Source of the DNA: Candidatus Melainabacteria bacterium RIFCSPHIGHO2_02_FULL_34_12 | GTDB lineage: Bacteria > Cyanobacteriota > Vampirovibrionia > 2-02-FULL-35-15 | DNA length: 64,000 nt | NCBI GenBank assembly: GCA_001784555.1 | Contig: MFRM01000003.1 | Coordinates: 188,615-252,614, forward strand | Direction of reading: 5' to 3' | In this document: positions 1-64,000 of the stretch, in pieces | Position numbering within the stretch: position 1 is the stretch's first letter | How the letters are laid out: the number at the start of each line of letters is the position of its first letter | Made by a program: the position numbers and the translations under genes | The notes under the pieces: model-generated | The model's database searches: none | Told to the model about the DNA's origin: nothing | What the model saw: the letters and a program-made list of their open reading frames with translations, nothing else

Positions 1-53
1 ATAGGATAGGTTGTAACTCACCAAAAGAAGTTTTTGATTATTTAATATTAACT

Positions 54-914
54 TTGAAGGAGGAAATCAAGCAATGGGATTATTTTATTAATTGGGATAA
101 GGTGTTAAAAAACACTAAACGATACAAAGATAAATTATCTCTGCTTAATACTTTAATTGGCAAAAATAATATTGAGGCTGAATTAGTTAACTTCTTAAAA
201 GCAGAGCCCTCTATATGCCAAATATTACCAGCATTAATTGCATATAGAGAAGGAGAAAAAACGGGTAAAGTTAAAATATTAACCAATCACTCTTCCTCTC
301 CATTCGAATATAAGGAATATGAGTTTTTACATACCACCTCAATTAGTGATGGAGATATTCAAAAAGTTATTGAGTTTATAAAATCAACTGGCTTCTTAGA
401 GCTTCTAATTAATAAGGATATTACCAGTATAGTTGATTATTTTATTGGCTTGGAAGCAGGGCTAGATACAAATGCCAGAAAAAATAGAACTGGCAAAGCT
501 ATGGAGACAATTTTAGAAAACTTGATTGAAAAGATATGCTTGGAAAATAATTTAGAGTATATCCGACAAGCAACAACAAAAAAAATCAAAAATAAATGGG
601 GATTGGAATTATCCTTTGATAAATCCTCTCTAATTATAGATTTTGCTATTTACAATAAAGCAAAGCTCTATCTGCTTGAGGCAAACTTTTATAGTGGCGG
701 TGGCTCAAAACTAAAATCAACCGCTGGCGAATATAAAACTTTATTTAAAACAATAAATAATCAAGGACACAATTTTATATGGATTACTGATGGAGAAGGT
801 TGGAAAACATCCTCTCTTCCACTAGAAGAAACATTTAATCATATTGATCACTTGCTTAATCTTGAAATGGTTTCTAAAGGACTCTTAGAAGATATAGTAA
901 CAATGAATCTATAA
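54..914 (+). CDS. Type II restriction endonuclease, DpnII/MboI family (GATC-specific by homology)
   Basis: 286 aa. Block-wise match to my recollection of S. pneumoniae DpnII: 'QWDYFINWDKVLKNT', 'VDYFIGLEAGLDTNARKNRTGKAMETIL', 'LYLLEANFYSGGGSKLKSTAGEYK', 'FIWITDGEGW'. Length is similar to DpnII. The start is uncertain: TTG at 54 follows an in-frame TAA at 48..50. Confidence 0.85.
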   Translation: MKEEIKQWDYFINWDKVLKNTKRYKDKLSLLNTLIGKNNIEAELVNFLKAEPSICQILPALIAYREGEKTGKVKILTNHSSSPFEYKEYEFLHTTSISDGDIQKVIEFIKSTGFLELLINKDITSIVDYFIGLEAGLDTNARKNRTGKAMETILENLIEKICLENNLEYIRQATTKKIKNKWGLELSFDKSSLIIDFAIYNKAKLYLLEANFYSGGGSKLKSTAGEYKTLFKTINNQGHNFIWITDGEGWKTSSLPLEETFNHIDHLLNLEMVSKGLLEDIVTMNL

Positions 915-920
915 GATTCA

Positions 921-1142
921 TTACTCCTTCAAATCCAAAACCCAATCAGCACTAATAGAATAGATATCACAAAGAGCTTTGAATTTTGAAACAGGGATTT
1001 CAGTTTTACCTTCTTCTAACTTAAAGAGATTTACTCTATGCATTTTGATTTTGTGTGATTCATAGAGTAGATTTACTGCTCCTTGAAGTGACAAACCCAT
1101 TGATTCCCTTGCTTTTTTGAGTTTTTTATACCACTTAGCCAA
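921..1142 (-). CDS. XRE/Cro-type helix-turn-helix transcriptional regulator
   Basis: 73 aa. 'LKKARESMGLSLQGAVNLL...LFKLEEGKTEIPVSKFKALCDIYSISADWVL' has the HTH_3 layout. Convergent with the endonuclease gene. Confidence 0.7.
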   Translation of the reverse strand: MAKWYKKLKKARESMGLSLQGAVNLLYESHKIKMHRVNLFKLEEGKTEIPVSKFKALCDIYSISADWVLDLKE

Positions 1143-1265
1143 CTGTTTAACCTCTTAAATACAGGTTAATTGGCTAAGAATGGTGCTGTTATATACTATA
1201 TAACAACAATGTAGTATATGAGATAACAAGACTGTTCTTTGCTGGATTGTAAGGAGTTAAGAAAT

Positions 1266-1769
1266 ATGAAAACTGTAAAAATCAGCATACCTCTAGTATT
1301 AGCATTAATTTTATATACAGCATTCTCTTATGCTACATACGCCGAAAGTGGTTCAGATAAATATACTCCAACTAAACTTGAATGGCTTATGAACTACTTA
1401 AATTCATACTCAAATTCATTGCCTCGAGATTCCTATGATTGTTTAGTAAGATATGAGCCTAAGCCACCTAATACAGTTAATGTAACAATTATCTATGGCT
1501 TCAGAAAGTGTCCAAGTAAAACTGAGGCTGAAACTACACTTAGTCTTGCAGAGGGGACGATAAGAGAGTTTGCACATAAAAAAAATTGGAACTGGGTAAA
1601 TACTCAAGGAGAATTAAAAGAAATTAGCCAAGCAAGGCAAGAAGGTAACCAAGCTGTGAAAGAAAGCGCAGAGAGGGCTCTACAAATACTAATTAAAGAT
1701 CTTGGCAAAGATCATCCAGAAGTAAAAGATTTTCAGCAAAAATTAAACGAATGGTTTGATAAATACTAA
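1266..1769 (+). CDS. Hypothetical secreted protein
   Basis: ORF 1239..1769. The ATG at 1266 lies 9 nt after AAGGAG (1251..1256) and gives a signal-peptide-like 'MKTVKISIPLVLALILYTAFSYATYA'. No family recognised. Confidence 0.55.
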   Translation: MKTVKISIPLVLALILYTAFSYATYAESGSDKYTPTKLEWLMNYLNSYSNSLPRDSYDCLVRYEPKPPNTVNVTIIYGFRKCPSKTEAETTLSLAEGTIREFAHKKNWNWVNTQGELKEISQARQEGNQAVKESAERALQILIKDLGKDHPEVKDFQQKLNEWFDKY

Positions 1770-2041
1770 AGAGACAAATAAATAGTCAGCTGTTCCACCT
1801 ACAAACACTCTAGAAATATATAAGTCTAGTAACTAAATATAAAACCAAGCCCAATCTAAACTTTTCCTCTCGTCCCACTCCACCCACCAGAGTATAGTCA
1901 AAAAGTTTAGGTAGAGCAAGAGGTGTTATCCTGCAACATTTTTGATTTATATAATTTCTATTTTCAGATTCATAGTAAACTACAATCCAAAAAGTTTAAT
2001 TTACATAATTTAATAACTAAGGAAGACCACAAAAATCAAAC

Positions 2042-2060
2042 AAAGTATCGTAGCTATCGT
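2042..2060 (+). repeat. 19-bp exact direct repeat, copy 1 (AAAGTATCGTAGCTATCGT)
   Basis: Identical 19-mer recurs at 6659..6677. The two copies bracket the primase..PIN-like gene block. Confidence 0.9.
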
Positions 2061-2097
2061 AGACCAGGATTACTTACGACGGTAACGACGATACTTT
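2042..2097 (-). terminator. Hairpin 3' of the primase gene (candidate rho-independent terminator)
   Basis: AAAGTATCGT (2042..2051) pairs perfectly with ACGATACTTT (2088..2097). On the minus strand it is followed by GTTTGATTTTTG. It lies 5 nt after the primase stop. Confidence 0.5.
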
Positions 2098-2101
2098 AAG
2101 G

Positions 2102-4582
2102 CTATTCTTTTATGTTCGAGTTTTTAATTAGGATATATCTTGCTTTACCGTGACCTCTTGATAGCAATATTCCTTCATTTTGGAAATTTACTTTAAGTCT
2201 AAACAGAGATTCGCTAAGTTTATTTGCACCTTTAGGCCACTCTGAGTCTTTAGTATCAATATTAAGTTCTTTTGCTATGTATTGAAGCTCTTTTCTTAAA
2301 TCGGAGGCAGAACCTTTCCAATCAGACTTATCTTCCATCAACTTGATAACACAATCTCCAACTAAAGAAGTAGAAATGACCTCAGAATTCTGTGAATCAA
2401 CATTAGAACTATAAGTTTGCAGAAAATCTTCTTTTGTAAAACCTAATGCTTCAGCAATAGCACAACCCCAAAGAGTAAAATCAGCCATTCTTTCAAGCTT
2501 CTCCAGCTTTAGGTTTTGCTTGATATTTATTGCTTTAACAATTACATTGAAAATACCACCAAGAATCTTAGGCTTGTCTAATTCTAGCTGTTTGTACAGT
2601 TCATCTTCTCGTTTCCAATTACCATCAGAAATTCTCTCCAATTCAATTAATATACTTCTTTCCAATACATCTGACTTTTTGGTAGTTATATTAATTCCAT
2701 TTATCCCAACAAACCTTTGAATGTTATATATTACATCATCATCATTAGTATATAACTCTCTTTTGGTAAGTCCGCATCCTGTTACAACCCTACACAAAGT
2801 ATCAGAACACTGATCACTAAGTTCTGAGACATTATCATAGAAACAACACCATTGATGTGACATTTCTTGTATCAAGTCATTGACGCTACTCCTTAAGGTA
2901 TTTAAGCCTGCTGGAGATGGATCAATAAGATTTTTCAAGATCTTCAGAAATGTTGATTTAGCTGCACCTTGAGGTCCATAAACATTAACAATAGGATGAG
3001 GGAATCCATATATGAAACCACACACAATTATGACTAAAACTAATAGCTCTTGCTTTTTATCTTTTAAATTTAAATATTTTAGTATAAGTTTAATATCACC
3101 ATTATGTTCAGGGATCACTTGCACAGATTGTTGGGAGTATCTCTTAAACAGAATTGGTACTTGCTCAATTACTTCCCAGCCATCCTGTGTAACTTGTACT
3201 GCTTTCCACTTGTTATCTGCAAGATCATACCAATATTCATCACTGCTTCTCTTTGCAACTCTTACAAATAACTTATGTTCTTCCCCTTCAAACAAAGCTT
3301 TATACTCAAGGATTGATAAAGCTTGATTAATCAATTCAGGACTTGAACGCTTTCCAAGCATTTCCCAGCAAAGACCTGAAAGTAAAGTTTTAAACTTTTT
3401 ACTTCTAAGCGAACATGTTTCATAGTGATCTTTTATTTTAATCCGTATATAAGGCTCATTGGTGGAATCATAAAAAAGCTTTGACTCAGAGAATAAGCTA
3501 TCAATAACAAAAGAAAGTACATCATTACCAGGTATAGCACCTACTGCAATAGAGGAGTTGCATTTTCGATTTCTTTTGTCAATCTCTATTCTTTTAAGGG
3601 TATCAAAGATAAGTTGCAACTCATTCTCTTGAGTATCATCATAGTCCTTATTGCAAATTGATTTAAATTCTTTCCATACATTAGTATCAATATCATAATC
3701 TTTAAGTTTGAAAAATAAATTCTCAGCTATCTTAGAGAAATGACTTTGCCTTTCTAAAAGCACAGAGAATTTTTGTAGGTTTTCAATCTCACCTTCGAGA
3801 TACATGTTGAGATCTGACACTGGCAGGAAAATAATACTGGCTTGAGGATACATCATTTTAATTTTTATTGCTTCTGCTATTCCTGGATTATCATGATCAA
3901 GACAAATTAGTATTCTATTGAAGTTTTTAAAATGAATATCTTGATCTAGTTTAGAGGTTACATTAACTCCATGCACACTACAAACCGGATAATATTTAGA
4001 CGAAAAGTTTTCATCAACTAGACCTTGTAAAGCAAAAAGATTAGTGAACCCTTCTAGTAACAATAAAGAATCCTGTGATTTATAGTCTAAAGCTGCACAA
4101 AAGCTTGGTTTAATTTTTTTGTTGCTTTTAGGAAACCATCTATCACCTTTATCACTGAGTGGTTTTAGTTTATACCTGTCCCCAACTGGTATTGCTAATA
4201 CTTTGTTTCTGTTACACCATTTAATATTATTTACTGCGGCAACTTTATCTGGATTAGCAATGTATTTTACACGCTCCAAGTATATTTTGACTCTGTCAGG
4301 TAGATCTATTAAATCTAGTTTTTTTGCTCTCCAATCATCCGTACTATTTTTTTTTGTAAAGTAATCTCTTATATCATTTGAGATTAAATATGTGTGTGCT
4401 TTGTTTGCAAAACAATCATATTTATTGTCTGCTTCATTAAATCTGAAATTATCCTCCCTTGTATCTCCACCTTCTTGCTTACAATATTTGCAAGCAAATG
4501 TATATTCGTTACCAGACTTCTTGGAATCACCAAGAATTTGTTTTAAAGCTTCTAAACGCTCTTCAGCTGAAAATATAGGCAT
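2102..4582 (-). CDS. Mobile-element primase-helicase (zinc-finger + Toprim + VirE/P4-alpha-like P-loop NTPase)
   Basis: 826 aa. N-terminal Cys/His cluster 'CKYCKQEGG...CFANKAH'. Toprim-like 'LLLLEGFTNLFALQG' and 'ILICLDHDNPG'. C-terminal Walker A 'VYGPQGAAKSTFLKIL', as in VirE / P4-type primase C-terminal domains. Confidence 0.8.
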   Translation of the reverse strand: MPIFSAEERLEALKQILGDSKKSGNEYTFACKYCKQEGGDTREDNFRFNEADNKYDCFANKAHTYLISNDIRDYFTKKNSTDDWRAKKLDLIDLPDRVKIYLERVKYIANPDKVAAVNNIKWCNRNKVLAIPVGDRYKLKPLSDKGDRWFPKSNKKIKPSFCAALDYKSQDSLLLLEGFTNLFALQGLVDENFSSKYYPVCSVHGVNVTSKLDQDIHFKNFNRILICLDHDNPGIAEAIKIKMMYPQASIIFLPVSDLNMYLEGEIENLQKFSVLLERQSHFSKIAENLFFKLKDYDIDTNVWKEFKSICNKDYDDTQENELQLIFDTLKRIEIDKRNRKCNSSIAVGAIPGNDVLSFVIDSLFSESKLFYDSTNEPYIRIKIKDHYETCSLRSKKFKTLLSGLCWEMLGKRSSPELINQALSILEYKALFEGEEHKLFVRVAKRSSDEYWYDLADNKWKAVQVTQDGWEVIEQVPILFKRYSQQSVQVIPEHNGDIKLILKYLNLKDKKQELLVLVIIVCGFIYGFPHPIVNVYGPQGAAKSTFLKILKNLIDPSPAGLNTLRSSVNDLIQEMSHQWCCFYDNVSELSDQCSDTLCRVVTGCGLTKRELYTNDDDVIYNIQRFVGINGINITTKKSDVLERSILIELERISDGNWKREDELYKQLELDKPKILGGIFNVIVKAINIKQNLKLEKLERMADFTLWGCAIAEALGFTKEDFLQTYSSNVDSQNSEVISTSLVGDCVIKLMEDKSDWKGSASDLRKELQYIAKELNIDTKDSEWPKGANKLSESLFRLKVNFQNEGILLSRGHGKARYILIKNSNIKE

Positions 4583-4674
4583 GTTTTCTCCTTCTGACCT
4601 TACTGGTCAAATAATTTTTTTAGGAAAATAAAAATCAGGTTATAATTATATTGTTGAAATAAATTAATACCTTA

Positions 4675-4704
4675 ATAGCCCTACACCCATAGGGCTATTT
4701 TTTT
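4675..4704. terminator. Strong hairpin with T-tract (ATAGCCCTA-CACCCA-TAGGGCTAT-TTTTTT)
   Basis: Perfect 9-bp stem (4675..4683 / 4690..4698). A 7-T run follows on the plus strand; a weaker U-rich tail follows on the minus strand. Overlaps the stop of the RHH ORF. Confidence 0.4.
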
Positions 4705-4873
4705 ATCTCCTTTTTCTTTTTGAGTAATCACTTTTAATTAAGCTTCGAATATATGATGAGACTGGTCTGTCTTCTTCTACAGCGACCTCTTTTGCTTTAA
4801 CCCATGTTTCATCATCTACAGAGACACAACGAAGAGTAGGTCTTACTCTTATGTCAGTTTCTTCGCTTTGCAT
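4703..4873 (-). CDS. Small ribbon-helix-helix (CopG/Arc-like) protein, not in the supplied ORF track
   Basis: My own translation gives 56 aa: 'MQSEETDIRVRPTLRCVSVDDETWVKAKEVAVEEDRPVSSYIRSLIKSDYSKRKRR'. It has a beta-strand then two helices, the typical RHH pattern. GGAGG sits 7 nt upstream of the ATG (4873). Confidence 0.45.
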   Translation of the reverse strand: MQSEETDIRVRPTLRCVSVDDETWVKAKEVAVEEDRPVSSYIRSLIKSDYSKRKRR

Positions 4874-5071
4874 AATGATTGCCTCCTTTGATTTTAATCT
4901 TACCGTGCTTGTGTTTCTTTTTCTATTCAGAACATCTGGTTTACATTAACTTAAATTCTTTGAATATAGCTTTTATTATTGTTTTATATACTTAAAAAGC
5001 AAAACAATCACATTGAAAATCAATCTTCATATTTCGTTATACAAAAACCTCTGAAACCCAGTAGGGAAGCG

Positions 5072-5132
5072 GTGTATACACTAGCTTAGTGTGTACTAAG
5101 TTTTTTATTTTGATGTTAGTAGTACATACTAA
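5072..5132. promoter_or_regulatory. Cluster of palindromes in the divergent RHH / orf5270 intergenic region (candidate operators or iterons)
   Basis: GTGTATACAC (5072..5081). CTTAGT-GTGT-ACTAAG (5085..5100). TTAGTA-GTACA-TACTAA (5116..5132). Shared half-site TTAGT(A/G). Confidence 0.25.
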
Positions 5133-5269
5133 GAGTTAAAATATTTTGTTGTTGGTGTGGAACATGCACTGAGATTAAGAGGTTTTAAGTGGCTGCTATC
5201 CAGCTTGCATACAATGCAAAGCATAGATTATAATAAGGAAAGTAGAATTTAAAATGAGGAGTTAATAGT

Positions 5270-5560
5270 ATGAATACAAAAGAAATTAATCTGCATGTAT
5301 TAAAGCAAGCAGAAGAACTTGTCAATGTAATGGATGAATGTGAAATAATTTGTGCTGTGCTTCAAAAACAAAGTAATGGCACAATTAAATCTAATTGTTT
5401 TTCGTCACCTTCGTTGTATGATAAACCCAAGACAGTAAAGAGTATTTTGACTGATATTATTAAGGCTTTACCAACTGGAAAATTTGTTAGAGAAGGTGAA
5501 AGTATAGGGGTTGGGTATGAAGTTGAAAGGGAAGTTAGGGTTGAAAATAATAGCATCTAG
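5270..5560 (+). CDS. Hypothetical small protein
   Basis: 96 aa. GAGGAG about 10 nt upstream of the ATG. Lies immediately upstream of the PIN-like gene. No family recognised. Confidence 0.4.
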   Translation: MNTKEINLHVLKQAEELVNVMDECEIICAVLQKQSNGTIKSNCFSSPSLYDKPKTVKSILTDIIKALPTGKFVREGESIGVGYEVEREVRVENNSI

Positions 5561-5598
5561 TTTATTTTGACATGTAGCAGTTTTATTTAAATATTTTT

Positions 5599-6642
5599 AT
5601 GGACGTTTTTCTTGATACCAATGCTTTATGGGATGACTTACTCTTAGAAAAAGATTACTTTAATCTGTTAATAAATTATGTGCAAAAATCAAAATCAAAG
5701 ATTATTATTCCACAAGTTGTAGTCTCAGAGCTTGAGTGGGAGTACCAAAAAAAAGTAACAATGCACCTTGCAAATCTCAAGAAAGCCACAGGCTTTTTTC
5801 GGGAAAGTGGAGTAGAAATCAAGTTAGAGCATATTGCTCCTGAAAAGCTACTGAATATATACAAAGATAGGCTTTCATATAAATTTAACATTGAATATAA
5901 AAAGTACATTGAAATCTTACCTCCAAAACCTGAATATATTGAGCAACTATCTCATAGATCTATAAGAAGCATTCAACCTTTTATCTCAAGTGAAAAATCA
6001 AAAGATAGAGGGTTTAGAGATTCCCTAATATGGCTCACATTAATAGATAGGATGAAAGGTAGCAAACTTCCTTGTGCTCTAATTAGCAATGATGGAACAG
6101 CTTTTGGTAAAAGTGGAAAACTAATGCCTGAACTGGAAAAAGAAGCCAAAGAGAATGATTTTGAATTGCTGTATTATAACCAATTAAGTAACTTTGTAGA
6201 AGAAAAATCTGATCTCTTAGAATACTTAGATGAACAGTTTATTAAATCTCATCTCAAGAATGAGGAAATAATCCAGCTTGTATATAAAGTAGCCAATGAA
6301 TTACCCCAGGATGAAATACTAAAACAATATACATTAAAGAATGACGGTACTGATATTGCAGAGGGTATTCAGGAAATAAAAATTGGCGGTGTTACCTTTG
6401 CTGAATGCAGAAAGTATGAAGATGATAAAGGTATAACAAGGATTTTAACTACTTACTTAGTTAATCTTAGACCACTTATATTTAAATGGTCTCTTCCTGA
6501 TAAAACCTCTAAGATCGTAAGAGATTTTTGTCAAGATGTATACTTAAAAATATCTTCTAGACTGACTACAGATGACAAACTAATTGACCATAATTTGGAA
6601 GAACATATATTTATTGATGTAGTTAATATAAAAAACAAATGA
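5599..6642 (+). CDS. PIN-like nuclease domain protein with uncharacterised C-terminal domain (DUF4935-like)
   Basis: 347 aa. 'MDVFLDTNAL', 'IIIPQVVVSELE', 'DRGFRDSLIWL' and 'ALISNDGTAFG' give the four acidic positions expected of a PIN fold. About 150 aa of C-terminal extension are unassigned. Confidence 0.6.
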   Translation: MDVFLDTNALWDDLLLEKDYFNLLINYVQKSKSKIIIPQVVVSELEWEYQKKVTMHLANLKKATGFFRESGVEIKLEHIAPEKLLNIYKDRLSYKFNIEYKKYIEILPPKPEYIEQLSHRSIRSIQPFISSEKSKDRGFRDSLIWLTLIDRMKGSKLPCALISNDGTAFGKSGKLMPELEKEAKENDFELLYYNQLSNFVEEKSDLLEYLDEQFIKSHLKNEEIIQLVYKVANELPQDEILKQYTLKNDGTDIAEGIQEIKIGGVTFAECRKYEDDKGITRILTTYLVNLRPLIFKWSLPDKTSKIVRDFCQDVYLKISSRLTTDDKLIDHNLEEHIFIDVVNIKNK

Positions 6643-6658
6643 TTTTTAGAAGGAATAA

Positions 6659-6677
6659 AAAGTATCGTAGCTATCGT
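6659..6677 (+). repeat. 19-bp exact direct repeat, copy 2
   Basis: AAAGTATCGTAGCTATCGT, identical to 2042..2060. Lies 17 nt after the PIN-like gene stop. Confidence 0.9.
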
Positions 6678-6902
6678 TGATATTAAGTCAAAGAATCTTA
6701 GATTTAACTCTAGCCACACAAGCAGCAACATAGTTTCCCCACACCCCATTGATCAAAAATCCCCAAAGGGTGGTGGGTGTTTTTGATATGAATTAAGTAG
6801 TTGCTTGATTGACTTTCTCTATGACTATGTAAATGCTAACTATATACTTTGTAAATAAATGTGGGTACAATATATACGTATGGTTCTCATAACTTAAAAA
6901 GT

Positions 6903-6922
6903 TAGCAGGACATAGCAGGACA
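6903..6922 (+). repeat. Perfect tandem 10-mer (TAGCAGGACA x2)
   Basis: Read directly. Lies 64 nt upstream of the tRNA-Pro fragment. It may be a recombinase arm-type site, but that is speculative. Confidence 0.6.
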
Positions 6923-6985
6923 CAGAAAACTAAAAAGACTATCGTTGAAATCATTGCAGACAAAAGGTTTCAACTGCTTCTGAGG

Positions 6986-7030
6986 TGCTTTGGGAGCAGA
7001 GGGTCGCACGTTCAAATCGTGTCGCCCCGA
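6986..7030 (+). repeat. tRNA-Pro(UGG) 3' fragment (anticodon loop to discriminator), att-like copy 1
   Basis: TGC-TTTGGGA-GCA.. GGGTC GCACG-TTCAAAT-CGTGT CGCCCCG-A. Features: anticodon loop with UGG and G37, canonical T-arm (G53/C61), a 3' acceptor implying a C1:G72 start and discriminator A, as in bacterial tRNA-Pro. No D-arm or 5' acceptor upstream, so it is not a functional gene. Confidence 0.8.
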
Positions 7031-7067
7031 GAGTTGTAATAACATAGATATTGAAGGAGAGCATTTA

Positions 7068-7589
7068 ATGAAACCATTAGCAAAGGTTTATACACCAATA
7101 ACTTCAGGTGGAGCTATTTATCAACGAATGGGTCTTGGCTATGTTGATTGGCAAGATGCTTATTGGTCAGTTGGAGTTATTGAACCTCAACATTCTGTGG
7201 ATGCTTATACAAAGAAGCAAGGAGGATTACTAGAACAAATTATTCCACTATTTGCAATGAATGAAAAAGTAGAAGTTTCAATTCCTTCAACGGGGGAAAA
7301 AATTATTGGGACAGTAAAGGGGTATAAAAGAGCTAAAACTAGAGCTAAGACAAAAGCGAAATGTCTAGTTATGGGTGTAGTGCCAGATGGACAAAAAAAG
7401 ACTAAAAATATTTATATAGATCCATGGGAGCTAGACTTTAGAAATACAATAAACATGAGAGTAGAGAAAGGAGAAAGTCCATTAATAGCTAAATTAATAG
7501 GTGAAGATGGTAATGTTTACTTTGAGATCAAAAATCTTACTCATAAAAAATTACCGGCAGACAGAGCAGAATTCATAAATTTCGAATGA
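7068..7589 (+). CDS. Hypothetical protein (islet cargo)
   Basis: ORF 6990..7589. The ATG at 7068 follows GAAGGAGAG. The upstream part of the ORF merely reads through the tRNA fragment. No family recognised. Confidence 0.5.
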   Translation: MKPLAKVYTPITSGGAIYQRMGLGYVDWQDAYWSVGVIEPQHSVDAYTKKQGGLLEQIIPLFAMNEKVEVSIPSTGEKIIGTVKGYKRAKTRAKTKAKCLVMGVVPDGQKKTKNIYIDPWELDFRNTINMRVEKGESPLIAKLIGEDGNVYFEIKNLTHKKLPADRAEFINFE

Positions 7590-7628
7590 AGGTCTAAATC
7601 TATCTAAAATCTGTAAAAACCCCATTTG

Positions 7629-7648
7629 TTCAAATCGTGTCGCCCCGA
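7629..7648 (+). repeat. tRNA-Pro 3'-end fragment, att-like copy 2 (TTCAAATCGTGTCGCCCCGA)
   Basis: 20/20 identical to 7011..7030. Confidence 0.85.
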
Positions 7649-7658
7649 TTTTAGAGGA

Positions 7659-8828
7659 TCAGAAAGCATTTAACCCCAACTCATTAAAGATTTGTTTCCA
7701 TGGTAATATTTCAATTTCTCCTTGCTTTTGTCTTCTATCTACAAGACTTACACAAAAAAGTTTTGCTCTTTTGCAAGCTTCTTTAAATGATCGAAGTCCA
7801 TTAAGTGTTTTAGAGTCCATATTAGATGATGATTTTATTTCAATTGCAAAAACTTCTTTAGTTGGAGATTCAACTATCAAATCAACCTCTGCTCCATCAC
7901 TTGTCCTGTAAAATGAGAATTCAAAATCTTTTTTCAAATAACGCGAAAGTCTCATTATTTCAAGAATAATAAAATGTTCAAATGCTTTTCCATATAATGA
8001 AGTCCCTTCCTCTAGTTCAAGAGAGATTTGTTTTGACAAAGCTCTTTGAACGCCAGTATCAAAAAAATAAAATTTTGGGTGTTGTACAAGTTTCTTTCTG
8101 GCTGATTTTGCATATGGAAATAAATGAAATCCTATCAAAGTATCTTCTAAAATTTGAAAGAATTCTTTGACAGTTCTTCTCTCATTACCTGTTTCTCTGG
8201 CAAGATTGCTGTAGCTTATTATATTGCCATTTTCATCTGCTGCAAGTTTTAAAAATCTTAAAAATCCCCCGATATTTCTTATAAGAGCTTCTTGTCTTAT
8301 TTCTTCTTCTAAATAGGTTTCAATATAGGATCTTAAAGTATCACGAGCCACTTCGTTATTAGGATTTAAATAAACAGAGGGTAAAGTTCCGTAATTAAGA
8401 GCTCTGTCGAGATCAAATTTTTCTTTTAATTCTGTATGTGTAAGAGGGAATAGATAGAATGTCAATGCTCTTCCAGCAAGCAGATTTGCTTGGGATCTTT
8501 TTAGCTTTCTTGCACTAGATCCACTTAGGAAGAAATGAAGGCTTTTTCTCTCTTCAATTATTCTATGAATTTCATTTAATAGATCCGGGACTCTTTGTAT
8601 TTCATCAATGATAATGCATTTTATGTTTTGATTTAATGCTTCAATCTCTTTAGAAAGCACTCCAGGGTTTGTAGAAAATTTCATATATTCACTAGTTTTT
8701 AACAAATCATAATAAGCAAAGGATTCTTTTTTAAAAAAGTCTTTTAAAAATGTGCTTTTTCCAACTTGTCTTGGGCCAAATATGAAACAACTTTTGTTTA
8801 ACGGTAGTTTTAAAAAACGCTTTATCAT
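7659..8828 (-). CDS. AAA-family ATPase with DUF4143-type C-terminal domain
   Basis: 389 aa. Walker A 'GPRQVGKSTFLKDFF' and Walker B 'CIIIDEIQ'. Overall layout matches the widespread AAA_14 + DUF4143 'ATP-binding protein' family. Confidence 0.8.
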   Translation of the reverse strand: MIKRFLKLPLNKSCFIFGPRQVGKSTFLKDFFKKESFAYYDLLKTSEYMKFSTNPGVLSKEIEALNQNIKCIIIDEIQRVPDLLNEIHRIIEERKSLHFFLSGSSARKLKRSQANLLAGRALTFYLFPLTHTELKEKFDLDRALNYGTLPSVYLNPNNEVARDTLRSYIETYLEEEIRQEALIRNIGGFLRFLKLAADENGNIISYSNLARETGNERRTVKEFFQILEDTLIGFHLFPYAKSARKKLVQHPKFYFFDTGVQRALSKQISLELEEGTSLYGKAFEHFIILEIMRLSRYLKKDFEFSFYRTSDGAEVDLIVESPTKEVFAIEIKSSSNMDSKTLNGLRSFKEACKRAKLFCVSLVDRRQKQGEIEILPWKQIFNELGLNAF

Positions 8829-8942
8829 ACAAGATATTATACCCTATTTTAGGCATTCTTCTGCCAAATTTACGGCAAAAATAACATTCAGATGCCACTT
8901 TATTACTTATTTCTGAGGCATCTATTTTATACAACTGAGCGG

Positions 8943-8960
8943 CAAATCGTGTCGCCCTGA
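8943..8960 (+). repeat. tRNA-Pro 3'-end fragment, att-like copy 3 (CAAATCGTGTCGCCCTGA)
   Basis: 17/18 identical to the corresponding part of copies 1 and 2 (one C>T). Confidence 0.75.
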
Positions 8961-8988
8961 TATTATAGAGTCAGGAGAAGTACAAAAA

Positions 8989-9318
8989 ATGACACTTATA
9001 GATTTAAGCTTAAAAAAAACATGTGATCACTTTCAAGGTTTTCGTGGAAAATTTATTAACTCTGAAAAGAGCACAATAATTTTCTGGGAAGCTGAAGCAG
9101 GCGCAATAGTACCTGAGCATTCTCATCCTCATGAACAAATATCAGAAGTTACAGAAGGAAAATTTGAGCTTAAAGTTGGTAATAAAACTACAATTTTAAA
9201 ATCAGGCCTGGTTATAATTATTCCGCCTAATACAACTCACTCAGGCAAAGCTTTAACTTCCTGCAAAATTAAAGATATTTTTTGTCCTGTAAGAGAAGAC
9301 TACAAAGAGTTTAGTTAA
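8989..9318 (+). CDS. Cupin-domain protein
   Basis: 109 aa. 'PEHSHPHEQISEVTEGKFELKVG...IIIPPNTTHSGKA' matches the two cupin motifs. Confidence 0.75.
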   Translation: MTLIDLSLKKTCDHFQGFRGKFINSEKSTIIFWEAEAGAIVPEHSHPHEQISEVTEGKFELKVGNKTTILKSGLVIIIPPNTTHSGKALTSCKIKDIFCPVREDYKEFS

Positions 9319-9418
9319 AATAAATGATTATTGGCGGGAAATAATGCTTTAACCCAAGAAAGAGGTATTTCAAGTTATATTTTGTTATCTAATTAGTTAT
9401 AATTTATTTATTTAAGAA

Positions 9419-10846
9419 ATGTCATTAAAAGTTCAAGCACAACCAAAACCCGCCAAGCCGTTTAATTTTTATCCTATAAGACGAGAAAACACTGGCGGGC
9501 AAGAAACTTATTCGGCAGAATCAACAGATGGTTTTATTCCGGGTATTGCATTTGAGGCATATTTAAAATTATCTGCCATAACTGCAAGTTCAAACGGGCA
9601 TGGTTTTCCTATAAAACCAGGCGGTATAGCACTCTGGAGTGGAAAAGGATTAGCTAAAAGTTTCGAGGGGAAAGATACTGAACTTGCAAGCAAGGTTCAG
9701 CCTTTTATGCCTGACCCGAATGCTTTTAAAGTAGGAGAGGCAATAGTAGTAAATAACGTAGCAGCAGTAAGACTTCAATACGGCAGACATGCAGTCTGGG
9801 AAGCTTTATCCCTAAATGGAGATGAGATTAGTCAGGAAGAAAGAGAAAGAATTGAAACTACTTTTGATTTAAGATTTAGAATTCCAGAAATAGAATCTTA
9901 TGCAATTCCTATTACCACAAGAACATTTAAAGGACTTTCAGATGATGTTTACAAAAAAATATCTGCTAAATTACCAGCTCCTAAAACCACCGATAAAAAA
10001 GAATTTGACTTACCATCAGGAAGAAAGCTTTATTTAAGAATGAACAAATCATACAGATCCTGGGTAGCCATTCCTGAAAACAAAATTGCACTTAGTGATG
10101 AAGAAAGAAAAGAAATAGAAGATTTTTTTGGTTTAGAATTTAAATATAAACTTCCCTCAGTAGATAGAGGTGACATAGTTTGCTGGGGACAGGATGCAGG
10201 TAAATATTTCGAGGGTTTTAAAAGAACTGTTGCTGCTCAATTAATTAAAAAACTGCCTGACCCTGAAACATTTGCAGAAAATACTAAGGAGCTCGAAAGA
10301 GACGGTATTAAAATTACCTTTACTAAAAAGGTAAGCAGAGGAGGAAACCTTGTCTGGACAGTTAGTAAAAACAAACATAAAGATGCTGCTTATGTACTTG
10401 AGTTGGAAAGAAAGATTAAATTACTGCCGGTACCGAAAGATGCAATAATTTGCTGGGGAAAATTTGCAGCACTATTTTGGAAAGAAGCTGCCAGTGATAA
10501 AGATGGAACTCAAAGATTTAATTACAAGATAAGAAAACATCTTCCGGAACCAAAAGGCTTTGTTAAAGAAACAGATCAAAACAAGGCTATTCTAAGAGGA
10601 GAGCACAAAAAAAAATGTACGGTTTATGTAGGGAAAAATGAAGAAGGCTATTTTTTCTGGTACGTTAAAAAAGAAGAGAGAGAAATCTTCAGTGAAATTA
10701 CGGGGTTAACGCCAGAAACCTTTTTTGAAGTACCTGTTACTGCTCGAGATAATAATGGAAGAGGACATACAGCAGAAACACATGAGTTAGAAATACCAAT
10801 GGGAAGATACTGTAAGCCAAGACATGTCAGGCTCCGCTCACACTAA
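9419..10846 (+). CDS. Hypothetical protein with about four internal 90-95-aa repeats
   Basis: 475 aa. Recurring blocks: 'EERERIETTFDLRF', 'EERKEIEDFFGLEF', 'EEREIFSEITGL'; 'DIVCWGQDAGKYF' / 'AIICWGKFAALFW'; 'KLPAPK' / 'KLPDPETF' / 'HLPEPKGF'. Confidence 0.6.
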   Translation: MSLKVQAQPKPAKPFNFYPIRRENTGGQETYSAESTDGFIPGIAFEAYLKLSAITASSNGHGFPIKPGGIALWSGKGLAKSFEGKDTELASKVQPFMPDPNAFKVGEAIVVNNVAAVRLQYGRHAVWEALSLNGDEISQEERERIETTFDLRFRIPEIESYAIPITTRTFKGLSDDVYKKISAKLPAPKTTDKKEFDLPSGRKLYLRMNKSYRSWVAIPENKIALSDEERKEIEDFFGLEFKYKLPSVDRGDIVCWGQDAGKYFEGFKRTVAAQLIKKLPDPETFAENTKELERDGIKITFTKKVSRGGNLVWTVSKNKHKDAAYVLELERKIKLLPVPKDAIICWGKFAALFWKEAASDKDGTQRFNYKIRKHLPEPKGFVKETDQNKAILRGEHKKKCTVYVGKNEEGYFFWYVKKEEREIFSEITGLTPETFFEVPVTARDNNGRGHTAETHELEIPMGRYCKPRHVRLRSH

Positions 10847-10853
10847 ATATTTA

Positions 10854-13800
10854 TTACTTAAGTTCCTTCGGAAGATTTTCATACGATGCTTGAAATCTAT
10901 AAGAATTTTCACCTGACAACTCTTCAAAGTTCGAGTTATTCAGAATAACCTTCTCAAATGTTTTGCAGTACCTATCATAATAAATAATTACACCTGTCTT
11001 TTCATCTTTTGATTTAATGTAAAGTTTAACAGCATTTTTATCTGAATCTTCCTTTACTATTGCATATTGAGTTCCGTTACTCTTTGACGGCTCAGACCAT
11101 TTACCTACATTAGATTTTGCATCCAGATATCCTAAATAACTTTCTATATTTCTCTTGAGAGAATCATAATCGCCATAGTAATATTTATCGCTTTCTTTTA
11201 TCTTTATTTGACCCAGTATCTGACTGCAGATTTTTCTTGCTTCATCAGTCTGTCCTAGTTTTTCATTTATTAATATGATATTCATCCAATAACTTAAAAG
11301 AAATGATTTTTCAATAGGATAAAGTAACTCTAATGACTTCAGATATTTTAATGATTCATTGTAGCTGCCATTTTCATTATTAAGCAATTCTGCATATCTT
11401 AAAACATTTTGATCAAACATGTTTCTGTTAATCCTAGAAGCCCTATCAGTTCTGACTAGTCCAATAGATAAATTAATTCCTGCTAAAAGTGCTTTTTTAC
11501 GTTCTTCTACACTTCCATATTTCTCAGCATATCTAATCCATGCCTCTGCCATGATCTGAAACTGTTTTTCTCCCTCTAATGTTGTTAATTCTGGATTTGT
11601 TTTGAGATTATTAACTCCAAGCTCTAAGGTTAAAAGTGCCTCGGATGAAGCTGATTTTATATGTTCAGATGTAATTGCATAATGTTGAGCAAGAAGTATG
11701 GAAAGCCTCATATTCATAGGATTTTTCTTAATAAGATCTTTTAATGCCAGAGCAAATGCATCATGATTTCCTTTATTTCTTAAGACAAGAGCCTTATGTA
11801 ATTCAACTTCTAATTCATGTTCAGGAATAGATTTTTCAAGTTTTATAAAAGTGTCCAACGCATTATTAACACTTTCAGGAATATCTTCCCATTTACCGTT
11901 AATCTGAATTTTTCTTTCTTCTCCGCCAAAAGTTTTTGGCTTAATGTATACAAGATAACTTTTATTATTTTTTTCTGTCTTATAAAGTTTTGCTCCTGTT
12001 GAATAAGTAAAATCCCTCAATTCTGGAGTTTCTTCTTGAACATTTAATTTTTTTACTGATATTCCATTCATATCATTAAAAACAGTAAGATAATCTTCAG
12101 CTGCTGATTGCAGGCTTACTATTGATCTGGAAGTATCTTCCATAATTGATTTATAAGCATTTCTAATGGGAGTTAAATTTTCAGGAGTGGCAAAAACAAA
12201 ATATTTTTTCCCATAAAGCACCTGCGCACAAGCAATTCTTACTTTTTCTGGCTGGGTTTTATCACCTAAGCATGATATAAGAGTCGGCAAAACTTCCGGA
12301 GTCTGATTAAAATGACTTAATAATCTAATGGCTGCTTCTTTTGAGCTTTCAGAAGAATTTTTATCTGCTAAAATTGATTTTACTTCTTCAAATATTTTTA
12401 ATTTATCGGCTATAAAAGAATCTGGTTCCAATAAACAAAATCCAGGAAATACTTCAGATCTAGCATACAGGTGTACTAAATTAAGATTTCCATTAATTAT
12501 ATTTAATTCATTATATCGATCTGTAAATCTAAGTATTTTCTTAAATATAGGCAGCCTGGCTACACGGATATTTTTATTATCTAAAAATAAGTTTATGGAT
12601 TTTGAAACAATTTCTGAATACACCTTTCTAGCACCTTCATTAAGAGAAGGTTCACTGTTTGTGTTATTCCATATTAGTGAAATAACATAAATGCAATCCT
12701 CTTTTTTTAATTCTGGGTTGCCATTCATCATCTCCATTACATTTTTAACCAGTTCAAGCCTGGGATTTTTTCTGGCAAACATCTCTTGAATCTGAGACTT
12801 TGTACCGCTGCTCAAATCTTTATTAAAAAGCATAGACATAAGCATTTCATCATATACAGCACTTGCAAGTTCATTTCTTACCGAGGAAAATTTTGAAAAA
12901 GCTATAGATCTCCATATAAGAGTAAATTTCTCAAGTCTTTCTTTTGGATCTTTTATTTCTAGAAGCTTTTTTAAAACAGAATCCAGAGTTAAAAAATCTT
13001 TCCCAAGATATTCATGTCCTCTCATATCAGCCGGCTCATCATAAGGGCTGTTAGCATCTTCTTCTTCTAGGATTCTTGAAATTAAATCAATATAATCAAA
13101 TCTTCCAGGGAATTTTGTTACACCTTTAAGCTCTTTATACATTGCAGTCAATCTGATCATTTCAGCTTCTTTTTCATTTTTAGTTTCTTTTAGTTCTGCC
13201 ATCTCTTTTATAAGAGCTTTTATTTCATCTGAAGGATCTTCTCCTATATTTCTAATCCATATTCCGTTGACCATTTTCCCGAATAACTGAGTGTCATATC
13301 TTCGAAAATGAATTTTATCAGCCAGATCCCCAGTCGAAGTGAATACCAGCTCTTCCTGACGTTGCTGTACTTTTTCATTATTTTGAGTAAATATTTCATT
13401 AAGAATTCTGCCTAATTTGTTCTCACTTTCATCATCATTATTCTGCCTGGCAATAACCATTTCATTATAAATAGGTAAAAGTGCATACTGACTGAGCTTT
13501 ATAAGCTCTGATTTTTTCTCTTCAGAAGTAAAGTCACCGCCTACTAAATCTTTTATAAGTTCAGTTGCTCTTTTTGCCTTACTTTCCCATTCTGCAAGCT
13601 CCTGAGATTTATAAACGGGATTATTTGTCCAGTTTAAATCCTTATCTTCCCTTAAAGATTCTTGCTTAGTTTTACATTCTTGCCTGAAATCATCCGTATA
13701 TTTTCCTGCATTTTCTTCTTTTGTAATTTCACTGAGTAATTTTTCTTCGTTTTTCCAGGTCATTTCTATATATTGGGTTATTCTTGCTATTGTTGCAGCA

Positions 13801-14474
13801 CTTCCTTCCATAAAACGACCTGAACTTTTAAAACTGCTAATTTCTGCTACCAGTGTTTCTTCAGCAAGTTTTCTGTTTTGATAAATTTTCTGAATGTTTT
13901 TACTGGTGTATTCCGAACGATACTTAGCTGAGATTTTTATTACACCTTCAGGAATAACAACTGCATCATCAGGATAAAAATACTTAAATGTCTCACTTTC
14001 TTCTTCTAAGCGCCTTATTTTTATTTCTCCTCTTCCAGAAACACGATAATAATTTTCGCCTGATTTTACTGTAACAAAAGATTCTTTATCAAATGTATTT
14101 TTTTCTCCTTTATTTTCAACAATTTCAGTTTTTTCTTCTTTCGGAGGTGGTGCAACCGGTGGTTCCATCGTTTTAGCAGGATCTGAATTATTAGGAGGAG
14201 GCGGTATTGGCGGAGGATTTACAGAAGGCTTCATTGGATTTGAGTTATTTGAGTTAAAAGATGATTTATTTCTCTCAGGTGCAATAAGAAATTTAGGTTT
14301 TGCTTTTTTAAAAGGTGCAGCTTCTGGCATAGAAGGGCTCTGCATCTGCACAGAATCTTGCGAAGAATTCATAGGAGTTTTAGTTAATTCCGGATTAACT
14401 GTTGGTTTAGTTCTGTTAGGTATGATTAAAAGCTTGGTTTTTGGTTTCAGCGAAGTAGCTTCAGATTTATCCAT
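10854..14474 (-). CDS. Large hypothetical protein (Pro-rich N-terminus, helical-repeat/TPR-like C-terminal part)
   Basis: ORF 10854..14498. The ATG at 14474 is preceded by AGGGGA at a good spacing. 'PPPIPPPPNNSDPAKTMEPPVAPPP' low-complexity tract. No signal peptide or TM seen. No family recognised. Confidence 0.6.
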   Translation of the reverse strand: MDKSEATSLKPKTKLLIIPNRTKPTVNPELTKTPMNSSQDSVQMQSPSMPEAAPFKKAKPKFLIAPERNKSSFNSNNSNPMKPSVNPPPIPPPPNNSDPAKTMEPPVAPPPKEEKTEIVENKGEKNTFDKESFVTVKSGENYYRVSGRGEIKIRRLEEESETFKYFYPDDAVVIPEGVIKISAKYRSEYTSKNIQKIYQNRKLAEETLVAEISSFKSSGRFMEGSAATIARITQYIEMTWKNEEKLLSEITKEENAGKYTDDFRQECKTKQESLREDKDLNWTNNPVYKSQELAEWESKAKRATELIKDLVGGDFTSEEKKSELIKLSQYALLPIYNEMVIARQNNDDESENKLGRILNEIFTQNNEKVQQRQEELVFTSTGDLADKIHFRRYDTQLFGKMVNGIWIRNIGEDPSDEIKALIKEMAELKETKNEKEAEMIRLTAMYKELKGVTKFPGRFDYIDLISRILEEEDANSPYDEPADMRGHEYLGKDFLTLDSVLKKLLEIKDPKERLEKFTLIWRSIAFSKFSSVRNELASAVYDEMLMSMLFNKDLSSGTKSQIQEMFARKNPRLELVKNVMEMMNGNPELKKEDCIYVISLIWNNTNSEPSLNEGARKVYSEIVSKSINLFLDNKNIRVARLPIFKKILRFTDRYNELNIINGNLNLVHLYARSEVFPGFCLLEPDSFIADKLKIFEEVKSILADKNSSESSKEAAIRLLSHFNQTPEVLPTLISCLGDKTQPEKVRIACAQVLYGKKYFVFATPENLTPIRNAYKSIMEDTSRSIVSLQSAAEDYLTVFNDMNGISVKKLNVQEETPELRDFTYSTGAKLYKTEKNNKSYLVYIKPKTFGGEERKIQINGKWEDIPESVNNALDTFIKLEKSIPEHELEVELHKALVLRNKGNHDAFALALKDLIKKNPMNMRLSILLAQHYAITSEHIKSASSEALLTLELGVNNLKTNPELTTLEGEKQFQIMAEAWIRYAEKYGSVEERKKALLAGINLSIGLVRTDRASRINRNMFDQNVLRYAELLNNENGSYNESLKYLKSLELLYPIEKSFLLSYWMNIILINEKLGQTDEARKICSQILGQIKIKESDKYYYGDYDSLKRNIESYLGYLDAKSNVGKWSEPSKSNGTQYAIVKEDSDKNAVKLYIKSKDEKTGVIIYYDRYCKTFEKVILNNSNFEELSGENSYRFQASYENLPKELK

Positions 14475-14625
14475 TTTCAATCCCCTGTTCAATTTCAATA
14501 GTCATTTCAAAAGGACTAGTCCATCCCATGCTTATCCAAAGCCAATGATAAATAGAAATTTATAGGTGTGTACAAATTATGCAATTAATTTTTTCTAATG
14601 TATTAAAGCCAAGTTAAGTAAATAT

Positions 14626-15561
14626 CTAAACCAATACCGGTCTTTTTAAATCATCCATATCAGGTAATTTGAAATTTACATTTTCTTCTTTAAGTTTTAG
14701 GGCTTCAACAGGAGCAGAAAGTTTGTTAATCAATGTTTCCACCAGTATTTCAGGAGCAGAAGCACCAGAACTTACTCCTACAGTTTTTCCATAAAGTTTT
14801 TCAGGTACTTTATATGTGTATGGATCCGGGACAAGCTCAGCAGGAGTTCCAGCAAGTTTTGCTACTTCTACGAGCCTATTGGAATTTGATGAGTTCTTAG
14901 AACCAATAATTAAAATATAATCCGTTACTTTTGCAAGTTCTTTTACTGCATCCTGTCTGTTTTGTGTAGCGTAACATATGTCCTGCGCCCCGGGAAGTGA
15001 TACTTCTGTATATTTCTTTTGAAGAGCCTGAATAATTTCCCTGGTGTCATTCACTGAGAGTGTGGTTTGCGTAGCCACAAATATCTTTGAAATATTTTCA
15101 GGAAGTTTTTCCACGTCCGAGATAGAACCTACAAGAAAACATGAATCAGATGGAATATGGCTCATTGCACCAATTACTTCCTGGTGTCCTTTATGTCCTA
15201 TATAAATAATCTTATAACCTTTCTTCCAGGCTCCAAGCATTTCAAGATGAACCTTAATAACAAGCGGACAGGTAGCATCAACTATTGCAAGATTTCGTTT
15301 TTTTGCTTCATCATAAACCCTTACTTCAGAACCATGTGCCGATAAAACCACACAATTCCCATCCGGCACCTCGCTTAACTCATCTACAAAAACCACGCCC
15401 CTGGTTTCAAAATCTTTTTTTACATGCTCATTGTGAACTATTTCATGCCTTACATAGATAGGTGAACCAAGCTTATCAAGAGCAAGGTCTACAATATCAA
15501 TTGCTCTTATGACACCGGCACAAAAACCTCTAAGTGAAGCAAGTACAACCTTTTTTACCAT
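14626..15561 (-). CDS. ispH: 4-hydroxy-3-methylbut-2-enyl diphosphate reductase
   Basis: 311 aa. 'GFCAGVIRAIDIV', 'HEIVHNEHV', 'ATCPLVIKVH', 'GHKGHQEVIG', 'CYATQNRQDAV' and 'GSKNSSNSNRLVEVA' are IspH/LytB hallmarks, including the three Cys ligands. Confidence 0.93.
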   Translation of the reverse strand: MVKKVVLASLRGFCAGVIRAIDIVDLALDKLGSPIYVRHEIVHNEHVKKDFETRGVVFVDELSEVPDGNCVVLSAHGSEVRVYDEAKKRNLAIVDATCPLVIKVHLEMLGAWKKGYKIIYIGHKGHQEVIGAMSHIPSDSCFLVGSISDVEKLPENISKIFVATQTTLSVNDTREIIQALQKKYTEVSLPGAQDICYATQNRQDAVKELAKVTDYILIIGSKNSSNSNRLVEVAKLAGTPAELVPDPYTYKVPEKLYGKTVGVSSGASAPEILVETLINKLSAPVEALKLKEENVNFKLPDMDDLKRPVLV

Positions 15562-15606
15562 AGATTGCTATTTTAGCATTCTGTAAAATGTCATTGATAT
15601 CACTAA

Positions 15607-15715
15607 AGGACTTACGCAAAGTTCACTGGGTATGGTACCCATTCGCTCCTTTCCCGCCCTAAAGGGCACACGTCGCTCAGGGCACCATACCGCAGTTCAT
15701 TTTTGCGTAAGTCCT
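15607..15715 (+). mobile_element. 109-bp MITE, copy 1 (14-bp TIR AGGACTTACGCAAA)
   Basis: Identical to 16983..17091 and to the reverse complement of 57071..57179. Flanked at a 1-nt offset by CACTA / CACTA. Confidence 0.85.
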
Positions 15716-15896
15716 GCACTAGACAAACCTCTCCCTGAAGCCAGAAAAACCCAAAAGTTCCCATAAATTTAGATTTTTTACCAATAGACCTTTATGTCAT
15801 GAAACTATCTTTATAAAGTACTTGTCTATAAATTACTGATGATATACTCATCCATGTAAAAAGTTCTTTTTAGGAATTTTAAAGGAGTAATGATAT

Positions 15897-16298
15897 ATGA
15901 AAAAGAAACTGTTCGTCGTATTACTTGCAGTAAGCTTTTTGCTTCCAATCGGAATCACACAAGCCCAAGCAGCAGGCGGTGATATTTTAAAACAAACCAC
16001 TGGTGTTGTACTCGGAGTAGGTGTTGGTCCTGTTATTGGTGGAGCAAGAGGTTTTACCAAAGGCTGGCTTTGGGGAAAAGATGCTACCGCTGAAGCACTT
16101 GGAGACAAAGACGGTGTTGCTCAACAAGCTCTTGGTTTTGCTACCGGCGGAGTTGTCGGAGCAGCAGCAGGCGGAGTATCCGGCGTATTAATGGGTGCAT
16201 ATGATGGCATCAAATACGGCTGGGATAAGCCTTGGTCTAAAGAAAACTTTAGCTGGGCAGGCGATGGATTTACTGATTACGAACCATTTAAATGGTAA
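15897..16298 (+). CDS. Secreted glycine-rich (glycine-zipper-like) small protein
   Basis: 133 aa. Signal peptide 'MKKKLFVVLLAVSFLLPIGITQAQA'. 'GVVLGVGVGPVIGGARG' and 'GGVVGAAAGGVSGVLMGA' tracts. Confidence 0.6.
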   Translation: MKKKLFVVLLAVSFLLPIGITQAQAAGGDILKQTTGVVLGVGVGPVIGGARGFTKGWLWGKDATAEALGDKDGVAQQALGFATGGVVGAAAGGVSGVLMGAYDGIKYGWDKPWSKENFSWAGDGFTDYEPFKW

Positions 16299-16330
16299 TT
16301 AATTAGTACATCAAAACAAACAATTTAAAA

Positions 16331-16369
16331 AAGCAAGTCAGAAACAGAAATGGCTTGCTTTTTATTTTC
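16331..16369 (+). terminator. Rho-independent terminator
   Basis: AAGCAAG (16331..16337) pairs with CTTGCTT (16354..16360), followed by TTTTTATTTT. Confidence 0.55.
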
Positions 16370-16463
16370 AATACTAAAAATAATCTTAAATTTAAAGTAC
16401 CTAAATCATCAAACTGTTAGCATAGTTAAGTTAAATCATTCAAGTAATCAGGAGTAAAAGCTT

Positions 16464-16979
16464 ATGCGAATCAGCTCAGATAATGTACCACCAGTAATAT
16501 CAGCTACAGAATCAGCTTCAAATGATGGTTTTACAAACTTAGTTCTATCAAGAAAACGCCACGAAAAGATTTTAATAGATGATGGAAATATAGCCGTTAC
16601 AGTCGTAGAAATAAAAGGAGATAAAGTAAGGCTAGCTATAAACGCTCCTACAGAGCAGGCACTTTTCCCAATAAATGGACAAGGTTGGATAATAAATGAG
16701 CAAGCAACACCAACAGAAGATCGACCTGAGGTGTGGAATATTCAAAGGCTCAATGCTGTTGGACCACTAATTAAAGTTAGTATAGTCTCAATTAGAGGTA
16801 ACAGAGTAAGGATATCAGTTAGTACACTGCCACAAATAAATATTCAAAGAGAGGAAGTAGCTGCCACTCCTTCAGATCTTGAAGGTGGACTTGTAAGAGC
16901 ACTAAAGACAAGTGAAACAGTAGGCATCTTTGCACCAGACCCAAGCGCAATTATTAGATACACCCCTCCAGTTAAATAA
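16464..16979 (+). CDS. Tandem (two-domain) CsrA-like RNA-binding protein
   Basis: 171 aa. Domain 1 'LVLSRKRHEKILIDDGNIAVTVVEIKGDKVRLAINAP' matches CsrA beta1-beta4. Domain 2 'IKVSIVSIRGNRVRISVSTLPQINIQREEV' matches CsrA beta3-beta5, including the 'I.REE' strand. AGGAG lies upstream of the ATG. Confidence 0.7.
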   Translation: MRISSDNVPPVISATESASNDGFTNLVLSRKRHEKILIDDGNIAVTVVEIKGDKVRLAINAPTEQALFPINGQGWIINEQATPTEDRPEVWNIQRLNAVGPLIKVSIVSIRGNRVRISVSTLPQINIQREEVAATPSDLEGGLVRALKTSETVGIFAPDPSAIIRYTPPVK

Positions 16980-16982
16980 AAC

Positions 16983-17091
16983 AGGACTTACGCAAAGTTC
17001 ACTGGGTATGGTACCCATTCGCTCCTTTCCCGCCCTAAAGGGCACACGTCGCTCAGGGCACCATACCGCAGTTCATTTTTGCGTAAGTCCT
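16983..17091 (+). mobile_element. 109-bp MITE, copy 2
   Basis: Identical to copy 1. Flanked at a 1-nt offset by TAAAA / TAAAA. The left duplication overlaps the csrA-like stop codon. Confidence 0.85.
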
Positions 17092-17231
17092 TTAAAAATC
17101 ACAATTTCATAAGCCTAGTTTAGGACACTTGTACTAAAAATCCTGTTTCCTAGTTTTTTTACAGTATGTTTCTTTAAAAAATTCCTTCGAAGAATCTTTA
17201 TATAAGTTCTGATTTATCTTTGGAGGGAAAA

Positions 17232-17831
17232 ATGAAAAAGAAGATTTTAAGTTTAATTTTAGTCCTTTTGATGTTTGGTTTACAGTCTATAAATATAAAA
17301 GCAAAAGCAGGTACAGCACAAGTGCCGTTAAATATTACTGTAAACGGCTCACTGGTTATAACCGATGCTGATAACGACAATATGAGCGGAGTAGACCCAA
17401 CTAGAAGTGTAACCATTCAAGTTACTCCTGATCTCCTTCAATCACAAGTTACAGGAGGCATAAACTTTAGAATAAGAACAAATAAAACTGCATGGAGACT
17501 TACTACTAACAGAACTGCAAGTAATGCAGGCGGAACCGGGCTTATCGATAGTGACATTTCAGTAACCATTGCTAAATCCGCAGGTACAACTGGAAATCTA
17601 AATGCAGGAACTATTGTTTCTCCATTTAATGCTGCTACAAACCTTACCAGCATTCCTACCTCAGGTTCCAAAGACGTCATAAGCGGTACAGCCAGAACAT
17701 CCAGTGCTAAAGACAGCACTAACCAAAACAATTACTTTCAGGTAAACACTCTCTATGGAGTAGCACCAGATTTCTTTTATACACCAGGCACCTTTAGTAC
17801 CATCATTACTTATAACCTGGTTGCACCATAA
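17232..17831 (+). CDS. Secreted WxL-like fibre/surface subunit, paralogue 1
   Basis: GGAGGG then ATG at 17232. Signal peptide 'MKKKILSLILVLLMFGLQSINIKAKA'. Shares 'VPLNITVNGSLVIT', 'NFRIRTNKTAWRLTT', 'NLNAGTIVSPF' and 'DFFYTPGTFSTIITYNLVAP' with paralogues 2-5. Confidence 0.75.
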   Translation: MKKKILSLILVLLMFGLQSINIKAKAGTAQVPLNITVNGSLVITDADNDNMSGVDPTRSVTIQVTPDLLQSQVTGGINFRIRTNKTAWRLTTNRTASNAGGTGLIDSDISVTIAKSAGTTGNLNAGTIVSPFNAATNLTSIPTSGSKDVISGTARTSSAKDSTNQNNYFQVNTLYGVAPDFFYTPGTFSTIITYNLVAP

Positions 17832-17860
17832 GTAGGGGCGTATGGCCATACGCCCCTACT
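17831..17860. repeat. GTAG-type REP palindrome (AGTAGGGGCGTATGG|CCATACGCCCCTACT)
   Basis: Perfect 30-nt palindrome abutting the stop codon of paralogue 1, followed by GGGTTTTG. May also act as a terminator. Confidence 0.85.
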
Positions 17861-18172
17861 AGGGTTTTGCTCTAAAACTTCAGGATCTATCTCCCATAAA
17901 GTAAATCATAAAAAATCCGATGACTAATTTTGTGTGGACAAACTGAATACTTAGATAAGGAGGAATGAAATGAAGATGGTTGTTTTTCTTATGGCTAGGA
18001 AAAACCAATATATCCTGCTCAACAGTTTGTCCATGCTTTATATATAACGCGCTGAATATATAGACCAATCAGCTTAGTAATAAAGTCCAGTTATATTTAA
18101 GATTCTTTCAAAAATTGCATAGCTTTGTGGCATGTAAATAAAGAGGGGTTATCCCATTTATTTATATTCCAC

Positions 18173-20869
18173 ATGAGATATTTACTAAAAAAAATATCTG
18201 TTTATATTGCTTTTACAGCAATGGTATTTTATTTGTTACCCGTTCAAATGCAGGCCCAGATTATCTCCACACAAGCAAATAATTTACAAAGCCAAACTGA
18301 TAATTTAGAACCTCCTGAAGTTATATTGAATGATCAAAAAATTATATTTAATAAAAAGCCCATTCTTGACAGCGAAGGCTGGCTTTTTCCTCTGGAAGAA
18401 ATTGCAGTAAAGCTTCAGGATAAAATAAGCACTGATCTTGTAAATGGAATAATTACAATTCAAAGAAACAGGGATAAATCAATTGTTCAGTTAAACGTAA
18501 AAAACGGAGTGGTTACTGTAAATAACAGACCATTTAGAACTCTTCTTGGATTTAACAGAATACTTCTGGGTGCAGATGCACAAATGGTTCCTACCAGTGC
18601 TCTAGTAATACTTTTAAGACTTACATCAGAAGACAAGGAAGATGGAAAACTAGTCTTAAAAAATACAGTCTTTGACGATATAACTATCTCAAGAACCATT
18701 CAGCCTAAAGCAAGGACAGGATTAAAAGATTTATTAGTAGATTATTTAACTGTAACAAATGGTTTTAACTGGTATAAGACACAGAATTTTATCTCACGCA
18801 GAACTGAAATAAACAGCGGATTTCATAATGATAAATATGCACTTACTTCTGATCTGGTTTTAACAGCAGGAACTGGAGCACCTTTAGTTAATCTATACGG
18901 TGGTAACTTTTCTTTTTACAAAAACAATTCTCCGTTTCAGATACATGTTGGTGACAGACCTTTAAGTCTAATTAAATCACCCCTTCTTGGCGGGATTACC
19001 ATGCGCGGTATACAGATTCAAACTGATGGCAAACTTAAAGACAGCAGATTTGTTTTTAGCTCAGGCTTGCTTCCTACAAACAGTAAAGTTATTGGCAGAA
19101 ATCTTCCATTTGTAAGATATGGAAGATTAGCTGAAATAGCAGAATGGTCGTCTTCCCCAAATAAACCATGGCAATATTCAATTGGTCAGGCAATTTACAC
19201 TGATTTAATTGCTAACCAGCTTATAAGAACTGAACAAAGCGGGGGACTTTTTGCACTTAGTGCTGCAAAGTCAGGGAAATATATTGAAGGTGTTTCAAAT
19301 CTTGCATTAAGCACTGCAAAAGATGAATTATCAGGCAAGGCAGAATCCGGTCCTGGAGCTGATTTACTGGTAAGATTAAAACCAAAAGACTGGTTTAGTA
19401 TTTTTACAAAAGGTGCTTATTATGCCCCAGGATTTTATGCTTTATCAGGAAATCCTTATTACACAAGCAGAAATGAAGCTACATGTGGAATTAATATAAC
19501 TCCGCCAAGATCAAATCTAAGCATCAGTGAGTCTGTTGGACAATATAATTTAAATGCAAAAAGACCAAATGATTATAAAATTACAAATCTTTCATTTTCT
19601 ACAACACCAGTTAAAAATGGTCCGACTCTTATAACCACATATTCAAAAAATGACTCTAAAATAAGTGCGACAAGAGCCATTGATAATATACTTTTCCCTA
19701 TTAATAATTCAAACCTTTCTACTGTAGACCTTGAAACGTTAATTGAAAGAAGGACAAATTCATTTTTTAGAACCAGCTTAATAAAGAGCTGGCGAACTGT
19801 AAATTTCACTTCCAGTTTTAATTATTTTACTTTTAGTCAGGACAACCCGTTAAGAGCTCCAATTCTTGGCAGTAAAGCCGTAAACACTTTCTGGACATAT
19901 GATTTTAATATAAACAAATATTTAAACAGATACACAGGATTACAAACTTATTTTCAAGGAAGTGAATTATATAAACAAGTCAGATTTGGTTTAAATCTTG
20001 GACCAGTTTTAAATAACAAACTAAGCTTTCAGGTTCAAACCGGTGCATTGCTTCATCCTGATTCAAATCCTACAGGAATTTACAGCTTAAACTTAAATTA
20101 TCAGGTAAACAAGAAAAATCAGTTTAGTTTAAGCCTTGATAAGACTGCTTACCAGACAAATTTATCCACGCTCTGGCAATATAATCTAAGACCAACCAGA
20201 GGCGGTTCTCTTTCTAGAATTGGGGAGGAACAATCTATAGGCAGAATTCACGGAAGAGTTCTTGTTCTGGAAGAACCTAAAAAACAACAACCCGACCCGA
20301 ATAAAATACTTTTACCTGGACTAAGCAGGGAAAGAGGAATTGCAAACATAAGAATTCATCTGGGGAATTACACTATTGCTACTGATGAAACTGGCAGATT
20401 TGAATTCCCAAGTCTGACACCTGGTATTCATACACTGAGAGTTGAATATTCTGATCTACCTTCATATTTGACTTCAATTACACCAGAAACTGTGGACGTA
20501 AAAGTAGAACCAGCAAAAGAAACAAACTATAGTTTTGTGCTTGCTTATTTTGGATCAGTAAACGGAAAACTCCTTTTAGCCAATGAACCTCCCCTTACCC
20601 TTGAAGAAGAACCAGAGCTTCAGGATATAAGAGTATATCTGGAAGGTACTGAGTTTGAAACACTTACAAATTTAGACGGCAGTTTTGAACTGGGAGATGT
20701 AAAACCTGGTAAATATAAACTTAAGGTAGATCCTGATTTTCTACCAGAAGCACTTGCAATTACTGAACAAGAAATTGAAATAAAAGTAGACGCAAAAGGG
20801 AAAGTTGAAAATATACAGTTGCCTATAAAATATAAAGAAAAAGAAAAACAAATTAAAGAGTTTAATTAA
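18173..20869 (+). CDS. Usher-like outer-membrane protein (N-terminal stalk-like domain, central beta-barrel-like region, two C-terminal CarboxypepD_reg-like beta-sandwiches)
   Basis: ORF 18125..20869. The ATG at 18173 gives the signal peptide 'MRYLLKKISVYIAFTAMVFYLLPVQMQAQ'. N-terminal 'VILNDQKIIFNKKPILDSEGWLFPLEEIAVKL' resembles copper-amine-oxidase-N-like domains. About 500 aa carry alternating-hydrophobic strands ('FSLSLDKTAYQTNLSTLWQYNL', 'YSLNLNYQV'). The C-terminus has 'GRIHGRVLV...TDETGRFEFPSLTPGIHTLRV' and 'GSVNGKLLL...TNLDGSFELGDVKPGKYKLKV'. Confidence 0.65.
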   Translation: MRYLLKKISVYIAFTAMVFYLLPVQMQAQIISTQANNLQSQTDNLEPPEVILNDQKIIFNKKPILDSEGWLFPLEEIAVKLQDKISTDLVNGIITIQRNRDKSIVQLNVKNGVVTVNNRPFRTLLGFNRILLGADAQMVPTSALVILLRLTSEDKEDGKLVLKNTVFDDITISRTIQPKARTGLKDLLVDYLTVTNGFNWYKTQNFISRRTEINSGFHNDKYALTSDLVLTAGTGAPLVNLYGGNFSFYKNNSPFQIHVGDRPLSLIKSPLLGGITMRGIQIQTDGKLKDSRFVFSSGLLPTNSKVIGRNLPFVRYGRLAEIAEWSSSPNKPWQYSIGQAIYTDLIANQLIRTEQSGGLFALSAAKSGKYIEGVSNLALSTAKDELSGKAESGPGADLLVRLKPKDWFSIFTKGAYYAPGFYALSGNPYYTSRNEATCGINITPPRSNLSISESVGQYNLNAKRPNDYKITNLSFSTTPVKNGPTLITTYSKNDSKISATRAIDNILFPINNSNLSTVDLETLIERRTNSFFRTSLIKSWRTVNFTSSFNYFTFSQDNPLRAPILGSKAVNTFWTYDFNINKYLNRYTGLQTYFQGSELYKQVRFGLNLGPVLNNKLSFQVQTGALLHPDSNPTGIYSLNLNYQVNKKNQFSLSLDKTAYQTNLSTLWQYNLRPTRGGSLSRIGEEQSIGRIHGRVLVLEEPKKQQPDPNKILLPGLSRERGIANIRIHLGNYTIATDETGRFEFPSLTPGIHTLRVEYSDLPSYLTSITPETVDVKVEPAKETNYSFVLAYFGSVNGKLLLANEPPLTLEEEPELQDIRVYLEGTEFETLTNLDGSFELGDVKPGKYKLKVDPDFLPEALAITEQEIEIKVDAKGKVENIQLPIKYKEKEKQIKEFN

Positions 20870-21010
20870 AAGTACCAGGACAAAAATCTCAACTTTTTAG
20901 TACATATATCCCTAAATTATTCAGTCTAGGAAACAGATACCGATACCTAGACCAGATAACCGATGGGCGGTTTAGTAATAATCGAAAAGTAGTTACAAAA
21001 GGAGATTTTT

Positions 21011-21607
21011 ATGAATAAAAAATTACAGGGAATATTTTTGATTTTGCTTCTAATTGGAAGCATTGCATATTGTCCAAGTGTTGATGCAGCTGCAACAGTT
21101 CCGTTATCAATAACTGTTAACGGGTCACTTGTTATCACAGCTGCTGATGATGACACAATGTCAGGAAAAGACCCAACAAGAGCTGTTACTATTAATTTGA
21201 CACCTGATATTGGTCATACTCTGCAAAGCGGCAGTGCTAATTTCCGAATAAGAACAAACCGCACTAATTGGAGATTTACAGCTCAAAGAACAGCTTCAGA
21301 TGCAGGTGGAACAGGAATTGCTGATGCTGATATTTTAGTTGATATTGCAAAATCTGCAGGGACCAGTGCTAATTTAAACGCAGGTGCTTTAGTGGCTCCA
21401 TTTACTGCTCAAACTAATTTATCCAGTATTTCAACCACTGCTGCAGTAGATGTTATTAGCGGAACAGCAAAAACATCATCTGCAAAAGACAACAGTAATA
21501 CTAATAACTGGTTTCAGGTAGGTACAACCTACAGCATACAACCTGACTTCTTTTATGCTCCAGGAACATTTAGTTCGACTATCACATATAACCTGGTATC
21601 ACCATAA
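21011..21607 (+). CDS. Secreted WxL-like fibre/surface subunit, paralogue 2
   Basis: AAAGGAG then ATG. Signal peptide. 'ATVPLSITVNGSLVIT', 'NFRIRTNRTNWRFTAQRTAS', 'NLNAGALVAPF', 'DFFYAPGTFSSTITYNLVSP'. Confidence 0.75.
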   Translation: MNKKLQGIFLILLLIGSIAYCPSVDAAATVPLSITVNGSLVITAADDDTMSGKDPTRAVTINLTPDIGHTLQSGSANFRIRTNRTNWRFTAQRTASDAGGTGIADADILVDIAKSAGTSANLNAGALVAPFTAQTNLSSISTTAAVDVISGTAKTSSAKDNSNTNNWFQVGTTYSIQPDFFYAPGTFSSTITYNLVSP

Positions 21608-21637
21608 CAGCAATTTGCCAATTTGCTATTTTGCTGT

Positions 21638-21666
21638 GAAGAGGCGTCTCGACGAGGCGCCTCTTC
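21638..21666 (+). terminator. GC-rich hairpin after paralogue 2 (GAAGAGGCG...CGCCTCTTC)
   Basis: 9-bp perfect stem with an 11-nt loop, 30 nt after the stop codon. T-rich sequence follows. Confidence 0.45.
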
Positions 21667-21808
21667 ATCTTTATTGGATATTTATTCCTAAACCATTTTT
21701 ACGATCTTGGATTTTCTGGTACATTACTACCACTATTACAAAATAAACATAACTATTTCAGGGCAAGAATATCTTAGCAAAAGATATTCTTGGAGAGAAA
21801 TAATAAAA

Positions 21809-22408
21809 ATGAAAAAATGGATCTACTGTTTGATCTTAATTGTCACATTAATTATTATTTCTTTGCCATCTAAAACATTTTCCCAAACCGCAACAGTACC
21901 TATAAACATTACAGTAAACGGAACACTTACTATTTCAGATGCTAATAACGATGCAAGCGGAGGGAAGAACCCGAATTTAACCGTCAATTTAACTCTGACT
22001 CCTGATCTTGGAGGACCTGCTGCAATAGGTGCTGCAAATTTCAGAATTCGTACAAATAGATCCAGCTGGAAACTTACTGCACAAAGAACCACAGAAAACG
22101 ACAATGGGCCAACAAACATTTTAGCCATGGATGTAATAGTCGGGATTTCAACAATGGTTGGCTTAAATGCAAATCCAAATGCAGGAGTTCTTGTAGCACC
22201 GTTTAACGCTGCAACTGATCTTAGTCAGGTTTCTACATCTGTTCCAGTTACAGTAATTGAAGGTAAATCAAAAACATCAACACAAAGAGACAGCACAAAC
22301 CTAAACAATTTCTTTGAAGTAAACACTGTTTATGGCATTGCTTCAGACTTTTACTATCAACCAGGCACATGGAGTACAACTATTACTTACAGTCTGGTTA
22401 GCCCATAA
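21809..22408 (+). CDS. Secreted WxL-like fibre/surface subunit, paralogue 3
   Basis: ORF 21707..22408. The ATG at 21809 follows GGAGAG and gives the signal peptide 'MKKWIYCLILIVTLIIISLPSKTFSQ'. 'ATVPINITVNGTLTIS', 'NFRIRTNRSSWKLTAQRT', 'NPNAGVLVAPF', 'DFYYQPGTWSTTITYSLVSP'. Confidence 0.75.
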   Translation: MKKWIYCLILIVTLIIISLPSKTFSQTATVPINITVNGTLTISDANNDASGGKNPNLTVNLTLTPDLGGPAAIGAANFRIRTNRSSWKLTAQRTTENDNGPTNILAMDVIVGISTMVGLNANPNAGVLVAPFNAATDLSQVSTSVPVTVIEGKSKTSTQRDSTNLNNFFEVNTVYGIASDFYYQPGTWSTTITYSLVSP

Positions 22409-22454
22409 GAGAACGTATCGGAGTGTCGGAGTAACGGCGTATCGGCGAGAGAAC
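22409..22454 (+). repeat. Octanucleotide array (GAGAAC|GTATCGGA|GTGTCGGA|GTAACGGC|GTATCGGC|GAGAGAAC)
   Basis: Period-8 GC-rich units starting at the base after the stop codon of paralogue 3. Confidence 0.8.
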
Positions 22455-22719
22455 AAGAAAAACATAATGGCAAAAGAATAAAAGCAAGTGCTTTTGAATT
22501 CTCTTGCATTATGAAATACGCCGATATGCCAATATTTAAGACAGCCCTACTGGTTATCATCAGACTTTATATTTTCTTCTTAACAATTAATGGTTACTAC
22601 TGCTTTTGTCTGCTAGAAGGCTTGAATTTACTGGCTTTTTTACGATATAGTATATTAGAACTAGTCTGACTAAGCGATGAGTCAGCCTTGTTTCCTAGCC
22701 AATAATCATCCTTCATTTC

Positions 22720-23331
22720 ATGACTCAAAAAAACACAATAAGTGTATTAGTACTGGTTTTTCTTATTTGCACATACCTTTATGGTACAAGCAACCTAAGT
22801 GCAAAATCAAATCAGGCAACAGTTCCAATTAATATAACAGTTCAAGGAAAGCTGGTTTTAACTGATTCAGTAAACGATAACAAATCAGGTGAAAATCCTA
22901 CCTTAAATGTTTTCTTAAAGCTTACGCCGGACATAAATAATTCAATAGTATCTGGCAATTCAGCAATAAGAATAAGATCAAATTTAAACAGCTGGAAACT
23001 TACAGCTCAAAGAAGTGATCAAAATAATTCTTTAGTAAATATTGATCCTAAAGATATCTCAATCACTTTTTCAACACAAGCAGGAGCAAATGCAGATCCA
23101 AATGCCGGAAAATTAGTTTCTCCATTTAATAAAACTGCTGACTTAAGTCAAATTTCTATTAATTCTCCCTTAGACTTAGTAATAGGAAACAGTAAAACCT
23201 CTCTTACAAGAGATTCACAGAATAAAAACAACTGGTTTCAGCTTACATCCAGTTACAGCATTTCACCGGACTTCTTTTATGAAATCGGGGAATGGGGCAC
23301 AACTGTTAGTTATAATCTCGTAAGTCCATAA
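22720..23331 (+). CDS. Secreted WxL-like fibre/surface subunit, paralogue 4
   Basis: 203 aa. Hydrophobic N-terminus. 'ATVPINITVQGKLVLT', 'AIRIRSNLNSWKLTAQRS', 'DPNAGKLVSPF', 'DFFYEIGEWGTTVSYNLVSP'. Confidence 0.7.
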   Translation: MTQKNTISVLVLVFLICTYLYGTSNLSAKSNQATVPINITVQGKLVLTDSVNDNKSGENPTLNVFLKLTPDINNSIVSGNSAIRIRSNLNSWKLTAQRSDQNNSLVNIDPKDISITFSTQAGANADPNAGKLVSPFNKTADLSQISINSPLDLVIGNSKTSLTRDSQNKNNWFQLTSSYSISPDFFYEIGEWGTTVSYNLVSP

Positions 23332-23380
23332 GAGAACGGATCGGCGAGCCGGCGATGGGGCGATTCGCCGGTTCGTTTTC
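23332..23380 (+). repeat. Octanucleotide array (GAGAAC|GGATCGGC|GAGCCGGC|GATGGGGC|GATTCGCC|GGTTCGTT)
   Basis: Starts at the base after the stop of paralogue 4. Can also fold: GAGCCGGCGA pairs with TCGCCGGTTC. Confidence 0.8.
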
Positions 23381-23405
23381 TTATGCTATATTTTACTTTG
23401 AGTAT

Positions 23406-23957
23406 ATGAGAACTAAATTAGTGGTATTTTTTCTTTTACTTACCATTCTACAGATGAATCTTAATTCTGCATTTGCCTGCTTTTCAATTACAGATGATTT
23501 AAATTTCCCAAATCCGGTATTAAATGCTAATTTCAGTCTTCTTCCTGACATTAGTCCATTTACAGACTGCTGGAACGGGACTATTAGAATAAGAAGCAAT
23601 AAGAACGGATGGAGATTAGTTGCAAGCCGGTCAGGTCCAGATCCGATAAATGTTTCCGGTGACAGCAAAGATAATATAAAAGCAGACGATATAACCTTAA
23701 ATTATAAGTTAAAAAGCTTTGGTATGGCTGATCCAAATGGTGCTGTTTTAGTATCCCCTTTTACCAGTGAAACTAATTTATCATATATTCAGAATGGTAC
23801 TTTAATTGTCTCTGGCATTGAAAAATCAGGCGGCAGTTGCTCTTCCACAAATCAAAACTTTTATCAGTTAAAAAAAGATGTTTGTTTATTTCGTGATTTT
23901 GTTTTTAATGTGGGAGAATATAATGGACAAATATCTTATCTTCTGATTGCACCGTAA
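23406..23957 (+). CDS. Divergent Cys-containing WxL-like subunit, paralogue 5
   Basis: ORF 23355..23957. The ATG at 23406 gives the signal peptide 'MRTKLVVFFLLLTILQMNLNSAFA'. Keeps 'TIRIRSNKNGWRLVASRS', 'DPNGAVLVSPF' and 'GEYNGQISYLLIAP'. Lacks the conserved N-terminal 'ATVP.NITVNG' strand and has 5 Cys. Confidence 0.7.
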   Translation: MRTKLVVFFLLLTILQMNLNSAFACFSITDDLNFPNPVLNANFSLLPDISPFTDCWNGTIRIRSNKNGWRLVASRSGPDPINVSGDSKDNIKADDITLNYKLKSFGMADPNGAVLVSPFTSETNLSYIQNGTLIVSGIEKSGGSCSSTNQNFYQLKKDVCLFRDFVFNVGEYNGQISYLLIAP

Positions 23958-24003
23958 TAGAACGTGTCGGCGAACCGGCGTATGGGCGTATCGGCGAAAG
24001 AAC
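23958..24003 (+). repeat. Octanucleotide array (TAGAAC|GTGTCGGC|GAACCGGC|GTATGGGC|GTATCGGC|GAAAGAAC)
   Basis: Starts at the base after the stop of paralogue 5. Confidence 0.8.
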
Positions 24004-24061
24004 AGAAGAAAGAAAGAAACAGCAAAAGGGCAAAAGGTGAAAGGAAAGGAGAAAGAAAAAT

Positions 24062-25024
24062 ATGAATAGAAATAAAATCACAATAAGTTTTATATTTTTC
24101 ATATCTGCTTTGTTTTTATATACTCAAGGTTCTGTATTGGCCTGGACAGTATCTCCAGTCAGATATGAAATAAAAGCTGAAAGAGGGAAAGAATACACTC
24201 TTACTTTTTCAGTACTAAATGAAAGTCAGCTTTATCAAAAAAGATTTGAGATTCATACTGATGACTGGACTATAGATAAAAACAATAATTTTTTAAGAAA
24301 AGCATTTAATAAAGAAGTTAATAATAAATATTCAGCAACTTCATGGGTAAAAGTTACACCACAACAATTTGTAGTCCCTCCAGGCGAAACTAAAAATATT
24401 AGATTTACAATTAGTGTACCTGCAGACATTCCAAGTGAAGGCGAATATTCCAGTGGAATATTTGTAGGAGAAAGAAATATAGAAAAACCTCCAAAAGGAG
24501 AAAAAGTAGTACATATCAAACAAGACACTTTTATAGGTGTGGTTTTATATGTTCGAATTGGCGCAGAAAAAAGGGAAATATCCCTAAAAGATTTAATAGT
24601 TAATTCAGTACCTCTTCCAAACGGAGTAAACAAAGTTATTGTTTCTCCTGTCTATCAAAACACAGGAAATATACATTCAAGAGGACAAATACAAGTAAAG
24701 TTAGAACCTGCAGCTGAGGTAGCTCAGGATAAAGATACAAAAAAAATCGAATTTAAAGGTGGCGAAGCTGTTGTCTTAAGAGAATCTGAGCTTGCCTTTC
24801 CAGTTGAGATACCACAATTACTTCTGGCAAACACTGAGTGGCAATTTACAATAAGCACTGATTTTGGGCATGACATTCCGGTGCTTGTAGGCACAAAAAA
24901 ATATAAAGTACCCTTCATAGAAATTCCTAAAACCACAATAAAAGAAGAAAAGAAAATAAAAGAAGGTAACAAAGCAGAAGATTTGGTTAAAGAAAAACTG
25001 GAACAAAAAAAGAAAAAAAAGTAG
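24062..25024 (+). CDS. Secreted Ig-like chaperone-like / DUF916-like protein
   Basis: 320 aa. Signal peptide. 'WTVSPVRYEIKAERGKEYTLTFSVLNES' and 'SWVKVTPQQFVVPPGETKNIRFTISVPADIPSEGEYSSGIFV' resemble both PapD-type chaperone strands and DUF916 partners of WxL proteins. Lys-rich C-terminal tail, with no TM anchor. Confidence 0.6.
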   Translation: MNRNKITISFIFFISALFLYTQGSVLAWTVSPVRYEIKAERGKEYTLTFSVLNESQLYQKRFEIHTDDWTIDKNNNFLRKAFNKEVNNKYSATSWVKVTPQQFVVPPGETKNIRFTISVPADIPSEGEYSSGIFVGERNIEKPPKGEKVVHIKQDTFIGVVLYVRIGAEKREISLKDLIVNSVPLPNGVNKVIVSPVYQNTGNIHSRGQIQVKLEPAAEVAQDKDTKKIEFKGGEAVVLRESELAFPVEIPQLLLANTEWQFTISTDFGHDIPVLVGTKKYKVPFIEIPKTTIKEEKKIKEGNKAEDLVKEKLEQKKKKK

Positions 25025-25501
25025 TTACACCCAAAGATTTCCAAGATACTCTAAATTTTTAAATCCTTCTTTGTATGCCCTAATAATCTGATCAGCAACA
25101 GGAGGATAAAGAGTGATTTTTTCTAATTCCATAATCGGCAAATAAGCAACATCTGCAAGTATTGGTTCATCCCCGATTTTCAGCTCCCCTCCTAGAACTT
25201 CACCTGTGGCATATATATTAATTATGTGTCTGCTTCGATCCGGCGCAATAGCTTCAGAAAGAAATACAACTTTTCCAAATTTTATGTCGAGGTTTGTTTC
25301 TTCTTTTAATTCTCTGACTGCACATGTAGCAAAATCTTCGCCATATTCAATACGCCCTCCGGGTAAAACCCAGTAATATCGGTTTGCTTTTCTATGCTGT
25401 ACAAGAAGAATCTCTTCTTTTTCGTTGAGTATAATTACTGAAACTCTGAAATTTGGTCTCTGGGTTAAATTTCTTTTACCCCTATAGTTGGGAAAATTCA
25501 T
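25025..25501 (-). CDS. Nudix hydrolase
   Basis: 158 aa. Nudix box 'GGRIEYGEDFATCAVRELKEETNL'. Confidence 0.8.
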   Translation of the reverse strand: MNFPNYRGKRNLTQRPNFRVSVIILNEKEEILLVQHRKANRYYWVLPGGRIEYGEDFATCAVRELKEETNLDIKFGKVVFLSEAIAPDRSRHIINIYATGEVLGGELKIGDEPILADVAYLPIMELEKITLYPPVADQIIRAYKEGFKNLEYLGNLWV

Positions 25502-25611
25502 TTTATAAAACCTATTCTTTAAAACTTTAAGTGCAATCCATTTTGCACTACAAACTGTATATATGATACACGATTAAACAATAAATTTAACTTATAAGTT
25601 AAGATTTTTAT

Positions 25612-26940
25612 GTGGCAGTTTCTTTTTTAAATTTACTAGACAAATTCAGACCTCACAAACTCTACGGACAATCACCTTTTGTGGGAATTCTGCAATTTGT
25701 CATTCTTGCAGTTTTCTGGTTTTCAATAATTTATGGAGCTACTGCAACTGCAACTATTTTATTTGCAAAATTTATTCCAGAGTTGCTTTTTGATTTAAAA
25801 TTTCCGGTATTGGCAGAAATTACCTATTATCTTGCACCTCTTGTTGCTGTAATGGTTCTAATTCCAGCCAATGCAACTTTTCTGGTTTTAAATGAGAGAA
25901 AGATTCTTGCTCTCTTAACTGTCAGATGCGGGCCAAACCGAGTAGGACCAAACGGTTTTTTACAAACAGTAGCTGATGCAGTAAAACTTTTATTTAAGGA
26001 AGATATTATTCCTAAAGGCGCTGATAAATTACTTTTCACTCTGGCACCAGTAATATTTTTTGCCCCAACTACAATTGCATTTATTCCTATTCTTTCTGCT
26101 GCCACGAACAATATCGGGCCGTTTATATCATGCGATCTTTCTATAGGTATTTTATATATTATGGCTATTTCATCTATTCCCGTAATCGGATTGGTGCTAG
26201 GAGGATGGGCAAGTAATAATAAATACTCACTTCTTGGAGGACTAAGAAGCGCTGCTCAATCCATAAGTTACGAAATACCAATGATACTTACAGTAATCAG
26301 TATTATTCTTCTTACTGGATCTATTAACTTAAAAGAAATTACAGACACACAGATTGGCGGATTATTAAACTGGAACATACTTGCATTTGGGAAACTTCCA
26401 TTGCTTTTAAATTTATTTCCTCTTGGAAAAAATACACTTGTAGGATTATATGGGCTTATATTTCTTTTCTTTAGTATTACTTTGTTTGTAATATATATCA
26501 TTTCAGCATTTGCCGAGGTAAACAGAATTCCATTTGATCTTCCTGAAGCAGAAAGTGAACTAGTATCAGGTTATAACACTGAATTTACCGGTATGAAGTT
26601 TGCTCTTTTCTTTCTTGCAGAATATACTGCACTGTTTATCATTTGTTGCCTTGCTTCAATAATATTTCTTGGTGGCGGACATCTTCCTGTATCATTTGAA
26701 ATTGAAAAAAGTATTCTCATTGCACTTGCAAATTCAAATTTCGGAGATCTTAGCTGGTTATTACCTACTATCGTATTAATGGTAAAAGCTTATGCTCTTA
26801 TATTTGGCTCTGTCTGGGTAAGAGCTACACTTCCAAGGCTGCGTTATGATCAACTTATGTCATTCAGCTGGAAGTTCCTTATTCCTTTTTCACTGGTAAA
26901 CATTTTTATTGTGGCAATACTGGTAAGCATAAAACTATGA
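25612..26940 (+). CDS. nuoH: NADH-quinone oxidoreductase subunit H (NdhA-type), with N-terminal extension
   Basis: 442 aa. 'LNERKILALLTVRCGPNRVGPNGFLQTVADAVKLLFKEDIIP' and 'AEVNRIPFDLPEAESELVSGYNTEF'. GTG start. About 55 extra N-terminal residues compared with typical NuoH. Confidence 0.9.
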   Translation: MAVSFLNLLDKFRPHKLYGQSPFVGILQFVILAVFWFSIIYGATATATILFAKFIPELLFDLKFPVLAEITYYLAPLVAVMVLIPANATFLVLNERKILALLTVRCGPNRVGPNGFLQTVADAVKLLFKEDIIPKGADKLLFTLAPVIFFAPTTIAFIPILSAATNNIGPFISCDLSIGILYIMAISSIPVIGLVLGGWASNNKYSLLGGLRSAAQSISYEIPMILTVISIILLTGSINLKEITDTQIGGLLNWNILAFGKLPLLLNLFPLGKNTLVGLYGLIFLFFSITLFVIYIISAFAEVNRIPFDLPEAESELVSGYNTEFTGMKFALFFLAEYTALFIICCLASIIFLGGGHLPVSFEIEKSILIALANSNFGDLSWLLPTIVLMVKAYALIFGSVWVRATLPRLRYDQLMSFSWKFLIPFSLVNIFIVAILVSIKL

Positions 26941-27482
26941 TTAATCTTATTAAAAAAACAGTTGAAGGGATATATAACATTGCGCTGGGAATGTTGACGG
27001 TAATTAAGCATGTCGGCAGAAGTCCCATTACATCCAGTTATCCGGATGTAGTGCCTGAACTATATCCAATGTCCAGGCACAGACTGGCACTTACAGTAAA
27101 CCCAGACACTACTGAACATTTGTGCATTGCATGTAAACAATGCGAAAGAATATGCCCTGATACATGCATAACTGTTATTCCTGACCCTGAAAAAAAAGGT
27201 GTTATTAAAGAATTTTACTTAGATCATGGTCTGTGCATGTTTTGTGGTTTATGTACTGAGGTCTGCCCGACAAATTGCATAATAAATACCGTCGATTTTG
27301 AAATGAGTGAATATACCAGAGAAGATCTTATTTATGATATTGAAAAATTAACTCTTACTCAGGAACAATCCAGATTTTATTTCGATTTTAAGGAAATGCC
27401 AAAACCTAAGCTAAAACCACCAAAAGCACCTCCAGCAAAACCACAGCCGGCAGCAGCTTCAGTAGAAAATAATAAAGGATAA
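26937..27482 (+). CDS. nuoI: NADH-quinone oxidoreductase subunit I (2x[4Fe-4S])
   Basis: 181 aa. 'CIACKQCERICP' and 'CMFCGLCTEVCP'. ATGA overlap with nuoH. Pro/Lys-rich C-terminal tail. Confidence 0.88.
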   Translation: MINLIKKTVEGIYNIALGMLTVIKHVGRSPITSSYPDVVPELYPMSRHRLALTVNPDTTEHLCIACKQCERICPDTCITVIPDPEKKGVIKEFYLDHGLCMFCGLCTEVCPTNCIINTVDFEMSEYTREDLIYDIEKLTLTQEQSRFYFDFKEMPKPKLKPPKAPPAKPQPAAASVENNKG

Positions 27483-27483
27483 T

Positions 27484-27996
27484 ATGGAAATATTACATGA
27501 GCCTGAATTTTTTGTACTTAGTGTTATTGCACTTGCTGGTGCCCTTGGTGTAATCCTTGAAGCAAATATCATCAGGGCAGGTTTTTCCCTAGTGATTTGT
27601 TTTGGAGCAATTTCAGGGACATATTTTGCATTAAGTGCTCCGTTTATAGGCGCATCCCAGATATTAATTTATGCAGTAGGTATTACTTTAGTTATTGTAT
27701 TTGCTCTTATGCTTACCAGCTTAAAACATGGTCTGCCAAAAATAGAAGGTGAAGCCGGTAAGAATATTTTAAGTGCACTGATAGCCATTGGAATATTTAT
27801 AACTTTTTCAATTACGCTTACAGGTGCAAATAAATGGCAGATAAATGATCTATTGCCATGTCCTAAAAATACAGAAGTAATAGGTTTAAAACTACTTGGT
27901 TCATATGCTCTGCCTTTTGAACTGATATCAGTATTACTGCTAGTAGCATTAATTGGAGCTATTGTAATCGCTAAGAGGGATAAGAAAAATGTCTAA
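27484..27996 (+). CDS. nuoJ: NADH-quinone oxidoreductase subunit J
   Basis: 170 aa polytopic membrane protein in the expected operon position. '[22 protein letters not shown]'. Confidence 0.85.
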
Positions 27997-28378
27997 GAAT
28001 TCTTACTTAGGAAAAATTTTACTTGCTTTTGTTTTGCTTCTTGGTTTTATATATTTTTCTGCCAGTTTAAAAACCTCACTTGAAAGATATATTTTGCTCT
28101 CTACTGCGCTCTTTAGTATAGGAATTTATGGAATAACTGCAAGCAGAAATGTAATAAGGGTTTTAATGTCCATTGAATTGCTTTTAAATGCAGTAAATAT
28201 TAACTTCATTGCATTTTCAAATTATATTGATCCTCTTGAAATTAAAGGACAAATTTTTGCAATATTTGTCATGGCAATAGCTGCTGCTGAAGCAGCAATT
28301 GCACTGGCAATAATTCTGGCTATTTATAGAAACATGTCCTCAATTGATATGGAAGATTTCGCGAATTTGAAGTGGTGA
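27989..28378 (+). CDS. nuoK: NADH-quinone oxidoreductase subunit K
   Basis: 129 aa. '[25 protein letters not shown]' and '[17 protein letters not shown]'. 8-nt overlap with nuoJ. Confidence 0.88.
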
Positions 28379-28442
28379 TTATGCAATCTAATAAAGCAAG
28401 GTTTGATCCAATTTACTTGGTCAAACCGAGCAGTCTTTGCGA

Positions 28443-28479
28443 AGCTGGCTCGAGGAGCTACGTCACCGCAGAGCCAGCT
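28443..28479 (+). terminator. Hairpin after nuoK with a 19-nt loop shared with the 44368..44400 hairpin
   Basis: AGCTGGCTC / GAGCCAGCT 9-bp stem. Loop GAGGAGCTACGTCACCGCA. A second hairpin, GGTTTGA..TCAAACC, lies at 28400..28427. Confidence 0.5.
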
Positions 28480-28518
28480 GTGATAAAAGGTTAGATTTTG
28501 TAAACTTAAGGTGGTAGG

Positions 28519-29856
28519 TTATGCAGGTGCACTACCAGCTAGTACAGGTCTCTTATATCGTACAGTAGCACCTTCCGGTCTAGTCCCTTCAGCTTCTGGA
28601 TCCTTTTCAAGGATTCTGATTTTTCCCAATTTTTTTGCTTCTTCAATTCTTTTACAATTTTGGTCTAAGATTTTTTCACTGACATCAAATGAGTCTACTA
28701 ACTCTTGTCGATCTATGCTAAATAAATAAGCCACGGTGTTTATCAGCTTATTTCTAAGACCGTCAAAAATATTGTCAAAAAATCCTAGTGTTTTTTTATA
28801 GAAAGGTGACTCACTAAATCTATAATTCCCGATTTTTTCTCCATTTACAGATCTCTCATATGCAACTGGTACTTTATTTAAGACTCCATCTTTAACGTAT
28901 TCTTCATATTGAAATTTATTTTTAGTGGCTCTTCTCTGGTGACAATTTGCCATTCGATTAAATATTGCCATTGGAAATTCACCCAGAGCTGCTGCAGTGG
29001 TTTTTGGAATAAAATCACCCAGAGCATACGTAGATAGTGCAGATGAAAAACCAAGCAATATATGTCCAGGAATAAATCTCTCATGAATCATATTTGTTAT
29101 AGCTTTTGCCCATCCTTTAAACCATTTACTGTCATCTCCACCTGTAAATTCATCTTTAAAATCTGTATATAGTCTAATGGTTTGAGATATTGCAAAAGTA
29201 ATCTGTTCAACAAGTGTGTATCCCACACCTCTTAAGATATTTACATACCATGGATCATTTTTATCTAGATTTACACCAGGCAAATTTTCATGTTTGTCGT
29301 TTTTTAGAATAAAGCTAGCAAGACCAAAAGCACCCAGCTGTGAAATGGTATACCATGTAAAATTATCATCTCCTTCTCTTTCTATATTTCCTTGAGCATC
29401 ATGTTTGTCATCACTGAGACCGCATACTTTTAATAAAAGATCAGATGGTGTTTTTACAACAGTATTAAAGAACATCGCAGATATACTGTCTTCAGTATTT
29501 TCTCCATTCCCATTTAAGTGCTGAGTATTCCTGCTCTGATGTGATGTTATTTTCCAGTGAAAGGCTTCACCTATTAACTTCCCGGGAATAATGGCTAACT
29601 GCTCAGGCACCCATGGAGTAACCACTGATGATATTTTTGCCAAGATCCATGAAATAGTAGTTGCCCAAAAAGGTTCAAGTGCTTCATCATGTAAAGTTTG
29701 GATGAAATTTTGTTTAAAATTTTTATCGTTCTCAAATGTTGCAGCTCCAATTGCTTTACCGTTTGCTGTTGAGATTAAATCTATAACAGGAATAGTAAAA
29801 GCACGGATTATTGATTTTAATCCTATATCTGATGCAGCTGTTCTAAGTGAGCTCAT
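28519..29856 (-). CDS. Hypothetical protein
   Basis: 445-aa uninterrupted ORF. No family recognised. Confidence 0.5.
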   Translation of the reverse strand: MSSLRTAASDIGLKSIIRAFTIPVIDLISTANGKAIGAATFENDKNFKQNFIQTLHDEALEPFWATTISWILAKISSVVTPWVPEQLAIIPGKLIGEAFHWKITSHQSRNTQHLNGNGENTEDSISAMFFNTVVKTPSDLLLKVCGLSDDKHDAQGNIEREGDDNFTWYTISQLGAFGLASFILKNDKHENLPGVNLDKNDPWYVNILRGVGYTLVEQITFAISQTIRLYTDFKDEFTGGDDSKWFKGWAKAITNMIHERFIPGHILLGFSSALSTYALGDFIPKTTAAALGEFPMAIFNRMANCHQRRATKNKFQYEEYVKDGVLNKVPVAYERSVNGEKIGNYRFSESPFYKKTLGFFDNIFDGLRNKLINTVAYLFSIDRQELVDSFDVSEKILDQNCKRIEEAKKLGKIRILEKDPEAEGTRPEGATVRYKRPVLAGSAPA

Positions 29857-30113
29857 TTATTGGTTACTTCAACAATTCTCTTAAATAAAAAAATCTTCAC
29901 AATAAACTTTTAAAATGGCGGAGTTAAGTGCCTGTTAAGATTATGCCTTAACCTATATAGCTTTTAGAATAGTTTTATAAAGATGAATTTGCTTAACCAA
30001 ACCAACATATTTTTAGTAACTATTTAAGTTAAGAGAATTGAATTATAAAAAATTTATAAATATTGATTCCATAAGGAATTCATTGAAACTTATAACTTGA
30101 AACTTGAAACTTT

Positions 30114-30449
30114 CTATGCTGGTCCAGGAAACATAGATTGTAATTTCATGGCCAAACCCATATCACCAGCTACTCGAAGTTTGCCCATCATAAATGCCAT
30201 TTGACTGTTTAATTTTCCCTTATGTATAGCAAGCCAGTCTTGAGAAGAAATTGAAATAGTAACTGATGACGTCCCTTGAACGCCTTCTTTTAATTCACAT
30301 TTTCCATCATTAATAGACAATGTCCACTTGCCACCACCAGGGCCTGACACATCAAATAAATAAGTTGCATTTAAATTTCCAGCTATCTCTGATTTAAAAG
30401 ATTTATGCATTTCTTTCAATGACTCTTCGCAAGTTTCTGCCATGCTCAT
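30114..30449 (-). CDS. SCP2 sterol-carrier-like domain protein
   Basis: 111 aa. 'ATYLFDVSGPGGGKWTLSINDG', 'SQDWLAIHKGKLNSQMAFMMGKLRVAGDMGLAMKL'. Confidence 0.8.
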   Translation of the reverse strand: MSMAETCEESLKEMHKSFKSEIAGNLNATYLFDVSGPGGGKWTLSINDGKCELKEGVQGTSSVTISISSQDWLAIHKGKLNSQMAFMMGKLRVAGDMGLAMKLQSMFPGPA

Positions 30450-30540
30450 ACTCTCCTGTTATTTTTTATTATTTCACTTAATCTTAATTATCACTACTTA
30501 GATAACCACCATTATTATAAAACGCCTCCCTTCAAATCGA

Positions 30541-30690
30541 CTATCTCTGGAGCAAGCTCACAGAGTTTTTCGCCGATTTGAGCCATGGGCATCGGGGGGT
30601 GTTAGTAAGGAGGCGTTTTGTTGCTACTCGCTCACATCTCCGGGAGCAAGCTCCCGAGTTTTTCGCTCGGGCGCAATAAATAATATGAGG
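30541..30690 (-). other. GC-rich structured region upstream of the SCP2 gene (two related hairpins nested in an 11-bp long-range helix)
   Basis: Minus strand: GCGAAAAACTCGGGAGCTTGCTCCCGGAG and GCGAAAAACTCTGTGAGCTTGCTCCAGAG. AAAACGCCTCC pairs with GGAGGCGTTTT, and CAAATCG pairs with CGATTTG. Function unknown. Confidence 0.4.
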
Positions 30691-30885
30691 CTTAGGCTCA
30701 TACCAAAGACACAAAGTAAAAGATTTGTTTAAGATGACCAAATTATGAGAAACCAATAAAGCATAAAGACGTCAATTCTTACACTGTTACATAATCAATT
30801 TAATAATCGTGTGGTTTAATAAGTAAGTAATAAAGCAAGTATACAAAGAAAAGTATTAACACAAAGTAGGATTAGATTCAGCTTT

Positions 30886-31473
30886 ATGTTTAAAAGAAAA
30901 TTAAGCAAAATTTTGATTCCTTCGTTAGCTCTTGGCATTGGGTTAACTTTACTTCCATGCAGCTCTGCTACAAATAATAATGCTATTGCAATTAATTATT
31001 TAAATGACATCCCTCCTGCAATCAAGAAAGAAAAAATTTATACAGATGAACTTAGCTATGATTTCAGAATATCTGACAAACTTGAAGGTACAGGAACAAT
31101 TAAACTTACCCTGCATAAAAATAAACTAAAAGGGACTGCAACAGGTATAGGTAAAACGAATCAATGTGAGGTAGACTTTCTTACAAAGTTAGAAGGGGCA
31201 CTTTCTGGAGAAGCTATTAATGTATCAGTAAAAGGAGAAGGTGACCCTCTAGGAATACCCATTCCAGGAAAAATTGCATTTCAAGGCCCTTTAAAAGGAT
31301 ATTTCAAAGACAATAAACTTTGTCTTACAGGAAAGGTCCATATAAAAGGAAGACTTGCACGATATGCAGGATTTGAAGAAACAGAAGATTTATTTATAGA
31401 AATTTTAAACGGTGATTCATTATCCCAAACTCTAAAGAAAATACGACTTGCAGAAAAAACAGCGTCTTTATAG
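30886..31473 (+). CDS. Hypothetical secreted/lipoprotein-like protein
   Basis: 195 aa. 'LALGIGLTLLPCSSA' is a signal/lipobox-like N-terminus. Confidence 0.55.
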   Translation: MFKRKLSKILIPSLALGIGLTLLPCSSATNNNAIAINYLNDIPPAIKKEKIYTDELSYDFRISDKLEGTGTIKLTLHKNKLKGTATGIGKTNQCEVDFLTKLEGALSGEAINVSVKGEGDPLGIPIPGKIAFQGPLKGYFKDNKLCLTGKVHIKGRLARYAGFEETEDLFIEILNGDSLSQTLKKIRLAEKTASL

Positions 31474-31510
31474 AAGAGATGCCCCACTGGGCCATCTCTT
31501 CTGGAGTTTT
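31472..31510 (+). terminator. Rho-independent terminator
   Basis: AGAAGAGATG (31472..31481) pairs with CATCTCTTCT (31493..31502), with an inner CCC/GGG. A short T-run lies at 31507..31510. Confidence 0.5.
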
Positions 31511-31680
31511 ACGCATATTTTCCCTCCTATTCCCATGTTTTGGATAACATCTAGTAAACGATCTGACATTGACGTCTTTACGAACGATTAGAAGATATAT
31601 TTTCGTGGTCTATAAAAACTAAATATATGCATAGGGCCTTTTCATTGTTAGTATTAAGATAAAGGAAAAATAAAAAATAA

Positions 31681-34314
31681 ATGTTCGAAAGATTCACAGA
31701 AAAAGCAATAAAAGTAATTATGTTGGCCCAGGAAGAAGCCAGAAGGTTGGGTCATAATTTTGTCGGAACAGAGCAAATACTTCTTGGACTTATCGGTGAA
31801 GGAACAGGCATTGCTGCAAAAACATTAAAATCAATGGGAGTTAATTTAAAAGATGCCAGAATTGAAGTTGAAAAAATTATTGGAAGAGGAAGTGGGTTTG
31901 TTGCTGTAGAAATTCCATTTACACCAAGAGCTAAAAGAGTTCTTGAATTATCATGGGAAGAAGCCAGGCAGCTCGGCCACAATTACATTGGAACAGAACA
32001 TTTATTACTCGGTTTAATACGAGAGGGTGAAGGTGTTGCTGCAAGAGTTCTTGAAAATCTGGGTGTTGATTTAACTAAGGTCAGACAACACATCGTACGG
32101 CTTCTGGGTGAAACTGGGGCTACCGGTGTTCAGGCTGGTGGTGGTGGAACAGGCAGATCAAAAACTCCTACCCTAGATGAGTTTGGGATTAATTTAACCC
32201 AGGCAGCTACTGAAGGAAGACTAGATCCTGTGGTAGGTCGTGAAAAAGAAATTGAAAGAGTAATCCAGATACTTGGAAGAAGAACAAAAAATAATCCTGT
32301 TTTAATAGGCGAACCTGGTGTTGGAAAAACTGCAATTGCAGAAGGTCTTGCCCAAAAAATAGCTACCGGCGATATTCCTGATATTCTTCAGGAAAAAAGA
32401 ATTATTCAGCTTGATATTGGTCTTTTGGTTGCAGGTACAAAATATAGAGGTGAATTTGAAGAGCGTCTTAAAAAAATAATGGATGAGATCAGGGGCGCTG
32501 GAAATGTGATTATTGTTATAGATGAATTACATACATTAATCGGAGCTGGTGCAGCTGAAGGTGCAATTGATGCAGCAAATATTTTAAAGCCTGCCCTGTC
32601 ACGCGGTGAGCTTCAATGCATAGGTGCCACTACAATTGATGAATACAGAAAACACATAGAACGAGACGCAGCCCTTGAACGTAGATTTCAGCCAGTAATG
32701 GTAGATGCTCCATCAGTAGAAGAATCTATTGAGATTTTGCGTGGCTTAAGACCAAAATACGAAGAACATCATAAATTAATAATTTCAGATGCTGCTCTTA
32801 TTACAGCTGCAGTACTTTCAGACAGATACATAAGCGACAGATATCTGCCGGATAAAGCCATAGACTTAGTTGACGAAGCCAGCTCACGTGTACGTTTACG
32901 CTCCAGTTCTCTGCCCCCTGAAGGAAAAGAGCTTGAAAAAGAACTACGTACAATAAGCAGACAAAAAGAACAATCAATTCGTTCACAGGAATTTGAAAAA
33001 GCAAGTCAGCTTAGAGATAAGGAAGCAGAACTTAAAGAACAAATAAAAGAAATTCAGTTAAAACATAAAGAAGCACAGGAAAAAAATAAGCCTGTAGTTA
33101 CCGATACAGAAATTGCACATATTGTAAGTTCATGGACTGGTATTCCAGTCGGTGATCTTACGCAGGGTGAAACTGAAAGACTACAAAAACTTGAAGGTAT
33201 TTTACATGAACGTGTTATTGGTCAGGATGTAGCAGTTACAGCTGTATCTAAAGCCATAAGACGTGCACGTGTTGGCTTAAAAAATCCAAATAAACCTATA
33301 GGAACCTTTATGTTCAGCGGTCCTACCGGTGTCGGTAAAACAGAGCTTGCAAAAGCACTTGCACAATTTTTCTATGGAACTGAAGAAAATATAGTCCGGG
33401 TAGATATGTCAGAGTATATGGAAAAACATACTGTCAGTAAGTTAATAGGTTCACCACCTGGATATATAGGCTATGGCGAAGGCGGACAACTAACAGAAGC
33501 AGTAAGAAGAAGACCTTACAGTGTGGTTTTATTTGATGAAATAGAAAAAGCACATCCTGATGTATTTAATATTCTCCTGCAAATTCTTGACGACGGACGT
33601 TTAACTGATGCTAAGGGTCGTACAATTGACTTTAAAAATACTATTGTCATTATGACCAGCAACGTCGGCGCAAGAAACATAGAATCCTTACAACCAGTAG
33701 GATTTGCTACCGAACAAATAAAAGATCCTGAATCTATTTACAAACGAATGAAGTCCACTGTAACTGATGAAATGAAAAAAACTTTCAGACCTGAGTTTTT
33801 AAATCGTCTGGATGACATAATTATCTTTAAACATCTGACCAAAGAAGAATTACATAAGATTCTTGATCTTATGGTTAAAGATCTCGGCAAACGCCTGCTT
33901 GATAAGAGCATGGCACTTGAACTTACTACTGAAGTTAAGGATAAGCTTGTCAAAGACGGTTACAGCCAGGCTTACGGTGCACGTCCGATGAGAAGAACAC
34001 TGCAGAAGCTCATAGAAGATGCACTGGCTGAAGAAATACTTGCTAGTAAGTTCAAAGAAGGCGATAAAATCAGTGCCACACTGGTACATAAGGACGCAGT
34101 TCTTGAAGGTGAATCAATTGCAAAGATCGATTTATCAGCTTCTATAAATATAACTGCCAACAAAGAAAAAAATCCTGACGATGGAATGGTTATTGTATTT
34201 AAGAAAATCGGAACAGTTGAAATTAAGAAAAAATACGAAGCTAGAGAAGACCAAAACAATAAAGACGAAAAACCAAAAGATGAGCCGAAAGAGACTGCTA
34301 AGGCTGGGTCATAG
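31681..34314 (+). CDS. clpC: ATP-dependent Clp protease ATP-binding subunit ClpC
   Basis: 877 aa. Duplicated Clp_N repeats ('[15 protein letters not shown]' / '[15 protein letters not shown]'). Walker A '[15 protein letters not shown]' and '[14 protein letters not shown]'. UVR-like '[13 protein letters not shown]'. Acidic/Lys-rich C-terminal extension. Confidence 0.92.
34295..34314 (+). repeat. Direct repeat copy 1 (CTGCTAAGGCTGGGTCATAG, the last codons of clpC)
   Basis: 19/20 identical to 34805..34824. Similarity extends to about 26 nt (AAAGAGACTGCT.. vs AAAGAACCTGCT..). Confidence 0.85.
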
Positions 34315-34350
34315 ATACCCGATATATCATGATAAAATTAAAACACTGTC

Positions 34351-34509
34351 ATGAAAAAAACTAACAAAACAAAAAGAAGCATAAGTAAAGCTATACAAAA
34401 AAAGCTAGACAAAATTCATAGGAAATATGATGAGATTTTTAAAGATGACGAAATCCTGCTAGCCAAGCTTAGAAGAGAAATTAATGTCAGACAGCGAAGA
34501 GCAAGTTGA
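34351..34509 (+). CDS. Possible small basic protein (52 aa), not in the ORF track
   Basis: My own translation: 'MKKTNKTKRSISKAIQKKLDKIHRKYDEIFKDDEILLAKLRREINVRQRRAS'. Overlaps the next ORF by 26 nt. Confidence 0.25.
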   Translation: MKKTNKTKRSISKAIQKKLDKIHRKYDEIFKDDEILLAKLRREINVRQRRAS

Positions 34510-34792
34510 ATTACTTTTAGTAAATGCAAATCAGGCTCTTAATTTTCTAAGAAAAATTTTGGATGATTTAGCATATAAAAGAGATGGGTTTATATTAAGT
34601 TCACAAGATAAGATTTTACTTTCACAAGAAAAATATAAAAGGAACAAAGCCGTCCTTGTAAATATAGGCAAATTACTTAAAAAGAAAGAGTATCCTTTGC
34701 CGCAAAAGTTGTTACATCATTTAGCAAGAAATTTACGATCAAGAATTTCAGCAATAACTGAAGAAGCAATTACATTAGATAAGTTAAGATAG
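34484..34792 (+). CDS. Hypothetical small protein
   Basis: 102 aa, helical-looking. Lies inside the 510-bp segment bounded by the clpC-end repeats. Confidence 0.4.
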   Translation: MSDSEEQVELLLVNANQALNFLRKILDDLAYKRDGFILSSQDKILLSQEKYKRNKAVLVNIGKLLKKKEYPLPQKLLHHLARNLRSRISAITEEAITLDKLR

Positions 34793-34804
34793 GGATTAAA
34801 GAAC

Positions 34805-34824
34805 CTGCTAAGGCTGGGTCTTAG
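34805..34824 (+). repeat. Direct repeat copy 2 (CTGCTAAGGCTGGGTCTTAG), overlapping the folP stop
   Basis: In the clpC frame it would read K-E-P-A-K-A-G-S-stop, against clpC K-E-T-A-K-A-G-S-stop. Confidence 0.85.
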
Positions 34825-35654
34825 TTTATCTCATGCATCCTAACTATATTCGCTCCATTTTTAATAGCTAAATCTATTATTTCTTTTGATTTTGCTTTTA
34901 TATCTGAGTCAGGGAAAAGCTTTCTAATAAAAGATTTGTGCGAGGGTCCTATTAATATCGGATAACCAAGAGATTTAAACTCACTAAGATTTTGAATTAT
35001 ATAAAAATCTTCTTCAGGTGTTTTTCCAAAACCAAGTCCAGGATCAATTATTATATTTTCTTTTTTTACGCCGTTTTTAATTGCATAATTAGTTTGTTTT
35101 TTAAGCCATGCATATATTTGTTGAATCACCTCATCTCTCTTTCGCCAGTTCGCCGATTCGCCAGTTCGCCTCACCACCGGTTCTGGCTTTGTTGCTGGTA
35201 TTCCCTCATTATGCATAATGACTATCGGACAATTATTTTTAGCTGCCACATTTACCATATCTGGATCCATAGTAAGACCTGATACATCATTAATTATTTT
35301 TGCGCCGGCATTTATGGCTAGCTGAGCAACATTTGATTTGTAGGTATCTATGGAAATTAAAATTTCCTTCGCCGGTTCGCTGTTACGCCGGCTCGCCGAT
35401 ACGTTCTTAGTAAGTTCATAAATTACCGGTATAACTCTCTTTAATTCTTCTTCTTCTGAAATCAGGACTGCACCTGGTCTTGTAGATTCACCGCCAATAT
35501 CAATAATATCTACTCCGGATTTAATTAATTCATCTGCATGTTTAATTGCATCTTCTATATTTAAATATTTGCCGCCGTCAGAAAATGAATCTGGCGTAAC
35601 ATTTAAGATGCTCATAAATAGTAGTTTTGATTTTGTTATTGTCATGATTTCCAA
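34821..35654 (-). CDS. folP: Dihydropteroate synthase
   Basis: 277 aa. 'ILNVTPDSFSDGGKY', 'IIDIGGESTRPGA', 'ISIDTYK', 'IINDVSG', 'IIIDPGLGFGKT'. Carries two repeat-derived in-frame insertions. Confidence 0.9.
   Translation of the reverse strand: MEIMTITKSKLLFMSILNVTPDSFSDGGKYLNIEDAIKHADELIKSGVDIIDIGGESTRPGAVLISEEEELKRVIPVIYELTKNVSASRRNSEPAKEILISIDTYKSNVAQLAINAGAKIINDVSGLTMDPDMVNVAAKNNCPIVIMHNEGIPATKPEPVVRRTGESANWRKRDEVIQQIYAWLKKQTNYAIKNGVKKENIIIDPGLGFGKTPEEDFYIIQNLSEFKSLGYPILIGPSHKSFIRKLFPDSDIKAKSKEIIDLAIKNGANIVRMHEIN
35141..35183 (-). repeat. Octanucleotide array inside folP (minus strand GAACCGGT|GGTGAGGC|GAACTGGC|GAATCGGC|GAACTGGC|GAA)
   Basis: Encodes about 'VVRRTGESANWRK' in the loop after 'MHNEG'. 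E. coli FolP, as I recall it, is shorter here. Confidence 0.75.
35367..35409 (-). repeat. Octanucleotide array inside folP (minus strand AAGAAC|GTATCGGC|GAGCCGGC|GTAACAGC|GAACCGGC|GAAG)
   Basis: Encodes 'KNVSASRRNSEPAKE' between 'RVIPVI' and 'ISIDT'. Shares AGAACG.ATCGGCGAGCCGGCG with the array at 23332..23380. Confidence 0.8.
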
Positions 35655-35723
35655 CCTTAGAGAAATTTAATTTATCAGTGTAACCTACGGTATCATGTTG
35701 ACATATTAGACCAAAGTATAATC

Positions 35724-35942
35724 ATGCCTATGGTTAAAGAATATTATCAAACTGAGGAACAGCTTTTTGGATTATACCGTTTTCTGGTTTTGTTACGAAA
35801 CGATAAGATATATTGGCATGAGGTTGTGCCAAGTGGAGATAAAATTAAAGTAATAGTCGAAGAACAAAAGGGAGAATTTGATTTAAGAGTTTTCTATGTA
35901 CATGAAAATGGGGAGGCTTACCCGGATGACTTTCGAGATTGA
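35724..35942 (+). CDS. Hypothetical small protein
   Basis: 72-aa ORF. No family recognised. Confidence 0.4.
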   Translation: MPMVKEYYQTEEQLFGLYRFLVLLRNDKIYWHEVVPSGDKIKVIVEEQKGEFDLRVFYVHENGEAYPDDFRD

Positions 35943-36309
35943 TTACACTAAACTTTCAACAACGGCTCTAAAAGACTTAATTCTACAAAAAGATCCTAGA
36001 GCTCATGAAGAATACCTGAGAAGAACAAGTTTAAATGATCGTTCTTACTGTAGTCCAGATTTTGAAGAATTTCTACAAGAATGGAATGAATTAAAATTAG
36101 AAGAAACTAAAATCGAAAAAAGCATTGACTATAAAAAATTAACAATAAAAGAATTGAGAAGACTTATAACACTAGGTGTAAAAGAAGCACTTGATGAATT
36201 TGACAGGCGCATACAAAGCAGTGAAATAAAAAGAAGAAGCTATTCAATTAAAGAAATTGAAGAAATGATAGCAAATCCAGGTTTAGCAAAGAAATTAAGG
36301 TTTATTTAA
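35926..36309 (+). CDS. Hypothetical protein
   Basis: ORF 35896..36309. The ATG at 35926 ('MTFEIDYTKL') overlaps the previous ORF by 17 nt. Charged and helical. The start is uncertain. Confidence 0.4.
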   Translation: MTFEIDYTKLSTTALKDLILQKDPRAHEEYLRRTSLNDRSYCSPDFEEFLQEWNELKLEETKIEKSIDYKKLTIKELRRLITLGVKEALDEFDRRIQSSEIKRRSYSIKEIEEMIANPGLAKKLRFI

Positions 36310-36315
36310 TTTTAT

Positions 36316-37311
36316 TTACTTTCCGAAAAGTTTTTTCAATTCTTCTTTTAAGATTGGCACTACTTTAAATAAATCATCTACAATTCCATAGTCACATTTT
36401 TTAAATATCGGGGCATTTGGGTCCTTGTTTATGGCTACAATAACTTTTGAGCTGCCCATACCTGCAAAATGTTGAATAGCACCTGAAATTCCACAGGCTA
36501 TATATAACTGTGGTGAAACAGTCTTCCCCGTCTGACCTACCTGCATGCTATGTGGAGCATAGCCTGAATCTACTGCAGCCCGCGAAGCTCCTACTGCTGC
36601 ACCAATAATTTCTGCAGTTTCAAACAAAATCTTATAGCTATCCCAGTTCCCCATAGCTCGCCCGCCTGAAATAACAATAGGTGCCTCAGTAAGAGAGGTT
36701 TCCTTACTCTTTGATTTAACCAGTTCTTTTATTTTTTGTTTTAATGCTGCTTGATCAATATTTACAGCTTCAGTTATTACTTCCGAGATTTTTGGCTCTA
36801 CATTTTGGGGCATAAGTGTATTTGGTCTGAAAGTTACAAGTTTTGGTCTATGTTCTTCATTAAATTTTAGCTTTGCAATGACTTTATTTGAATACATTGT
36901 TTTAGTGATCAAAAGACTTGTACCTTCAAGCTTTACATCAGTACAATCCATTACTAACCCGCTACTGGTATGGAATGAAGCAGCAGGAAAAAGATCCTGA
37001 GAATATAAAGAATTAACTCCAAATAAAAAATCCGGGTTTTGATCTTTTACAATTTTTATAAAGATCTTCATATAAACATCAGAATTATATGCTTCAAGAC
37101 TTTTATCATTTGCAAGAATAATTTTTTCTACGCCGCATAAACCAAGCTGTCCTTGAATCTTTGCAGAGTCAAGATTTGCACCAATTATTAAAGCAGCGAC
37201 TTTACCTTTTAAATCATCAGCTATATTTCGTGCTGTCATCAAAACCTGTTTTGAAGGCTTTGTTATATCACCATCTTGGTTATTTTCAGCCAGGACTAAA
37301 ATATTTACCAT
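36316..37311 (-). CDS. etfA: Electron transfer flavoprotein alpha subunit
   Basis: 331 aa. 'VISGGRAMG', 'GASRAAVDSGYAPHSMQVGQTGKTVSPQLYIACGISGAIQHFAGM', 'IVAINKDPNAPIF'. Confidence 0.9.
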   Translation of the reverse strand: MVNILVLAENNQDGDITKPSKQVLMTARNIADDLKGKVAALIIGANLDSAKIQGQLGLCGVEKIILANDKSLEAYNSDVYMKIFIKIVKDQNPDFLFGVNSLYSQDLFPAASFHTSSGLVMDCTDVKLEGTSLLITKTMYSNKVIAKLKFNEEHRPKLVTFRPNTLMPQNVEPKISEVITEAVNIDQAALKQKIKELVKSKSKETSLTEAPIVISGGRAMGNWDSYKILFETAEIIGAAVGASRAAVDSGYAPHSMQVGQTGKTVSPQLYIACGISGAIQHFAGMGSSKVIVAINKDPNAPIFKKCDYGIVDDLFKVVPILKEELKKLFGK

Positions 37312-37479
37312 AACATGATTATCCTATACAATAAAGAAATGACCGGTATGGAAATTGGAATTATTGTAACAGTAGGAGTAATAATAGTAAATCTCTTAAT
37401 TTTTTCATTCCTGCCAATAGGAATAAAAAAGATCATGAGTAGGGGCAAATCCAAGTGTTTGCCCAAATAAAAAAGTGTA

Positions 37480-38280
37480 ATGAATATTATAGTAATAATC
37501 CGACAAACTCCCGACACTGAAACCAAAATTAAAATTGGTTCCCAGCCAAATAAAATTGATCCGACTGGAATTACATGGATCATAAATCCATACGATGAAT
37601 TTGCAATTGAAAAAGCACTTAAGATTAAAGAACAAATAGGCACAGATGGTGTAGAGACACACTGCAGTGTGTCTCTATTAGCATGCGGTCCTCAAAGAAC
37701 TGAAGAATCCATACGCCAGGGGCTTGCTATGGGTGCAGACAGAGCAGTCTTTATAAAAGATGATTCTTTAGAATATGCAGATCCTTACGTAATTTCAAAG
37801 CTATTAGCTTCTGAACTTAAAAACATGCAGTATGATTTATTGCTCTCAGGTAAAAAATTAATTGATATTGAATCAAGTCAAATTCCTATATTTATAGCAG
37901 AAGAGCTTGGTTTAACACATGTAAGTTTTGTGATGAAGTTTACTGGAATTGATGCAGCAAATAAAAAAATTACTTGTGATCGTGAAGCTGAAGGTTCTCA
38001 TGAAATAATTGAGGTTTCTCTTCCAGCACTTATTACATGTGACCGAGGAGAAGATTTCCCGCGTTATGCATCAATAACAGGCATCATGAAGGCAAAAAAG
38101 AAAGAAATCAAAGAAATAACGGTATCAAAAGAAGAAATAGAAAAATTTGGACAAAGAACTGAAATTGTAAGTTTTGATCTGCCACTTAGTAGAAAAGAAG
38201 CAAAAATATTTGAGGGCGAAATACCAGAAAAAGTATCTGCACTTGTAAAAGCCCTTCGCGAGGAAGCTAAGGTCATCTGA
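37480..38280 (+). CDS. etfB: Electron transfer flavoprotein beta subunit
   Basis: 266 aa. 'MNIIVIIRQTPDTETKIKI', 'INPYDEFAIEKALKIKE', 'LAMGADRAVFI'. Transcribed divergently from etfA. Confidence 0.9.
   Translation: MNIIVIIRQTPDTETKIKIGSQPNKIDPTGITWIINPYDEFAIEKALKIKEQIGTDGVETHCSVSLLACGPQRTEESIRQGLAMGADRAVFIKDDSLEYADPYVISKLLASELKNMQYDLLLSGKKLIDIESSQIPIFIAEELGLTHVSFVMKFTGIDAANKKITCDREAEGSHEIIEVSLPALITCDRGEDFPRYASITGIMKAKKKEIKEITVSKEEIEKFGQRTEIVSFDLPLSRKEAKIFEGEIPEKVSALVKALREEAKVI
37652..37677. repeat. Perfect 26-nt palindrome inside etfB (TAGAGACACACTG|CAGTGTGTCTCTA)
   Basis: Encodes about 'VETHCSVSL'. Its arms match the palindrome inside the RAYT gene (GTAGAGACA...TGTCTCTAC). Confidence 0.9.
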
Positions 38281-38283
38281 CCT

Positions 38284-38817
38284 TTAAAACATTACCAAAC
38301 TTAAAGCAGCCACTGTTTTCCCGTCACGGATTTCACCGTCTTTCACCATCTGCCAGGCTTGTTTTAAATCCATTACTTTTACTTCTATATTTTCATCTGC
38401 ATCCAGCTCCTGTTCATCATCAACAAGTTCAGTAGCTTTAAAAAAATATAATACTTCCGTGCTGTAACCAGGGACTGGATAAATAATTCCTAAATGCTCC
38501 CATTTATTTGCAATATAACCAGTTTCTTCTTTTAATTCTCTTTTTGCAGCATCAAGAGGGATCTCATTTATGTTTAATCTTCCTGCCGGAACTTCCCAGA
38601 AAACTTTACCGATAGGATATCTGAATTGTCTTATTAAAACAATTTTGCTTGGATCCGGCTGAGCAATAATAGTTGCTCCGCCGTTATGAATTATTACTTC
38701 TCTTACTGCATCTTTCCCGTCAGGCAGGCGCACTTTATCCACCACGAGAGTAAGAATCTTGCCCTCGTATACTTTGTTTGAGCTTTCTTTTACTTCTATA
38801 AGATCTTTAGTTGTCAT
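38284..38817 (-). CDS. Nudix hydrolase, ADP-ribose pyrophosphatase-like
   Basis: 177 aa. 'VLIRQFRYPIGKVFWEVPAGRL...AAKRELKEETGY'. Confidence 0.8.
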   Translation of the reverse strand: MTTKDLIEVKESSNKVYEGKILTLVVDKVRLPDGKDAVREVIIHNGGATIIAQPDPSKIVLIRQFRYPIGKVFWEVPAGRLNINEIPLDAAKRELKEETGYIANKWEHLGIIYPVPGYSTEVLYFFKATELVDDEQELDADENIEVKVMDLKQAWQMVKDGEIRDGKTVAALSLVMF

Positions 38818-38853
38818 GCAATAAAACCTACCCTAATTCTACTTTATCTTTAT

Positions 38854-40344
38854 CTATTTACACAATATATTTTTAATTGCACTGGGTAAATAAGAAATTA
38901 AATCCTGCGGAAGTAAAGAAAATACGGTTTTATCTCGTGTAATCAGCTCTGCTGTTTTACCATGCAAATAAACTCCAACACAGGCAGCCAGGGGTGGTTT
39001 TAGTCCCTGAGCAATAAGCCCACCGATAAAGCCTGAGAGCACATCACCAGTTCCACCTTTAGCAAGTGCAGCATTTGAGAAAGGAGAGATATAAACTGTT
39101 TCATCTTTATGCGAAATAATGGTTGCAGGTCCTTTTAATACTACTGTACAACTAAGCTCTTTTGCAGTAGATTTTGTAAGTTCAAGCTTATTATTTAATA
39201 TCTCGTCAATGTTTTTTCCTAAAAACCTTGCAAATTCCTTAGGGTGTGGGGTTAAAATAATTTCCTTTTTTGCTTGCTTGATAATATCTTTTTCTTCTTT
39301 TAGTACATTAATTCCATCTGCATCTAAAACTATAGGGATATTTGCTTTAGTTATAAGATCCTTTACAAGTTTTTCAATCTCAGGCTCAGCAGTAAGACCA
39401 GGTCCTATTACTAAAACATTTGATTTCATGCTTTCTTCAAGAATACTTGATAAATTAAAATCTACGTGTGTAATCTCAGGTGTAACTGCAGTAATTTGTT
39501 GAAAGACTTCTTCTGTTGAAGCTAAAGCTGTTAAGCCCGACCCAATAGCTGCTGCTGCTTTGCCGGAAAGCAGCGCAGCACCTGGATATTTTTTGCTTCC
39601 GCAGACAAGGAGTGTTTTACCAAAGGTTCCTTTATTTGAATCATCCGGTCTTTTTGGTAAATTCTCTATTAGAAACTTATCATCCAATAAATATTGATTT
39701 GTACTGATATCAGGCAGCCCAATATCAACTACACGAACAATACCAGCATGCTTTTTACCAGGATAAATCATGAGTCCGGCTTTAGGATATCCAAAAGTTA
39801 CAGTTAAATTTGCTTTAATTGCCTTTGAATTAATTCTACCCGTGTCAGGATCAACTCCTGTTGGAATATCACAGGCAATCACAGTTTTTTTTGAATCATT
39901 TATAGAATTAATGATCCATTCATAAAAGGACGATAGCTTTTTATTTGTACCTGTTCCAAGTAAACAATCAATTACAGTATTTGAATTATTTAATGCATTA
40001 AAAAAGTTGTTGTCCTTTTCGTCTTGGATTTTTAAACAAGGTATTTTCCCTTTAATCATATTGAAATTTACTTTTGCATCATGAGAAAACTCATCTTCAT
40101 TAGAAGTTAAAAAAACAAAGACCTTACTGCCTAAGTTGTTAAGATATCTGGCTGCTACAAGACCATCGCCTGCATTGTTCCCTTTTCCGCAAACTATCAG
40201 GTAAGGTTCTTTATATTCACGTGCAATTTCAGCCAGTCCAGATCCTGCTACTTCCATCAGAGTAAGTGACCATTCAGGACTGATTTTATCAACTAAAGAT
40301 TTCTCTAAACTCCTGATTTGTTCTGAATTAACCAGCTTTATCAT
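38854..40344 (-). CDS. nnr: Bifunctional NAD(P)H-hydrate epimerase / ADP-dependent dehydratase
   Basis: 496 aa. YjeF_N 'CGKGNNAGDGLVAARYL'. C-terminal kinase-like 'LDADGIN' and 'AKGGTGDVLSGFIGGLIAQG'. Confidence 0.9.
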   Translation of the reverse strand: MIKLVNSEQIRSLEKSLVDKISPEWSLTLMEVAGSGLAEIAREYKEPYLIVCGKGNNAGDGLVAARYLNNLGSKVFVFLTSNEDEFSHDAKVNFNMIKGKIPCLKIQDEKDNNFFNALNNSNTVIDCLLGTGTNKKLSSFYEWIINSINDSKKTVIACDIPTGVDPDTGRINSKAIKANLTVTFGYPKAGLMIYPGKKHAGIVRVVDIGLPDISTNQYLLDDKFLIENLPKRPDDSNKGTFGKTLLVCGSKKYPGAALLSGKAAAAIGSGLTALASTEEVFQQITAVTPEITHVDFNLSSILEESMKSNVLVIGPGLTAEPEIEKLVKDLITKANIPIVLDADGINVLKEEKDIIKQAKKEIILTPHPKEFARFLGKNIDEILNNKLELTKSTAKELSCTVVLKGPATIISHKDETVYISPFSNAALAKGGTGDVLSGFIGGLIAQGLKPPLAACVGVYLHGKTAELITRDKTVFSLLPQDLISYLPSAIKNILCK

Positions 40345-40345
40345 T

Positions 40346-40834
40346 TTAGTTTTCTACAATCATTAATTTGGATTTTTTTGAGTAATCAATCTGGGCAATA
40401 TTTTCAAAGGTAATTTTATCCCCTGCCTTAATTTCAAATTCATCTGCAAAACCACCATTCACCTCTACAACTTCAGTAATTATTTCATCAGAGCTGTATA
40501 AAATATGGGTTTGATTAGGTTCGGTATTTTTAACAATTTTTACTATTGTGCCTTCTTTTATAAAGATCATATCAAGAGGAATCAATGTATCCTTCATCCA
40601 GAAAGTAACAGAGGAAGGCGGTCTAAAAATAAAAACCATTCCACGATCTTTTTTAAGGCTTGGTCTGTTCATTAGTCCTTTTTGTTTTTCTTCAGGTGTA
40701 TCAGCTACTTCTAAAAAAATAGTGGCATCTTTTTTACCGCTAAATTTTATAAGGCCTTCAATAGCTTTTGCTGAATCTGCTGCCTGAATACAAAGCAAAA
40801 AAGATAAAATTAAAAATATGGATGCTTTTTTCAT
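40346..40834 (-). CDS. DUF192-domain secreted protein
   Basis: ORF to 40861. The ATG at 40834 gives the signal peptide 'MKKASIFLILSFLLCIQA'. 'EVADTPEEKQKGLMNR...GMVFIF...FWMKDTLIPLDMIFI'. Confidence 0.75.
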   Translation of the reverse strand: MKKASIFLILSFLLCIQAADSAKAIEGLIKFSGKKDATIFLEVADTPEEKQKGLMNRPSLKKDRGMVFIFRPPSSVTFWMKDTLIPLDMIFIKEGTIVKIVKNTEPNQTHILYSSDEIITEVVEVNGGFADEFEIKAGDKITFENIAQIDYSKKSKLMIVEN

Positions 40835-40888
40835 AGGATCTACATTATAATTTATACCCAAATAAACAAAATTGGGAGTATATCATCA

Positions 40889-42424
40889 TTACCAGCCGTA
40901 TTTCGAATAAAACGTAATCTTATTATTTGGATTAATCCAGTCAATTAAAACTCCCTGAGTATTTGGAATTGACTGACTGTTGATTTTTCCGGATTGATCT
41001 ATAAAAGCTGAAATACCGTTATTGGCAGCAATTATAACTGGCCTTCTGTTTTCTATTGCCCTGAAAACTGCAAATGCCAGAAACTGCTGCTTAATTCTGT
41101 CATTATTAAACCAGCTTAAGTCAGAAAGATTTATTAATAAGTTTGCTCCTTCCAATGAATGTTTTCTGACAATTCTGGGAAATATTAATTCAAAACAAAT
41201 ATTAATCCCTGCATTTCCAATGGAAGTTTTAATGGGTAAAGTTTCTCTGCCTTTGCTAAATCCTTCACCTATGAGATTACTTGCAAATCTTTTTAAAAAC
41301 TGAGGCAAAATCCATGAAAAAGGAGTATACTCACCAAACGGTACCAACCTCTCTTTCTCATAATGAAAAAACTTATTTTTTTGTGGGGAAAATAAAACTG
41401 CACAATTAGTTAATTTTTCATTTTCTCCACAATATGAACCGGAAATTATATCTGCCTGCTTATTTTTAGCAACAGTTTTTAACCAGTACTGAACATTGAC
41501 ATCTTGATCAAAAACCACTGGCAAAGCGCCTTCTGGAATAACCAGAAGTTTTGCATTATTATTTGAAAGCAAGCCACTATATGTTTTCTTTGCAAATGAA
41601 ATGTCTTGTTTGCCGCCACGTGTAACTTTTAAAGGCAGATTCCCTTGTAAAACACACACACTCTGAGATAAGTTAGAAAAATGTTGTTTGTTTATGCCAT
41701 ATAGAAAAATACCTGTGAAAAGACTAAATGAAATCAAAACTATTATTAAAGCAAACCCCTTAAATATTGTTTCAAGCTGTCCCGGGTCCCTGGAGACATA
41801 TCTTCCTGCAATTCTTTCTATATTAAACATCCAGATTAAAAGTTCTGAAAAAACAAAATTAAAAATTACTATTAAAAACCCAATTGACAAACTGCCAAAA
41901 CACTCAGCAATCTGAATTAAGAAAATATTTTTATACTGACTATATTCAATCAATGTCCAAGGAAAACCAAACAATATTTCCCATTCTTGAATCTTATTAA
42001 AAATTAAAACCCACAAAAAAGAATTAAGCATGATATTTGGTATGCCTTCGTTATACGGATTAAACGGGGCTTTTTTTAAATAACGGACGATTATTGCAAA
42101 AATAACAAAATAAAGTGAGTTTAATACACTTACAGCCGTATGAACAAATAATGAAATTAAAATGCTGCTTGGCTTATTAAAGCCAAGCCAGCTAAGGGGG
42201 TGAAGAGAAAATAACCAGTGCAAATACCAGAAGTTATATGCAAAACCAAAGATAAAGGAATAAATTACAGCTTCATTTATTTTTTTTGAAGTGTTTATAA
42301 TAATAAAAAGCGGCGAAAGGCATATCCATGCAAGAAACCATAAGTTATAACCCGGTGCACTAAGAGATAAAAGGAATCCGCTTACAAGCATGAGAAAAAG
42401 TTTTGCCGGCAGGTTCATTGACAT
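40889..42424 (-). CDS. lnt: Apolipoprotein N-acyltransferase
   Basis: 511 aa. Polytopic N-terminal part plus a CN-hydrolase domain ('LVIPEGALP', 'KERLVPFGEYTPF', 'INICFELIFP'). Confidence 0.88.
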   Translation of the reverse strand: MSMNLPAKLFLMLVSGFLLSLSAPGYNLWFLAWICLSPLFIIINTSKKINEAVIYSFIFGFAYNFWYLHWLFSLHPLSWLGFNKPSSILISLFVHTAVSVLNSLYFVIFAIIVRYLKKAPFNPYNEGIPNIMLNSFLWVLIFNKIQEWEILFGFPWTLIEYSQYKNIFLIQIAECFGSLSIGFLIVIFNFVFSELLIWMFNIERIAGRYVSRDPGQLETIFKGFALIIVLISFSLFTGIFLYGINKQHFSNLSQSVCVLQGNLPLKVTRGGKQDISFAKKTYSGLLSNNNAKLLVIPEGALPVVFDQDVNVQYWLKTVAKNKQADIISGSYCGENEKLTNCAVLFSPQKNKFFHYEKERLVPFGEYTPFSWILPQFLKRFASNLIGEGFSKGRETLPIKTSIGNAGINICFELIFPRIVRKHSLEGANLLINLSDLSWFNNDRIKQQFLAFAVFRAIENRRPVIIAANNGISAFIDQSGKINSQSIPNTQGVLIDWINPNNKITFYSKYGW

Positions 42425-42465
42425 AGTAACTATTCTATTTGTTTTTAACTAAAAAAGAGATTTAT

Positions 42466-43005
42466 ATGAATAATTTGCTTCGAGTAGAAAGGAAAAACAA
42501 ATCTGTTGCAAGGCAGAATTTGTCCCAAACAAAAATAATAGGCATTGACCCAGGAAGCACAATGATAGGATATGGCGTAATAAGCTATAAAAACAGCGAC
42601 AAAAAACCAAAGGCAGTAGGATACGGCTATATTGACTTAAGAAAATACCCCTGTACTGCTGAAAGACTTCTGCAGTTATACAGAGACATGAAAGAATTAA
42701 TCAAGCACTATAAACCATTAAGCATTGCAATTGAAAATGTTTATTTATTTAAAAATGCTAAAACATTTACTCCTGTGATCCAATCAAAGGGTGTAATAAT
42801 ACTGGCTGCAGCAGAAGCATATATAAATATTTACGAGTATACTCCTCTTCAAATAAAACAAACTATTTCAGGATATGGAAAGGCAGATAAAATGCTCGTC
42901 CAAAAACTAATTCAAACTTCTCTTGGAATTAATTTAGAAATAAGTCCTGATGATACCTCTGATGCACTTGCCGTAGCACTTTGCCATATGAGACATTTGT
43001 TGTAG
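42466..43005 (+). CDS. ruvC: Crossover junction endodeoxyribonuclease RuvC
   Basis: 'IIGIDPGSTMIGYGVI', 'IAIENVY', 'SGYGKADK' and 'DDTSDALAVALCH'. ATG at 42466 within ORF 42439..43005. Confidence 0.88.
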   Translation: MNNLLRVERKNKSVARQNLSQTKIIGIDPGSTMIGYGVISYKNSDKKPKAVGYGYIDLRKYPCTAERLLQLYRDMKELIKHYKPLSIAIENVYLFKNAKTFTPVIQSKGVIILAAAEAYINIYEYTPLQIKQTISGYGKADKMLVQKLIQTSLGINLEISPDDTSDALAVALCHMRHLL

Positions 43006-43297
43006 AGGTAGGTAACCAAGCCTCAAATAAATATTTCAGCAATAAAACGTTATAAATCTTACAATTAAATAATCCTCTATTTCCTTTATTATATTGGAGT
43101 TTTAGGGATATCCAGAATTTTTTCCTAAGCTATGAAGATGATTTGTTGCACCAAATCTTAACCTAAATATGTTTCGTTTGAATAAGAGTAATTTAAGTGA
43201 AAATATAAAGGGCTATCTAGACACAAATATTGATTAAAGTATCTCCGTGATGGAAAGCACTGTATATAAGGGTCTAATAATATAGAATGCGCTTACT

Positions 43298-44299
43298 TTG
43301 CCGATTTTTCCTTATATCAGGCTGAAAGGACGTAAATTGAGTAAAAAAGAAAACAATAAGGCCGAGGTTGAAAATCAGTCAGCAAAAACAAACTCGAAAA
43401 GGAGTTATGAGACTGATCCGACCCTTAAAGACATAGCTTCAAATTTGAACGATAAGTTTAGTAGCTTGCGTGAAGGAAAAGAATCTTCACCTGTAGACTG
43501 CATAAATATTTTTGAAAAATTACATCCCCCTGCAGGTGAGATTAGTTCTTTTGCAAAGCAAATTGGCGAGCTGCCTGAATTAAAAGTTGATTTTAAAAAC
43601 TCTTTAAATAAAATAGCATCTACATTTAGAAATGCTTTTTCAAATATTACAGAATATAATGAAATTAACAGTCAGATTAAAGAATTACTTATAGAAAACT
43701 TTTTTCATACTGCAAGAGCACTGGCAATAGCAGTAGAGGCACGGGATCCGTATACAGGCGGACATTCAGATCGTGTTTTCCAGATTGCTACTGAACTGGG
43801 GAAAAGGTGCAACATAAGCATTACAGAACAACTTTATCTGGAAGGAGGAGCGCTTCTGCATGATGTCGGGAAAATTGCAGTTCGTGATGGCGTGTTACTA
43901 AAACCAGGACCTCTAACTGATTCAGAATATAAAGAAATGCAGTTGCATACCATTTTTGGTTCACAGATTGTAAAAAGAATGAGCTGCCTGCATGGCTGTG
44001 TAGATGCAGTGCTGTTACATCATGAAAGAATGGATGGCTATGGTTATCCTCATGGCTTAAAAGGCAAAGAAATCCCACTAATAGCAAGGATTACGTCAGT
44101 TGCAGATGCCTATGACGCAATGACTACAAACAGAATTTACAGAAAAGCATTGAGCCACGAACAGGCTCTTGAAGAAATCCTCAGAAACAGCGGCACACAG
44201 TTTGATCCTGAAATTGTAAAAGTATTTTTAATCTGGTGGGAAGATACTTTTCAGAAAAATCCAGCAAAAAGCAAAGAATTATACAAATACTCCAAATAA
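43298..44299 (+). CDS. HD-GYP domain phosphodiesterase
   Basis: 333 aa. 'DPYTGGHSDRV', 'GALLHDVGKIAV', 'HHERMDGYGYPHGLKGKEIPLIARI'. TTG start. Confidence 0.85.
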   Translation: MPIFPYIRLKGRKLSKKENNKAEVENQSAKTNSKRSYETDPTLKDIASNLNDKFSSLREGKESSPVDCINIFEKLHPPAGEISSFAKQIGELPELKVDFKNSLNKIASTFRNAFSNITEYNEINSQIKELLIENFFHTARALAIAVEARDPYTGGHSDRVFQIATELGKRCNISITEQLYLEGGALLHDVGKIAVRDGVLLKPGPLTDSEYKEMQLHTIFGSQIVKRMSCLHGCVDAVLLHHERMDGYGYPHGLKGKEIPLIARITSVADAYDAMTTNRIYRKALSHEQALEEILRNSGTQFDPEIVKVFLIWWEDTFQKNPAKSKELYKYSK

Positions 44300-44334
44300 A
44301 TACTAGTGCAACGTCAACTAAATAATTAAGTGTC

Positions 44335-44436
44335 CCATTCACTGGGGGTGACGCCGGAAGGGAGGTGTCCATCCGAGGAGCTACTGCACCGCAGGATGGA
44401 GGGGAACCTGCAGGCGGCAGGACCCGCAGTGAATGG
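44335..44436. other. 102-nt GC-rich structured element between convergent genes
   Basis: Outer stem CCATTCACTG / CAGTGAATGG. Inner hairpin TCCATCC-[GAGGAGCTACTGCACCGCA]-GGATGGA (44368..44400). About 65% GC in a roughly 33% GC background. Confidence 0.5.
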
Positions 44437-44471
44437 CGCAAGGCATGAAAACTTTGTTGACAATGTACTGG

Positions 44472-44825
44472 TTAAATGCCAAGATCCATTTCTTGCGCAA
44501 TAATTACAAGATAGTACCGATCTGTTTTTTCATGCAAAACATCTCCAATGTATTTCATAAGACGATAAATTAAAAGCTTTATGGCTGTTTCCCTGACTGC
44601 AAGTTTTTGAGCTATTTTTAAGTTTGAGAATCCTTTGGCAATAAGTTTTAGTATAGATATTTGTTTCTCAGTCAGAGCAACATAAGTCCCCCTATAGTAA
44701 ATTAAAGTCTTTTTCGTAAGGAGTATCTTCTTTTGCTTTAAGTAATTATCATAATCAAGCAATCTTTCAAACGGAGAAGCCTCAACCTTTCGCTCAAGTT
44801 CACTATGTGATAACTCTTCATTCAC
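44472..44825 (-). CDS. LuxR/GerE-type HTH transcriptional regulator (stand-alone)
   Basis: 117 aa. 'LTEKQISILKLIAKGFSNLKIAQKLAVRETAIKLLIYRLMKYIG'. Confidence 0.7.
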   Translation of the reverse strand: MNEELSHSELERKVEASPFERLLDYDNYLKQKKILLTKKTLIYYRGTYVALTEKQISILKLIAKGFSNLKIAQKLAVRETAIKLLIYRLMKYIGDVLHEKTDRYYLVIIAQEMDLGI

Positions 44826-45082
44826 TGTTAAAAACCTTTCCGTAAAACATTACCAGAACAGTGGTTCTTAAAGTAACCAGGCAAAGTATGGGGGAGATTA
44901 TTTCTGACAGTAAAATCAATTAAAAAGAAAATATAAATAAAGCAAAATTATTGAAAGATATTTCTACAAAAGTATCGATAAAAAATATGATGAAACTTTT
45001 AGTATCATTTATTTTTATTTTTGATTTGATTTATTCACAGATAAAGTATTACCTTAAGACAAATTTTTATAAAGACTTAATG

Positions 45083-45751
45083 TTACACGGACTTGTGTCC
45101 AAAACCCAGTTTAGAAGCAAGAAGTAATAGTGTCCTTGGTCTAATAGGAAGTATTCCAAAAGCTTCAGAAAATTTTTCTTTAACTTCATTTACATATGAC
45201 TGAACTGTTTTAACTTCTATACCAAGCAATTTCCCAATTTCATCGTTTTCTTTCCCATCAACCATAAAATTTAATATTTCTTTTTGTCTTTTTGAAAACT
45301 GTATTTTTGGAAGTGGTTCTGCAGTAAATATGACTAATTCATTATTTTGGTAAATTCTTCTTATAAATTCAGCAAGTCTTCCTATTGATATTGCTTTTTC
45401 AATATAAGCAGAAGCACCCATGTCCAGGCATCTGTGGATTCGTGCCCAGCCGGTTTCATTTGAAAACATAATTACCTTACATTTAGCAGATGTTTTTAAT
45501 TTTTTTATGTAGTGTTCAAGATCATGTTTCTCGCGGCCTGGCATTCTTAAATCCAGAAGAATAATATTAGGCTGAAGTTCTTCTGCTTTTTCTAAAACTT
45601 CATCATATGAACCTGCAGTACCTACTATTTTAATGTTTGGGTCTTTATTCAAATCTGTTTCTACACCGTGAATAAGATAAGGATGATCATCAGCAATTAA
45701 AGTTAAAATGATTTCATTTTTTAAATTGTTTCTCCCGCTCAAAAAACCCAT
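45083..45751 (-). CDS. NarL/FixJ-family response regulator (REC + LuxR HTH)
   Basis: ORF to 45823; the ATG at 45751 is preferred. 'LIADDHPYLIHG', 'IILLDLRMPG', 'FSKRQKEILNFMVDGKENDEIGKLLGIEVKTVQSYV'. Confidence 0.85.
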   Translation of the reverse strand: MGFLSGRNNLKNEIILTLIADDHPYLIHGVETDLNKDPNIKIVGTAGSYDEVLEKAEELQPNIILLDLRMPGREKHDLEHYIKKLKTSAKCKVIMFSNETGWARIHRCLDMGASAYIEKAISIGRLAEFIRRIYQNNELVIFTAEPLPKIQFSKRQKEILNFMVDGKENDEIGKLLGIEVKTVQSYVNEVKEKFSEAFGILPIRPRTLLLLASKLGFGHKSV

Positions 45752-46140
45752 GCGGCTCTCTTTTCCGAAACTATCTCGGGAGAAGGTATAAAGGTACCCT
45801 TTATTTTCTGAAACTGTAATCATATCTGATAACTAAACATTCTAATACCAAAGCCAAATTCAAATTATTAAATTTTTGAGTCTGGGTAATACTTTGCCTT
45901 ACCCTTAATATTCAATTTTGATGCACTTTTTCAAGCATTTTGATATTTGATGAAATTTTAGATGATTTTTAGATAAAAAATATTTAATCTTCAGCCCGGT
46001 GATAGGGGAAAAGCCTTATCCGAAATTTGATCTTCCGGGTTTACAAAATTAATCCTTGTATTAAAATGACTACCAAGTATCTAACTAAATATCCTAAGCA
46101 TTGAAAAAATATTTCTTGTAGAGGGGCTTTCATTACAAAG

Positions 46141-47394
46141 ATGGAAAACACTTTAGTCAAAGGCCAGATTCAATCCTTAATTACTGATTTATGCATACAG
46201 CCAGTAATTAAAGAGGATTCTAATATCATTACCCTGAGCGGTAATGAGCTGGCAGATATTTCACTTAAGCTCAGTAAATATATCAGGCAAGAACTTCCCA
46301 TTGATCAGCTTTTGGATAAGACAGTCAGAATGCTAGGCGAGGCAGGCATTGCAGAAAGAGTACTTTTATTTCAAATCGATAAAAAAGGCACCAAAAGTCT
46401 GCTGTCAAATTACTGGGAAAGCCCATACATTCCAAAATTTAATCCTGTAGGATTTGAGCTTGATCTGCAGGATTCATCCTTATTTAAACTTTTTCACCTA
46501 AATACAAATCACACGCTTCAAATAGAAGATTTTACAAAATACCTTGCCCTGCCTAATTATTTATTCCGAAATAAGTTAAAAGCTCTCTTTCTTAAACTTA
46601 GAACTAAATCACTTCTTATAACTACCGGTAGCACTGACAACATTAGAGTTGCATTAAATCTTCAGTTTTGTACAAGAGACGTGATTTGGAGCAATGAAAT
46701 TGAAAAAGTTTTCCAGTCTGTTATTGATCAGTTAGCCGTAGCAATAGAACAATATTCCGAGAAACGGAAAAAAGAGCTGTTGCAAAAGAACATAATTCAG
46801 CTTCAGGAAAGTGCCATTAGAGAACAGGAAGAACTATTCAGACAATTTGCTAGTGATGTTCATGATCTGCCCTGTAGTATTATCCCAAACTTAAAAAAAG
46901 CTATAAATGACAAGGACTTTAAAGAATGTGAAAAGTTAGTGGATGAACTGCATAAAAATCTTAGACAGCTAATTAATGAATATGTAATTCCTGATATCAA
47001 CTTATTAGGTTTTATCGGGACAATGTACCAGTTTGTTAACGGGTTTAAAAAATCATTCAAAGGAAAGGTTTCTGTAGAGCTGCCTGATGAAGAAATAACT
47101 TTATCCCAGAGAAATGCAGTAGAGCTTTTTAAAGTAGTTAAAGAATGGTTTTGTAATATTGAAAAGCATTCTGAAGCAACTGAGGTTTCATTCACAATAA
47201 AAATATTGAATGAAAATTATTTCCTGTTAAGCATTCAGGATAACGGAAAAGGATTTGACGTAAATAATACAAAAAATCTTGGGTATGGAATTTTAAATTT
47301 AGAGCGCAGATTAAGAGCAATAAAATCTAAGTTTGAAATTAAAAGTGAAATGAATAAAGGCGCAATGTTAAATATTCAAGCACCTGTAAATTAA
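46141..47394 (+). CDS. Sensor histidine kinase (GAF-like N-terminus, HisKA_3, HATPase_c)
   Basis: 417 aa. H-box 'FASDVHDLPCSII'. 'NIEKHSEATEVSF', 'IQDNGKGF', 'GYGILNLERRL'. No obvious TM segments. Confidence 0.8.
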   Translation: MENTLVKGQIQSLITDLCIQPVIKEDSNIITLSGNELADISLKLSKYIRQELPIDQLLDKTVRMLGEAGIAERVLLFQIDKKGTKSLLSNYWESPYIPKFNPVGFELDLQDSSLFKLFHLNTNHTLQIEDFTKYLALPNYLFRNKLKALFLKLRTKSLLITTGSTDNIRVALNLQFCTRDVIWSNEIEKVFQSVIDQLAVAIEQYSEKRKKELLQKNIIQLQESAIREQEELFRQFASDVHDLPCSIIPNLKKAINDKDFKECEKLVDELHKNLRQLINEYVIPDINLLGFIGTMYQFVNGFKKSFKGKVSVELPDEEITLSQRNAVELFKVVKEWFCNIEKHSEATEVSFTIKILNENYFLLSIQDNGKGFDVNNTKNLGYGILNLERRLRAIKSKFEIKSEMNKGAMLNIQAPVN

Positions 47395-47409
47395 TTATTG
47401 GAGAAAAGA

Positions 47410-47733
47410 ATGAGACCATATGCCGTAGGAGCACCATTAAATGCAACTCAAAGAAGAAATGTAACAGCACAAACTTCTGAGTTGAAATGCCTTGCTTCAA
47501 CTGCTATTGAAGGAATTAAAAATTTTACAGTTGAAGCTCCATTTGCAACAGGCGGTTGTTTACTAGCTTTTTGTGCTCTTATATCTTCCATGTTTAAAAA
47601 CAATCTGAATTTAATTCCTTTATTTGGTTTTCCTGCTGCTGGTTTATTAATATGTCAGATTTTTTATCCATACAATAAAAATCCTGGAAGTAATTCAGAA
47701 GATAATGTGTCTTTGCAACAAAAAGCCGCTTAA
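47410..47733 (+). CDS. Hypothetical small membrane protein
   Basis: ORF 47398..47733. ATG at 47410. Two hydrophobic segments. Confidence 0.4.
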   Translation: MRPYAVGAPLNATQRRNVTAQTSELKCLASTAIEGIKNFTVEAPFATGGCLLAFCALISSMFKNNLNLIPLFGFPAAGLLICQIFYPYNKNPGSNSEDNVSLQQKAA

Positions 47734-47769
47734 CGCACCCAATCCTATTTATGTTAAAATATCTCCGTT

Positions 47770-47997
47770 ATGGCATATGTAATTGCTGCTATTCAAATAA
47801 TTTGTGGAATTGCACTTACAGTTCTGATTTTGTTTCATTCTGCAAAAGGTGAAGGTCTCGGAGGTATAGGTGGCTCTGCTAGTTTATTTACTGGTCCTTC
47901 TCAGGCTGAAGCAGGCTTAGACAAGATAACCTGGGTTATTGCAGGAATATTTATTTTTACATCCGCTATTATCGGATGGAAAATCATTCAGTTTTAA
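47770..47997 (+). CDS. secG: Preprotein translocase subunit SecG
   Basis: 75 aa. 'IICGIALTVLILFHSAKGEGLGGIGGSASLFTG' followed by a second TM. Confidence 0.8.
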   Translation: MAYVIAAIQIICGIALTVLILFHSAKGEGLGGIGGSASLFTGPSQAEAGLDKITWVIAGIFIFTSAIIGWKIIQF

Positions 47998-48864
47998 TTC
48001 ATTCATATCTTTAGACAACCTCATTTTTTCAAAAATAATTTCTATGGCATTGGATAACTTTTTGAAGTCCATTCCACTTAAGTTAATTTGCCCTTTTGAG
48101 TGCATTTCCCCTAGTGCCTGAATTACTCCAAGAAGTATTGCTGCTGCTTTAAGAATTTTTTGAGGATTAGTTTCTTTACCTAGATAGTCAGCTGCTCTTT
48201 CAATAAGATTAATAATGGCTTTTACAGCTACCGTCTTTATCTCTTCATTATCATATGATAAATATTTAGACACTGATTTGATTGCATCTAATGCAGAGTC
48301 AAGACTTGACACACCAAGCTCTGCTCCAAAAATTAATTGAACAACTAATTTTACCCAGCTATCTTTAAATGATTCAGTTATTCTGTTTATACTGTCACCT
48401 AAGTCATTAAAAACATTTTTAACTAAACTAAAATCAGTATTTTGTGTCTCACCTATAAAATTATTTGTTGCTTTTTCCATACTACTTACAAATTCATCAG
48501 GACTAATATCCATTAAGCCTTTATTTAAAATGCTTTGAGAAAAACTAATAAATACGTCTGAATCTGGCTTACTGCTACTAAAATTAGATGCTTTAGAAAG
48601 AAGTGCAGAGACTACTTGTGCTGCATAATTTTTAATTTCTTCATTTGAGCATGATAAGTATGGAGTAAGATTTTTTATTCCTGACAAGCAATCTGCAAGA
48701 TTTTTATCTCTGTTTTTTACATCAGTAATAACTTTAAATGCTTCTTCTTCGTTAATTCCGGCCTGATGACGTGGATTAATATCACTGAAACTTCTCCAGA
48801 AATTTGTATATTCTTTTCTGCTGTTTACTTCAGCATCCAATACCATGACTATTACCCCTGCCAA
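47917..48864 (-). CDS. Hypothetical helical-repeat protein
   Basis: 315 aa. Internal repeat 'CLSGIKNLTPYLSCSNEEIKNYAAQVV' / 'ALDAIKSVSKYLSYDNEEIKTVAVKAI'. Its 3' end overlaps secG by 81 nt. Confidence 0.5.
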   Translation of the reverse strand: MAGVIVMVLDAEVNSRKEYTNFWRSFSDINPRHQAGINEEEAFKVITDVKNRDKNLADCLSGIKNLTPYLSCSNEEIKNYAAQVVSALLSKASNFSSSKPDSDVFISFSQSILNKGLMDISPDEFVSSMEKATNNFIGETQNTDFSLVKNVFNDLGDSINRITESFKDSWVKLVVQLIFGAELGVSSLDSALDAIKSVSKYLSYDNEEIKTVAVKAIINLIERAADYLGKETNPQKILKAAAILLGVIQALGEMHSKGQINLSGMDFKKLSNAIEIIFEKMRLSKDMNELKLNDFPSDNSGCKNKYSCNNPGYLV

Positions 48865-48891
48865 TATAAAGGAAAGGGCTATAATATTTTT

Positions 48892-49656
48892 ATGGCTGTT
48901 AAACGTTTCTTAATTAAAGCAAAGTTAATTGAAAAAAAAGAATTGGGCAAAGACTATCACATAAGCTGGTTTGATGCTCCTGAAATTGTCTCAAATATCA
49001 GCCCAGGACAGTTTGTAATGATGGAATCAGGGCAATATCTTTTAAGACCATTTAGCGTTTATGAAACAGATGGTCAAAAAGCAGGTTTTCTTTATAAAGT
49101 AATTGGCTGGGGTACAAGCTTTTTAAGTAAATTAAATATCGGTGATCAAGTTTTAATTCATGGTCCGCTTGGAAAAGGGTTTACCTATCCAGAAGATAAA
49201 AATAAACCTATATTAATAGTTGCAGGAGGAATTGGAATTGCAACTTTTCCAATAGTTGCAAGAATAGCCCATGAAAAAGGATATAAAATAAAAACTCTTT
49301 TTGGGGCAAGATCAGCTAATGATCTAGTTTGTGCAGAAGAATTAAAAAAATACGGTGAACTAGAAGCTATTACAGATGACGGCAGCTCAGGAAGAAAAGG
49401 ATTTGTCACTGAGCTTTTAAAAAATGAACTTACTAAAAATAAAAATCAGGAAATAATGGTATGTGGTCCAACCCCAATGTTAAAGAGCGTTATCAAGGTT
49501 TGTAATGAATTTAGCGTAGTAGGACAGGTCTCATTTGAAGAATATATGGCATGCGGATATGGTGTCTGCATGTCATGTGTCGTTATGTCAAACGGAAAAT
49601 ATATAAGAACCTGCTTTGAAGGACCTGTAATGAGATCTGATGCGGTTTCTGTATAG
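48892..49656 (+). CDS. pyrK: PyrK-family FAD/[2Fe-2S] electron-transfer subunit (dihydroorotate dehydrogenase B partner-like)
   Basis: ATG at 48892 within ORF 48766..49656. 'LLRPFSV', 'LIVAGGIGIATFP', 'MVCGPTPM', 'ACGYGVCMSCVV...C'. No pyrD adjacent. Confidence 0.75.
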   Translation: MAVKRFLIKAKLIEKKELGKDYHISWFDAPEIVSNISPGQFVMMESGQYLLRPFSVYETDGQKAGFLYKVIGWGTSFLSKLNIGDQVLIHGPLGKGFTYPEDKNKPILIVAGGIGIATFPIVARIAHEKGYKIKTLFGARSANDLVCAEELKKYGELEAITDDGSSGRKGFVTELLKNELTKNKNQEIMVCGPTPMLKSVIKVCNEFSVVGQVSFEEYMACGYGVCMSCVVMSNGKYIRTCFEGPVMRSDAVSV

Positions 49657-49668
49657 AGCGCATTGTCT

Positions 49669-49696
49669 GTAGGGGCGTATTGCAATACGCCCCTAC
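49669..49696. repeat. GTAG-type REP palindrome (GTAGGGGCGTATTG|CAATACGCCCCTAC)
   Basis: Perfect 28-nt palindrome, 12 nt after the pyrK stop. Same arms as 17831..17860. Confidence 0.85.
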
Positions 49697-49702
49697 TTCA
49701 TG

Positions 49703-50080
49703 TTATTTCTTCGTGGTTAGTTCTTTATCTATCTTTTGTAAGAACTGCTGCAGCACACTTAGAAGCTCGTTTAATTCAAATATTTTTAACGTGTTATCAG
49801 AGCCGTTTAGACCATCAATGGGTTTCAGTAATTCTTTTAGATTTTCATCTTCAATATTTTTTGCTCCTAGCGATTCAAAAGACACAGTCTGATTATTTTC
49901 CATCCTGATTAATGCTGCATGCCCGACTTCCTGAACAGGATCAAGAAAATTAAACATTGAAGAAATAACAACTTTATTTCCAATATGCTCAGCACTTATG
50001 TCAATTTCTCTTCCTGAGCTTAAAATATATTTTCTGTTTGAAAAAATTGCTTTACGCATCATGGTTATATATGATAGCAA
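49703..50080 (-). CDS. Hypothetical protein
   Basis: 125-aa ORF immediately downstream of the methyltransferase gene. No family recognised. Confidence 0.45.
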   Translation of the reverse strand: MLSYITMMRKAIFSNRKYILSSGREIDISAEHIGNKVVISSMFNFLDPVQEVGHAALIRMENNQTVSFESLGAKNIEDENLKELLKPIDGLNGSDNTLKIFELNELLSVLQQFLQKIDKELTTKK

Positions 50081-50090
50081 ATATTTGTTC

Positions 50091-50879
50091 TTAACGATCT
50101 GTGATCTCTTTAAACCTTTTTACGGAAACATCAATATATTTCTTTTCTCTTTCAACACCTATAAATTTTCTGCCTAACATAAGTGCTGCCACCCCAGTAG
50201 TACCACTTCCACAAAATGGATCAAGAATAATATCTCCTTCTTTAGTACTGGCAAGGATTATTCTTTTAAGTAATTCAAGTGGCTTCTGAGTAGGATGCCT
50301 GCCAAATTTTTTTTCAGATTTTTTTGGTGCTGTGATTGACCATACTGTTCTCATCTGAGATTTAGGTTTTTTATAACTATCCTCGTCCCATATGCCGTTT
50401 TTCATAAGCTTATAATCAAAAAAATGCTTATGATTTTTATCTTTTTTTGCCCAGATAACTGTTTCATGACTGCAGGTAAAATAACGACAACTTAAATTAG
50501 GAGGAGCATTTGGTTTAAACCAGCATATATCATTTAAAATATGAAACCCGAGTGACTGCAACATATATCCGCACAGATAAATTGAATGATAGGTTCCGCT
50601 GATCCAGATAGTGCCTGAAGGTTTTAAAACCCTTTTGCATTCAGATAACCAGCTTTCATAAAAATTATAATCAGCGTCTTTCCCTTTACTTGAATCCCAC
50701 TCACCTTTATTTACAGATGTTCTTTTTCCGGAATGACAAGTAAATCCATTATTCGACAATAAATAAGGAGGATCAGCAAAAATACAATCAATAGAATTCT
50801 CATTATATTTTTTTAGAATATCTACACAATCTCCCATGTACAATGTCGTCTGATTATTTATTTCATATGTTGTTTTCAT
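50091..50879 (-). CDS. N6-adenine DNA methyltransferase, DpnA (M2.DpnII)-like, beta class
   Basis: 262 aa. Long blocks match my recollection of DpnA: 'FADPPYLLSNNGFTCHSGKRTSVNKGEWD', 'LKPSGTIWISG', 'NAPPNLSCRYFTCSHETVIWAKKD', 'GRHPTQKPLELLKRIILASTKEGDIILDPFCGSGTTGV'. Confidence 0.88.
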   Translation of the reverse strand: MKTTYEINNQTTLYMGDCVDILKKYNENSIDCIFADPPYLLSNNGFTCHSGKRTSVNKGEWDSSKGKDADYNFYESWLSECKRVLKPSGTIWISGTYHSIYLCGYMLQSLGFHILNDICWFKPNAPPNLSCRYFTCSHETVIWAKKDKNHKHFFDYKLMKNGIWDEDSYKKPKSQMRTVWSITAPKKSEKKFGRHPTQKPLELLKRIILASTKEGDIILDPFCGSGTTGVAALMLGRKFIGVEREKKYIDVSVKRFKEITDR

Positions 50880-51141
50880 TTTTAAAAATCTAACTTAATC
50901 AACTCTTAATTCTAGAACATAATAAAATTTTTTTAATGTTGTTATTTTTCTTATTAGACAAATTTTATTATCCACTGAAAAAACAGTATTTGAATAGATT
51001 TAGAACAAAAATGTAACTCAATCATTTAAATGATCTTTAATTACAATTTTTTAATTAAAAGCCTTAACAAAAGCCTAATCACTATAGGGTTTGATTTAAA
51101 GACATTAGGGGATGTGTTTTTTCTCTACAAGGGGGTAAAAA

Positions 51142-52182
51142 ATGAATAAGTCAAATATTTCTGCTCTTAGAAGCAGAAACCGCGGGCTTTTTGCTGACTG
51201 CGGAACCGAAAATACAGGACTAAATCTACTCAAACAATTGAAAGAAGATACTTTAAAAACAGGTAACGAAGAAAAGATCACATTTAGTGATAGCAAAGAC
51301 TTTTATGGAGAGGATTTGTTTCATGATGTAGCCGTACCTATTGATGATTCAATAAAACTTTATTTAAAAGAAATAGGCAGAGTGTCTTTATTAAAACCAC
51401 TTGAAGAACTTGAAATTGCAAGAGCAATAGCAAAAGGCGGGAAACCTGCAGAAGTAGCTAAAAGAAAACTGATTCAAGCAAACCTTAGGCTGGTAGTTTC
51501 AATTGCAAAAAGATACCTTAGAAGAGGATTAAACTTCCTTGATCTTATACAGGAAGGAAATATAGGACTTATGAAAGCAGCAGAAAAATTTGACAGTGAA
51601 CGAGGATTTAAATTTTCTACTTATGCAACCTGGTGGATTAAACAATCCATAACAAGAGCAATTGCTGACAAATCACACACAATAAGGGTACCGGTTCACA
51701 TGGTTGAAAATTTATACAAGCTTAAAAGAATTACAAATTATCTGACAAATGAATTAAACAGAAAGCCTACTGATGATGAGCTTGCAGAAGCAATGAAAGT
51801 CTCCAAAGAAAAAATCGATGAAATTCTAAAAGCAGTAAAAGAACCTATTTCACTTGAAACACCTCTTGGCAAGGAAGATGATGCAAAACTTTCAGATTTC
51901 ATAGAAGACAATACAGCTCTTCAGCCGGAAGCCCATGTAGCAAATGAGCTGTTGAGACAGGATTTAAATAAGGTTCTTGAAGAGCTAAATGAAAGGGAAC
52001 GACATTTAATAAGTCTTAGATTTGGTCTGGAAGACGGACATCAAAGATCTCTGGACGAAGTAAGTAAACTCTTTCAGCTTCCACGTGAAAGAGTAAGGCA
52101 AATCGAATTTAAAGCTCTAAGAAAATTACGCCATCCTGTTAGAAGCGGGAAGCTTAAAGATTATCTACCTGATAATGAATAA
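51142..52182 (+). CDS. RNA polymerase sigma-70 factor (RpoD/SigA-like, short N-terminus)
   Basis: 346 aa. '[16 protein letters not shown]', '[18 protein letters not shown]', '[14 protein letters not shown]', 'IRVPVHMVE', '[27 protein letters not shown]'. Confidence 0.9.
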
Positions 52183-52190
52183 ATTTGTCC

Positions 52191-52273
52191 TGTCATTCCC
52201 ATGAAAATGGGAATCCAGAGATCAGCCGCTAACATTAATTAACTGGATTCCCTGGTCAAGCCAGGGAATGACA
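52191..52273. mobile_element. 83-bp MITE of the 'GTCATTCCC...GGGAATGAC' type
   Basis: Left arm TGTCATTCCCATGAAAATGGGAATCCAG. Right arm CTGGATTCCCTGGTCAAGCCAGGGAATGACA. Each arm is itself a hairpin and the arms are mutually inverted. Confidence 0.7.
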
Positions 52274-52282
52274 TTTGCCATT

Positions 52283-52804
52283 TCAGTGATAAGCATTCAC
52301 CTTTATATCTTTAAACTTCGCGCCATCACTGTATAAAACAGTTCTCACACCGACTATGCCTACATGTTTTTTTCTGTGTTTATCCATCCTCATTTCAAAA
52401 CTTACAACTCCATGCTCAAAAAAATGACTTATAAAATTTGCATTGTTAATTTGTTTTCTGTATGAACCACGGTGCTTTCTGGGATAAAGGATATCGGCAA
52501 TTACATTTGCTTCTTTTTCAGTAATCATTTCTTTTTTTACATTATTCCCGCGGGGACGAGCAGTTTCTGAGATAGATTTTCCATTACGGTATAAAACCTC
52601 TACCTGCCAGCCATGTAAGGAAAAAAGATATTTAATTTTACCGGCAAAGTCTTTTTTGGAATCTGAAAATTGTTTTACTACTAATTCCTGATCATATTTT
52701 TTTTTATTTTCACCGACCTCATTATTTATTGCAGCATAAGCTGGAATAATAAATAACATAAATGAAAATAGAAGAAACAACTTAAAAACTAAATTTATCT
52801 GCAT
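52283..52804 (-). CDS. Hypothetical secreted protein
   Basis: 173 aa. Signal-like 'LFLLFSFMLFIIPAYA'. No family recognised. Confidence 0.5.
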   Translation of the reverse strand: MQINLVFKLFLLFSFMLFIIPAYAAINNEVGENKKKYDQELVVKQFSDSKKDFAGKIKYLFSLHGWQVEVLYRNGKSISETARPRGNNVKKEMITEKEANVIADILYPRKHRGSYRKQINNANFISHFFEHGVVSFEMRMDKHRKKHVGIVGVRTVLYSDGAKFKDIKVNAYH

Positions 52805-52825
52805 CTATTTAATATTATCTAACAA

Positions 52826-54091
52826 TTATGATTTTTGTTTAGCCCAGATTCCTACTGTAAAAATATAAGCATAACAGGCAAATGCAATGAGCATGCCTGC
52901 TTGCCAATTAGGAGATTCTATTGAGCCTGAGATTTCTGCTATTCGTGCAATCAAAGGAGCAATTACAGCCCCTCCTATAATTGCAGTACAGAGTATTCCG
53001 GATACCATGCTGGCATGTTCTTTTTTATACGAATCAATTGCCAGCCCATAAATAGAAGGGAACATAATAGAAATAAAAAAGCCCACAAGCGGAAAAGCCC
53101 ACAATACAATTTTTAAATCTTTTGAAAAAATTGCACATCCAAGGGCAAGAGCCGCAAATGAAATAAATATCTGAATGGCTTTTTTGCTGGAAATTTTATC
53201 CAGAACCAAGCCCCCAATCAGCCTTCCAAGCAAAAGTCCAAACCAATAATTTCCTACAGCAGCGTTTTTTGCTGCTTCTGCTTTATCTCCCATGACAGAG
53301 GATATCTTATGTACATCTTCCAAAAACAATCCTATGTTATTTGCCACGCCAACTTCCACACCTACATAAAGAAAAATAGCAAGAGCATATAAAATCATGA
53401 GAGGATCTTTTAAAAGATAAGCAAAATTGTTTTTTGATTTACTTTCTGATTCAGATTTCTTTTCTTCAGGATACTTTGGAAAAGCCAGCCCAAAAAGCAT
53501 AAAAATTGAAATTATTGTAAATAACCAATAAGTATAATTCCATTCAAGTCCGCGGGATTTTACAAAGGTCACAAGATACGGCGCAAAAGATGATCCTATT
53601 CCGTTAATAACCATAAAAAGGGTTAGATTTCTGGAGTATTTTTCAGGATTACTGATTTCTTTCACTAAGGGATTTGCTGCTACCTGAATAGCTGTAATTC
53701 CAACTCCACAAATAAACATTGCTGACATATTAGCGTAATAACCAGGCACACTGGCAAACATAAAAACTCCGATAGTGGTAATTAATGCCCCGGTAACTAA
53801 AGTAGCTTTTGTACCCATTTTATTTATCAAGGCTCCAAAAGGCACTGATGTTAACCCATAAGCAATAAAAAAAACAGAAGCCAGAAAACTAGACGCTGAG
53901 CCGCTTACCTGATAGGTTTCTTTTATCTTAGGAACAATGGCGCCAGCTACATTTGTAATGGCACCAAAGGCAAAATAAGCAAAGGCTACTGAAAAAAGAA
54001 GGGCAAGAAAGTTATTTTTAGATTTTGTCATAAGTTTCTTAAATATATCATGATGTAATAAAGAGAAAAACTTTTTTGTTATAAGACTCAA
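52826..54091 (-). CDS. MFS transporter (sugar/FucP-like)
   Basis: 421 aa, about 12 TM segments, with a central Lys/Glu-rich loop ('EEKKSESESKSK'). Confidence 0.8.
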   Translation of the reverse strand: MSLITKKFFSLLHHDIFKKLMTKSKNNFLALLFSVAFAYFAFGAITNVAGAIVPKIKETYQVSGSASSFLASVFFIAYGLTSVPFGALINKMGTKATLVTGALITTIGVFMFASVPGYYANMSAMFICGVGITAIQVAANPLVKEISNPEKYSRNLTLFMVINGIGSSFAPYLVTFVKSRGLEWNYTYWLFTIISIFMLFGLAFPKYPEEKKSESESKSKNNFAYLLKDPLMILYALAIFLYVGVEVGVANNIGLFLEDVHKISSVMGDKAEAAKNAAVGNYWFGLLLGRLIGGLVLDKISSKKAIQIFISFAALALGCAIFSKDLKIVLWAFPLVGFFISIMFPSIYGLAIDSYKKEHASMVSGILCTAIIGGAVIAPLIARIAEISGSIESPNWQAGMLIAFACYAYIFTVGIWAKQKS

Positions 54092-54233
54092 ACTTAAAAA
54101 AAAATTATCCGGGCAAAAAGTAAGACATCTAAAGTATTAAATTATTGGTAATTTAGTAATAGTGTAGTCCAAATGGTTTCAATGATAGTTATGTAAGTAC
54201 AGTCAAAAAGTAAGTTAGAATATTACTAATTCT

Positions 54234-55415
54234 ATGGTTAGGAAATTAGGTTTACGAGAAACAGCTGTTACTACTTCTATGCAAACTGGATTTAGTAGGA
54301 TAGCAGCTTTATCTCATGAGGTTCATAGAAATGATGGAGTAAAACCTGATCATCTGCATGGATTAAGTACAACTGAAAATCATAGACTTAAAGAAATATA
54401 TAAAGAGGAAGAATTAAATGGCGGTTTACCGAGTGAAATTAGACTTAGGACTTTGGAAAGACTTTTAGATGAACTGGTTGGTCAAGAAAGCTATAAACAT
54501 ATCAAGTTAATTGAAACTGAAATTAGAAGCCTTAGAGAAGATTTAGCTTCTAGAAATGGTCATCGAACAAACGGAGAACAGCTACATACTGAATTAAAGC
54601 CTAGTGCAGCAACAGTCATTGGTAAGGCATTTACTTGTTTTAAATTTTTAGCATCATCAGATTCTGAAGAAGTAATTCAGTTAATTCAAGACTTAAACCA
54701 GTTTCCAAATGAACTGGGTGCCAGAGATGCACTATGGAAATTAACTTATAGTGGAATTGATAAAAATATTCTTTGTGCGGATAATAAAGCAGCTGTTAAA
54801 GCAGTTGACAGAGCACTGGACATACTCGGGGCTAGATATTCATATAACGGTGAACACTTTTCTGATATTACAGGAAGAGCAATTGCTGCATATAAAATTG
54901 CAGTTATGTGTTTAGAAAAAAGTTTTATGTTTGATGATGTTTACAGATTTGATACTTTAGCTTTTGATTTGTCAGTATATGACGGGCAAATGGGAAACTC
55001 TGTTTTGCTTTTATCTCTAGCTAACAAGTCATCACCCAGATATGAAATTAGAACCAGTACAGTTGGTTCTTTTATATCTAGAATAGAAAGACAGAATATA
55101 CTTTTAGGAAATGATGAAGTAGCAACAGCTTTTTTTGACATTGTTTCTTCAAAGGTTATAAATCATGATTCTACAGCAGACAGGCTTGCAGAGAAGAATT
55201 TAATAAAGGCTATAAATGTTTTTTCTGATCAAAGATACCATACTTTTGCACTTAAACTTTTATTTAAAGGAATGGCTTGTGGTTATAAATTGCCACCTCC
55301 TTTAATGCAAAAAGTCTATGACAATGCTTTGGACAGATTAATGGCAGCAACGGTACATGAAAAAAGTCCTGAAGAATTTCTTAGGCTCTTAGATCAACTT
55401 CAGGAATTACTTTAG
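54234..55415 (+). CDS. Hypothetical protein
   Basis: 393-aa ORF. No family recognised. Confidence 0.5.
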   Translation: MVRKLGLRETAVTTSMQTGFSRIAALSHEVHRNDGVKPDHLHGLSTTENHRLKEIYKEEELNGGLPSEIRLRTLERLLDELVGQESYKHIKLIETEIRSLREDLASRNGHRTNGEQLHTELKPSAATVIGKAFTCFKFLASSDSEEVIQLIQDLNQFPNELGARDALWKLTYSGIDKNILCADNKAAVKAVDRALDILGARYSYNGEHFSDITGRAIAAYKIAVMCLEKSFMFDDVYRFDTLAFDLSVYDGQMGNSVLLLSLANKSSPRYEIRTSTVGSFISRIERQNILLGNDEVATAFFDIVSSKVINHDSTADRLAEKNLIKAINVFSDQRYHTFALKLLFKGMACGYKLPPPLMQKVYDNALDRLMAATVHEKSPEEFLRLLDQLQELL

Positions 55416-55447
55416 TAACCCTGTCCTTTTGATTGACTATTTAATTA

Positions 55448-56923
55448 TTAAATTAGCTTCAAATCCACTTCAGGAATGACTTTGGTAACCCTATCTTCAC
55501 ATGCTGCATCTGCTACTGCACTGGCTACAGCTGAGGCTACTTTTTTATTAAAGATATTTGGAATGATACAGCTTTCGTTCAGTTCATAATCCTGGACGAT
55601 GGAAGCTATTGCTTTATCTTCTTCAAACTTCATTTTTTCTGTAACCGTGGTGGCATGACTGTCTAATAATCCCCTGAAAAATCCAGGGAAACAAAGCACA
55701 TTATTTATCTGATTTGGATAATCAGATCTTCCTGTAGCCATAATTCTTACATAAGGTTTTGCAAGCTCTGGTTTAATTTCAGGGTCAGGGTTTGAAAGAG
55801 CAAAAACAATAGAGTCTTTTGCCATTAATTTAATATCATCCACTGACACCAGATTCGGTCCTGAAACACCTATAAAGACATCTGCACCTTTAATTACATC
55901 AGAAATGCCGCCTTTTTGTTTAGTGGGGTTTGTAAGCTGGGCAAGCTCTTCTTTTGCACTGTTCATTTCTTTTCTGCCCATGTAAATTGCACCATTTCTG
56001 TCAGTGACAATAATATTTCTTACGCCGGCAAATAATAACATCTTCGCACATGAGACACCAGCAGCTCCTGCACCGGTAATAACCACTTCAAGATCTTCAA
56101 GTTTTTTATTTACAACCTTTACTGCGTTTAAAAGTGCTGCTGTTACTACTACTGCAGTTCCGTGCTGATCATCATGAAATATAGGAATATCCAGCTCATT
56201 TTGAAGCCTTCGTTCTATTTCAAAACATTTTGGTGCTGCAATATCTTCTAGATTTATTCCGCCAAAACCAGGAGCTATGGCTTTTACTACCTGCACAATT
56301 TCATCGGGAGTTTTTGCATCCAGACAAATCGGATATGCATCCACATCAGCCAGCATTTTAAAGAGCATTGCTTTACCTTCCATAACTGGCATTGCTGCAT
56401 AAGGTCCGATGTTTCCCAGACCAAGAACTGCTGTGCCATCTGTTATTACTGCAACTGAGTTCTTTTTAATGGTCAGATTATAAGCAAGTTTTGGATCCTG
56501 ATGAATGGTTCTGCAGACTTCTGCAACTCCAGGTGTATAAACCACTGAAAGATCTCTGTAATTATTTACTTCTTTTTTAAGCTGGATGCCGATTTTCCCG
56601 CCAATATGGGTATTATAAACTTCATTTTGAGCATCGATAACAGCAGTTCCAGGAAGATCATGAAGTTTTGAAATTATTTCTCTGGCTTGAATGGTGTTAC
56701 TGGAAAAATATACATCCCGTGTGACAAAGTTTTGATTACTTTCAACTACTTTTATATCGCCAAGATGTCCGCCATTTGAATTAATAATTGCTGCAATTTC
56801 AGAAAGTGAGCCGCTTGGAGAATTTAATCTTATACTGTAAAGCTGTGGATTAAATGATGTTAAACCTTCTTCAATAATGTTTTCTTTTAAGATGTTTTCT
56901 TGCGATTTTTGTTTTATTACCAT
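55448..56923 (-). CDS. NAD(P)-dependent malic enzyme with N-terminal ACT-like domain
   Basis: 491 aa. 'DLSVVYTPGVAEVC', 'AVITDGTAVLGLGNIGPYAAMPVMEGKAMLFK', 'INLEDIAAPKCFEIE', 'ITGAGAAG'. Confidence 0.9.
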   Translation of the reverse strand: MVIKQKSQENILKENIIEEGLTSFNPQLYSIRLNSPSGSLSEIAAIINSNGGHLGDIKVVESNQNFVTRDVYFSSNTIQAREIISKLHDLPGTAVIDAQNEVYNTHIGGKIGIQLKKEVNNYRDLSVVYTPGVAEVCRTIHQDPKLAYNLTIKKNSVAVITDGTAVLGLGNIGPYAAMPVMEGKAMLFKMLADVDAYPICLDAKTPDEIVQVVKAIAPGFGGINLEDIAAPKCFEIERRLQNELDIPIFHDDQHGTAVVVTAALLNAVKVVNKKLEDLEVVITGAGAAGVSCAKMLLFAGVRNIIVTDRNGAIYMGRKEMNSAKEELAQLTNPTKQKGGISDVIKGADVFIGVSGPNLVSVDDIKLMAKDSIVFALSNPDPEIKPELAKPYVRIMATGRSDYPNQINNVLCFPGFFRGLLDSHATTVTEKMKFEEDKAIASIVQDYELNESCIIPNIFNKKVASAVASAVADAACEDRVTKVIPEVDLKLI

Positions 56924-57070
56924 TTGAATTTCCTTTTTCTTATGCTTGGTTAAAACTATTGTTTATTTTAATAGAAACAAAGCTCAAATCTTCGGGTAAA
57001 ACAAACATTTAATTATTAATTAATAATATGTAGTGGCGCGATTAATTACACCTCTACATGAATATATATC

Positions 57071-57179
57071 AGGACTTACGCAAAAATGAACTGCGGTATG
57101 GTGCCCTGAGCGACGTGTGCCCTTTAGGGCGGGAAAGGAGCGAATGGGTACCATACCCAGTGAACTTTGCGTAAGTCCT
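57071..57179 (-). mobile_element. 109-bp MITE, copy 3 (inverted)
   Basis: Reverse complement is identical to copies 1 and 2. Flanked at a 1-nt offset by TATAT / TATAT. Confidence 0.85.
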
Positions 57180-57220
57180 TTATATAAAACATTTCTAAAA
57201 TCTCAAAATCATTTGAAAAA

Positions 57221-58291
57221 ATGTTAAGATGCATGTTTATGAAGAAAATATTAGTCTTTCAAGCCGCATTACTTATAACACTTTTTATAAGCAGCTTATT
57301 AGCTTCTAAAGCCGAAGATTTTAATCCAAAACCAGCCAGTGCCAGTGTATATAATCTGGGTTTAAAAAGTTATGAGCAGGGAGATTTAAATTCTGCAACT
57401 TCTTTTTTTACAAAAGCAATTGAACTGGATCCTAATTTCGTAGATGCTTATTTTAATCTGGGCGCCATATACAAAAAACAAAAAAACTATGCACTTGCAA
57501 CTAATGCATTTAAAAAAGCAACTGAAATAAATTCTGGAGATTACGAAGCTGTTTTTGAATTAGCCTCGTGTTATTTAGAAAATAAAGAATATAATAATGC
57601 AAAAAAATACTTTTCAATAATTCCATCAAGCTTTTCAAAGTCTAATGAAGTAAAACAAAATCTTGAAAAAGCAGACAGATATTTAGCCATTGAAAACAGT
57701 ACAAACAGTCAAAAAAATGAAATCGTCAAATCACCTGAAGTACAGGGGCAACTTCTTGTGGATAAGCTTGAAAAACAAATGGAACAAACTGATATAAAAC
57801 CCCAGGTACCTTCTCAGAATCCCTCACTAAATAATAATCCTCAGGCTCTTGTGAACACACTTACAAAGCCAAAACCAGAAACCATAAATGAGCCAATTAG
57901 AGTAGTCACAAATAATTTCAGCGGTCCTACTGGCATTGCTAAAGACAGCCAGAACAATATTTTTGTAGCTAATTTTCAGAAAGACAACATTGAAAAAATA
58001 ATGCCCGACGGAAAAAAAGAAGTATACATAGAAAAAACAGGGATAAAAGGACCTGTAGGTCTTGCAATTGACAAAAATGATAATCTCTACGTCGCTAACT
58101 ATAACGGCAATTCCATAGTTAAAATCACTCCAAATAAAGAAATCTCAGTACTTGTAAATAACATTGTCAGACCTTATTATCTTTTTTACGATCAAGCCTC
58201 AAACAAACTTTTTTCAACTGTACAGGGAAGAGATGCACTGGTTGAAATTGACACTGAAAATGTATCAGGTAATCCGCTCACATTAAGATAA
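57221..58291 (+). CDS. Secreted TPR + NHL/beta-propeller-repeat protein
   Basis: 356 aa (alternative start ATG 57239). TPR: 'AIELDPNFVDAYFNLGAIYKKQKNY'. NHL-like: 'GPTGIAKDSQNNIFVANF' and 'GPVGLAIDKNDNLYVANY'. Confidence 0.75.
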   Translation: MLRCMFMKKILVFQAALLITLFISSLLASKAEDFNPKPASASVYNLGLKSYEQGDLNSATSFFTKAIELDPNFVDAYFNLGAIYKKQKNYALATNAFKKATEINSGDYEAVFELASCYLENKEYNNAKKYFSIIPSSFSKSNEVKQNLEKADRYLAIENSTNSQKNEIVKSPEVQGQLLVDKLEKQMEQTDIKPQVPSQNPSLNNNPQALVNTLTKPKPETINEPIRVVTNNFSGPTGIAKDSQNNIFVANFQKDNIEKIMPDGKKEVYIEKTGIKGPVGLAIDKNDNLYVANYNGNSIVKITPNKEISVLVNNIVRPYYLFYDQASNKLFSTVQGRDALVEIDTENVSGNPLTLR

Positions 58292-59611
58292 ATGAAACAA
58301 TTTACTGTATCCCCGATAAAAAGTGCCCTTAAAGCAACTATTTCAGTTCCTCCTGACAAATCAATATCACATAGATCCATAATTATCAGTTCAATTGCAA
58401 ACGGAAGAACTGAAATTAAAAATTTTCTCCCAGCCAGTGACTGCTTAAACACATTAAAAATAATGCAGCAGCTAGGGGTAGAAATAAGCTGTTGTAATAA
58501 CTATGAGTCTGTAACTGTCTATGGCAAAGGGTTTCATTCATTCAGTGAGCCTAAAAATATTTTAAATTGTGGCAATTCAGGCACCACTATGAGACTAATG
58601 AGTGGGCTTCTCAGCGCACACAGCTTTCTTTCTATTCTTACCGGCGATGATTCACTTTTAAGCCGCCCGATGGGAAGAGTAATTGAACCTTTAACACTTA
58701 TGGGTGCAAAGATTTCCGGCAGAGAACATAACACTAAAGCCCCTATTGTAATTACTGCAGGTGTATTGCATGGGATAAATTATGAAATGCCCATAAGCAG
58801 TGCCCAGGTAAAGTCAGCTATTATGCTGGCAGCACTTTATGCCAAAGGTGAAACTAAAATTATTGAAAAAGAAAAATCACGGGACCATACAGAGCGCATG
58901 CTGAGTGCATTTGGAGCCACTATACAATACGATAAAAATGAGATAATAATCGGTTCAGAACAAAGACTTGAAGCACAGAACTTATTTATTCCCGGAGATA
59001 TTTCATCAGCAGCATTTTTTATGGCAGCCACCAGTATAATTCCCGGCTCTGAAATGGTTCTCCAGAAAGTTCTGGTTAATCCAACAAGATCAGGAATAAT
59101 TAATGTCTTAAAAAAAATGGGGGCTAAAGTAGAAGTTACAAATAAAAAAGATATTTCAGGTGAGCCAGTTGCTGATATTTGTATAACTGCAAATGAATTA
59201 AATGCAATTGAAGTAAAGGGTAGTACCATTCCACTATTAATAGATGAGATTCCCATACTGTGCATCATAATGGCTCAGGCAAAAGGAAAATCTCTTATTA
59301 AAGATGCTAAAGAATTACGTTTTAAGGAATCTGATCGTTTAAAGACCATGGCATGTGTGCTTAGAAAGCTTTCAGTAGAAGTAAATGAGCTGGAAGACGG
59401 GCTTGAAATTAACGGACTAAATGGTGAGCCATTTAAGATAAATTATTCTATAGAATGGCCTTCTCATTTTGACCATAGAATAGCAATGTCAGTAGCCATA
59501 GCTGCTCTGAAAGCTAACGAACCCCTAAATATTCCTGGTGCTGAGTGGATTAGTACTTCATTTCCAGACTTTGAAAAAATTATTAATAAGCTTCAGATGG
59601 CAGCTGTGTAG
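58292..59611 (+). CDS. aroA: 3-phosphoshikimate 1-carboxyvinyltransferase (EPSP synthase)
   Basis: 439 aa. 'PPDKSISHRSIIISSIA', 'LNCGNSGTTMRLMSGLL', 'LRFKESDRL', 'DHRIAMS'. The start abuts the upstream stop. Confidence 0.93.
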   Translation: MKQFTVSPIKSALKATISVPPDKSISHRSIIISSIANGRTEIKNFLPASDCLNTLKIMQQLGVEISCCNNYESVTVYGKGFHSFSEPKNILNCGNSGTTMRLMSGLLSAHSFLSILTGDDSLLSRPMGRVIEPLTLMGAKISGREHNTKAPIVITAGVLHGINYEMPISSAQVKSAIMLAALYAKGETKIIEKEKSRDHTERMLSAFGATIQYDKNEIIIGSEQRLEAQNLFIPGDISSAAFFMAATSIIPGSEMVLQKVLVNPTRSGIINVLKKMGAKVEVTNKKDISGEPVADICITANELNAIEVKGSTIPLLIDEIPILCIIMAQAKGKSLIKDAKELRFKESDRLKTMACVLRKLSVEVNELEDGLEINGLNGEPFKINYSIEWPSHFDHRIAMSVAIAALKANEPLNIPGAEWISTSFPDFEKIINKLQMAAV

Positions 59612-59620
59612 AAGTATCAA

Positions 59621-59750
59621 AATTGTCATTGCGAGCCGAATGAAGTGAGGCGTGGCAATCTCACACTGCAATTACGTTTCATGAGATTCATTATTACTGT
59701 TATTTGCATTGTAAGATTGCTTCAGGTCTTGCAGACCTTCGCAATGACAA
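59621..59750. mobile_element. 130-bp MITE of the 'GTCATTGCGAG...TCGCAATGAC' type
   Basis: TIR ATTGTCATTGCGAG (59621..59634) and TTCGCAATGACAAT (59737..59750). Subterminal AGATTGC motifs on both arms. Confidence 0.7.
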
Positions 59751-59803
59751 TGTCTGTCAGATCAAGTAGTGGTTTTTATATTTAAAATCTGGTTTTACAA
59801 AAT

Positions 59804-60988
59804 TTATGCTGGTTTATCTGATGGTGGTTCACCGCCATCTTGTATTAAAGAAATTACTGAAGCTGACCCAGTTGGTGGATCAGAATCAGTTACGCCATTA
59901 TCTGTGTTCGTAACTTCATCATCTTCAACACCAATATCATTTACGTCAACAGAAGTTGTTGCAGGAAATGGAATTGTATCTGAAGCTACATCAGATGCTG
60001 CATCTGGGCTTGTGTCATCGCCTGGTGCTGTAACAGTACCATCAGCCTGAGTAGCATTAGCATTGTCAGTGGTTCCTGCTGTAGGAGGCTCATCTGCTGA
60101 AACAGTTGCTGGTGCATCTTTTACATCATGGTCTCCATCAATAATAGTTAGAGGTGCACTAACAATAATGTCTGTTGCATCATCCATAGCAGAATTTGCT
60201 GCTGGTTCTGCTGTTCCATCACCTTCTATTTTTTTAATTGCAGCTTCAGCAGCAGCCCTATCCAGTGCATTAGAAGAATCGCTAGTTAACACCTTTTTTA
60301 AATCAGGCAGTGCATCTTTTGCATCTGGTCCTATATTTCCAAGCGCTACTGCAGCATGTTCACACAAGTGACGGTCAGATAAAACTCCACATAATTGAGG
60401 AATTACATCTTTTGCTGCTGGTCCCAATTTTGCCAGTCCTTTTACAGCTGCTATTCTTACGAAAACCGCCTGATCGAATAAAGCCCCTCTTAGCAGTGGA
60501 ACTGTTTGGCTTGCTTCAAATCTTCCGCTTGTAATTTGGTCTACTGCTTCTGCACGAACATGACGATCACTATCAGCTAAAGCCTGTCTTAATTCATCTA
60601 TTGAGGCTTTACTTAAATCTGGCGTATTAGCTCGAGGATTTTGAGTCGGTGGATCTTGTGGTTTTGCACCAGAATTTTCAGTAGCACTTGCAGCAGGAGG
60701 CAGATCAGCTAAACCAAAACCTTTAGCAAGGTTCCATATAAAACCACCTATTCCAGCCAGTCCTAAAACCACGCCGAAAAATAATGCTCCGCTTGCTTTT
60801 TTAACCTTTGCAATTAAACCAGCAATTATTCCTATACCTAAAAGTCCAGTTGCAGCATAAAAAAGTGGTGTTCTATTATTAAAAGCTGTTGGTGTAATGT
60901 TTTGTTGCCTAACATCTTCAGGTGAATTACAACTCCAAGTTGAAATCGGCCTAAGAAAAGCATTTGGTAAAACTTTTGGTACTGACAT
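59804..60988 (-). CDS. Membrane-anchored HEAT-repeat protein with acidic Thr/Asp-rich C-terminus
   Basis: 394 aa. Gly-zipper TM hairpin 'LLGIGIIAGLIAKVKKASGALFFGVVLGLAGIGGFIW'. HEAT/PBS-lyase-like 'DRHVRAEAVDQI', 'VFVRIAAVKGLAKLGPAAKDVIPQL', 'CEHAAVALGNIGPDAKDALPDL'. Confidence 0.7.
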   Translation of the reverse strand: MSVPKVLPNAFLRPISTWSCNSPEDVRQQNITPTAFNNRTPLFYAATGLLGIGIIAGLIAKVKKASGALFFGVVLGLAGIGGFIWNLAKGFGLADLPPAASATENSGAKPQDPPTQNPRANTPDLSKASIDELRQALADSDRHVRAEAVDQITSGRFEASQTVPLLRGALFDQAVFVRIAAVKGLAKLGPAAKDVIPQLCGVLSDRHLCEHAAVALGNIGPDAKDALPDLKKVLTSDSSNALDRAAAEAAIKKIEGDGTAEPAANSAMDDATDIIVSAPLTIIDGDHDVKDAPATVSADEPPTAGTTDNANATQADGTVTAPGDDTSPDAASDVASDTIPFPATTSVDVNDIGVEDDEVTNTDNGVTDSDPPTGSASVISLIQDGGEPPSDKPA

Positions 60989-61132
60989 TTATAAAATCCT
61001 TTAATAAGAAACTAATTTATATTTATATACATTCCAATAATAAACAATTTAGGTTAAGAGGGAAAGGTTTAAAAAGAAAATAATTGTTAATTTTTTTTTG
61101 TATAAAAAATTTATCTTTAATGGTTAAGAAGA

Positions 61133-61411
61133 CTATGCAGCAACGGCTTGTGAATCCGGGCTAACTTCTCTGCCTAAACCAAGTCTGCTTTGAGAAGCTA
61201 ATGAAGCAGGTGATTCAAGACTCTTAAAATTACCTGTTCCTGCAAGCGCGAGTAAGCCAGCTCCGATAGTAGCAAAACCAGCACCAAAAAGTTTTAATCC
61301 AGGATGAGGTGCAGTACTCATAGTGGCCATTCCAGCACCAGTAAAAAGAACACCCATTCCACCTAAAACAGCTCTGGCTAAATTTTCCTGGCCGACTCTT
61401 CCTATCTTCAC
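61133..61411 (-). CDS. Small Gly-rich membrane protein
   Basis: 92 aa. 'GGMGVLFTGAGMA...LFGAGFATIGAGLLALAG'. Confidence 0.4.
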   Translation of the reverse strand: MKIGRVGQENLARAVLGGMGVLFTGAGMATMSTAPHPGLKLFGAGFATIGAGLLALAGTGNFKSLESPASLASQSRLGLGREVSPDSQAVAA

Positions 61412-61591
61412 TTTAAAAACTCCTGCTTTTTTTATTAAATTATATAGGGAAATTGTACCATGTTGTGAACTTGATTTAAAGAAAGCTGATTAACAAAAAA
61501 TTGTCAAATTTAATAAAACAAAATCACTTAATCTAATTACAAAGGAGATTAAAAATGTCGGAATTCAGGATTTTCTTATCAAATTGGCATT

Positions 61592-62110
61592 TTAATGCAT
61601 TAATGCATTGTTGATTATATATTTTCGTTTGATATTTAATTCATTTTCATTGCGAATGATGCGTTCATAAAATCGGGATTGCCATGCGAAATGGGTGAAA
61701 CCGTTTTCACGACATTGGCGCGTTACCGCAGATTTAAAATGATTAACAATCATTGATAATGATTGTGATATTGGTTTTGAAAATCGATTGTGTTTTGCCC
61801 GTAGAGACATGCCGCGGCATGTCTCTACAAGGTTACGATCAATAAAAATAATCCCATGAAAATGGTCCGGCATTATTATCCATTCGTCTAATTTGACATA
61901 TTTTCGAATTTGTTCTGTTTTAATCCATTCGTTTGCAACAATTCCCCCAATTCCCGATAAATGTATTTTTCCATTAACAATTTTGCAAAAAAAATGTTCA
62001 CGATTTTTTGTACAAATGGTTATAAAATAGGCCCCATTTGTTCTGTAATCCCAATGTTTTAAACGAATTGATGGGATTCTATATTTGTCATTAAATAAAT
62101 TATCCGACAT
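61592..62110 (-). CDS. REP-associated tyrosine transposase (RAYT) / IS200-like Y1 transposase
   Basis: 172 aa. 'GAYFITICT', HUH motif 'MPDHFHGIIFI', and C-terminal 'WQSRFYERIIRNE...YIINNA' carrying the catalytic Tyr region. Confidence 0.85.
   Translation of the reverse strand: MSDNLFNDKYRIPSIRLKHWDYRTNGAYFITICTKNREHFFCKIVNGKIHLSGIGGIVANEWIKTEQIRKYVKLDEWIIMPDHFHGIIFIDRNLVETCRGMSLRAKHNRFSKPISQSLSMIVNHFKSAVTRQCRENGFTHFAWQSRFYERIIRNENELNIKRKYIINNALMH
61801..61828. repeat. Perfect 28-nt GTAG palindrome inside the RAYT gene (GTAGAGACATGCCG|CGGCATGTCTCTAC)
   Basis: Encodes 'VETCRGMSL' on the minus strand. Confidence 0.9.
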
Positions 62111-62144
62111 GAATATTATTATTCATTATAAAAATTAAGAGACC

Positions 62145-62163
62145 ATGTAACCGTGGGTTACAT
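62145..62163 (-). terminator. Hairpin ATGTAACC-GTG-GGTTACAT downstream of the 62168..62932 gene
   Basis: 8-bp perfect stem. On the minus strand it is followed by GGTCTCTTAATTTTTATAATG. Confidence 0.45.
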
Positions 62164-62167
62164 TTAA

Positions 62168-62932
62168 TCATTCTGCTTTTGCCTCTGCCTCATTATGGTC
62201 TGCACTTGCATCTGCTGCTTCTGGTGTATGAGCATTTGCATCACCTTTTGCACGAGTGAAAAATCCAACAATTCCTGCACCTATTCCAAGAGTGCCAAAA
62301 ATTATTCCAGCCCATTTTTGTACAGGTCTCATATAGCTTGAAATGAATCCACCAATGCCGCTTAAAGTTAAGAGCCCGCCTATGAGTTCTACAGGATTAC
62401 GTTTTATAATAAATGCCGAAATTGATTCAAAAAAACCTTCTGGATTAATTTCTTCAAGTATGTTATTTAATTTTGCCTGTGTTGCATCATAGCCCTTTGA
62501 TAAACTGTCAAGAACAAGAGCAAGAGGGGCTCTCCATTTTGGAATAATACTGTCATCATCTCCCTCTTTTTGTTTTGCTTCACTAAAAAATCCTACGCCT
62601 GCTGCTCCAATACCCAATGCTCCAGCTATTATTCCACCCCATTTTTTTATCTTTTTTGGAATAAGGCTATAAAGATACTGTGATCCACCCCAAACAGTTA
62701 ATATTCCTCCAATTAATTCAGGAATACTTCTTGTCATAATAAATAAAGCAATCGGAGCAAGCAAACCTGGCAAATCGCCTTCCCTGGCAAAGTCAGCTTT
62801 GACCTTTTCTTTATCTTTGAATGCATGTGCCATCTCATTCAAGTCTGCTTGGGTATTTTTACCTGCAATAAGAGAAATAAGTGGTGCTCTCCACTTTGGT
62901 ATTGTTACAGAACCCGGCCCGTCAACTGGCAT
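62168..62932 (-). CDS. Internally duplicated Gly-zipper membrane protein
   Basis: 254 aa. Two copies of 'IPKWRAPL...ELIGG(I/L)LT..G...(Y/F).S......KW(G/A)GII.G.LGIGA..VGFF..AK'. Confidence 0.5.
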   Translation of the reverse strand: MPVDGPGSVTIPKWRAPLISLIAGKNTQADLNEMAHAFKDKEKVKADFAREGDLPGLLAPIALFIMTRSIPELIGGILTVWGGSQYLYSLIPKKIKKWGGIIAGALGIGAAGVGFFSEAKQKEGDDDSIIPKWRAPLALVLDSLSKGYDATQAKLNNILEEINPEGFFESISAFIIKRNPVELIGGLLTLSGIGGFISSYMRPVQKWAGIIFGTLGIGAGIVGFFTRAKGDANAHTPEAADASADHNEAEAKAE

Positions 62933-63060
62933 CTTTATTAATTTCCTATATAAATTTCTAAAATAAAAAAGTTAAATAACATTATCTGTTTTGATACTAC
63001 AAAACATAGGTTAAGAAAATCAGGTTAAGTTAACTTAGATAAGGAATATTTTAGGATTAA

Positions 63061-64000
63061 TTAATTTTTGCTCCTTGCTCCCTGCCTCATTCCTCTTCTT
63101 ATTAATTCTCTTTCAATCATCCTTAAAATTTGCTGTTTATTTCTTCTACCATTGTCTTGTTGTGCCCAAAGTGGTGCAATTAATTCGCCTGGTTTTGCTT
63201 CTGCAAAAAGCCTGTGAATAACGATATCGGGCTGTAGTATTTCTAAAAAATCACAGACCAGATTTATGTACTCATCAAGTTCAAGTGTTTTAAAAAGTCC
63301 TTCATTATATTGCTGTGCAATTTTTGTTTTCTCTAGAACTAAGAGCTGGTGAATCTTTATAGCATCTATGGGTGAGCCTGCAAGTTTTTTCATGGTCTCA
63401 TAAAACATTTCTTTAGTTTCACCTGGTAGTCCAAAAATAGTGTGAGCACAGACGATTAAATCTCTTTTTTTTGCACGATAAAGTGCATTAAAAAAATCAT
63501 CTCCTGTATGTGCTCTGTTTATAAAATCCAGAGTACTGTCATGAACAGTCTGAAGACCAATATCCAGCCAGATTTCTACTTTATTTTTATATGTTTCAAT
63601 TAAATCCAGAACTTCATCAGAAAGACAATCCGGCCTTGTACCAATTGCTAAAACCACTACGTCAGGATGAGAAATAGCTTCATCATATATTTTTTTTAGC
63701 TTTTCAACAGGTGCATATGTGTTCGTAAATGACTGAAGATAAGAAATAAATTTCTTAGCGCCAAATCTTTTTGAAAAAAGTTTTATTCCATCTTCTAATT
63801 GTTTAGAAATCGGAGCATTTATATCAAATGCTCCTGCACTGCTTCCATCTGCTGTACAAAAAGTACATCCTCCAAATGCTTTTTTACCGTCACGGTTTGG
63901 ACAGTCAAGGTTTGCTTCGAGGGTAATTCGCTGTACTTTTGTGCCAAATCTTTTTTTCAAATAAGAGCTAAGACTGTGGTAAAGAAATGTAGGGGCAGGA
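63061..64000 (-). CDS. TIGR01212-family radical SAM protein (5' end runs off the window)
   Basis: 'LDCPNRDGKKAFGGCTFCTADGS', 'LAIGTRPDC', 'IWLDIGLQTVHD'. The reading frame stays open upstream of the listed start to position 64000 ('..FLYHSLSSYLKKRFG'). Confidence 0.85.
   Translation of the reverse strand, partial: PAPTFLYHSLSSYLKKRFGTKVQRITLEANLDCPNRDGKKAFGGCTFCTADGSSAGAFDINAPISKQLEDGIKLFSKRFGAKKFISYLQSFTNTYAPVEKLKKIYDEAISHPDVVVLAIGTRPDCLSDEVLDLIETYKNKVEIWLDIGLQTVHDSTLDFINRAHTGDDFFNALYRAKKRDLIVCAHTIFGLPGETKEMFYETMKKLAGSPIDAIKIHQLLVLEKTKIAQQYNEGLFKTLELDEYINLVCDFLEILQPDIVIHRLFAEAKPGELIAPLWAQQDNGRRNKQQILRMIERELIRRGMRQGARSKN

What the first reader, a model, noticed from the sequence alone, without database searches (positions are those of the whole stretch)
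6986..8960. Three direct copies of a tRNA-Pro(UGG) 3' end delimit tandem integrated islets; the intact tRNA lies outside the window
Three copies are present:
- Copy 1 is 45 nt and runs from the anticodon stem to the discriminator.
- Copy 2 is the last 20 nt and is an exact match.
- Copy 3 is the last 18 nt with one mismatch.

All are on the + strand. This is the pattern left by successive site-specific integrations into the 3' end of one tRNA gene: tRNA - element - core - element - core, and so on.

The islets 7031..7648 (one hypothetical gene) and 7649..8960 (AAA/DUF4143 ATPase) are tiny and lack integrases. The intact tRNA-Pro and an integrase should lie left of position 1. That would make everything from the window start to 6985 a further element of at least 7 kb, carrying the endonuclease, primase and PIN. 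Core chromosome appears to resume at about 8961.

The different core lengths (45 nt vs 20 nt) suggest at least two different integrases used this tRNA. A perfect tandem 10-mer (6903..6922) just upstream could be an arm-type site.
Basis: partly seen in the sequence, partly recalled or inferred. Interest (0 to 1): 0.65.

Follow-up and report, generated by a model that had tools for sequence, protein, structure and literature searches.

The report
Tandem island array at tRNA-Pro
A proline tRNA gene in an uncultured groundwater Melainabacterium is followed by one intact 12.4-kb integrase-carrying island full of anti-phage genes and two tiny decayed leftovers, each ending in a copy of the tRNA's tail; this is a clear but ordinary case of repeated site-specific integration at a tRNA gene.

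Summary
All three + strand copies of the tRNA-Pro(UGG) 3' end exist:
- copy 1, 6986-7030, with identity running to 7033 (48 nt);
- copy 2, 7628-7648 (21 nt, not 20);
- copy 3, 8943-8960 (1 mismatch).

None is expected by chance, and the 2.1-Mb genome holds no further copy.

The predicted intact tRNA-Pro(UGG) lies 5.4 kb left of the window (window -5480..-5407). A tyrosine integrase gene starts 65 nt after it. Together with copy 1 they bound a 12.4-kb element. It carries Mrr, two TIR proteins, Dam/DpnII, a putative primase-helicase and a PIN protein.

Eleven related integrases in other Melainabacteria all sit beside tRNA genes. Their repeat blocks start or end in the anticodon stem-loop.

These lie at fixed offsets (about +/-74 and +/-84 nt) from the anticodon loop in five elements, and their sequence co-varies between elements.

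Islets B and C lack integrases and are bounded by T-loop-type repeats. They are most likely decayed remnants. Islet C shares both termini with a 218-bp islet at the same tRNA in another genus.

This is a new member of a known kind. Excision could not be tested.

The parts
1..6985 (+). In-window part of element A, which is 12.4 kb in total. Its left 5.4 kb lies outside the window: intact tRNA-Pro(UGG) at window -5480..-5407 (C3:183135-183208), integrase at -5340..-4225, Mrr at -4188..-3301, two TIR proteins at -3281..-2430 and -2437..-1121, and Dam methylase at -1064..-21.
   Evidence: ARAGORN and Rfam tRNA; ORFs; Pfam PF00589, Mrr_cat/Mrr_N, TIR_2, MethyltransfD12; PADLOC PDC-S02/mREase_IV, PDC-S66, MTase_II.
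1..914 (+). DpnII-family type II restriction endonuclease. The gene starts at window -24; it partners the Dam-type methylase just upstream.
   Evidence: PF04556, E 4.3e-90; PADLOC REase_II.
921..1142 (-). 73-aa XRE-type HTH regulator, a conserved core gene of this element family.
   Evidence: HTH_3, E 6e-5; 50-92% identical homologues in six related elements.
2102..4582 (-). 826-aa putative primase-helicase: a P-loop NTPase with an N-terminal Zn-finger/Toprim-like region. The annotation is weak.
   Evidence: phrog_239 DNA primase/helicase, E 9.5e-5; Toprim_2 E 0.017 and VapE-like E 0.08, both below cut-off; no PDB relative beyond P-loop matches; the C-terminal 450-500 aa are 41-49% identical in three related elements.
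4703..4873 (-). 56-aa small protein conserved in the element family; possibly a regulator or an excision factor.
   Evidence: 39-43% identical homologues in five related elements; no Pfam hit.
5599..6642 (+). PIN_12-domain protein (cargo), preceded by a 96-aa ORF at 5270-5560.
   Evidence: PF16289, E 1.4e-21.
6903..6922 (+). Two tandem 10-bp arm-type integrase-binding units (TAGCAGGACA x2) in the distal arm of element A, 84 and 74 nt from the anticodon-loop centre of copy 1.
   Evidence: Inverted copy at +84 and direct copy at +97 next to the integrase start. The same offsets occur with element-specific sequences in four other elements.
6986..7033 (+). Copy 1 = attR of element A: 45 nt of the tRNA-Pro 3' part (anticodon stem to discriminator) plus 3 nt of trailer, 48 of 48 identical to the intact gene.
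   Evidence: D1.
7034..7627 (+). Islet B: one 173-aa ORF (7068-7589) of unknown function and no integrase. Its first ~22 nt resemble the integrase-proximal arm of A-type elements.
   Evidence: No Pfam, PHROG, PADLOC or NCBIfam family. Only four distant homologues among 1.84 billion representatives. AF2 pLDDT 59.5 and no fold match. Arm similarity (D1).
7628..7648 (+). Copy 2: last 21 nt of tRNA-Pro (from the last T-stem base through the T loop to the discriminator), exact. It is the right end of islet B and the left end of islet C.
7649..8942 (-). Islet C: a single AAA_14/DUF4143 ATPase gene (7659-8828, minus strand), a candidate one-gene defence system (PADLOC PDC-S01).
   Evidence: PF13173 and PF13635; PDC-S01, E 8e-71. 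Both termini recur at a 218-bp islet beside tRNA-Pro in genome G001.
8943..8974 (+). Copy 3: last 18 nt of tRNA-Pro with one mismatch, plus 14 nt of tRNA-trailer-like sequence. It forms a 32-nt, 84% direct repeat with copy 2 and its trailer. The backbone begins at 8966.
   Evidence: D6; variant contig L098 diverges left of 8966.

Best explanation
The stretch is the downstream part of an integration hot spot at the single tRNA-Pro(UGG) gene, which lies next to ligA in a groundwater Melainabacterium.

The newest occupant is element A (12.4 kb). It carries a tyrosine integrase that crosses over in the anticodon loop. Its attP held the tRNA's 3' 45 nt. Integration therefore rebuilt the tRNA and pushed the old 3' part (copy 1) to the far end.

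The integrase most likely bridges the anticodon-stem core and 10-bp arm-type units placed about 74-97 nt away on both arms. The tandem 10-mer at 6903-6922 is the distal pair. Element A also carries a putative primase-helicase, small regulators and defence cargo: Mrr, two TIR proteins, Dam/DpnII and a PIN protein.

Downstream lie two older leftovers without integrases (islets B and C). They are bounded by T-loop-type fragments of 21 nt and 18 nt (32 nt with trailer). These come from earlier integrations by a different class of integrase, followed by internal deletion. Islet C keeps a one-gene candidate defence system (PDC-S01 ATPase).

Shown here: the repeats, the tRNA, the integrase, the element boundaries, and the family-wide att geometry. 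Inferred: the order of events, the deletion history, arm-site binding, and present-day mobility.
For: - Intact tRNA and integrase lie where predicted.
- attL and attR share a 48-nt exact block.
- There are only four core copies in the genome, all on one strand within 14.4 kb.
- Eleven related integrases (55-84% identical) each lie 70-150 nt from a tRNA gene. Where both ends were in the fetched DNA, the repeat blocks are 39-54 nt and start or end in the anticodon stem-loop.
- Arm units sit at +74/+84/+97 and -84/-74 nt from the anticodon-loop centre in five elements at four tRNAs, and their sequence co-varies.
- G008 carries an 84%-identical integrase, with a near-identical proximal arm, at the same tRNA.
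- Relatives show other scars at this tRNA: 3' fragments 0.2-0.6 kb downstream in G001, G002 and G007; integrase C-terminal remnants in G001; an ~80-nt left-arm scar in G011.
- Both termini of islet C match those of the G001 islet.
- A strain variant breaks at 8965/8966.
- The literature describes tandem arrays with partial tRNAs and degraded remnants, the A and T/J crossover subsites, and decay to integrase-less elements that keep their att sites.
Against: - No empty site and no attP or attB junction was found. More than ten population contigs from several samples all carry the same array.
- No intact T-loop-type element with the termini of islet B or C was found, so their origin as elements is inferred.
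- The left end of islet B looks like an anticodon-type arm, yet no matching 45-nt fragment closes it. At least one deletion has to be assumed.
- The variant contig has no tRNA core at its junction.
- The primase-helicase call rests on sub-threshold matches.
- GC content does not mark the boundaries.
Confidence: 0.85

Rival explanations
1. Islets B and C are not dead leftovers. They are integrase-less mini-elements (CIME-like, or cassette-like) that are still moved in trans by an integrase encoded elsewhere, each insertion duplicating the att core.
For: - The same termini (TTTTAsAGGATC ... CTGAGCGG) bound a 218-bp islet at tRNA-Pro in another genus.
- A 56%-identical paralogue of the ATPase on contig C20 is also a ~1.3-kb one-gene unit, bracketed by a 66-bp direct repeat at 95%.
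- One further homologue (L071) has a 17-nt exact flanking repeat.
- The ATPase family is patchy and reaches 12 or more copies per genome.
Against: - 27 of 30 homologues in other genomes have no flanking repeat of 13 nt or more, and none of 29 is within 1.5 kb of a tRNA.
- Any remnant recognised by its att repeats must keep its termini, so shared termini only show a shared parent family.
- No T-loop-type integrase was found in this genome: the only other tyrosine recombinase hit is 23% identical.
- No population variation in the islets was seen.
Confidence: 0.1
2. Islet C is old, vertically inherited chromosome, present before the genera split. The ATPase gene was inserted into it later, or lost in G001, so C is not the remnant of a recent element.
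For: Both islet ends are shared with G001, the relative closest in the flanking genes. Copy 3 has decayed by one base.
Against: LigA is only 75% identical between the two genomes, and the islet interiors share nothing. A neutral 18-nt fragment plus 8-12 nt termini would hardly survive that divergence almost intact unless it was renewed by integration or by gene conversion.
Confidence: 0.12
3. Copies 2 and 3 are products of local duplication or slippage, or are chance matches, and are unrelated to site-specific recombination.
For: They are short (21 and 18 nt), and no integrase lies between them.
Against: 100 shuffles gave 0 matches. The copies are exact end fragments, in the correct orientation and on the correct side of the tRNA. 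The DNA between them is unrelated. They start inside or at the edge of the T loop, a known crossover subsite. Similar fragments lie downstream of the same tRNA in three other genera.
Confidence: 0.03

Closest known systems
tRNA-gene integrative islands as defined by Islander (Williams 2002; Hudson, Lau and Williams 2015, PMC4383910)
   Same: Element A shows an intact tDNA, a same-strand displaced end fragment and an internal tyrosine integrase. Its block is anticodon-centred (subsite A) and the islets have T-loop/junction blocks. Tandem occupancy of one tRNA is also known.
   Different: Only the first member has an integrase, and the two others are below Islander's 2-kb limit. By Islander's own rule this is therefore not a scored tandem array. 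The host is an uncultured Melainabacterium.
Tycheposons and degraded island material of Prochlorococcus (Hackl et al., bioRxiv 10.1101/2020.12.28.424599)
   Same: Small tRNA-integrating elements with a tyrosine recombinase, a replication-type gene (primase/helicase) and cargo. New arrivals push older ones inward; partial tRNAs and fragmented integrases litter the island. The host phylum is related.
   Different: Whether this integrase belongs to the tycheposon recombinase clade was not tested. The cargo here is anti-phage defence rather than nutrient uptake. No capsid or terminase genes are present.
CIMEs and accretion at tRNA or other 3' gene ends in streptococci (Pavlovic 2004; Bellanger 2011; reviewed in PMC5704250)
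   Same: Integrase-less leftovers that keep attL and attR, with a newer element integrated in tandem.
   Different: No conjugation or mobilisation genes appear anywhere in the array. Cis-mobilisation was not tested. The islets are much smaller (0.6 and 1.3 kb).
P4-like and PICI-type satellites
   Same: About 10 kb in size, with an integrase next to a tRNA, a large primase-helicase-like protein and small regulators.
   Different: PHROGs found no packaging, capsid-redirecting or helper-sensing genes. The primase assignment is weak.
Heterobivalent lambda-type integrases with arm-type sites
   Same: Repeated short units occur on both arms at fixed distances from the crossover, tandem on one arm and inverted on the other.
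   Different: The N-terminal domain here is an excisionase/MerR-like HTH (HTH_17, below cut-off), not the lambda Int N-domain. Binding is inferred only.

Membership tests
tDNA integrative island (Islander criteria) | Intact tRNA gene at one end | tested here: met
   ARAGORN tRNA-Pro(tgg) at C3:183134-183209; Rfam RF00005, 64.1 bits.
tDNA integrative island (Islander criteria) | Displaced end fragment of the same tRNA, in the same orientation, with the 3' fragment downstream | tested here: met
   48-nt exact block at window 6986-7033; also 21-nt and 18-nt fragments, all on the + strand and downstream.
tDNA integrative island (Islander criteria) | Tyrosine integrase gene inside the candidate island | tested here: met
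   Met for element A (PF00589, E 9.5e-24). The R, K, HxxR, H and Y motifs (GLRASE, KGKKNR, HGLRR, LGHSD, QGY) can be read in the translation. Not met for islets B and C.
Islander tandem array | [quoted passage not shown] | tested here: not met
   Islets B (0.6 kb) and C (1.3 kb) have fragments but no integrase.
CIME (cis-mobilizable element) | Has lost integration and transfer genes but keeps attL and attR | tested here: met
   B and C are each bounded by tRNA 3' repeats and encode no recombinase. Definition taken from PMC5704250.
CIME (cis-mobilizable element) | Derived from an ICE or IME and mobilised in cis with a neighbouring element | not testable with these tools
   No parent element was found.
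Tycheposon | Integration at a tRNA with flanking partial tRNA, plus a replication-type hallmark gene and cargo | tested here: inconclusive
   The tRNA repeats and the cargo are met. The primase-helicase is supported only by sub-threshold hits.
Tycheposon | Integrase belongs to the tycheposon-specific deep-branching tyrosine recombinase clade | not tested
The best NCBIfam match is XerA-like, below cut-off.
PICI / P4-like phage satellite | Genes for hijacking helper-phage packaging (terS, capsid-size redirection, cos/pac) or a helper-responsive repressor | tested here: not met
   The PHROG scan of the unassigned proteins returns only integrase and a weak primase/helicase hit.
Arm-site-dependent (lambda-type) integrase system | Matching arm-type repeats on both attP arms at a fixed distance from the core | tested here: met
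   Offsets of +74/+84/+97 and -84/-74 in five elements, with co-varying unit sequence.
Arm-site-dependent (lambda-type) integrase system | A separate N-terminal arm-binding domain that binds those repeats | tested here: inconclusive
   N-terminal HTH_17 scores 21.9 bits against a cut-off of 27. Binding cannot be tested here.

The most novel reading that the evidence does not exclude
Integrase-less mini-elements bounded by duplicated att cores, including a one-gene PDC-S01 (AAA_14/DUF4143) defence cassette, may still be moved in trans. This would explain three things: the same termini flank islets at tRNA-Pro in two genera; a second PDC-S01 paralogue in this genome sits in a ~1.3-kb unit bracketed by a 66-bp direct repeat; and the next gene at that site has its own related repeat pair. 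If so, this would be a cassette-like way of building defence islands without a resident recombinase.
Probability: 0.1. Interest if true: 0.55.

Novelty: new member of a known kind. Interest (0 to 1): 0.3.

Why it matters
The finding maps a defence-island hot spot in the Melainabacteria, a poorly studied, uncultured sister lineage of the cyanobacteria. It also defines a family of small elements (6-12 kb) that carry an integrase and a putative primase.

In this family the att geometry is rigid: arm units lie about 74-97 nt either side of the anticodon loop. The element can carry either half of the tRNA. In the fetched loci, the 5' half is restored in three elements with both ends seen, and is implied by tRNA orientation in one more. 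In Islander, about 4% of islands have a 5' fragment.

This makes the integrases easy to test and possibly useful as tRNA-directed integration tools. It also gives exact boundaries for annotating the defence cargo. As biology, it fits the established picture of tRNA islands, tycheposon-like arrays and decayed remnants.

Tried and rejected
**Empty site or excision products**
- Two metagenome scans (neighbouring 475-aa protein; 30-nt backbone pattern) found nothing.
- Exact-protein look-ups of the 173-aa ORF, the cupin, LigA and the integrase gave 5-17 contigs each, from several samples. Apart from one variant contig (L098), all carry the same array.
- Contig breaks fall inside the repeated core, as assemblers produce. 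No attP junction was seen.

**Parent of islet B**
- A word search found only the protein itself.
- Full HMMER found four distant hits, on contigs too short to give context.
- The AF2 model was poor (pLDDT 59.5), and Foldseek against PDB gave nothing below E 0.02.

**ATPase gene as a self-mobile, tRNA-seeking cassette**
- Rejected as a general rule: none of 29 homologues in other genomes lies near a tRNA, and 27 of 30 lack flanking repeats.

**Copies 2 and 3 as eroded 45-nt fragments**
- Rejected: the sequence upstream of each shows no residual similarity to the tRNA.

**Second integrase downstream of the G011 tRNA**
- None found; only an arm scar is present.

**Firmer annotation of the primase**
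- Pfam, NCBIfam and PDB searches (single sequence and 4-sequence profile) gave only P-loop or sub-threshold matches.

**Other**
- GC profile: uninformative.
- An apparent 154-nt insertion in the PIN gene in one sample starts with a scaffold gap, so I discounted it.
Full report
**1. Observation**

The window is G000:C3:188615-252614. Locus L001 is C3:178615-198614, so a window coordinate equals the L001 coordinate minus 10000. Reading 6800-9100 shows the three + strand copies.

- Copy 1 (6986-7030) is TGCTTTGGGAGCAGAGGGTCGCACGTTCAAATCGTGTCGCCCCGA.
- Copy 2 is GTTCAAATCGTGTCGCCCCGA (7628-7648), 21 nt rather than 20.
- Copy 3 is CAAATCGTGTCGCCCTGA (8943-8960), with one mismatch.

An 18-mer search with up to 2 mismatches finds exactly these three sites; 100 shuffles gave none. 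ARAGORN finds no tRNA in the window. The perfect tandem 10-mer TAGCAGGACA x2 sits at 6903-6922.

**2. The predicted tRNA and integrase exist**

The whole assembly (26 contigs, 2.11 Mb, 34% GC) has 43 tRNA genes. One is a single tRNA-Pro(UGG) at C3:183135-183208, on the + strand, which is window -5480..-5407. Rfam confirms it as tRNA at 64 bits.

Its 3' 45 nt are identical to copy 1, and the identity runs 3 nt into the trailer, giving 48 nt. The core 18-mer occurs nowhere else in the genome. tRNA-Pro(GGG) and tRNA-Pro(CGG) have different 3' ends.

Sixty-five nt after the tRNA starts a 371-aa ORF with a Phage_integrase domain (E 9.5e-24) and an N-terminal excisionase-like HTH (HTH_17, below cut-off). 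The tyrosine-recombinase motifs (R, K, HxxR, H, Y) can be read in the translation.

**3. Element A**

Element A is the 12.4 kb between the tRNA and copy 1. In order, it encodes:

- the integrase;
- an Mrr-type endonuclease (PADLOC PDC-S02/mREase_IV);
- two paralogous TIR proteins (PDC-S66);
- a Dam-type methylase and a DpnII endonuclease (type II R-M);
- an XRE-type HTH;
- a 176-aa protein;
- an 826-aa protein with weak primase/helicase signals;
- a 56-aa protein and a 96-aa protein;
- a PIN_12 protein.

The primase label is weak. It rests on phrog_239 (E 9.5e-5), Toprim_2 (E 0.017), VapE-like (E 0.08) and a Walker A motif. PDB searches gave only P-loop matches.

**4. The integrase family**

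A scan of one genome per species found 11 loci with 55-70% identical integrases, plus a remnant. Nearly all are in Candidatus Melainabacteria MAGs from groundwater. G008 has an 84%-identical integrase at the same tRNA-Pro, with a near-identical proximal arm.

Every one of these integrase genes lies 70-150 nt from a tRNA gene: Pro, Ala, Arg(ACG), Arg(TCG), Asp, Val or Thr. Where both ends were inside the fetched DNA, the repeat blocks are 39-54 nt, and each starts or ends in the anticodon stem-loop.

| Element | tRNA and configuration | Repeat block |
|---|---|---|
| Own element A | Pro, 3' part carried | 48 nt |
| L044 | Arg(TCG), 3' part carried | 54 nt |
| L041 | tRNA on the opposite strand, 5' part carried | 52 nt |
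| L046 | tRNA on the opposite strand, 5' part carried | 39 nt |
| G011 | Pro; 5' fragment (nt 1-48) next to the integrase, rebuilt tRNA at the far end | 48 nt |

The family therefore crosses over in the anticodon loop and can carry either tRNA half. Islander lists both subsites. It lists 5' fragments for 159 of 3919 islands.

The shared core genes are the integrase, the 73-aa HTH, the C-terminal two-thirds of the large NTPase and the 56-aa protein. The rest is variable cargo.

**5. Arm-type sites**

In five elements, 10-bp units ending in GGACA lie at -84 and -74 nt from the centre of the anticodon loop on the distal arm, in direct tandem. On the integrase side they lie at +74/+84 (inverted), often with a direct copy near +97, just before the integrase start.

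The unit sequence differs between elements but matches between the two arms of each element. Examples are AGCAGGACA, GCTGGCACA, GCTGGACA, GAGGACA and TGGGACA. The offsets stay the same whichever tRNA half is carried.

Binding itself is inferred.

**6. The islets**

*Islet B (7034-7627)* holds one 173-aa ORF with a good ribosome-binding site.

- No family matches it in four HMM libraries.
- It has four distant homologues among 1.84 billion representatives.
- Its model is uninformative.
- Its first ~22 nt resemble the start of the integrase-proximal arm of A-type elements (D1). Copy 1 was therefore probably once the attL of an earlier A-type element that has since been largely deleted.

*Islet C (7649-8942)* holds one AAA_14/DUF4143 ATPase gene on the minus strand, which matches PADLOC PDC-S01 (E 8e-71).

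- The repeat that bounds it is really 32 nt at 84%: the tRNA end plus trailer (D6).
- Both termini, TTTTA(G/C)AGGATC after the core and CTGAGCGG before the next core, recur at a 218-bp geneless islet beside tRNA-Pro in G001.
- I read this as two differently deleted members of one T-loop-type element family.

Copies 2 and 3 begin at the last T-stem base and inside the T loop, respectively. That is a known crossover subsite and differs from the one the resident integrase family uses.

**7. A hot spot across the family**

In the same-family genomes where the tRNA-Pro neighbourhood could be read, ligA lies next to tRNA-Pro. The downstream side varies between genomes:

- A-type elements in G000, G008 and G011;
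- short 3'-fragment islets in G001 (218 bp), G002 (616 bp, with a two-gene module that looks like a toxin-antitoxin pair; read from the translation, not tested) and G007 (370 bp);
- integrase C-terminal remnants in G001;
- an ~80-nt arm scar in G011.

A 5' scar also lies upstream. It is a 79-nt unit that begins with tRNA nt 1-19 and then roughly nt 23-31. It is single in this genome and tandemly repeated in G007.

**8. Boundaries and activity**

More than ten contigs from several samples carry the same array at 99.8-100% identity. One contig (L098) matches from 8966 rightwards (one mismatch) and is unrelated leftwards, which places the variable/backbone junction 5 nt after copy 3. No empty site and no attP junction was seen. 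Present-day mobility is therefore untested.

**9. Side test of a more novel reading**

The ATPase family is patchy and reaches 12 or more copies per genome in the class.

- A 56%-identical paralogue on contig C20 is bracketed by a 66-bp direct repeat.
- The next gene there has its own related repeat pair.
- An AbiEii toxin gene lies just beyond.
- Against the idea, 27 of 30 homologues elsewhere lack flanking repeats and none is near a tRNA.

I keep trans-mobilised cassettes as a low-probability alternative.

**10. Comparison and verdict**

This matches three published pictures:
- tRNA-gene islands;
- tandem integration that pushes older elements inward, with degraded remnants and partial tRNAs (tycheposon paper);
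- decay to integrase-less elements that keep their att sites.

It is a new member of a known kind, in an under-studied lineage. The att-site comparison is unusually clean.

Noticed in passing
L001 4442-4520 (window -5558..-5480); L037 15216-15481 (G007): A 79-nt unit directly upstream of the intact tRNA starts with tRNA-Pro nt 1-19 exactly. It continues with roughly nt 23-31 and diverges at the anticodon loop. It looks like a 5' scar of a 5'-half-carrying element. In genus G007 the homologous 80-bp unit is tandemly repeated (TRF reports 3.3 copies at 99%, with more beyond an N gap).
   Followed up: partly
G000:C20:3476-3541 and 4801-4866 (L050): A 66-bp direct repeat (95%) brackets a 56%-identical DUF4143/PDC-S01 ATPase paralogue (3577-4746). 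A related 49-nt repeat pair (4904-4952 and 6139-6187) brackets the next gene, an alpha/beta hydrolase. A 209-aa ORF and an AbiEii toxin gene follow. The whole block sits between polysaccharide-synthesis genes.
   Followed up: partly
L039 (G011), L041, L046, L045: Within one integrase family, some elements carry the tRNA's 5' half instead of the 3' half. In those cases the rebuilt tRNA must be transcribed from element DNA. Three of five elements with both ends seen are of this kind; Islander records about 4% of islands with a 5' fragment.
   Followed up: partly
L098 1-138, joined to window 8966 onwards: A co-occurring strain (sample ERZ28563641) has unrelated sequence left of window 8966. This sequence includes the start of an unknown minus-strand gene, and there is no tRNA core at the junction.
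   Followed up: partly
window 2042-2063, 6659-6680 and 6925-6955: The motif AAAGTATCGT(A/T)G occurs after the large NTPase gene (as one arm of a hairpin) and after the PIN gene. A looser version lies in the distal arm, and similar motifs occur in the distal arms of L041 and L044. It may be a binding site for an accessory factor, or an origin.
   Followed up: partly
L035 5734-5951 (G001): The 218-bp islet in G001 contains an inverted 15-nt piece of the tRNA-Pro anticodon arm (GACCCTCTGCTCCCA) and two hairpins. This suggests a further, older recombination scar.
   Followed up: no
L034 5076-5695 (G002): A 616-bp islet between tRNA-Pro and a 14-16-nt 3' fragment holds two small overlapping ORFs. 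From their translations they look like an antitoxin/toxin pair (Phd/YefM-like and RelE/ParE-like); no family search was run.
   Followed up: no
window 7678-7743, compared with L083/L093: In sample ERZ28563591 the 3' end of the ATPase gene is replaced by about 53 nt that include a short inverted segment, giving a 381-aa product. This may be a real variant or a scaffolding artefact.
   Followed up: no

Follow-up and report, generated by a model that had tools for sequence, protein, structure and literature searches.

A seven-gene locus of a groundwater Melainabacterium that probably encodes a deeply divergent chaperone-usher fibre system

Seven ORFs, all on the + strand and spanning nt 17232–25024 of the window (the whole stretch of 64,000 nt that was analysed), probably encode a fibre (pilus) system of the chaperone-usher type that is deeply divergent. 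Their products were five secreted paralogues (P1 to P5), each about 175 residues long when mature, one protein of about 900 aa, and one protein of 320 aa. The assignment was based on the predicted usher-like fold of the large protein, the sequence homology of the 320-aa protein to pilus chaperones, and the recurrence of all three components together in different lineages. The locus is a previously undescribed branch of the chaperone-usher pathway, a remote homologue rather than a categorically new system, and its closest relatives are the non-classical (archaic/alternative) chaperones. In the literature searched, no described system had this combination, in agreement with the initial annotation. 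The novel chaperone/usher-like pathway proposed there holds as an undescribed branch, but the lack of known relatives was overstated, since the chaperone is homologous to those of non-classical pili. Assignment to a characterised pathway, named there as evidence against novelty, was thus obtained in part through the chaperone, whereas the sequence models of the characterised clades all failed.

Coordinates of the genes and of two hairpins are listed in Table 1. The seven + strand genes and the signal peptides of the subunits had been recognised before and were borne out by the ORFs and translations, direct reading of which revealed an n-h-c signal peptide at the start of all seven products. 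The four motif blocks described as common to the subunits were likewise all found in the translations, examples being 'ATVPLSITVNGSLVIT', 'NFRIRTNRTNWRFTAQRT', 'NLNAGALVAPF', and 'DFFYAPGTFSSTITYNLVSP'. The large-protein ORF has a length of 914 aa; its likely start is M17, which agrees with the 898-aa database protein P0184. A GGAGG sequence was located 6 nt upstream of the P1 ATG.

Table 1 Features of the locus and the basis on which each was assigned
Feature	Position (nt)	Strand	Basis and remarks
P1, secreted fibre subunit, 199 aa	17232..17831	+	ORF and motifs; N-terminal 'VPLNITVNGSLVIT' strand
Hairpin (I2)	17831..17860	+	Perfect 15+15 bp inverted repeat, GC-rich, 100% complementary
Usher-like outer-membrane protein, ~898 aa	18173..20869	+	Pfam, AF2, Foldseek; ORF opens at 18125
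P2, secreted fibre subunit, 198 aa	21011..21607	+	Orthologue identity, AF2 model
Hairpin (I3)	21637..21667	+	GC-rich, 15-bp stem, then T-rich tail; terminator scan and inverted-repeat search
P3, secreted subunit with N-terminal strand	21809..22408	+	ORF, alignment, position kept by orthologues in relatives
P4, secreted subunit with N-terminal strand	22720..23331	+	ORF, alignment, position kept by orthologues in relatives
P5, divergent subunit	23406..23957	+	Lacks the N-terminal 'VP.xITVNG' strand (alignment)
Periplasmic two-domain Ig-like chaperone, 320 aa	24062..25024	+	Pfam WxLIP_PGBD, hhalign, controls

A survey of gene neighbourhoods found this synteny conserved in the Melainabacteria/Caenarcanales genomes examined as well as in further metagenome contigs; the usher, chaperone, and subunit genes were adjacent in these genomes, and P1 to P5 orthologues occurred in unchanged order in close relatives. 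Upstream of the usher gene, P1 represents an additional subunit copy specific to this lineage: it was present at this position in L037 and L038 and not in L001/L041 or L035. The full three-part module was also found in the unrelated contigs L042 (GC 50%) and L045 (GC 55%), and a subunit-chaperone pair in L044 (GC 67%, a contig of 1.8 kb), the components of these three contigs matching the family at 94% to 99.8% each in hhalign. The GC content of the host genome is about 33% to 36%. Cargo of a mobile element was rejected as an explanation for the locus, which occupies a fixed site in the core genome, with ispH on one side and NUDIX/nuoH on the other, and has a GC content close to that of its flanks. 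The ORF at nt 40889–42424, annotated initially as Lnt, was confirmed as such by matches to LNT_N (5e-23) and CN_hydrolase (2e-23). An outer membrane is plausible in this host because it is a Melainabacterium possessing Lnt and a large predicted beta-barrel. The organisms concerned are known solely as metagenome-assembled genomes.

On the basis of profile alignments, the 320-aa protein is homologous to two-domain PapD-like pilus chaperones. It had a signal peptide, a C-terminal tail rich in lysine and glutamate, and no transmembrane helix. WxLIP_PGBD was the top Pfam family in all 28 family members (best E 1.5e-6), with the window protein, at 22.5 bits, falling short of the 27.3-bit cut-off, as most members did; PapD_N had no Pfam match in the family. 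When 72,556 plasmids were searched by tblastn with the orthologue P0123, the best match was a chaperone encoded in an SCPU-chaperone-usher-SCPU operon from Acinetobacter, which is canonical by Pfam (PapD_N 3e-19, Usher 5e-42, SCPU 4e-30). In hhalign, the family profile aligned with the Acinetobacter PapD_N chaperone over both domains (96.4%, E 1.1e-9, 212 columns), with a score of 70 versus 14 ± 2 in shuffled controls, and with Firmicute WxLIP over both Ig-like domains (97%, E 1.1e-10, 267 columns). Pilus chaperones and WxLIP barely matched each other directly (E 1.8e-3), whereas this family matched both about equally. The relationship of the last gene to both DUF916/WxLIP_PGBD and PapD-type chaperones, suspected from the outset, was therefore supported by Pfam and hhalign. 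A chaperone-like gene in a Deinococcus plasmid locus also matched well (96%, E 4e-9); by hhalign, its 1090-aa neighbour could not be linked to the usher-like family and Deinococcus proteins of 181 aa and 293 aa gave no match to the subunits.

In the alignment with the Acinetobacter chaperone, the motif 'VTPQQFVVPPGETKNIRFT' paired with 'VTPPIFTIPAGETQIIRVG', and R114, invariant in 28 of 28 members, was aligned to the arginine in 'IIRV' of 'GETQIIRVG'. Non-classical chaperones are marked by an invariant arginine on strand F of their first domain, which anchors the C-terminal carboxylate of the subunit (PMC4654587). Judging from its position in the motif, R114 is probably this carboxylate-anchoring arginine, equivalent to CsuC Arg89. 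Since the alignment places an arginine at the non-classical strand-F position, the family appears to use the non-classical form of anchor and not the pair of basic residues found in classical Fim/Pap chaperones.

The subunit family comprised 171 database homologues. P2 was the best-conserved paralogue, with orthologues 66% to 81% identical, and is likely the major subunit; identities to P2 were 62% for P1, 50% for P3, 41% for P4, and 30% for P5. Alignment revealed a conserved alternating hydrophobic strand at the mature N-terminus of P1 to P4, which was missing from the P5-type orthologues, and a conserved C-terminal end residue common to all subunits. In the P5-type representatives P0225, P0230, and P0239–P0241, the match to the family profile began only at about position 42–50. 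Mature P5 contained four cysteines, versus none in P1, P3, and P4 and at most one, near the predicted cleavage site, in P2. P5 is a candidate for the tip or first-incorporated subunit, and P3 and P4 are candidate minor or adaptor subunits. Pfam/NCBIfam scans of all seven proteins and 84 subunit-family members detected no pilin, SCPU, DUF4402, Usher, or PapD models; SCPU was absent by Pfam from these 84 members, and hhalign gave at most 4.5% against two SCPU subunits. Among the models suggested initially for hmmscan, DUF916 (WxLIP_PGBD) was recovered as the top family of the chaperone, below its cut-off in the window protein; no component reached the thresholds for Usher, PapC_N/C, PapD_N/C, Fimbrial, SCPU, DUF4402, or WxL.

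P1 to P5 had been described as WxL-like. With 21 verified small WxL proteins, hhalign placed both motifs in register (24.7% local, 42.9% global; score 31.6, the highest among 150 column shuffles being 22.9), whereas Pfam WxL (PF13731) matched none of the window subunits and, below the cut-off of 25, one of the 84 family members (P0240, P5-type; E 8e-4, 19.8 bits). The second subunit motif is Y-x-L instead of W-x-L. When the subunit profile was extended with distant members, the WxL match became weaker, not stronger; therefore, P1 to P5 are not called WxL domains, and although their sequences align weakly and in register with WxL, homology is unproven. Likenesses to the WxL/WxLIP clusters of Lactobacillales/Bacillales include small, secreted, acidic-free-standing domains of similar size, the 'W-x-L ... 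[W/Y]-x-L-x-x-P' motifs at a spacing of 106 residues with the second one C-terminal, and several paralogous subunits adjoining one WxLIP-like gene. In contrast, the Melainabacterial host is presumably a diderm, whereas WxL/WxLIP clusters belong to monoderm hosts; WxLIP consists of PGBD (DUF916), HBD (DUF3324), and a C-terminal transmembrane helix, the last of which is absent in the 320-aa protein; and the sole large protein of the locus is usher-like. A search for the WxLIP motif in viral contigs gave no matches.

A non-polymerising surface complex of the WxL/Csc type, adapted to a diderm and forming no donor-strand-exchange fibre, is an unlikely explanation. Its subunits would remain in the periplasm or leave via the usher-like pore, and the WxLIP-like protein would retain them, singly or in small complexes, at the cell surface or the peptidoglycan, in keeping with the description of WxL proteins as peptidoglycan-bound and not as fibres (PMC9772566, PMC10599100). 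Such a complex agrees with the Pfam assignment of the chaperone family, with an hhalign match slightly stronger to WxLIP than to the pilus chaperone (E 1e-10 versus 1e-9), and with the weak alignment to small WxL proteins, in which the W87-Y193 spacing of 106 is that reported for them; however, the 320-aa protein lacks a transmembrane anchor, the cluster contains neither a large WxL protein nor an LPXTG protein, and subunit homology to WxL itself is the unproven step. Furthermore, an outer-membrane protein of usher fold always accompanies the module, and the contrast between paralogues with and without the N-terminal strand is the one expected of a polymer that has a defined tip.

The chaperone-usher assignment of the locus raises a broader possibility, for and against which we consider the chances to be even, that Firmicute WxL/WxLIP (Csc) complexes and diderm chaperone-usher pili share a common origin, with this locus family as the evolutionary bridge. 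WxLIP would then be a membrane-tethered PapD-like chaperone completing WxL domains by donor-strand complementation, and the Melainabacterial locus would have kept the diderm form, in which the chaperone is soluble, an usher is present, and the WxL-like subunits polymerise. WxL proteins would accordingly be pilin-like subunits, for which strand-exchange interactions with one another are predicted. A link between WxL and pilus chaperones agrees with the AlphaFold observation that a strand of WxLIP inserts into WxL (PMC10599100), and a chaperone family matching both pilus chaperones and WxLIP would provide a testable mechanism for the virulence-associated WxL/WxLIP clusters of Enterococcus, Listeria, and lactobacilli.

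The AF2 model of P2 (pLDDT 92) weakly resembled donor-strand fibre subunits, which made up its best Foldseek matches throughout. The best single match in the PDB was the TasA fibre (8aur; E 5e-4, TMq 0.40), and matches to the CfaB, FimG, FimA, PapA, and CsuA/B pilins were weak (1e-3 to 6e-2, TM 0.2–0.4). A secreted matrix fibre similar to TasA of Bacillus or the archaeal bundling pili would self-assemble extracellularly by donor strands, with the barrel as a mere secretion pore and the 320-aa protein in an accessory or anchoring role; TasA polymerisation likewise proceeds through an N-terminal donor strand, and chaperone-free donor-strand polymers are documented in both bacteria and archaea. 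This is very improbable here, given that the cluster had no Pfam match to TasA/camelysin (Peptidase_M73) and no homologues of SipW or TapA, that the barrel matched ushers specifically, and that the 320-aa protein is homologous across both domains, strand-F arginine included, to a bona fide pilus chaperone, whereas TasA needs neither an usher nor a PapD-like chaperone. A TasA/SipW system was rejected on these grounds.

The usher of the chaperone-usher pathway is a 24-stranded barrel that contains a plug and is accompanied by one N-terminal and two C-terminal domains. The large protein possessed a signal peptide followed by a Cu_amine_oxidN1-like N-terminal domain (residues 68–157, Pfam), about 26 long beta-strands between residues 227 and 716 in the AF2 strand map, and two CarboxypepD_reg-like C-terminal domains (residues 738–805 and 829–911), which formed beta-sandwiches in the model; this architecture was also found in distant orthologues. 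No plug domain was identified in it. Although the AF2 model was of medium quality (pLDDT 69, pTM 0.43), its 11 best PDB matches were all FimD/PapC (Foldseek E 4e-18 to 3e-12, with low TM of 0.24–0.44), the next fold classes being LptD (6e-5) and TonB-dependent receptors (about 3e-4). The predicted fold therefore supports the earlier proposal that the 914-aa protein is an usher-like outer-membrane barrel. At the sequence level, Pfam Usher, PapC_N, and PapC_C did not match; even with distant members added, hhalign of the barrel against a canonical usher gave nothing significant, and the C-terminal domain showed a non-significant match (E 0.02–0.04). Sequence and profile searches of the PDB returned no match for any component. 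A nutrient-uptake or generic outer-membrane transport module comparable to SusC/SusD or TonB-dependent systems, in which a barrel would serve surface binding proteins and to which the TonB-dependent receptor matches and the CarboxypepD_reg domains (common in SusC-like transporters) might point, is so improbable that it was rejected, as these domains are C-terminal here and not N-terminal, Pfam detected no Plug or TonB_dep_Rec match, the E-values of ushers were some 14 orders of magnitude better than those of TonB-dependent receptors, and the partners are a PapD-like chaperone and pilin-like paralogues.

For the chaperone-usher system, the following assembly is proposed. All seven products would be exported by Sec, and in the periplasm the 320-aa chaperone would capture each subunit and lend a strand to its incomplete beta-sandwich (donor-strand complementation). 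The region 'VHIKQDTFIGVVLYV' is the candidate chaperone strand for the subunit groove, lying beside the C-terminal strand of the subunit, whose strictly conserved C-terminus (...L-V-S-P-COOH) would be anchored by the chaperone with the carboxylate near R114. Chaperone-subunit complexes would dock on the usher, composed of an N-terminal domain, a beta-barrel pore, and two C-terminal beta-sandwich domains, where the N-terminal 'VP(L/I)xITVNG.L.IT' strand of the incoming subunit would displace the chaperone strand (donor-strand exchange), so that the 'VPLSITVNGSLVIT' strand of one subunit would fill the same groove in the next. The growing fibre would be threaded outward through the barrel and may function in adhesion or biofilm formation. 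Because P5 lacks a donor strand, it is proposed to be the distal, first-incorporated subunit; P2, jointly with P1 in this lineage, would form the bulk of the fibre, strong GC-rich hairpins being situated 3′ of both genes, with P3 and P4 in minor or adaptor roles. The same logic is seen in the fim and pap operons, where the tip subunit has no donor strand and the gene for the major subunit is followed by a hairpin.

Compared with the non-classical chaperone-usher system Csu of Acinetobacter, the locus similarly combines a set of small secreted subunits with a single two-domain chaperone of the periplasm and a single outer-membrane protein of about 900 aa. Chaperone homology extends over both domains with the strand-F arginine aligned, the large protein has a predicted usher-like fold, and the subunits have an N-terminal strand and a fixed C-terminus. 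However, the subunits are not SCPU proteins and have about 175 mature residues versus about 140 in the SCPU subunits of the Acinetobacter operon; the chaperone is about 70 residues longer and fails PapD_N; and the large protein, in which no plug was found, carries Cu_amine_oxidN1-like and CarboxypepD_reg-like domains and fails Usher, PapC_N, and PapC_C. Structurally, the 914-aa model was matched best by proteins of the classical Fim/Pap systems (FimD/PapC), which also supplied some of the best matches of P2 (FimG, FimA, PapA), but no sequence-level similarity to any Fim/Pap component was observed.

These findings would extend the chaperone-usher pathway to a branch that present domain models miss entirely and that occurs in cyanobacterial relatives incapable of photosynthesis as well as in two or more further lineages. 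The different N- and C-terminal domains of its usher matter for surveys of secretion systems and for the recruitment of chaperone-subunit complexes by ushers. For uncultured groundwater Melainabacteria, the locus defines a candidate appendage.

No RNA families were detected in the window by Rfam. A sigma-70 promoter scan found 30 sites versus 32.6 expected in shuffled sequence, and therefore no promoter is claimed. The hairpin following P1 begins on the final base of the P1 stop codon and is a candidate terminator, attenuator, or mRNA stabiliser, whereas that located 30 nt past the stop of P2, the likely major-subunit gene, may act as a terminator or attenuator.

The seven plus-strand ORFs that the initial annotation placed at nt 17232-25024 were all recovered, and a typical signal peptide was read from the translations at the start of every product. 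The four sequence blocks noted earlier were found in the translations, and identity with P2 was 62% (P1), 50% (P3), 41% (P4) and 30% (P5). GC content was ~33-36% across the whole window, with no compositional break at the cluster, and the predicted Lnt gene was confirmed. Judged from gene content, chaperone homology, the predicted usher-like fold of the large protein and conservation of the module, the cluster quite probably encodes a chaperone-usher-type pilus.

Coordinates of the cluster genes and of other features in the window
Feature	Position (nt)	Strand	Remark
826-aa ORF	2102-4582	-	no Pfam match at thresholds used
475-aa ORF	9419-10846	+	no Pfam match at thresholds used
1214-aa ORF	10854-14498	-	no Pfam match at thresholds used
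Palindromic element, ~110 nt	15607-15715		identical 14-nt ends
Glycine-rich secreted protein, 133 aa	15897-16298	+	no Pfam match
Tandem-CsrA protein, 171 aa	16464-16979	+	directly upstream of P1
Palindromic element, ~110 nt	16983-17091		identical 14-nt ends
P1	17232-17831	+	ORF
Hairpin after P1	17831-17860		GC-rich, 15-bp, perfect or near-perfect; directly 3' of P1
Large protein	18125-20869	+	ORF; likely start M17 at 18173, agrees with 898-aa database protein P0184
P2	21011-21607	+	ORF
Hairpin after P2	21637-21667		GC-rich, 15-bp, perfect or near-perfect; directly 3' of P2
Inverted repeat	21754-21802		22-nt arms, 82% complementary
P3	21809-22408	+	ORF
P4	22720-23331	+	ORF
P5	23406-23957	+	ORF
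320-aa protein	24062-25024	+	ORF
445-aa ORF	28519-29856	-	no Pfam match at thresholds used
Lnt	40889-42424
417-aa ORF	46141-47394	+	no Pfam match at thresholds used
Palindromic element, ~110 nt	57071-57179		identical 14-nt ends

Pfam recognized three domains only in the large protein, one Cu_amine_oxidN1-like (residues 68-157) and two CarboxypepD_reg-like (738-805 and 829-911), with residues ~160-730 unannotated. In its AF2 model, built from 28 sequences (pLDDT 69, pTM 0.43), about 26 long antiparallel strands spanned residues 227-716, preceded by an N-terminal domain and followed by two C-terminal sandwiches. The usher-like label given initially was supported by Foldseek against the PDB, where the best 11 matches were all FimD/PapC ushers (E = 3.8e-18 to 3.3e-12); isolated translocation domains were matched as well (FimD, 2.5e-6; PapC, 1.1e-5), and the next fold classes were LptD (5.7e-5) and TonB-dependent receptors (~3e-4). 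TM-scores were low (0.24-0.44), as expected because the model is flexible, multidomain and of medium quality. No match to Pfam Usher, PapC_N or PapC_C was found, nor any in a PDB profile search; alignment of the family with a canonical usher by hhalign was not significant, and no plug domain was identified. Based on the structural model, the usher fold is well supported, short of proof.

No Pfam or NCBIfam family was matched by P1-P5. The AF2 model of P2 was confident (pLDDT 92), with the TasA fibre as its best PDB match (E = 5.4e-4, TMq 0.40), followed by CfaB, FimG, FimA, PapA, CsuA/B and other pilins (E = 1e-3 to 6e-2); these structural matches are weak, yet all are donor-strand fibre subunits. 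Within a few residues of the mature start, P1-P4 possessed a conserved strand with alternating hydrophobic residues, V-P-(L/I)-x-I-T-V-N-G-x-L-x-I-T. P5 lacked this strand, and in P5-type representatives of other genomes the family-profile match began only at position 42-50. Mature P5 had four cysteines versus zero in mature P1, P3 and P4 and at most one, near the predicted cleavage site, in P2. The C-terminus was fixed, with the same conserved residue ending all subunits (...Y-x-L-V-S-P). By analogy with known chaperone-usher mechanisms, a polymer of this type that has a defined tip would be expected to show just this set, in which most subunits bear the strand, one lacks it and the C-terminus is constant.

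For the 320-aa protein, the best Pfam family was WxLIP_PGBD (DUF916), which scored 22.5 bits (cut-off, 27.3). It was the top family in 28 of 28 aligned orthologues (best E = 1.5e-6), with ASH and Cep192-type Ig domains as runners-up and PapD_N absent from their Pfam matches. In a tblastn search of all PLSDB plasmids with the orthologue P0123, the top match was the "molecular chaperone" of an Acinetobacter SCPU-chaperone-usher-SCPU operon, canonical by Pfam (PapD_N 3e-19, Usher 5e-42, SCPU 4e-30). By hhalign, the Melainabacterial family profile aligned with this chaperone over 199 columns (80%, E = 1.4e-5) and, with three distant members added, over 212 columns in both domains (96.4%, E = 1.1e-9), while the enlarged family aligned with 12 Pfam-verified WxLIP proteins over 267 columns of PGBD and HBD (97.0%, E = 1.1e-10); shuffled and reversed controls scored 10-25 versus 70 and 82 for the real alignments. 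The product of the last gene is thus related, as first proposed, to both DUF916/WxLIP and PapD-type chaperones. Because WxLIP barely matched the Acinetobacter chaperone directly (14.6%, E = 1.8e-3, 74 columns), the Melainabacterial family bridges the two groups at the level of sequence profiles. The family motif VTPQQFVVPPGETKNIRFT aligned with VTPPIFTIPAGETQIIRVG of the Acinetobacter chaperone, and the invariant R114 coincided in the alignment with the strand-F arginine, to which it is presumably equivalent; in non-classical chaperones this arginine is described as the hallmark anchor of the subunit carboxylate (PMC4654587). Unlike WxLIP, the 320-aa protein has no transmembrane helix.

The subunits had also been described as WxL-like. 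For reference, 29 genuine WxL clusters were found in metagenomes via the published WxLIP motif NQIDKxxxYFDLK and verified by Pfam (WxL, 1e-40 to 3e-69; WxLIP PGBD and HBD). The W87-Y193 spacing in P2, 106 residues, was the same as that reported for small WxL proteins, and the subunit C-terminal block GTFSTTITYNLVSP was similar to KYSTTFTWLLTDTP of WxL. With both motifs in register, hhalign aligned the subunits with 21 small WxL proteins over 105 columns (24.7%, E = 7.9e-4; 42.9% in global alignment), the score being 31.6 against a maximum of 22.9 in 150 column shuffles. Against a WxL identity, P0240 (P5-type) was the only member among 84 to match Pfam WxL, and it did so below threshold (E = 8e-4); addition of distant members weakened the hhalign match, and in these the first-motif tryptophan was replaced by tyrosine. 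Distant kinship of the subunits with WxL is plausible, not demonstrated, and gains likelihood from their cognate partner, whose homology to WxLIP is clear.

Close homologues of all three protein types were found only in "Candidatus Melainabacteria" MAGs or metagenome contigs, every one annotated as hypothetical. Among 185,579 species, scanned with one genome each, the chaperone gene occurred in only seven. Five of these are Melainabacteria and one belongs to Caenarcanales; the seventh is a MAG that bears the label "uncultured Gammaproteobacteria bacterium" (L040, CAZRTB010000001.1; 33% GC). This MAG carried the same cluster, and its label is probably wrong, since the flanking genes ispH, NUDIX and nuoH were 78-95% identical to those of the window. 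A synteny survey showed the whole cluster in the same order in six of seven genome loci and in contig L002: ispH (minus), one to five paralogues of the glycine-rich 133-aa protein, (tandem CsrA), (P1), the usher-like gene, four subunit genes, the chaperone-like gene, NUDIX (minus) and nuoH. At locus L036, just P5 and the chaperone gene were visible, adjoining NUDIX and nuoH. Flanking housekeeping proteins shared 74-95% identity across loci versus 32-76% for the cluster proteins, indicating a fixed core-genome locus with fast-evolving surface components. The subunit family is rare: when 1.84 billion representative proteins were searched exhaustively with its profile, only 36 clusters emerged.

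The module was also found outside Melainabacteria. Weak tail matches of that search led to contig L042 (GC 50%), which encodes two subunits, a chaperone of 344 aa and an usher-like protein of 893 aa; the neighbouring genes are for ECF sigma factors and a Ser/Thr kinase. L044 (GC 67%, 1.8 kb) encoded one subunit and a 294-aa chaperone, and L045 (GC 55%), reached via a weak usher-family match, an 881-aa usher-like protein, a 295-aa chaperone and three subunits. Each component of these loci matched its family with an hhalign probability of 94-99.8%, and the usher-like proteins of L042 and L045 aligned over 734-758 columns and kept the Cu_amine_oxidN1 plus two CarboxypepD_reg architecture. That the three components are inherited together in lineages so far apart argues strongly, on comparative grounds, for what would be one functional machine. 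Four adjacent genes at nt 5851-11536 of the Deinococcus sp. AB2017081 plasmid (NZ_CP140100.1) encode a 272-aa homologue of the chaperone family (hhalign 96%, E = 4e-9) and proteins of 181 aa, 293 aa and 1090 aa ("carboxypeptidase-like regulatory domain"); these partners showed no sequence link to the window families, and Deinococcota may thus far be represented by this one locus as another relative of the system.

From these data we infer strand exchange, a subunit order and the fibre itself. All cluster proteins would be exported by Sec, the 320-aa chaperone would carry out donor-strand complementation, the usher would receive the chaperone-subunit complexes, and the N-terminal strand of each subunit would effect donor-strand exchange, with P5 as the putative tip, P2 (and P1) as shaft and P3/P4 as minor subunits. 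The cluster would function in the manner of chaperone-usher systems, of which it is a remote homologue. It fails the sequence-model tests for all characterised clades, and neither SCPU nor Fimbrial domains make up its subunits. With WxL/WxLIP clusters it shares a homologous chaperone, but it has neither their transmembrane anchor nor a large WxL protein, and its setting is not monoderm. The chances appear about even that WxL/WxLIP complexes represent a derived form of chaperone-subunit system, with this family as the bridge. The literature search yielded no paper joining DUF916/WxLIP to PapD or chaperone-usher systems, or Melainabacteria to chaperone-usher pili.

The hairpins after P1 and P2 would fit major-subunit genes that are expressed highly or differentially. 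The inverted repeat whose end lies 7 nt upstream of the P3 start codon takes in a Shine-Dalgarno-like GGAGAG and might occlude the ribosome-binding site. The 171-aa protein upstream of P1 possessed two tandem CsrA domains (Pfam CsrA 6.9e-20, two stretches), a fragment of it was also present upstream of the L040 cluster, and it could be a candidate post-transcriptional regulator of the fibre genes. Of the three palindromic copies, the one between the CsrA gene and P1 folded at -52 kcal/mol (z = -8.5 versus shuffles); the element had no Rfam match and resembles either an intergenic repeat of the REP or MITE kind or a structured terminator. The 133-aa protein always lay between ispH and the fibre cluster, the number of tandem paralogues varying by genome (window; L001, L002, L035, L037, L038, L040 and L041). 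Among the large ORFs listed, the 1214-aa product had a proline-rich, low-complexity N-terminus.

What the first reader, a model, noticed from the sequence alone, without database searches (positions are those of the whole stretch)
18173..20869. 914-aa protein with usher-like domain order but non-usher domains
Domain order by eye:
- A signal peptide.
- An about 100-aa domain resembling the copper-amine-oxidase-N / 'stalk' fold ('VILNDQKIIFNKKPILDSEGWLFPLEEIAVKL...VVTVNNRPF').
- About 500 aa of amphipathic beta-strand-like sequence rich in Y/F/N/S/T ('LSFQVQTGALL', 'YSLNLNYQV', 'FSLSLDKTAYQTNLSTLWQYNL').
- Two CarboxypepD_reg-like beta-sandwiches ('TDETGRFEFPSLTPGIHTLRV', 'TNLDGSFELGDVKPGKYKLKV').

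A periplasmic N-domain, a barrel and two C-terminal Ig-like domains is the FimD/PapC usher logic. No usher sequence motif is recognisable, which suggests an analogous, independently assembled secretion pore.
Basis: inference. Interest (0 to 1): 0.72.

Follow-up and report, generated by a model that had tools for sequence, protein, structure and literature searches.

The report
Divergent chaperone-usher pilus locus, Melainabacteria
The 898-residue protein is very probably the outer-membrane assembly pore ("usher") of a previously undescribed and extremely divergent chaperone-usher-type surface-fibre system of non-photosynthetic cyanobacterial relatives, and its chaperone looks most like a protein of Gram-positive "WxL" adhesin clusters.

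Summary
The ORF is real: 18173-20869 encodes 898 aa (914 only from an upstream TTG).

AlphaFold2 (moderate confidence) predicts about 23-24 long beta-strands in the middle. Foldseek's ten best PDB hits are all FimD/PapC ushers (E 5.6e-15 to 9e-10).

The gene sits in a conserved cluster: five paralogous ~200-aa secreted proteins and a 320-aa secreted protein. That protein folds confidently as a two-Ig-domain chaperone. It is closest to Enterococcus WxLIP, then to CfaA, PapD, CsuC and FimC.

All subunits but one per locus carry a ~12-residue N-terminal strand of alternating hydrophobic residues. This is the arrangement expected for donor-strand polymerisation with a tip subunit.

Related clusters occur in Melainabacteria, in an unidentified GC-richer clade and on Deinococcus plasmids.

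So "usher logic" is supported. "Independently assembled, non-usher" is not favoured. Profile-profile alignment to E. coli ushers is collinear over 682 columns and lines up known usher motifs (45% probability, controls below 0.5%).

I class it as a new variant of a known kind. No paper describing it was found.

The parts
17232..17831 (+). Subunit paralogue 1 (199 aa, secreted). It has the N-terminal strand 'AQVPLNITVNGSLVITDADND' and the C-terminal motif 'ITYNLVAP'.
   Evidence: subunit HMM 2e-91. No Pfam or NCBIfam family.
18173..20869 (+). Usher-like outer-membrane protein (898 aa): signal peptide, N-domain, beta-barrel, two C-terminal beta-sandwiches.
   Evidence: Foldseek top 10 are FimD/PapC; hhalign against E. 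coli ushers gives 45.6% probability.
18317..18664 (+). Periplasmic N-terminal domain (residues ~49-164), Cu_amine_oxidN1-like. It sits where the usher NTD sits.
   Evidence: PF07833, E 2.5e-5. (pLDDT 72-87). The same hit occurs in distant family members.
18725..20188 (+). Predicted transmembrane beta-barrel (residues ~185-672). About 23 strands are modelled from residue 245. Residues 167-245 are conserved but modelled at low confidence. There is a short conserved helical insert at 494-527.
   Evidence: DSSP strands. (all strong matches are OM barrels). (conservation).
20240..20842 (+). Two C-terminal CarboxypepD_reg/prealbumin-like beta-sandwiches (residues ~690-803 and 813-890). They sit where usher CTD1 and CTD2 sit.
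   Evidence: hhalign aligns them with FimD CTD1/CTD2.
21011..21607 (+). Subunit paralogue 2 (198 aa).
   Evidence: 1e-93.
21636..21668 (+). Strong terminator-like hairpin (15-bp stem, 8 GC pairs) just after subunit gene 2.
21809..22408 (+). Subunit paralogue 3 (199 aa from the ATG at 21809).
22720..23331 (+). Subunit paralogue 4 (203 aa).
23406..23957 (+). Divergent subunit paralogue 5 (183 aa). It lacks the ~12-residue N-terminal strand and has four conserved Cys. Candidate tip subunit.
   Evidence: gap in the alignment; the same position and the same truncation in L003, L005, L006, L007 and L008.
24062..25024 (+). Periplasmic chaperone-like protein (320 aa): signal peptide, two Ig-like domains, Lys-rich C-terminal helix.
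   Evidence: pLDDT 85.8. Foldseek finds WxLIP at 4.5e-11, then CU chaperones. (WxLIP_PGBD, E 1.2e-4)..

Best explanation
The 898-aa protein is the outer-membrane usher of a highly divergent chaperone-usher-type fibre assembly system encoded by window 17232-25024.

Proposed mechanism:
1. The five ~200-aa paralogues and the 320-aa protein are exported to the periplasm by Sec.
2. The 320-aa two-Ig-domain protein caps each subunit. It probably donates its long, conserved F1-G1 region as a strand and holds the invariant subunit C-terminus with the invariant Arg34.
3. Chaperone-subunit complexes dock on the N-terminal domain of the 898-aa protein.
4. Subunits are joined by exchange of their ~12-residue N-terminal strand and are threaded through the barrel. 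The C-terminal sandwiches act as the second docking site.
5. Paralogue 5, which lacks the N-terminal strand, enters first and ends up at the tip.

Shown here: the domain architecture, the predicted folds with their best structural matches, the conserved gene cluster, and the presence or absence of the N-terminal strand.

Inferred: outer-membrane location, docking, strand exchange, polymerisation and order of assembly.

The system is most likely a very old, divergent homologue of classical ushers and chaperones rather than a convergent invention.
For: Structure of the large protein. The AF2 model has about 23 long strands plus an N-domain and two C-terminal sandwiches. Foldseek gives FimD/PapC as ranks 1-10 (E 5.6e-15 to 8.7e-10). 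Other barrels (TonB-dependent receptors, LptD) score about 1e-4.

Synteny. The order subunit, usher, three subunits, truncated subunit, chaperone is conserved in Melainabacteria loci L003 and L005-L008 and largely in L001; in L004 no chaperone or fifth paralogue was detected. A distant clade has the order chaperone, usher, subunits.

Chaperone.
- AF2 pLDDT is 85.8.
- Foldseek finds WxLIP at 4.5e-11, then CfaA, PapD, CsuC, FimC, Caf1M and EcpB at 2e-9 to 1e-6.
- hhalign against 10 E. coli chaperones gives 69% for the Melainabacteria family alone, 85.6% for the merged family, both with signal peptides, and 35.5% (E 3.9e-4) for mature parts only. Arg34 aligns with FimC Arg8 (mature numbering), and 'VTPQQFVVPPGETKNIRF' aligns with 'VTPPLF...LRI'. 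The reversed control gives 0.4%.

Usher. hhalign against 8 E. coli ushers gives 45.6%, E 2.1e-4, over 682 collinear columns. Controls give at most 0.3%. The aligned blocks fall on usher motifs.

Subunits.
- The conserved mature N-terminus 'AtVPlniTVnGxLvIt' has alternating hydrophobic residues.
- It is absent from exactly one paralogue per locus in Melainabacteria. In the distant clade the paralogue encoded right after the usher lacks it.
- The subunit families of the two clades are homologous (92.1%).
- The C-terminus '..TY.LVSP' is invariant.

Deinococcus. A homologous chaperone (97.4%) and large protein (91.8%) are clustered on three Deinococcus plasmids.
Against: - No component reaches any curated family threshold. 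There is no PF00577, PF00345 or fimbrial family hit.
- Profile-profile probabilities against E. coli ushers and chaperones are below the usual 90% level, and part of the chaperone signal came from signal peptides.
- The usher model is only moderately confident (mean pLDDT 66.7, pTM 0.41) and full-length TM-scores are 0.23-0.32.
- The isolated FimD barrel (E 9.5e-6) scores little better than TonB-dependent receptors.
- No plug domain is confidently modelled.
Subunits show no significant similarity to CU pilins (0.9%).
- There is no experimental evidence of fibres in these uncultured organisms.
Confidence: 0.68

Rival explanations
1. The protein does the job of an usher but arose independently: an unrelated barrel fused to a stalk-type N-domain and transthyretin-like C-domains.
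For: - There is no Usher Pfam hit, and the terminal domains match other Pfam families.
- hhalign of the close family alone against ushers gives only 1.8%.
- The barrel alone is no closer to FimD than to TonB-dependent receptors by Foldseek.
Against: - The alignment to ushers is collinear over the full length and well above controls once diversity is added.
- The aligned blocks coincide with conserved usher motifs.
- The partner chaperone independently shows PapD-like fold and weak sequence signal.
- Convergence of the large protein together with its partner chaperone is less parsimonious than divergence.
Confidence: 0.2
2. The cluster exports monomeric WxL-like surface proteins that stay bound to the WxLIP-like partner or to the cell envelope, as proposed for Gram-positive WxL clusters. 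No polymer is formed, and the large protein is only a translocon or anchor.
For: - The chaperone's closest structural matches are WxLIP entries 9i25 and 9i1y.
- There is a weak WxLIP_PGBD hit.
- Subunits resemble WxL-like proteins at motif level.
- The WxL literature describes complexes, not fibres (PMC10599100, PMC9772566).
Against: - Four to five paralogues per locus, with exactly one lacking the N-terminal strand in two distant clades, is the signature of ordered polymerisation.
- The chaperone-like protein has no transmembrane anchor.
- Subunits do not match the WxL Pfam family.
Confidence: 0.1
3. The protein is a general outer-membrane porin, an OM-peptidoglycan tether or a nutrient receptor (SlpA/OmpM-like or TonB-dependent-like). 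Its adjacency to the small secreted proteins is coincidental or SusCD-like.
For: - Foldseek also lists the Deinococcus SlpA complexes 8agd and 7zgx, TonB-dependent receptors and LptD at 4e-5 to 1e-3.
- Cu_amine_oxidN1 domains are common in cell-envelope proteins (my own knowledge).
Against: - There is no TonB plug, SLH domain or other such domain.
- Ushers score 9-10 orders of magnitude better over the full length.
- Adjacency to the chaperone-like gene is conserved across Melainabacteria, a distant clade and Deinococcus.
Confidence: 0.02

Closest known systems
Classical chaperone-usher ushers FimD/PapC (Pfam Usher PF00577) with PapD-like chaperones
   Same: - Same order of parts: periplasmic N-domain, large barrel, two C-terminal beta-sandwiches.
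- Best structural match.
- Adjacent two-Ig-domain chaperone and several small paralogous subunits, one of which lacks the N-terminal strand.
- Weak collinear profile similarity.
   Different: - No PF00577, PF00345 or fimbrial hits.
- The N-domain scores as Cu_amine_oxidN1 and the C-domains as CarboxypepD_reg.
- No plug domain is confidently modelled.
- The chaperone has an extra Lys-rich C-terminal helix.
- The hosts are Melainabacteria and Deinococcus, not Proteobacteria.
Archaic (sigma) chaperone-usher systems (Csu of Acinetobacter, CupE of Pseudomonas)
   Same: - These are the most widely distributed CU class, reported also in Cyanobacteria and Deinococcus-Thermus (PMC4654587 holds all four search terms 'chaperone-usher', 'archaic', 'Cyanobacteria' and 'Deinococcus', but was not read here; my own knowledge of Nuccio and Baumler 2007).
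- CsuC is among the chaperone's structural matches (E 2e-7).
   Different: Archaic systems still match PF00577, PapD and SCPU families. This cluster matches none of them.
WxL / WxLIP (DUF916-DUF3324) clusters of Gram-positive bacteria
   Same: - The chaperone-like protein's best structural matches are E. faecium WxLIP 9i25_C and 9i1y, and it has a weak PF06030 hit.
- An actinobacterial DUF916 protein hits the Deinococcus chaperone-likes by tblastn.
- WxLIP is predicted to complete the WxL sandwich with a donated strand (PMC10599100).
- Small ~170-200-aa partners share an N-terminal 'TV.V..G.L.IT' strand, an 'R....W' motif and a C-terminal 'T(Y/W/H).(L/V)' motif.
   Different: - WxL clusters have no outer-membrane component.
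- WxLIP has a C-terminal transmembrane helix, which is absent here.
- The subunits do not match Pfam WxL. Similarity to actinobacterial WxL-like proteins is not significant (2%).
- No LPxTG protein or large WxL protein is present.
TonB-dependent receptors / SusC (which also carry a CarboxypepD_reg domain)
   Same: A large outer-membrane barrel and a CarboxypepD_reg-type domain.
   Different: - In SusC the CarboxypepD_reg domain is N-terminal (my own knowledge). Here there are two, and they are C-terminal.
- There is no plug (PF07715) or TonB-dependent receptor Pfam hit.
- Foldseek E-values are about 1e-4, against 1e-15 for ushers.

Membership tests
Chaperone-usher pathway: usher (PF00577) | Match to the curated Usher sequence family | tested here: not met
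   No PF00577 hit at E<=1 for the window protein. None at E<=0.1 for distant relatives or for the Deinococcus protein. No NCBIfam hit.
Chaperone-usher pathway: usher (PF00577) | Remote sequence homology to ushers by profile-profile comparison | tested here: inconclusive
   hhalign against 8 E. coli ushers gives 1.8% with the close family. With the merged family and mature parts it gives 45.6%, E 2.1e-4, score 47.2 over 682 collinear columns. Reversed and cross-family controls score at most 22.5. Usher motifs are aligned.
Chaperone-usher pathway: usher (PF00577) | Large (24-stranded) outer-membrane beta-barrel | tested here: inconclusive
   AF2 models about 23 long strands at 245-670 plus a conserved low-confidence stretch at 167-245. 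The best Foldseek matches are ushers, and the FimD pore 3ohn_A gives TM-score 0.44.
Chaperone-usher pathway: usher (PF00577) | Periplasmic N-terminal domain plus two C-terminal beta-sandwich domains flanking the barrel | tested here: met
   The architecture is conserved in distant members.
Chaperone-usher pathway: usher (PF00577) | Plug domain inserted between barrel strands 6 and 7 | tested here: inconclusive
   No ~80-residue globular insert is modelled with confidence. Candidates are residues 167-245, the weakly usher-aligned 269-345, and the helical insert at 494-527.
Chaperone-usher pathway: chaperone (PapD-like) | Adjacent gene for a secreted chaperone with two Ig-like domains | tested here: met
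   AF2 pLDDT 85.8 with two beta-sandwich domains. Foldseek finds CfaA, PapD, CsuC, FimC, Caf1M, EcpB and others at 2e-9 to 1e-6. Adjacency is conserved.
Chaperone-usher pathway: chaperone (PapD-like) | Match to PapD_N/PapD_C families and the conserved Arg8/Lys112 pair | tested here: inconclusive
   No PF00345 hit. hhalign gives 35.5-85.6%, depending on whether signal peptides are included. The invariant Arg34 aligns with FimC Arg8. The Lys112 equivalent was not identified.
Chaperone-usher pathway: subunits | Incomplete Ig-fold pilins with an N-terminal donor strand, and a tip subunit without one | tested here: inconclusive
   Sequence only. A conserved alternating N-terminal strand is present in four paralogues and absent in the fifth, and this recurs in a distant clade. 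hhalign against E. coli pilins gives 0.9%.
WxL / WxLIP cluster | WxLIP: DUF916 (PF06030) plus DUF3324 domains and a C-terminal transmembrane helix | tested here: inconclusive
   PF06030 scores E 1.2e-4, 22.5 bits, below the 27.3 cut-off, though several orthologues carry precomputed PF06030 hits. The best Foldseek matches are WxLIP. There is no DUF3324 hit, and the C-terminal helix at 291-319 is Lys/Glu-rich, not hydrophobic.
WxL / WxLIP cluster | Small and large proteins with the WxL domain (PF13731) | tested here: not met
   No PF13731 hit at E<=10 in ten subunits. hhalign against actinobacterial WxL-like proteins gives 2.1%. Only motif-level resemblance remains. There is no large WxL protein in the locus.
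TonB-dependent receptor | N-terminal plug (PF07715) and TonB box ahead of a 22-stranded barrel | tested here: not met
   No such Pfam hits. Foldseek E-values are about 1e-4, far weaker than for ushers.

The most novel reading that the evidence does not exclude
The WxL/WxLIP clusters of Gram-positive bacteria and this usher-containing cluster of diderm Melainabacteria and Deinococcus may be one ancient, Terrabacteria-wide donor-strand assembly system that is homologous to proteobacterial chaperone-usher pili.

On this reading:
- WxLIP is a membrane-tethered PapD-type chaperone.
- Small WxL proteins are pilin-like subunits.
- Large WxL proteins are two-part tip adhesins of the FimH type.
- The usher was lost together with the outer membrane in monoderm lineages.

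That would place the origin of the chaperone-usher pathway before the split between Terrabacteria and Gracilicutes. It would also give WxL clusters a concrete mechanism.
Probability: 0.35. Interest if true: 0.85.

Novelty: new variant of a known kind. Interest (0 to 1): 0.68.

Why it matters
- Chaperone-usher pili are regarded as essentially a proteobacterial invention, with 'archaic' outliers that are still recognisable by sequence. This cluster would be a branch so divergent that no curated model detects any of its three components. It sits in deep-branching diderm phyla, Melainabacteria (Cyanobacteriota) and Deinococcota.
- It is a vertically inherited core locus between lytB and a NUDIX gene in every Melainabacteria locus examined.
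- It offers a bridge between usher systems and the mechanistically unexplained WxL/WxLIP adhesin clusters of Enterococcus, Listeria and Lactobacillus.
- It also bears on how envelope machines changed when outer membranes were lost.
- Homologous clusters lie on plasmids of culturable Deinococcus strains, so the hypothesis can be tested at the bench.

Tried and rejected
- Direct sequence searches of the 898-aa protein, of its barrel profile and of the chaperone (single sequence and family profile) against PDB sequences found nothing useful. NCBIfam found nothing either.
- The subunit profile against PDB gave only chance hits.
- Pfam at E<=10 on ten subunits gave nothing.
- The exhaustive HMM search with the barrel profile found only 13 proteins in 1.84 billion representatives, and none is a recognised usher. 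The family is therefore small and isolated.
- hhalign of subunits against E. coli pilins, actinobacterial WxL-like proteins and the small Deinococcus proteins was not significant once signal peptides were removed. The 42% seen with signal peptides included was an artefact, and I discarded it.
- I tried to obtain bona fide Firmicute WxL and WxLIP sequences from paper supplements and from the plasmid collection. The supplements hold images only, and the plasmid collection yielded only actinobacterial and Deinococcus relatives.
- The promoter scan showed no enrichment over shuffles.
- The TonB-dependent receptor, LptD, BamA and SlpA readings were rejected on domain content and much weaker fold scores.
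- A lipoprotein reading of paralogue 5 (mature N-terminal Cys) was considered. It was rejected because the preceding residues (A-F/L-A) do not fit a lipobox (direct reading).
Full report
**Observation**

The + strand carries an ORF of 914 codons from a TTG at 18125. The coordinates given (18173-20869) start at an ATG and encode 898 aa plus a stop. A 100% identical 898-aa database protein and 27 full-length homologues (61-70% identity) use this start.

- Cu_amine_oxidN1 at residues 52-141 (E 2.5e-5, just above the curated cut-off).
- CarboxypepD_reg at 722-789.
- CarbopepD_reg_2 at 813-895.
- Nothing for residues ~150-700, and no Usher family hit.

NCBIfam and PDB sequence searches are empty.

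**Structure of the large protein**

AlphaFold2 on a 28-sequence alignment gives a moderate model (mean pLDDT 66.7, pTM 0.41). It contains:
- an N-domain (49-164);
- a conserved but low-confidence stretch (167-245);
- about 23 long beta-strands joined by short turns (245-670), with one short helical insert (494-527);
- two beta-sandwiches (690-890).

Foldseek against the PDB returns FimD and PapC ushers as ranks 1-10 (E 5.6e-15 to 8.7e-10), aligned over the full length. TonB-dependent receptors, LptD, MtrB and SlpA follow at 4e-5 to 1e-3.

There are caveats. Full-length TM-scores are low (0.23-0.32), as expected for a flexible multi-domain protein and a mediocre model. The isolated FimD pore (3ohn_A, E 9.5e-6, TM 0.44) is not much better than a TonB-dependent receptor.

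A barrel is predicted, and there is no clear match to a non-secretory OMP family.

The large gene is flanked by five paralogous genes for ~200-aa secreted proteins:
- 17232-17831
- 21011-21607
- 21809-22408
- 22720-23331
- 23406-23957

They are followed by a gene for a 320-aa secreted protein (24062-25024).

HMMs built from the three families recover the order subunit, large protein, three subunits, divergent subunit, 320-aa protein in Melainabacteria loci L003 and L005-L008, and largely in L001. In L004 no fifth paralogue or 320-aa gene was detected. In the Melainabacteria loci examined the cluster lies between lytB and a NUDIX gene. It is therefore a vertically inherited chromosomal locus.

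**The 320-aa protein**

AlphaFold2 is confident (pLDDT 85.8, pTM 0.73). It shows two Ig-like domains, a low-confidence loop at ~139-156 before the last strand of domain 1, and a Lys/Glu-rich C-terminal helix.

Foldseek's best matches are:
- Enterococcus faecium WxLIP (9i25_C at 4.5e-11; 9i1y);
- then a long list of chaperone-usher chaperones, including CfaA, PapD, CsuC, FimC, Caf1M, EcpB, CupB2, DraB and SafB (2e-9 to 3e-6).

Pfam gives only a sub-threshold WxLIP_PGBD hit (E 1.2e-4), plus weaker sub-threshold hits to other Ig-like domains (fn3_5, ASH, Cep192, FixG_C).

hhalign against ten E. coli chaperones gives:
- 69% for the Melainabacteria family, with signal peptides;
- 85.6% after adding distant relatives, with signal peptides;
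- 35.5%, E 3.9e-4, when signal peptides are removed from both sides;
- 0.4% for a reversed control.

The alignment pairs the invariant Arg34 in 'SPVRFEV' with FimC Arg8 (mature numbering). It also pairs 'VTPQQFVVPPGETKNIRF...P.DGE' with 'VTPPLF...LRI...LP.DRE'.

**The subunits**

They match no Pfam or NCBIfam family.

The family consensus begins after the signal peptide with 'AtVPlniTVnGxLvItDAxND', a strand of alternating hydrophobic residues with a central Gly. It ends with the invariant C-terminus '..TitYnLVSP'.

Paralogue 5 starts directly at 'C(F/L)SITDD'. It therefore lacks the first ~12 residues. It carries four conserved Cys and occupies the same position, just before the chaperone gene, in five of the other Melainabacteria loci (L003, L005-L008).

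**Distribution**

An exhaustive HMM search with the barrel profile finds only 13 proteins (E<=1e-3) among 1.84 billion representatives. The four most distant full-length members (835-853 aa) have the same three-part architecture.

Named genomes are all Candidatus Melainabacteria or Caenarcanales.

The distant members come from contigs with ~50% GC, of unknown taxon. There the order is chaperone-like (272-289 aa), large protein, then one to four ~156-192-aa subunits. These subunits are homologous to those of the window (hhalign 92.1%, E 6.3e-7). In each of those loci the paralogue encoded right after the large gene lacks the ~14-residue N-terminal strand.

A tblastn search with the chaperone found three Deinococcus plasmids. 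Each carries a four-gene cluster. In it, the chaperone-like protein (97.4%, E 1.2e-11) and the ~1000-aa protein (91.8%, E 7.4e-7, full length) are homologous to the window's.

**Homology or analogy to ushers**

- hhalign with the close family alone gives 1.8%.
- With the distant clade and Deinococcus added (Neff 4.0) and signal peptides removed, it gives 45.6%, E 2.1e-4, score 47.2, over 682 collinear columns.
- Reversed-template and cross-family controls score at most 22.5.

The best-aligned blocks are listed below. I recognise the E. coli sides as the conserved usher motifs from the eight-usher consensus.
- 'GTVQP..R.G.KDLLVDYL' with 'GYVPPE.WD.GINALLL.YN' at the barrel start.
- 'VGD...GGITMRGIQIQTDG' with 'LGD.YT.GDIFD..FRGV.LASDD'.
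- 'IATDETGRFEFPSLTP' with 'RTD.RGYAVLPY.T.Y' in CTD1.
- The CTD2 'DG...L' block.

This falls short of proof. Taken with the chaperone signal and the structure matches, I judge divergence from a common ancestor about three times as likely as convergence.

**Link to WxL clusters**

WxLIP (DUF916-DUF3324) is the conserved partner of WxL surface proteins in low-GC Gram-positives. AlphaFold2 predicts that a WxLIP hairpin strand completes the WxL beta-sandwich (PMC10599100). [quoted passage not shown] Neither term 'chaperone' nor 'PapD' occurs in PMC10599100. My literature searches found no link to ushers or to Melainabacteria.

Evidence gathered here:
- An Arthrobacter DUF916 protein hits the Deinococcus chaperone-likes by tblastn (E 2e-3).
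- Actinobacterial small proteins next to DUF916 include one annotated as WxL and one with a weak PF13731 hit.
- These small proteins share four collinear motifs with the window's subunits: the N-terminal 'TV.V..G.L.IT' strand, 'R....W', 'NN..(W/F)....(V/I)..P.D', and the C-terminal 'Y..TIT(Y/H)S(V/L)'.
- The hhalign probability is nevertheless only 2%.

The chaperone link is reasonably supported. The subunit link is a lead only.

**Mechanism proposed**

See the Best explanation section for the steps.

Shown: the architectures, the folds and their nearest structural neighbours, the conserved clustering across three lineages, and the one-paralogue-without-N-strand rule.

Inferred from established knowledge of the Fim, Pap, Caf and Csu systems: donor-strand complementation by the chaperone, docking at the N-domain, donor-strand exchange, tip-first assembly and secretion through the barrel.

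**Verdict**

The 'usher logic' is supported and considerably strengthened by context. 'Independently assembled' is not favoured.

This is a new, very divergent variant of the chaperone-usher kind, unannotated in public records ('hypothetical protein'). It may also have an important evolutionary tie to Gram-positive WxL/WxLIP clusters.

Noticed in passing
window 16464-16979 (+): A 171-aa protein with two CsrA domains (PF02599, E 6.9e-20, two stretches) lies directly upstream of the fibre cluster. A similar ORF was found only in L006 (E 5.6e-7). It might be a post-transcriptional regulator of the locus.
   Followed up: partly
window 15897-16298 (+): A 133-aa secreted Gly-zipper-like protein ending in 'FKW'. 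It is conserved between lytB and the cluster in the Melainabacteria loci that include that flank, often in 2-5 tandem copies (for example five in L001). It is unclear whether it belongs to the system.
   Followed up: partly
window 21636-21668 (+): A very stable terminator-like hairpin (15-bp stem) lies right after subunit gene 2. It is reminiscent of the stem-loops that raise major-pilin mRNA levels in fim and pap operons, and it suggests that paralogue 2 is the major subunit.
   Followed up: no
window 10854-14498 (-): A 1214-aa protein with a Pro-rich N-terminus and a long helical, TPR-like remainder. It was not analysed. The adjacent 475-aa protein (9419-10846, +) is internally repetitive.
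   Followed up: no
L018 14063-16306, L020 12075-14321, L021 2975-5182: In all three Deinococcus plasmids a ~735-750-aa hypothetical protein with no Pfam hit lies next to the four-gene cluster. L021 also has a BTAD regulator fragment nearby. It may be a dedicated regulator.
   Followed up: no
L026 2139-5588 and 11636-16625; L028 1802-2467: In the distant GC-richer clade the cluster is flanked by two-component and GerE-type response regulators, and in L026 also by a GGDEF/HD-GYP protein. This hints at regulation linked to c-di-GMP or surface sensing.
   Followed up: no
window 18173-20869, C-terminus: The family consensus ends in '...EEIKEF' with an invariant Phe (F897 here, followed by one extra Asn). 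This resembles the C-terminal aromatic signal of outer-membrane proteins, even though the barrel is not C-terminal.
   Followed up: no
P0028 / L001 10001-13501; P0030-P0032: Some family members are much longer (1102-1531 aa). They carry 200-650 extra residues ahead of the Cu_amine_oxidN1 domain, and the nature of these residues is unknown.
   Followed up: no
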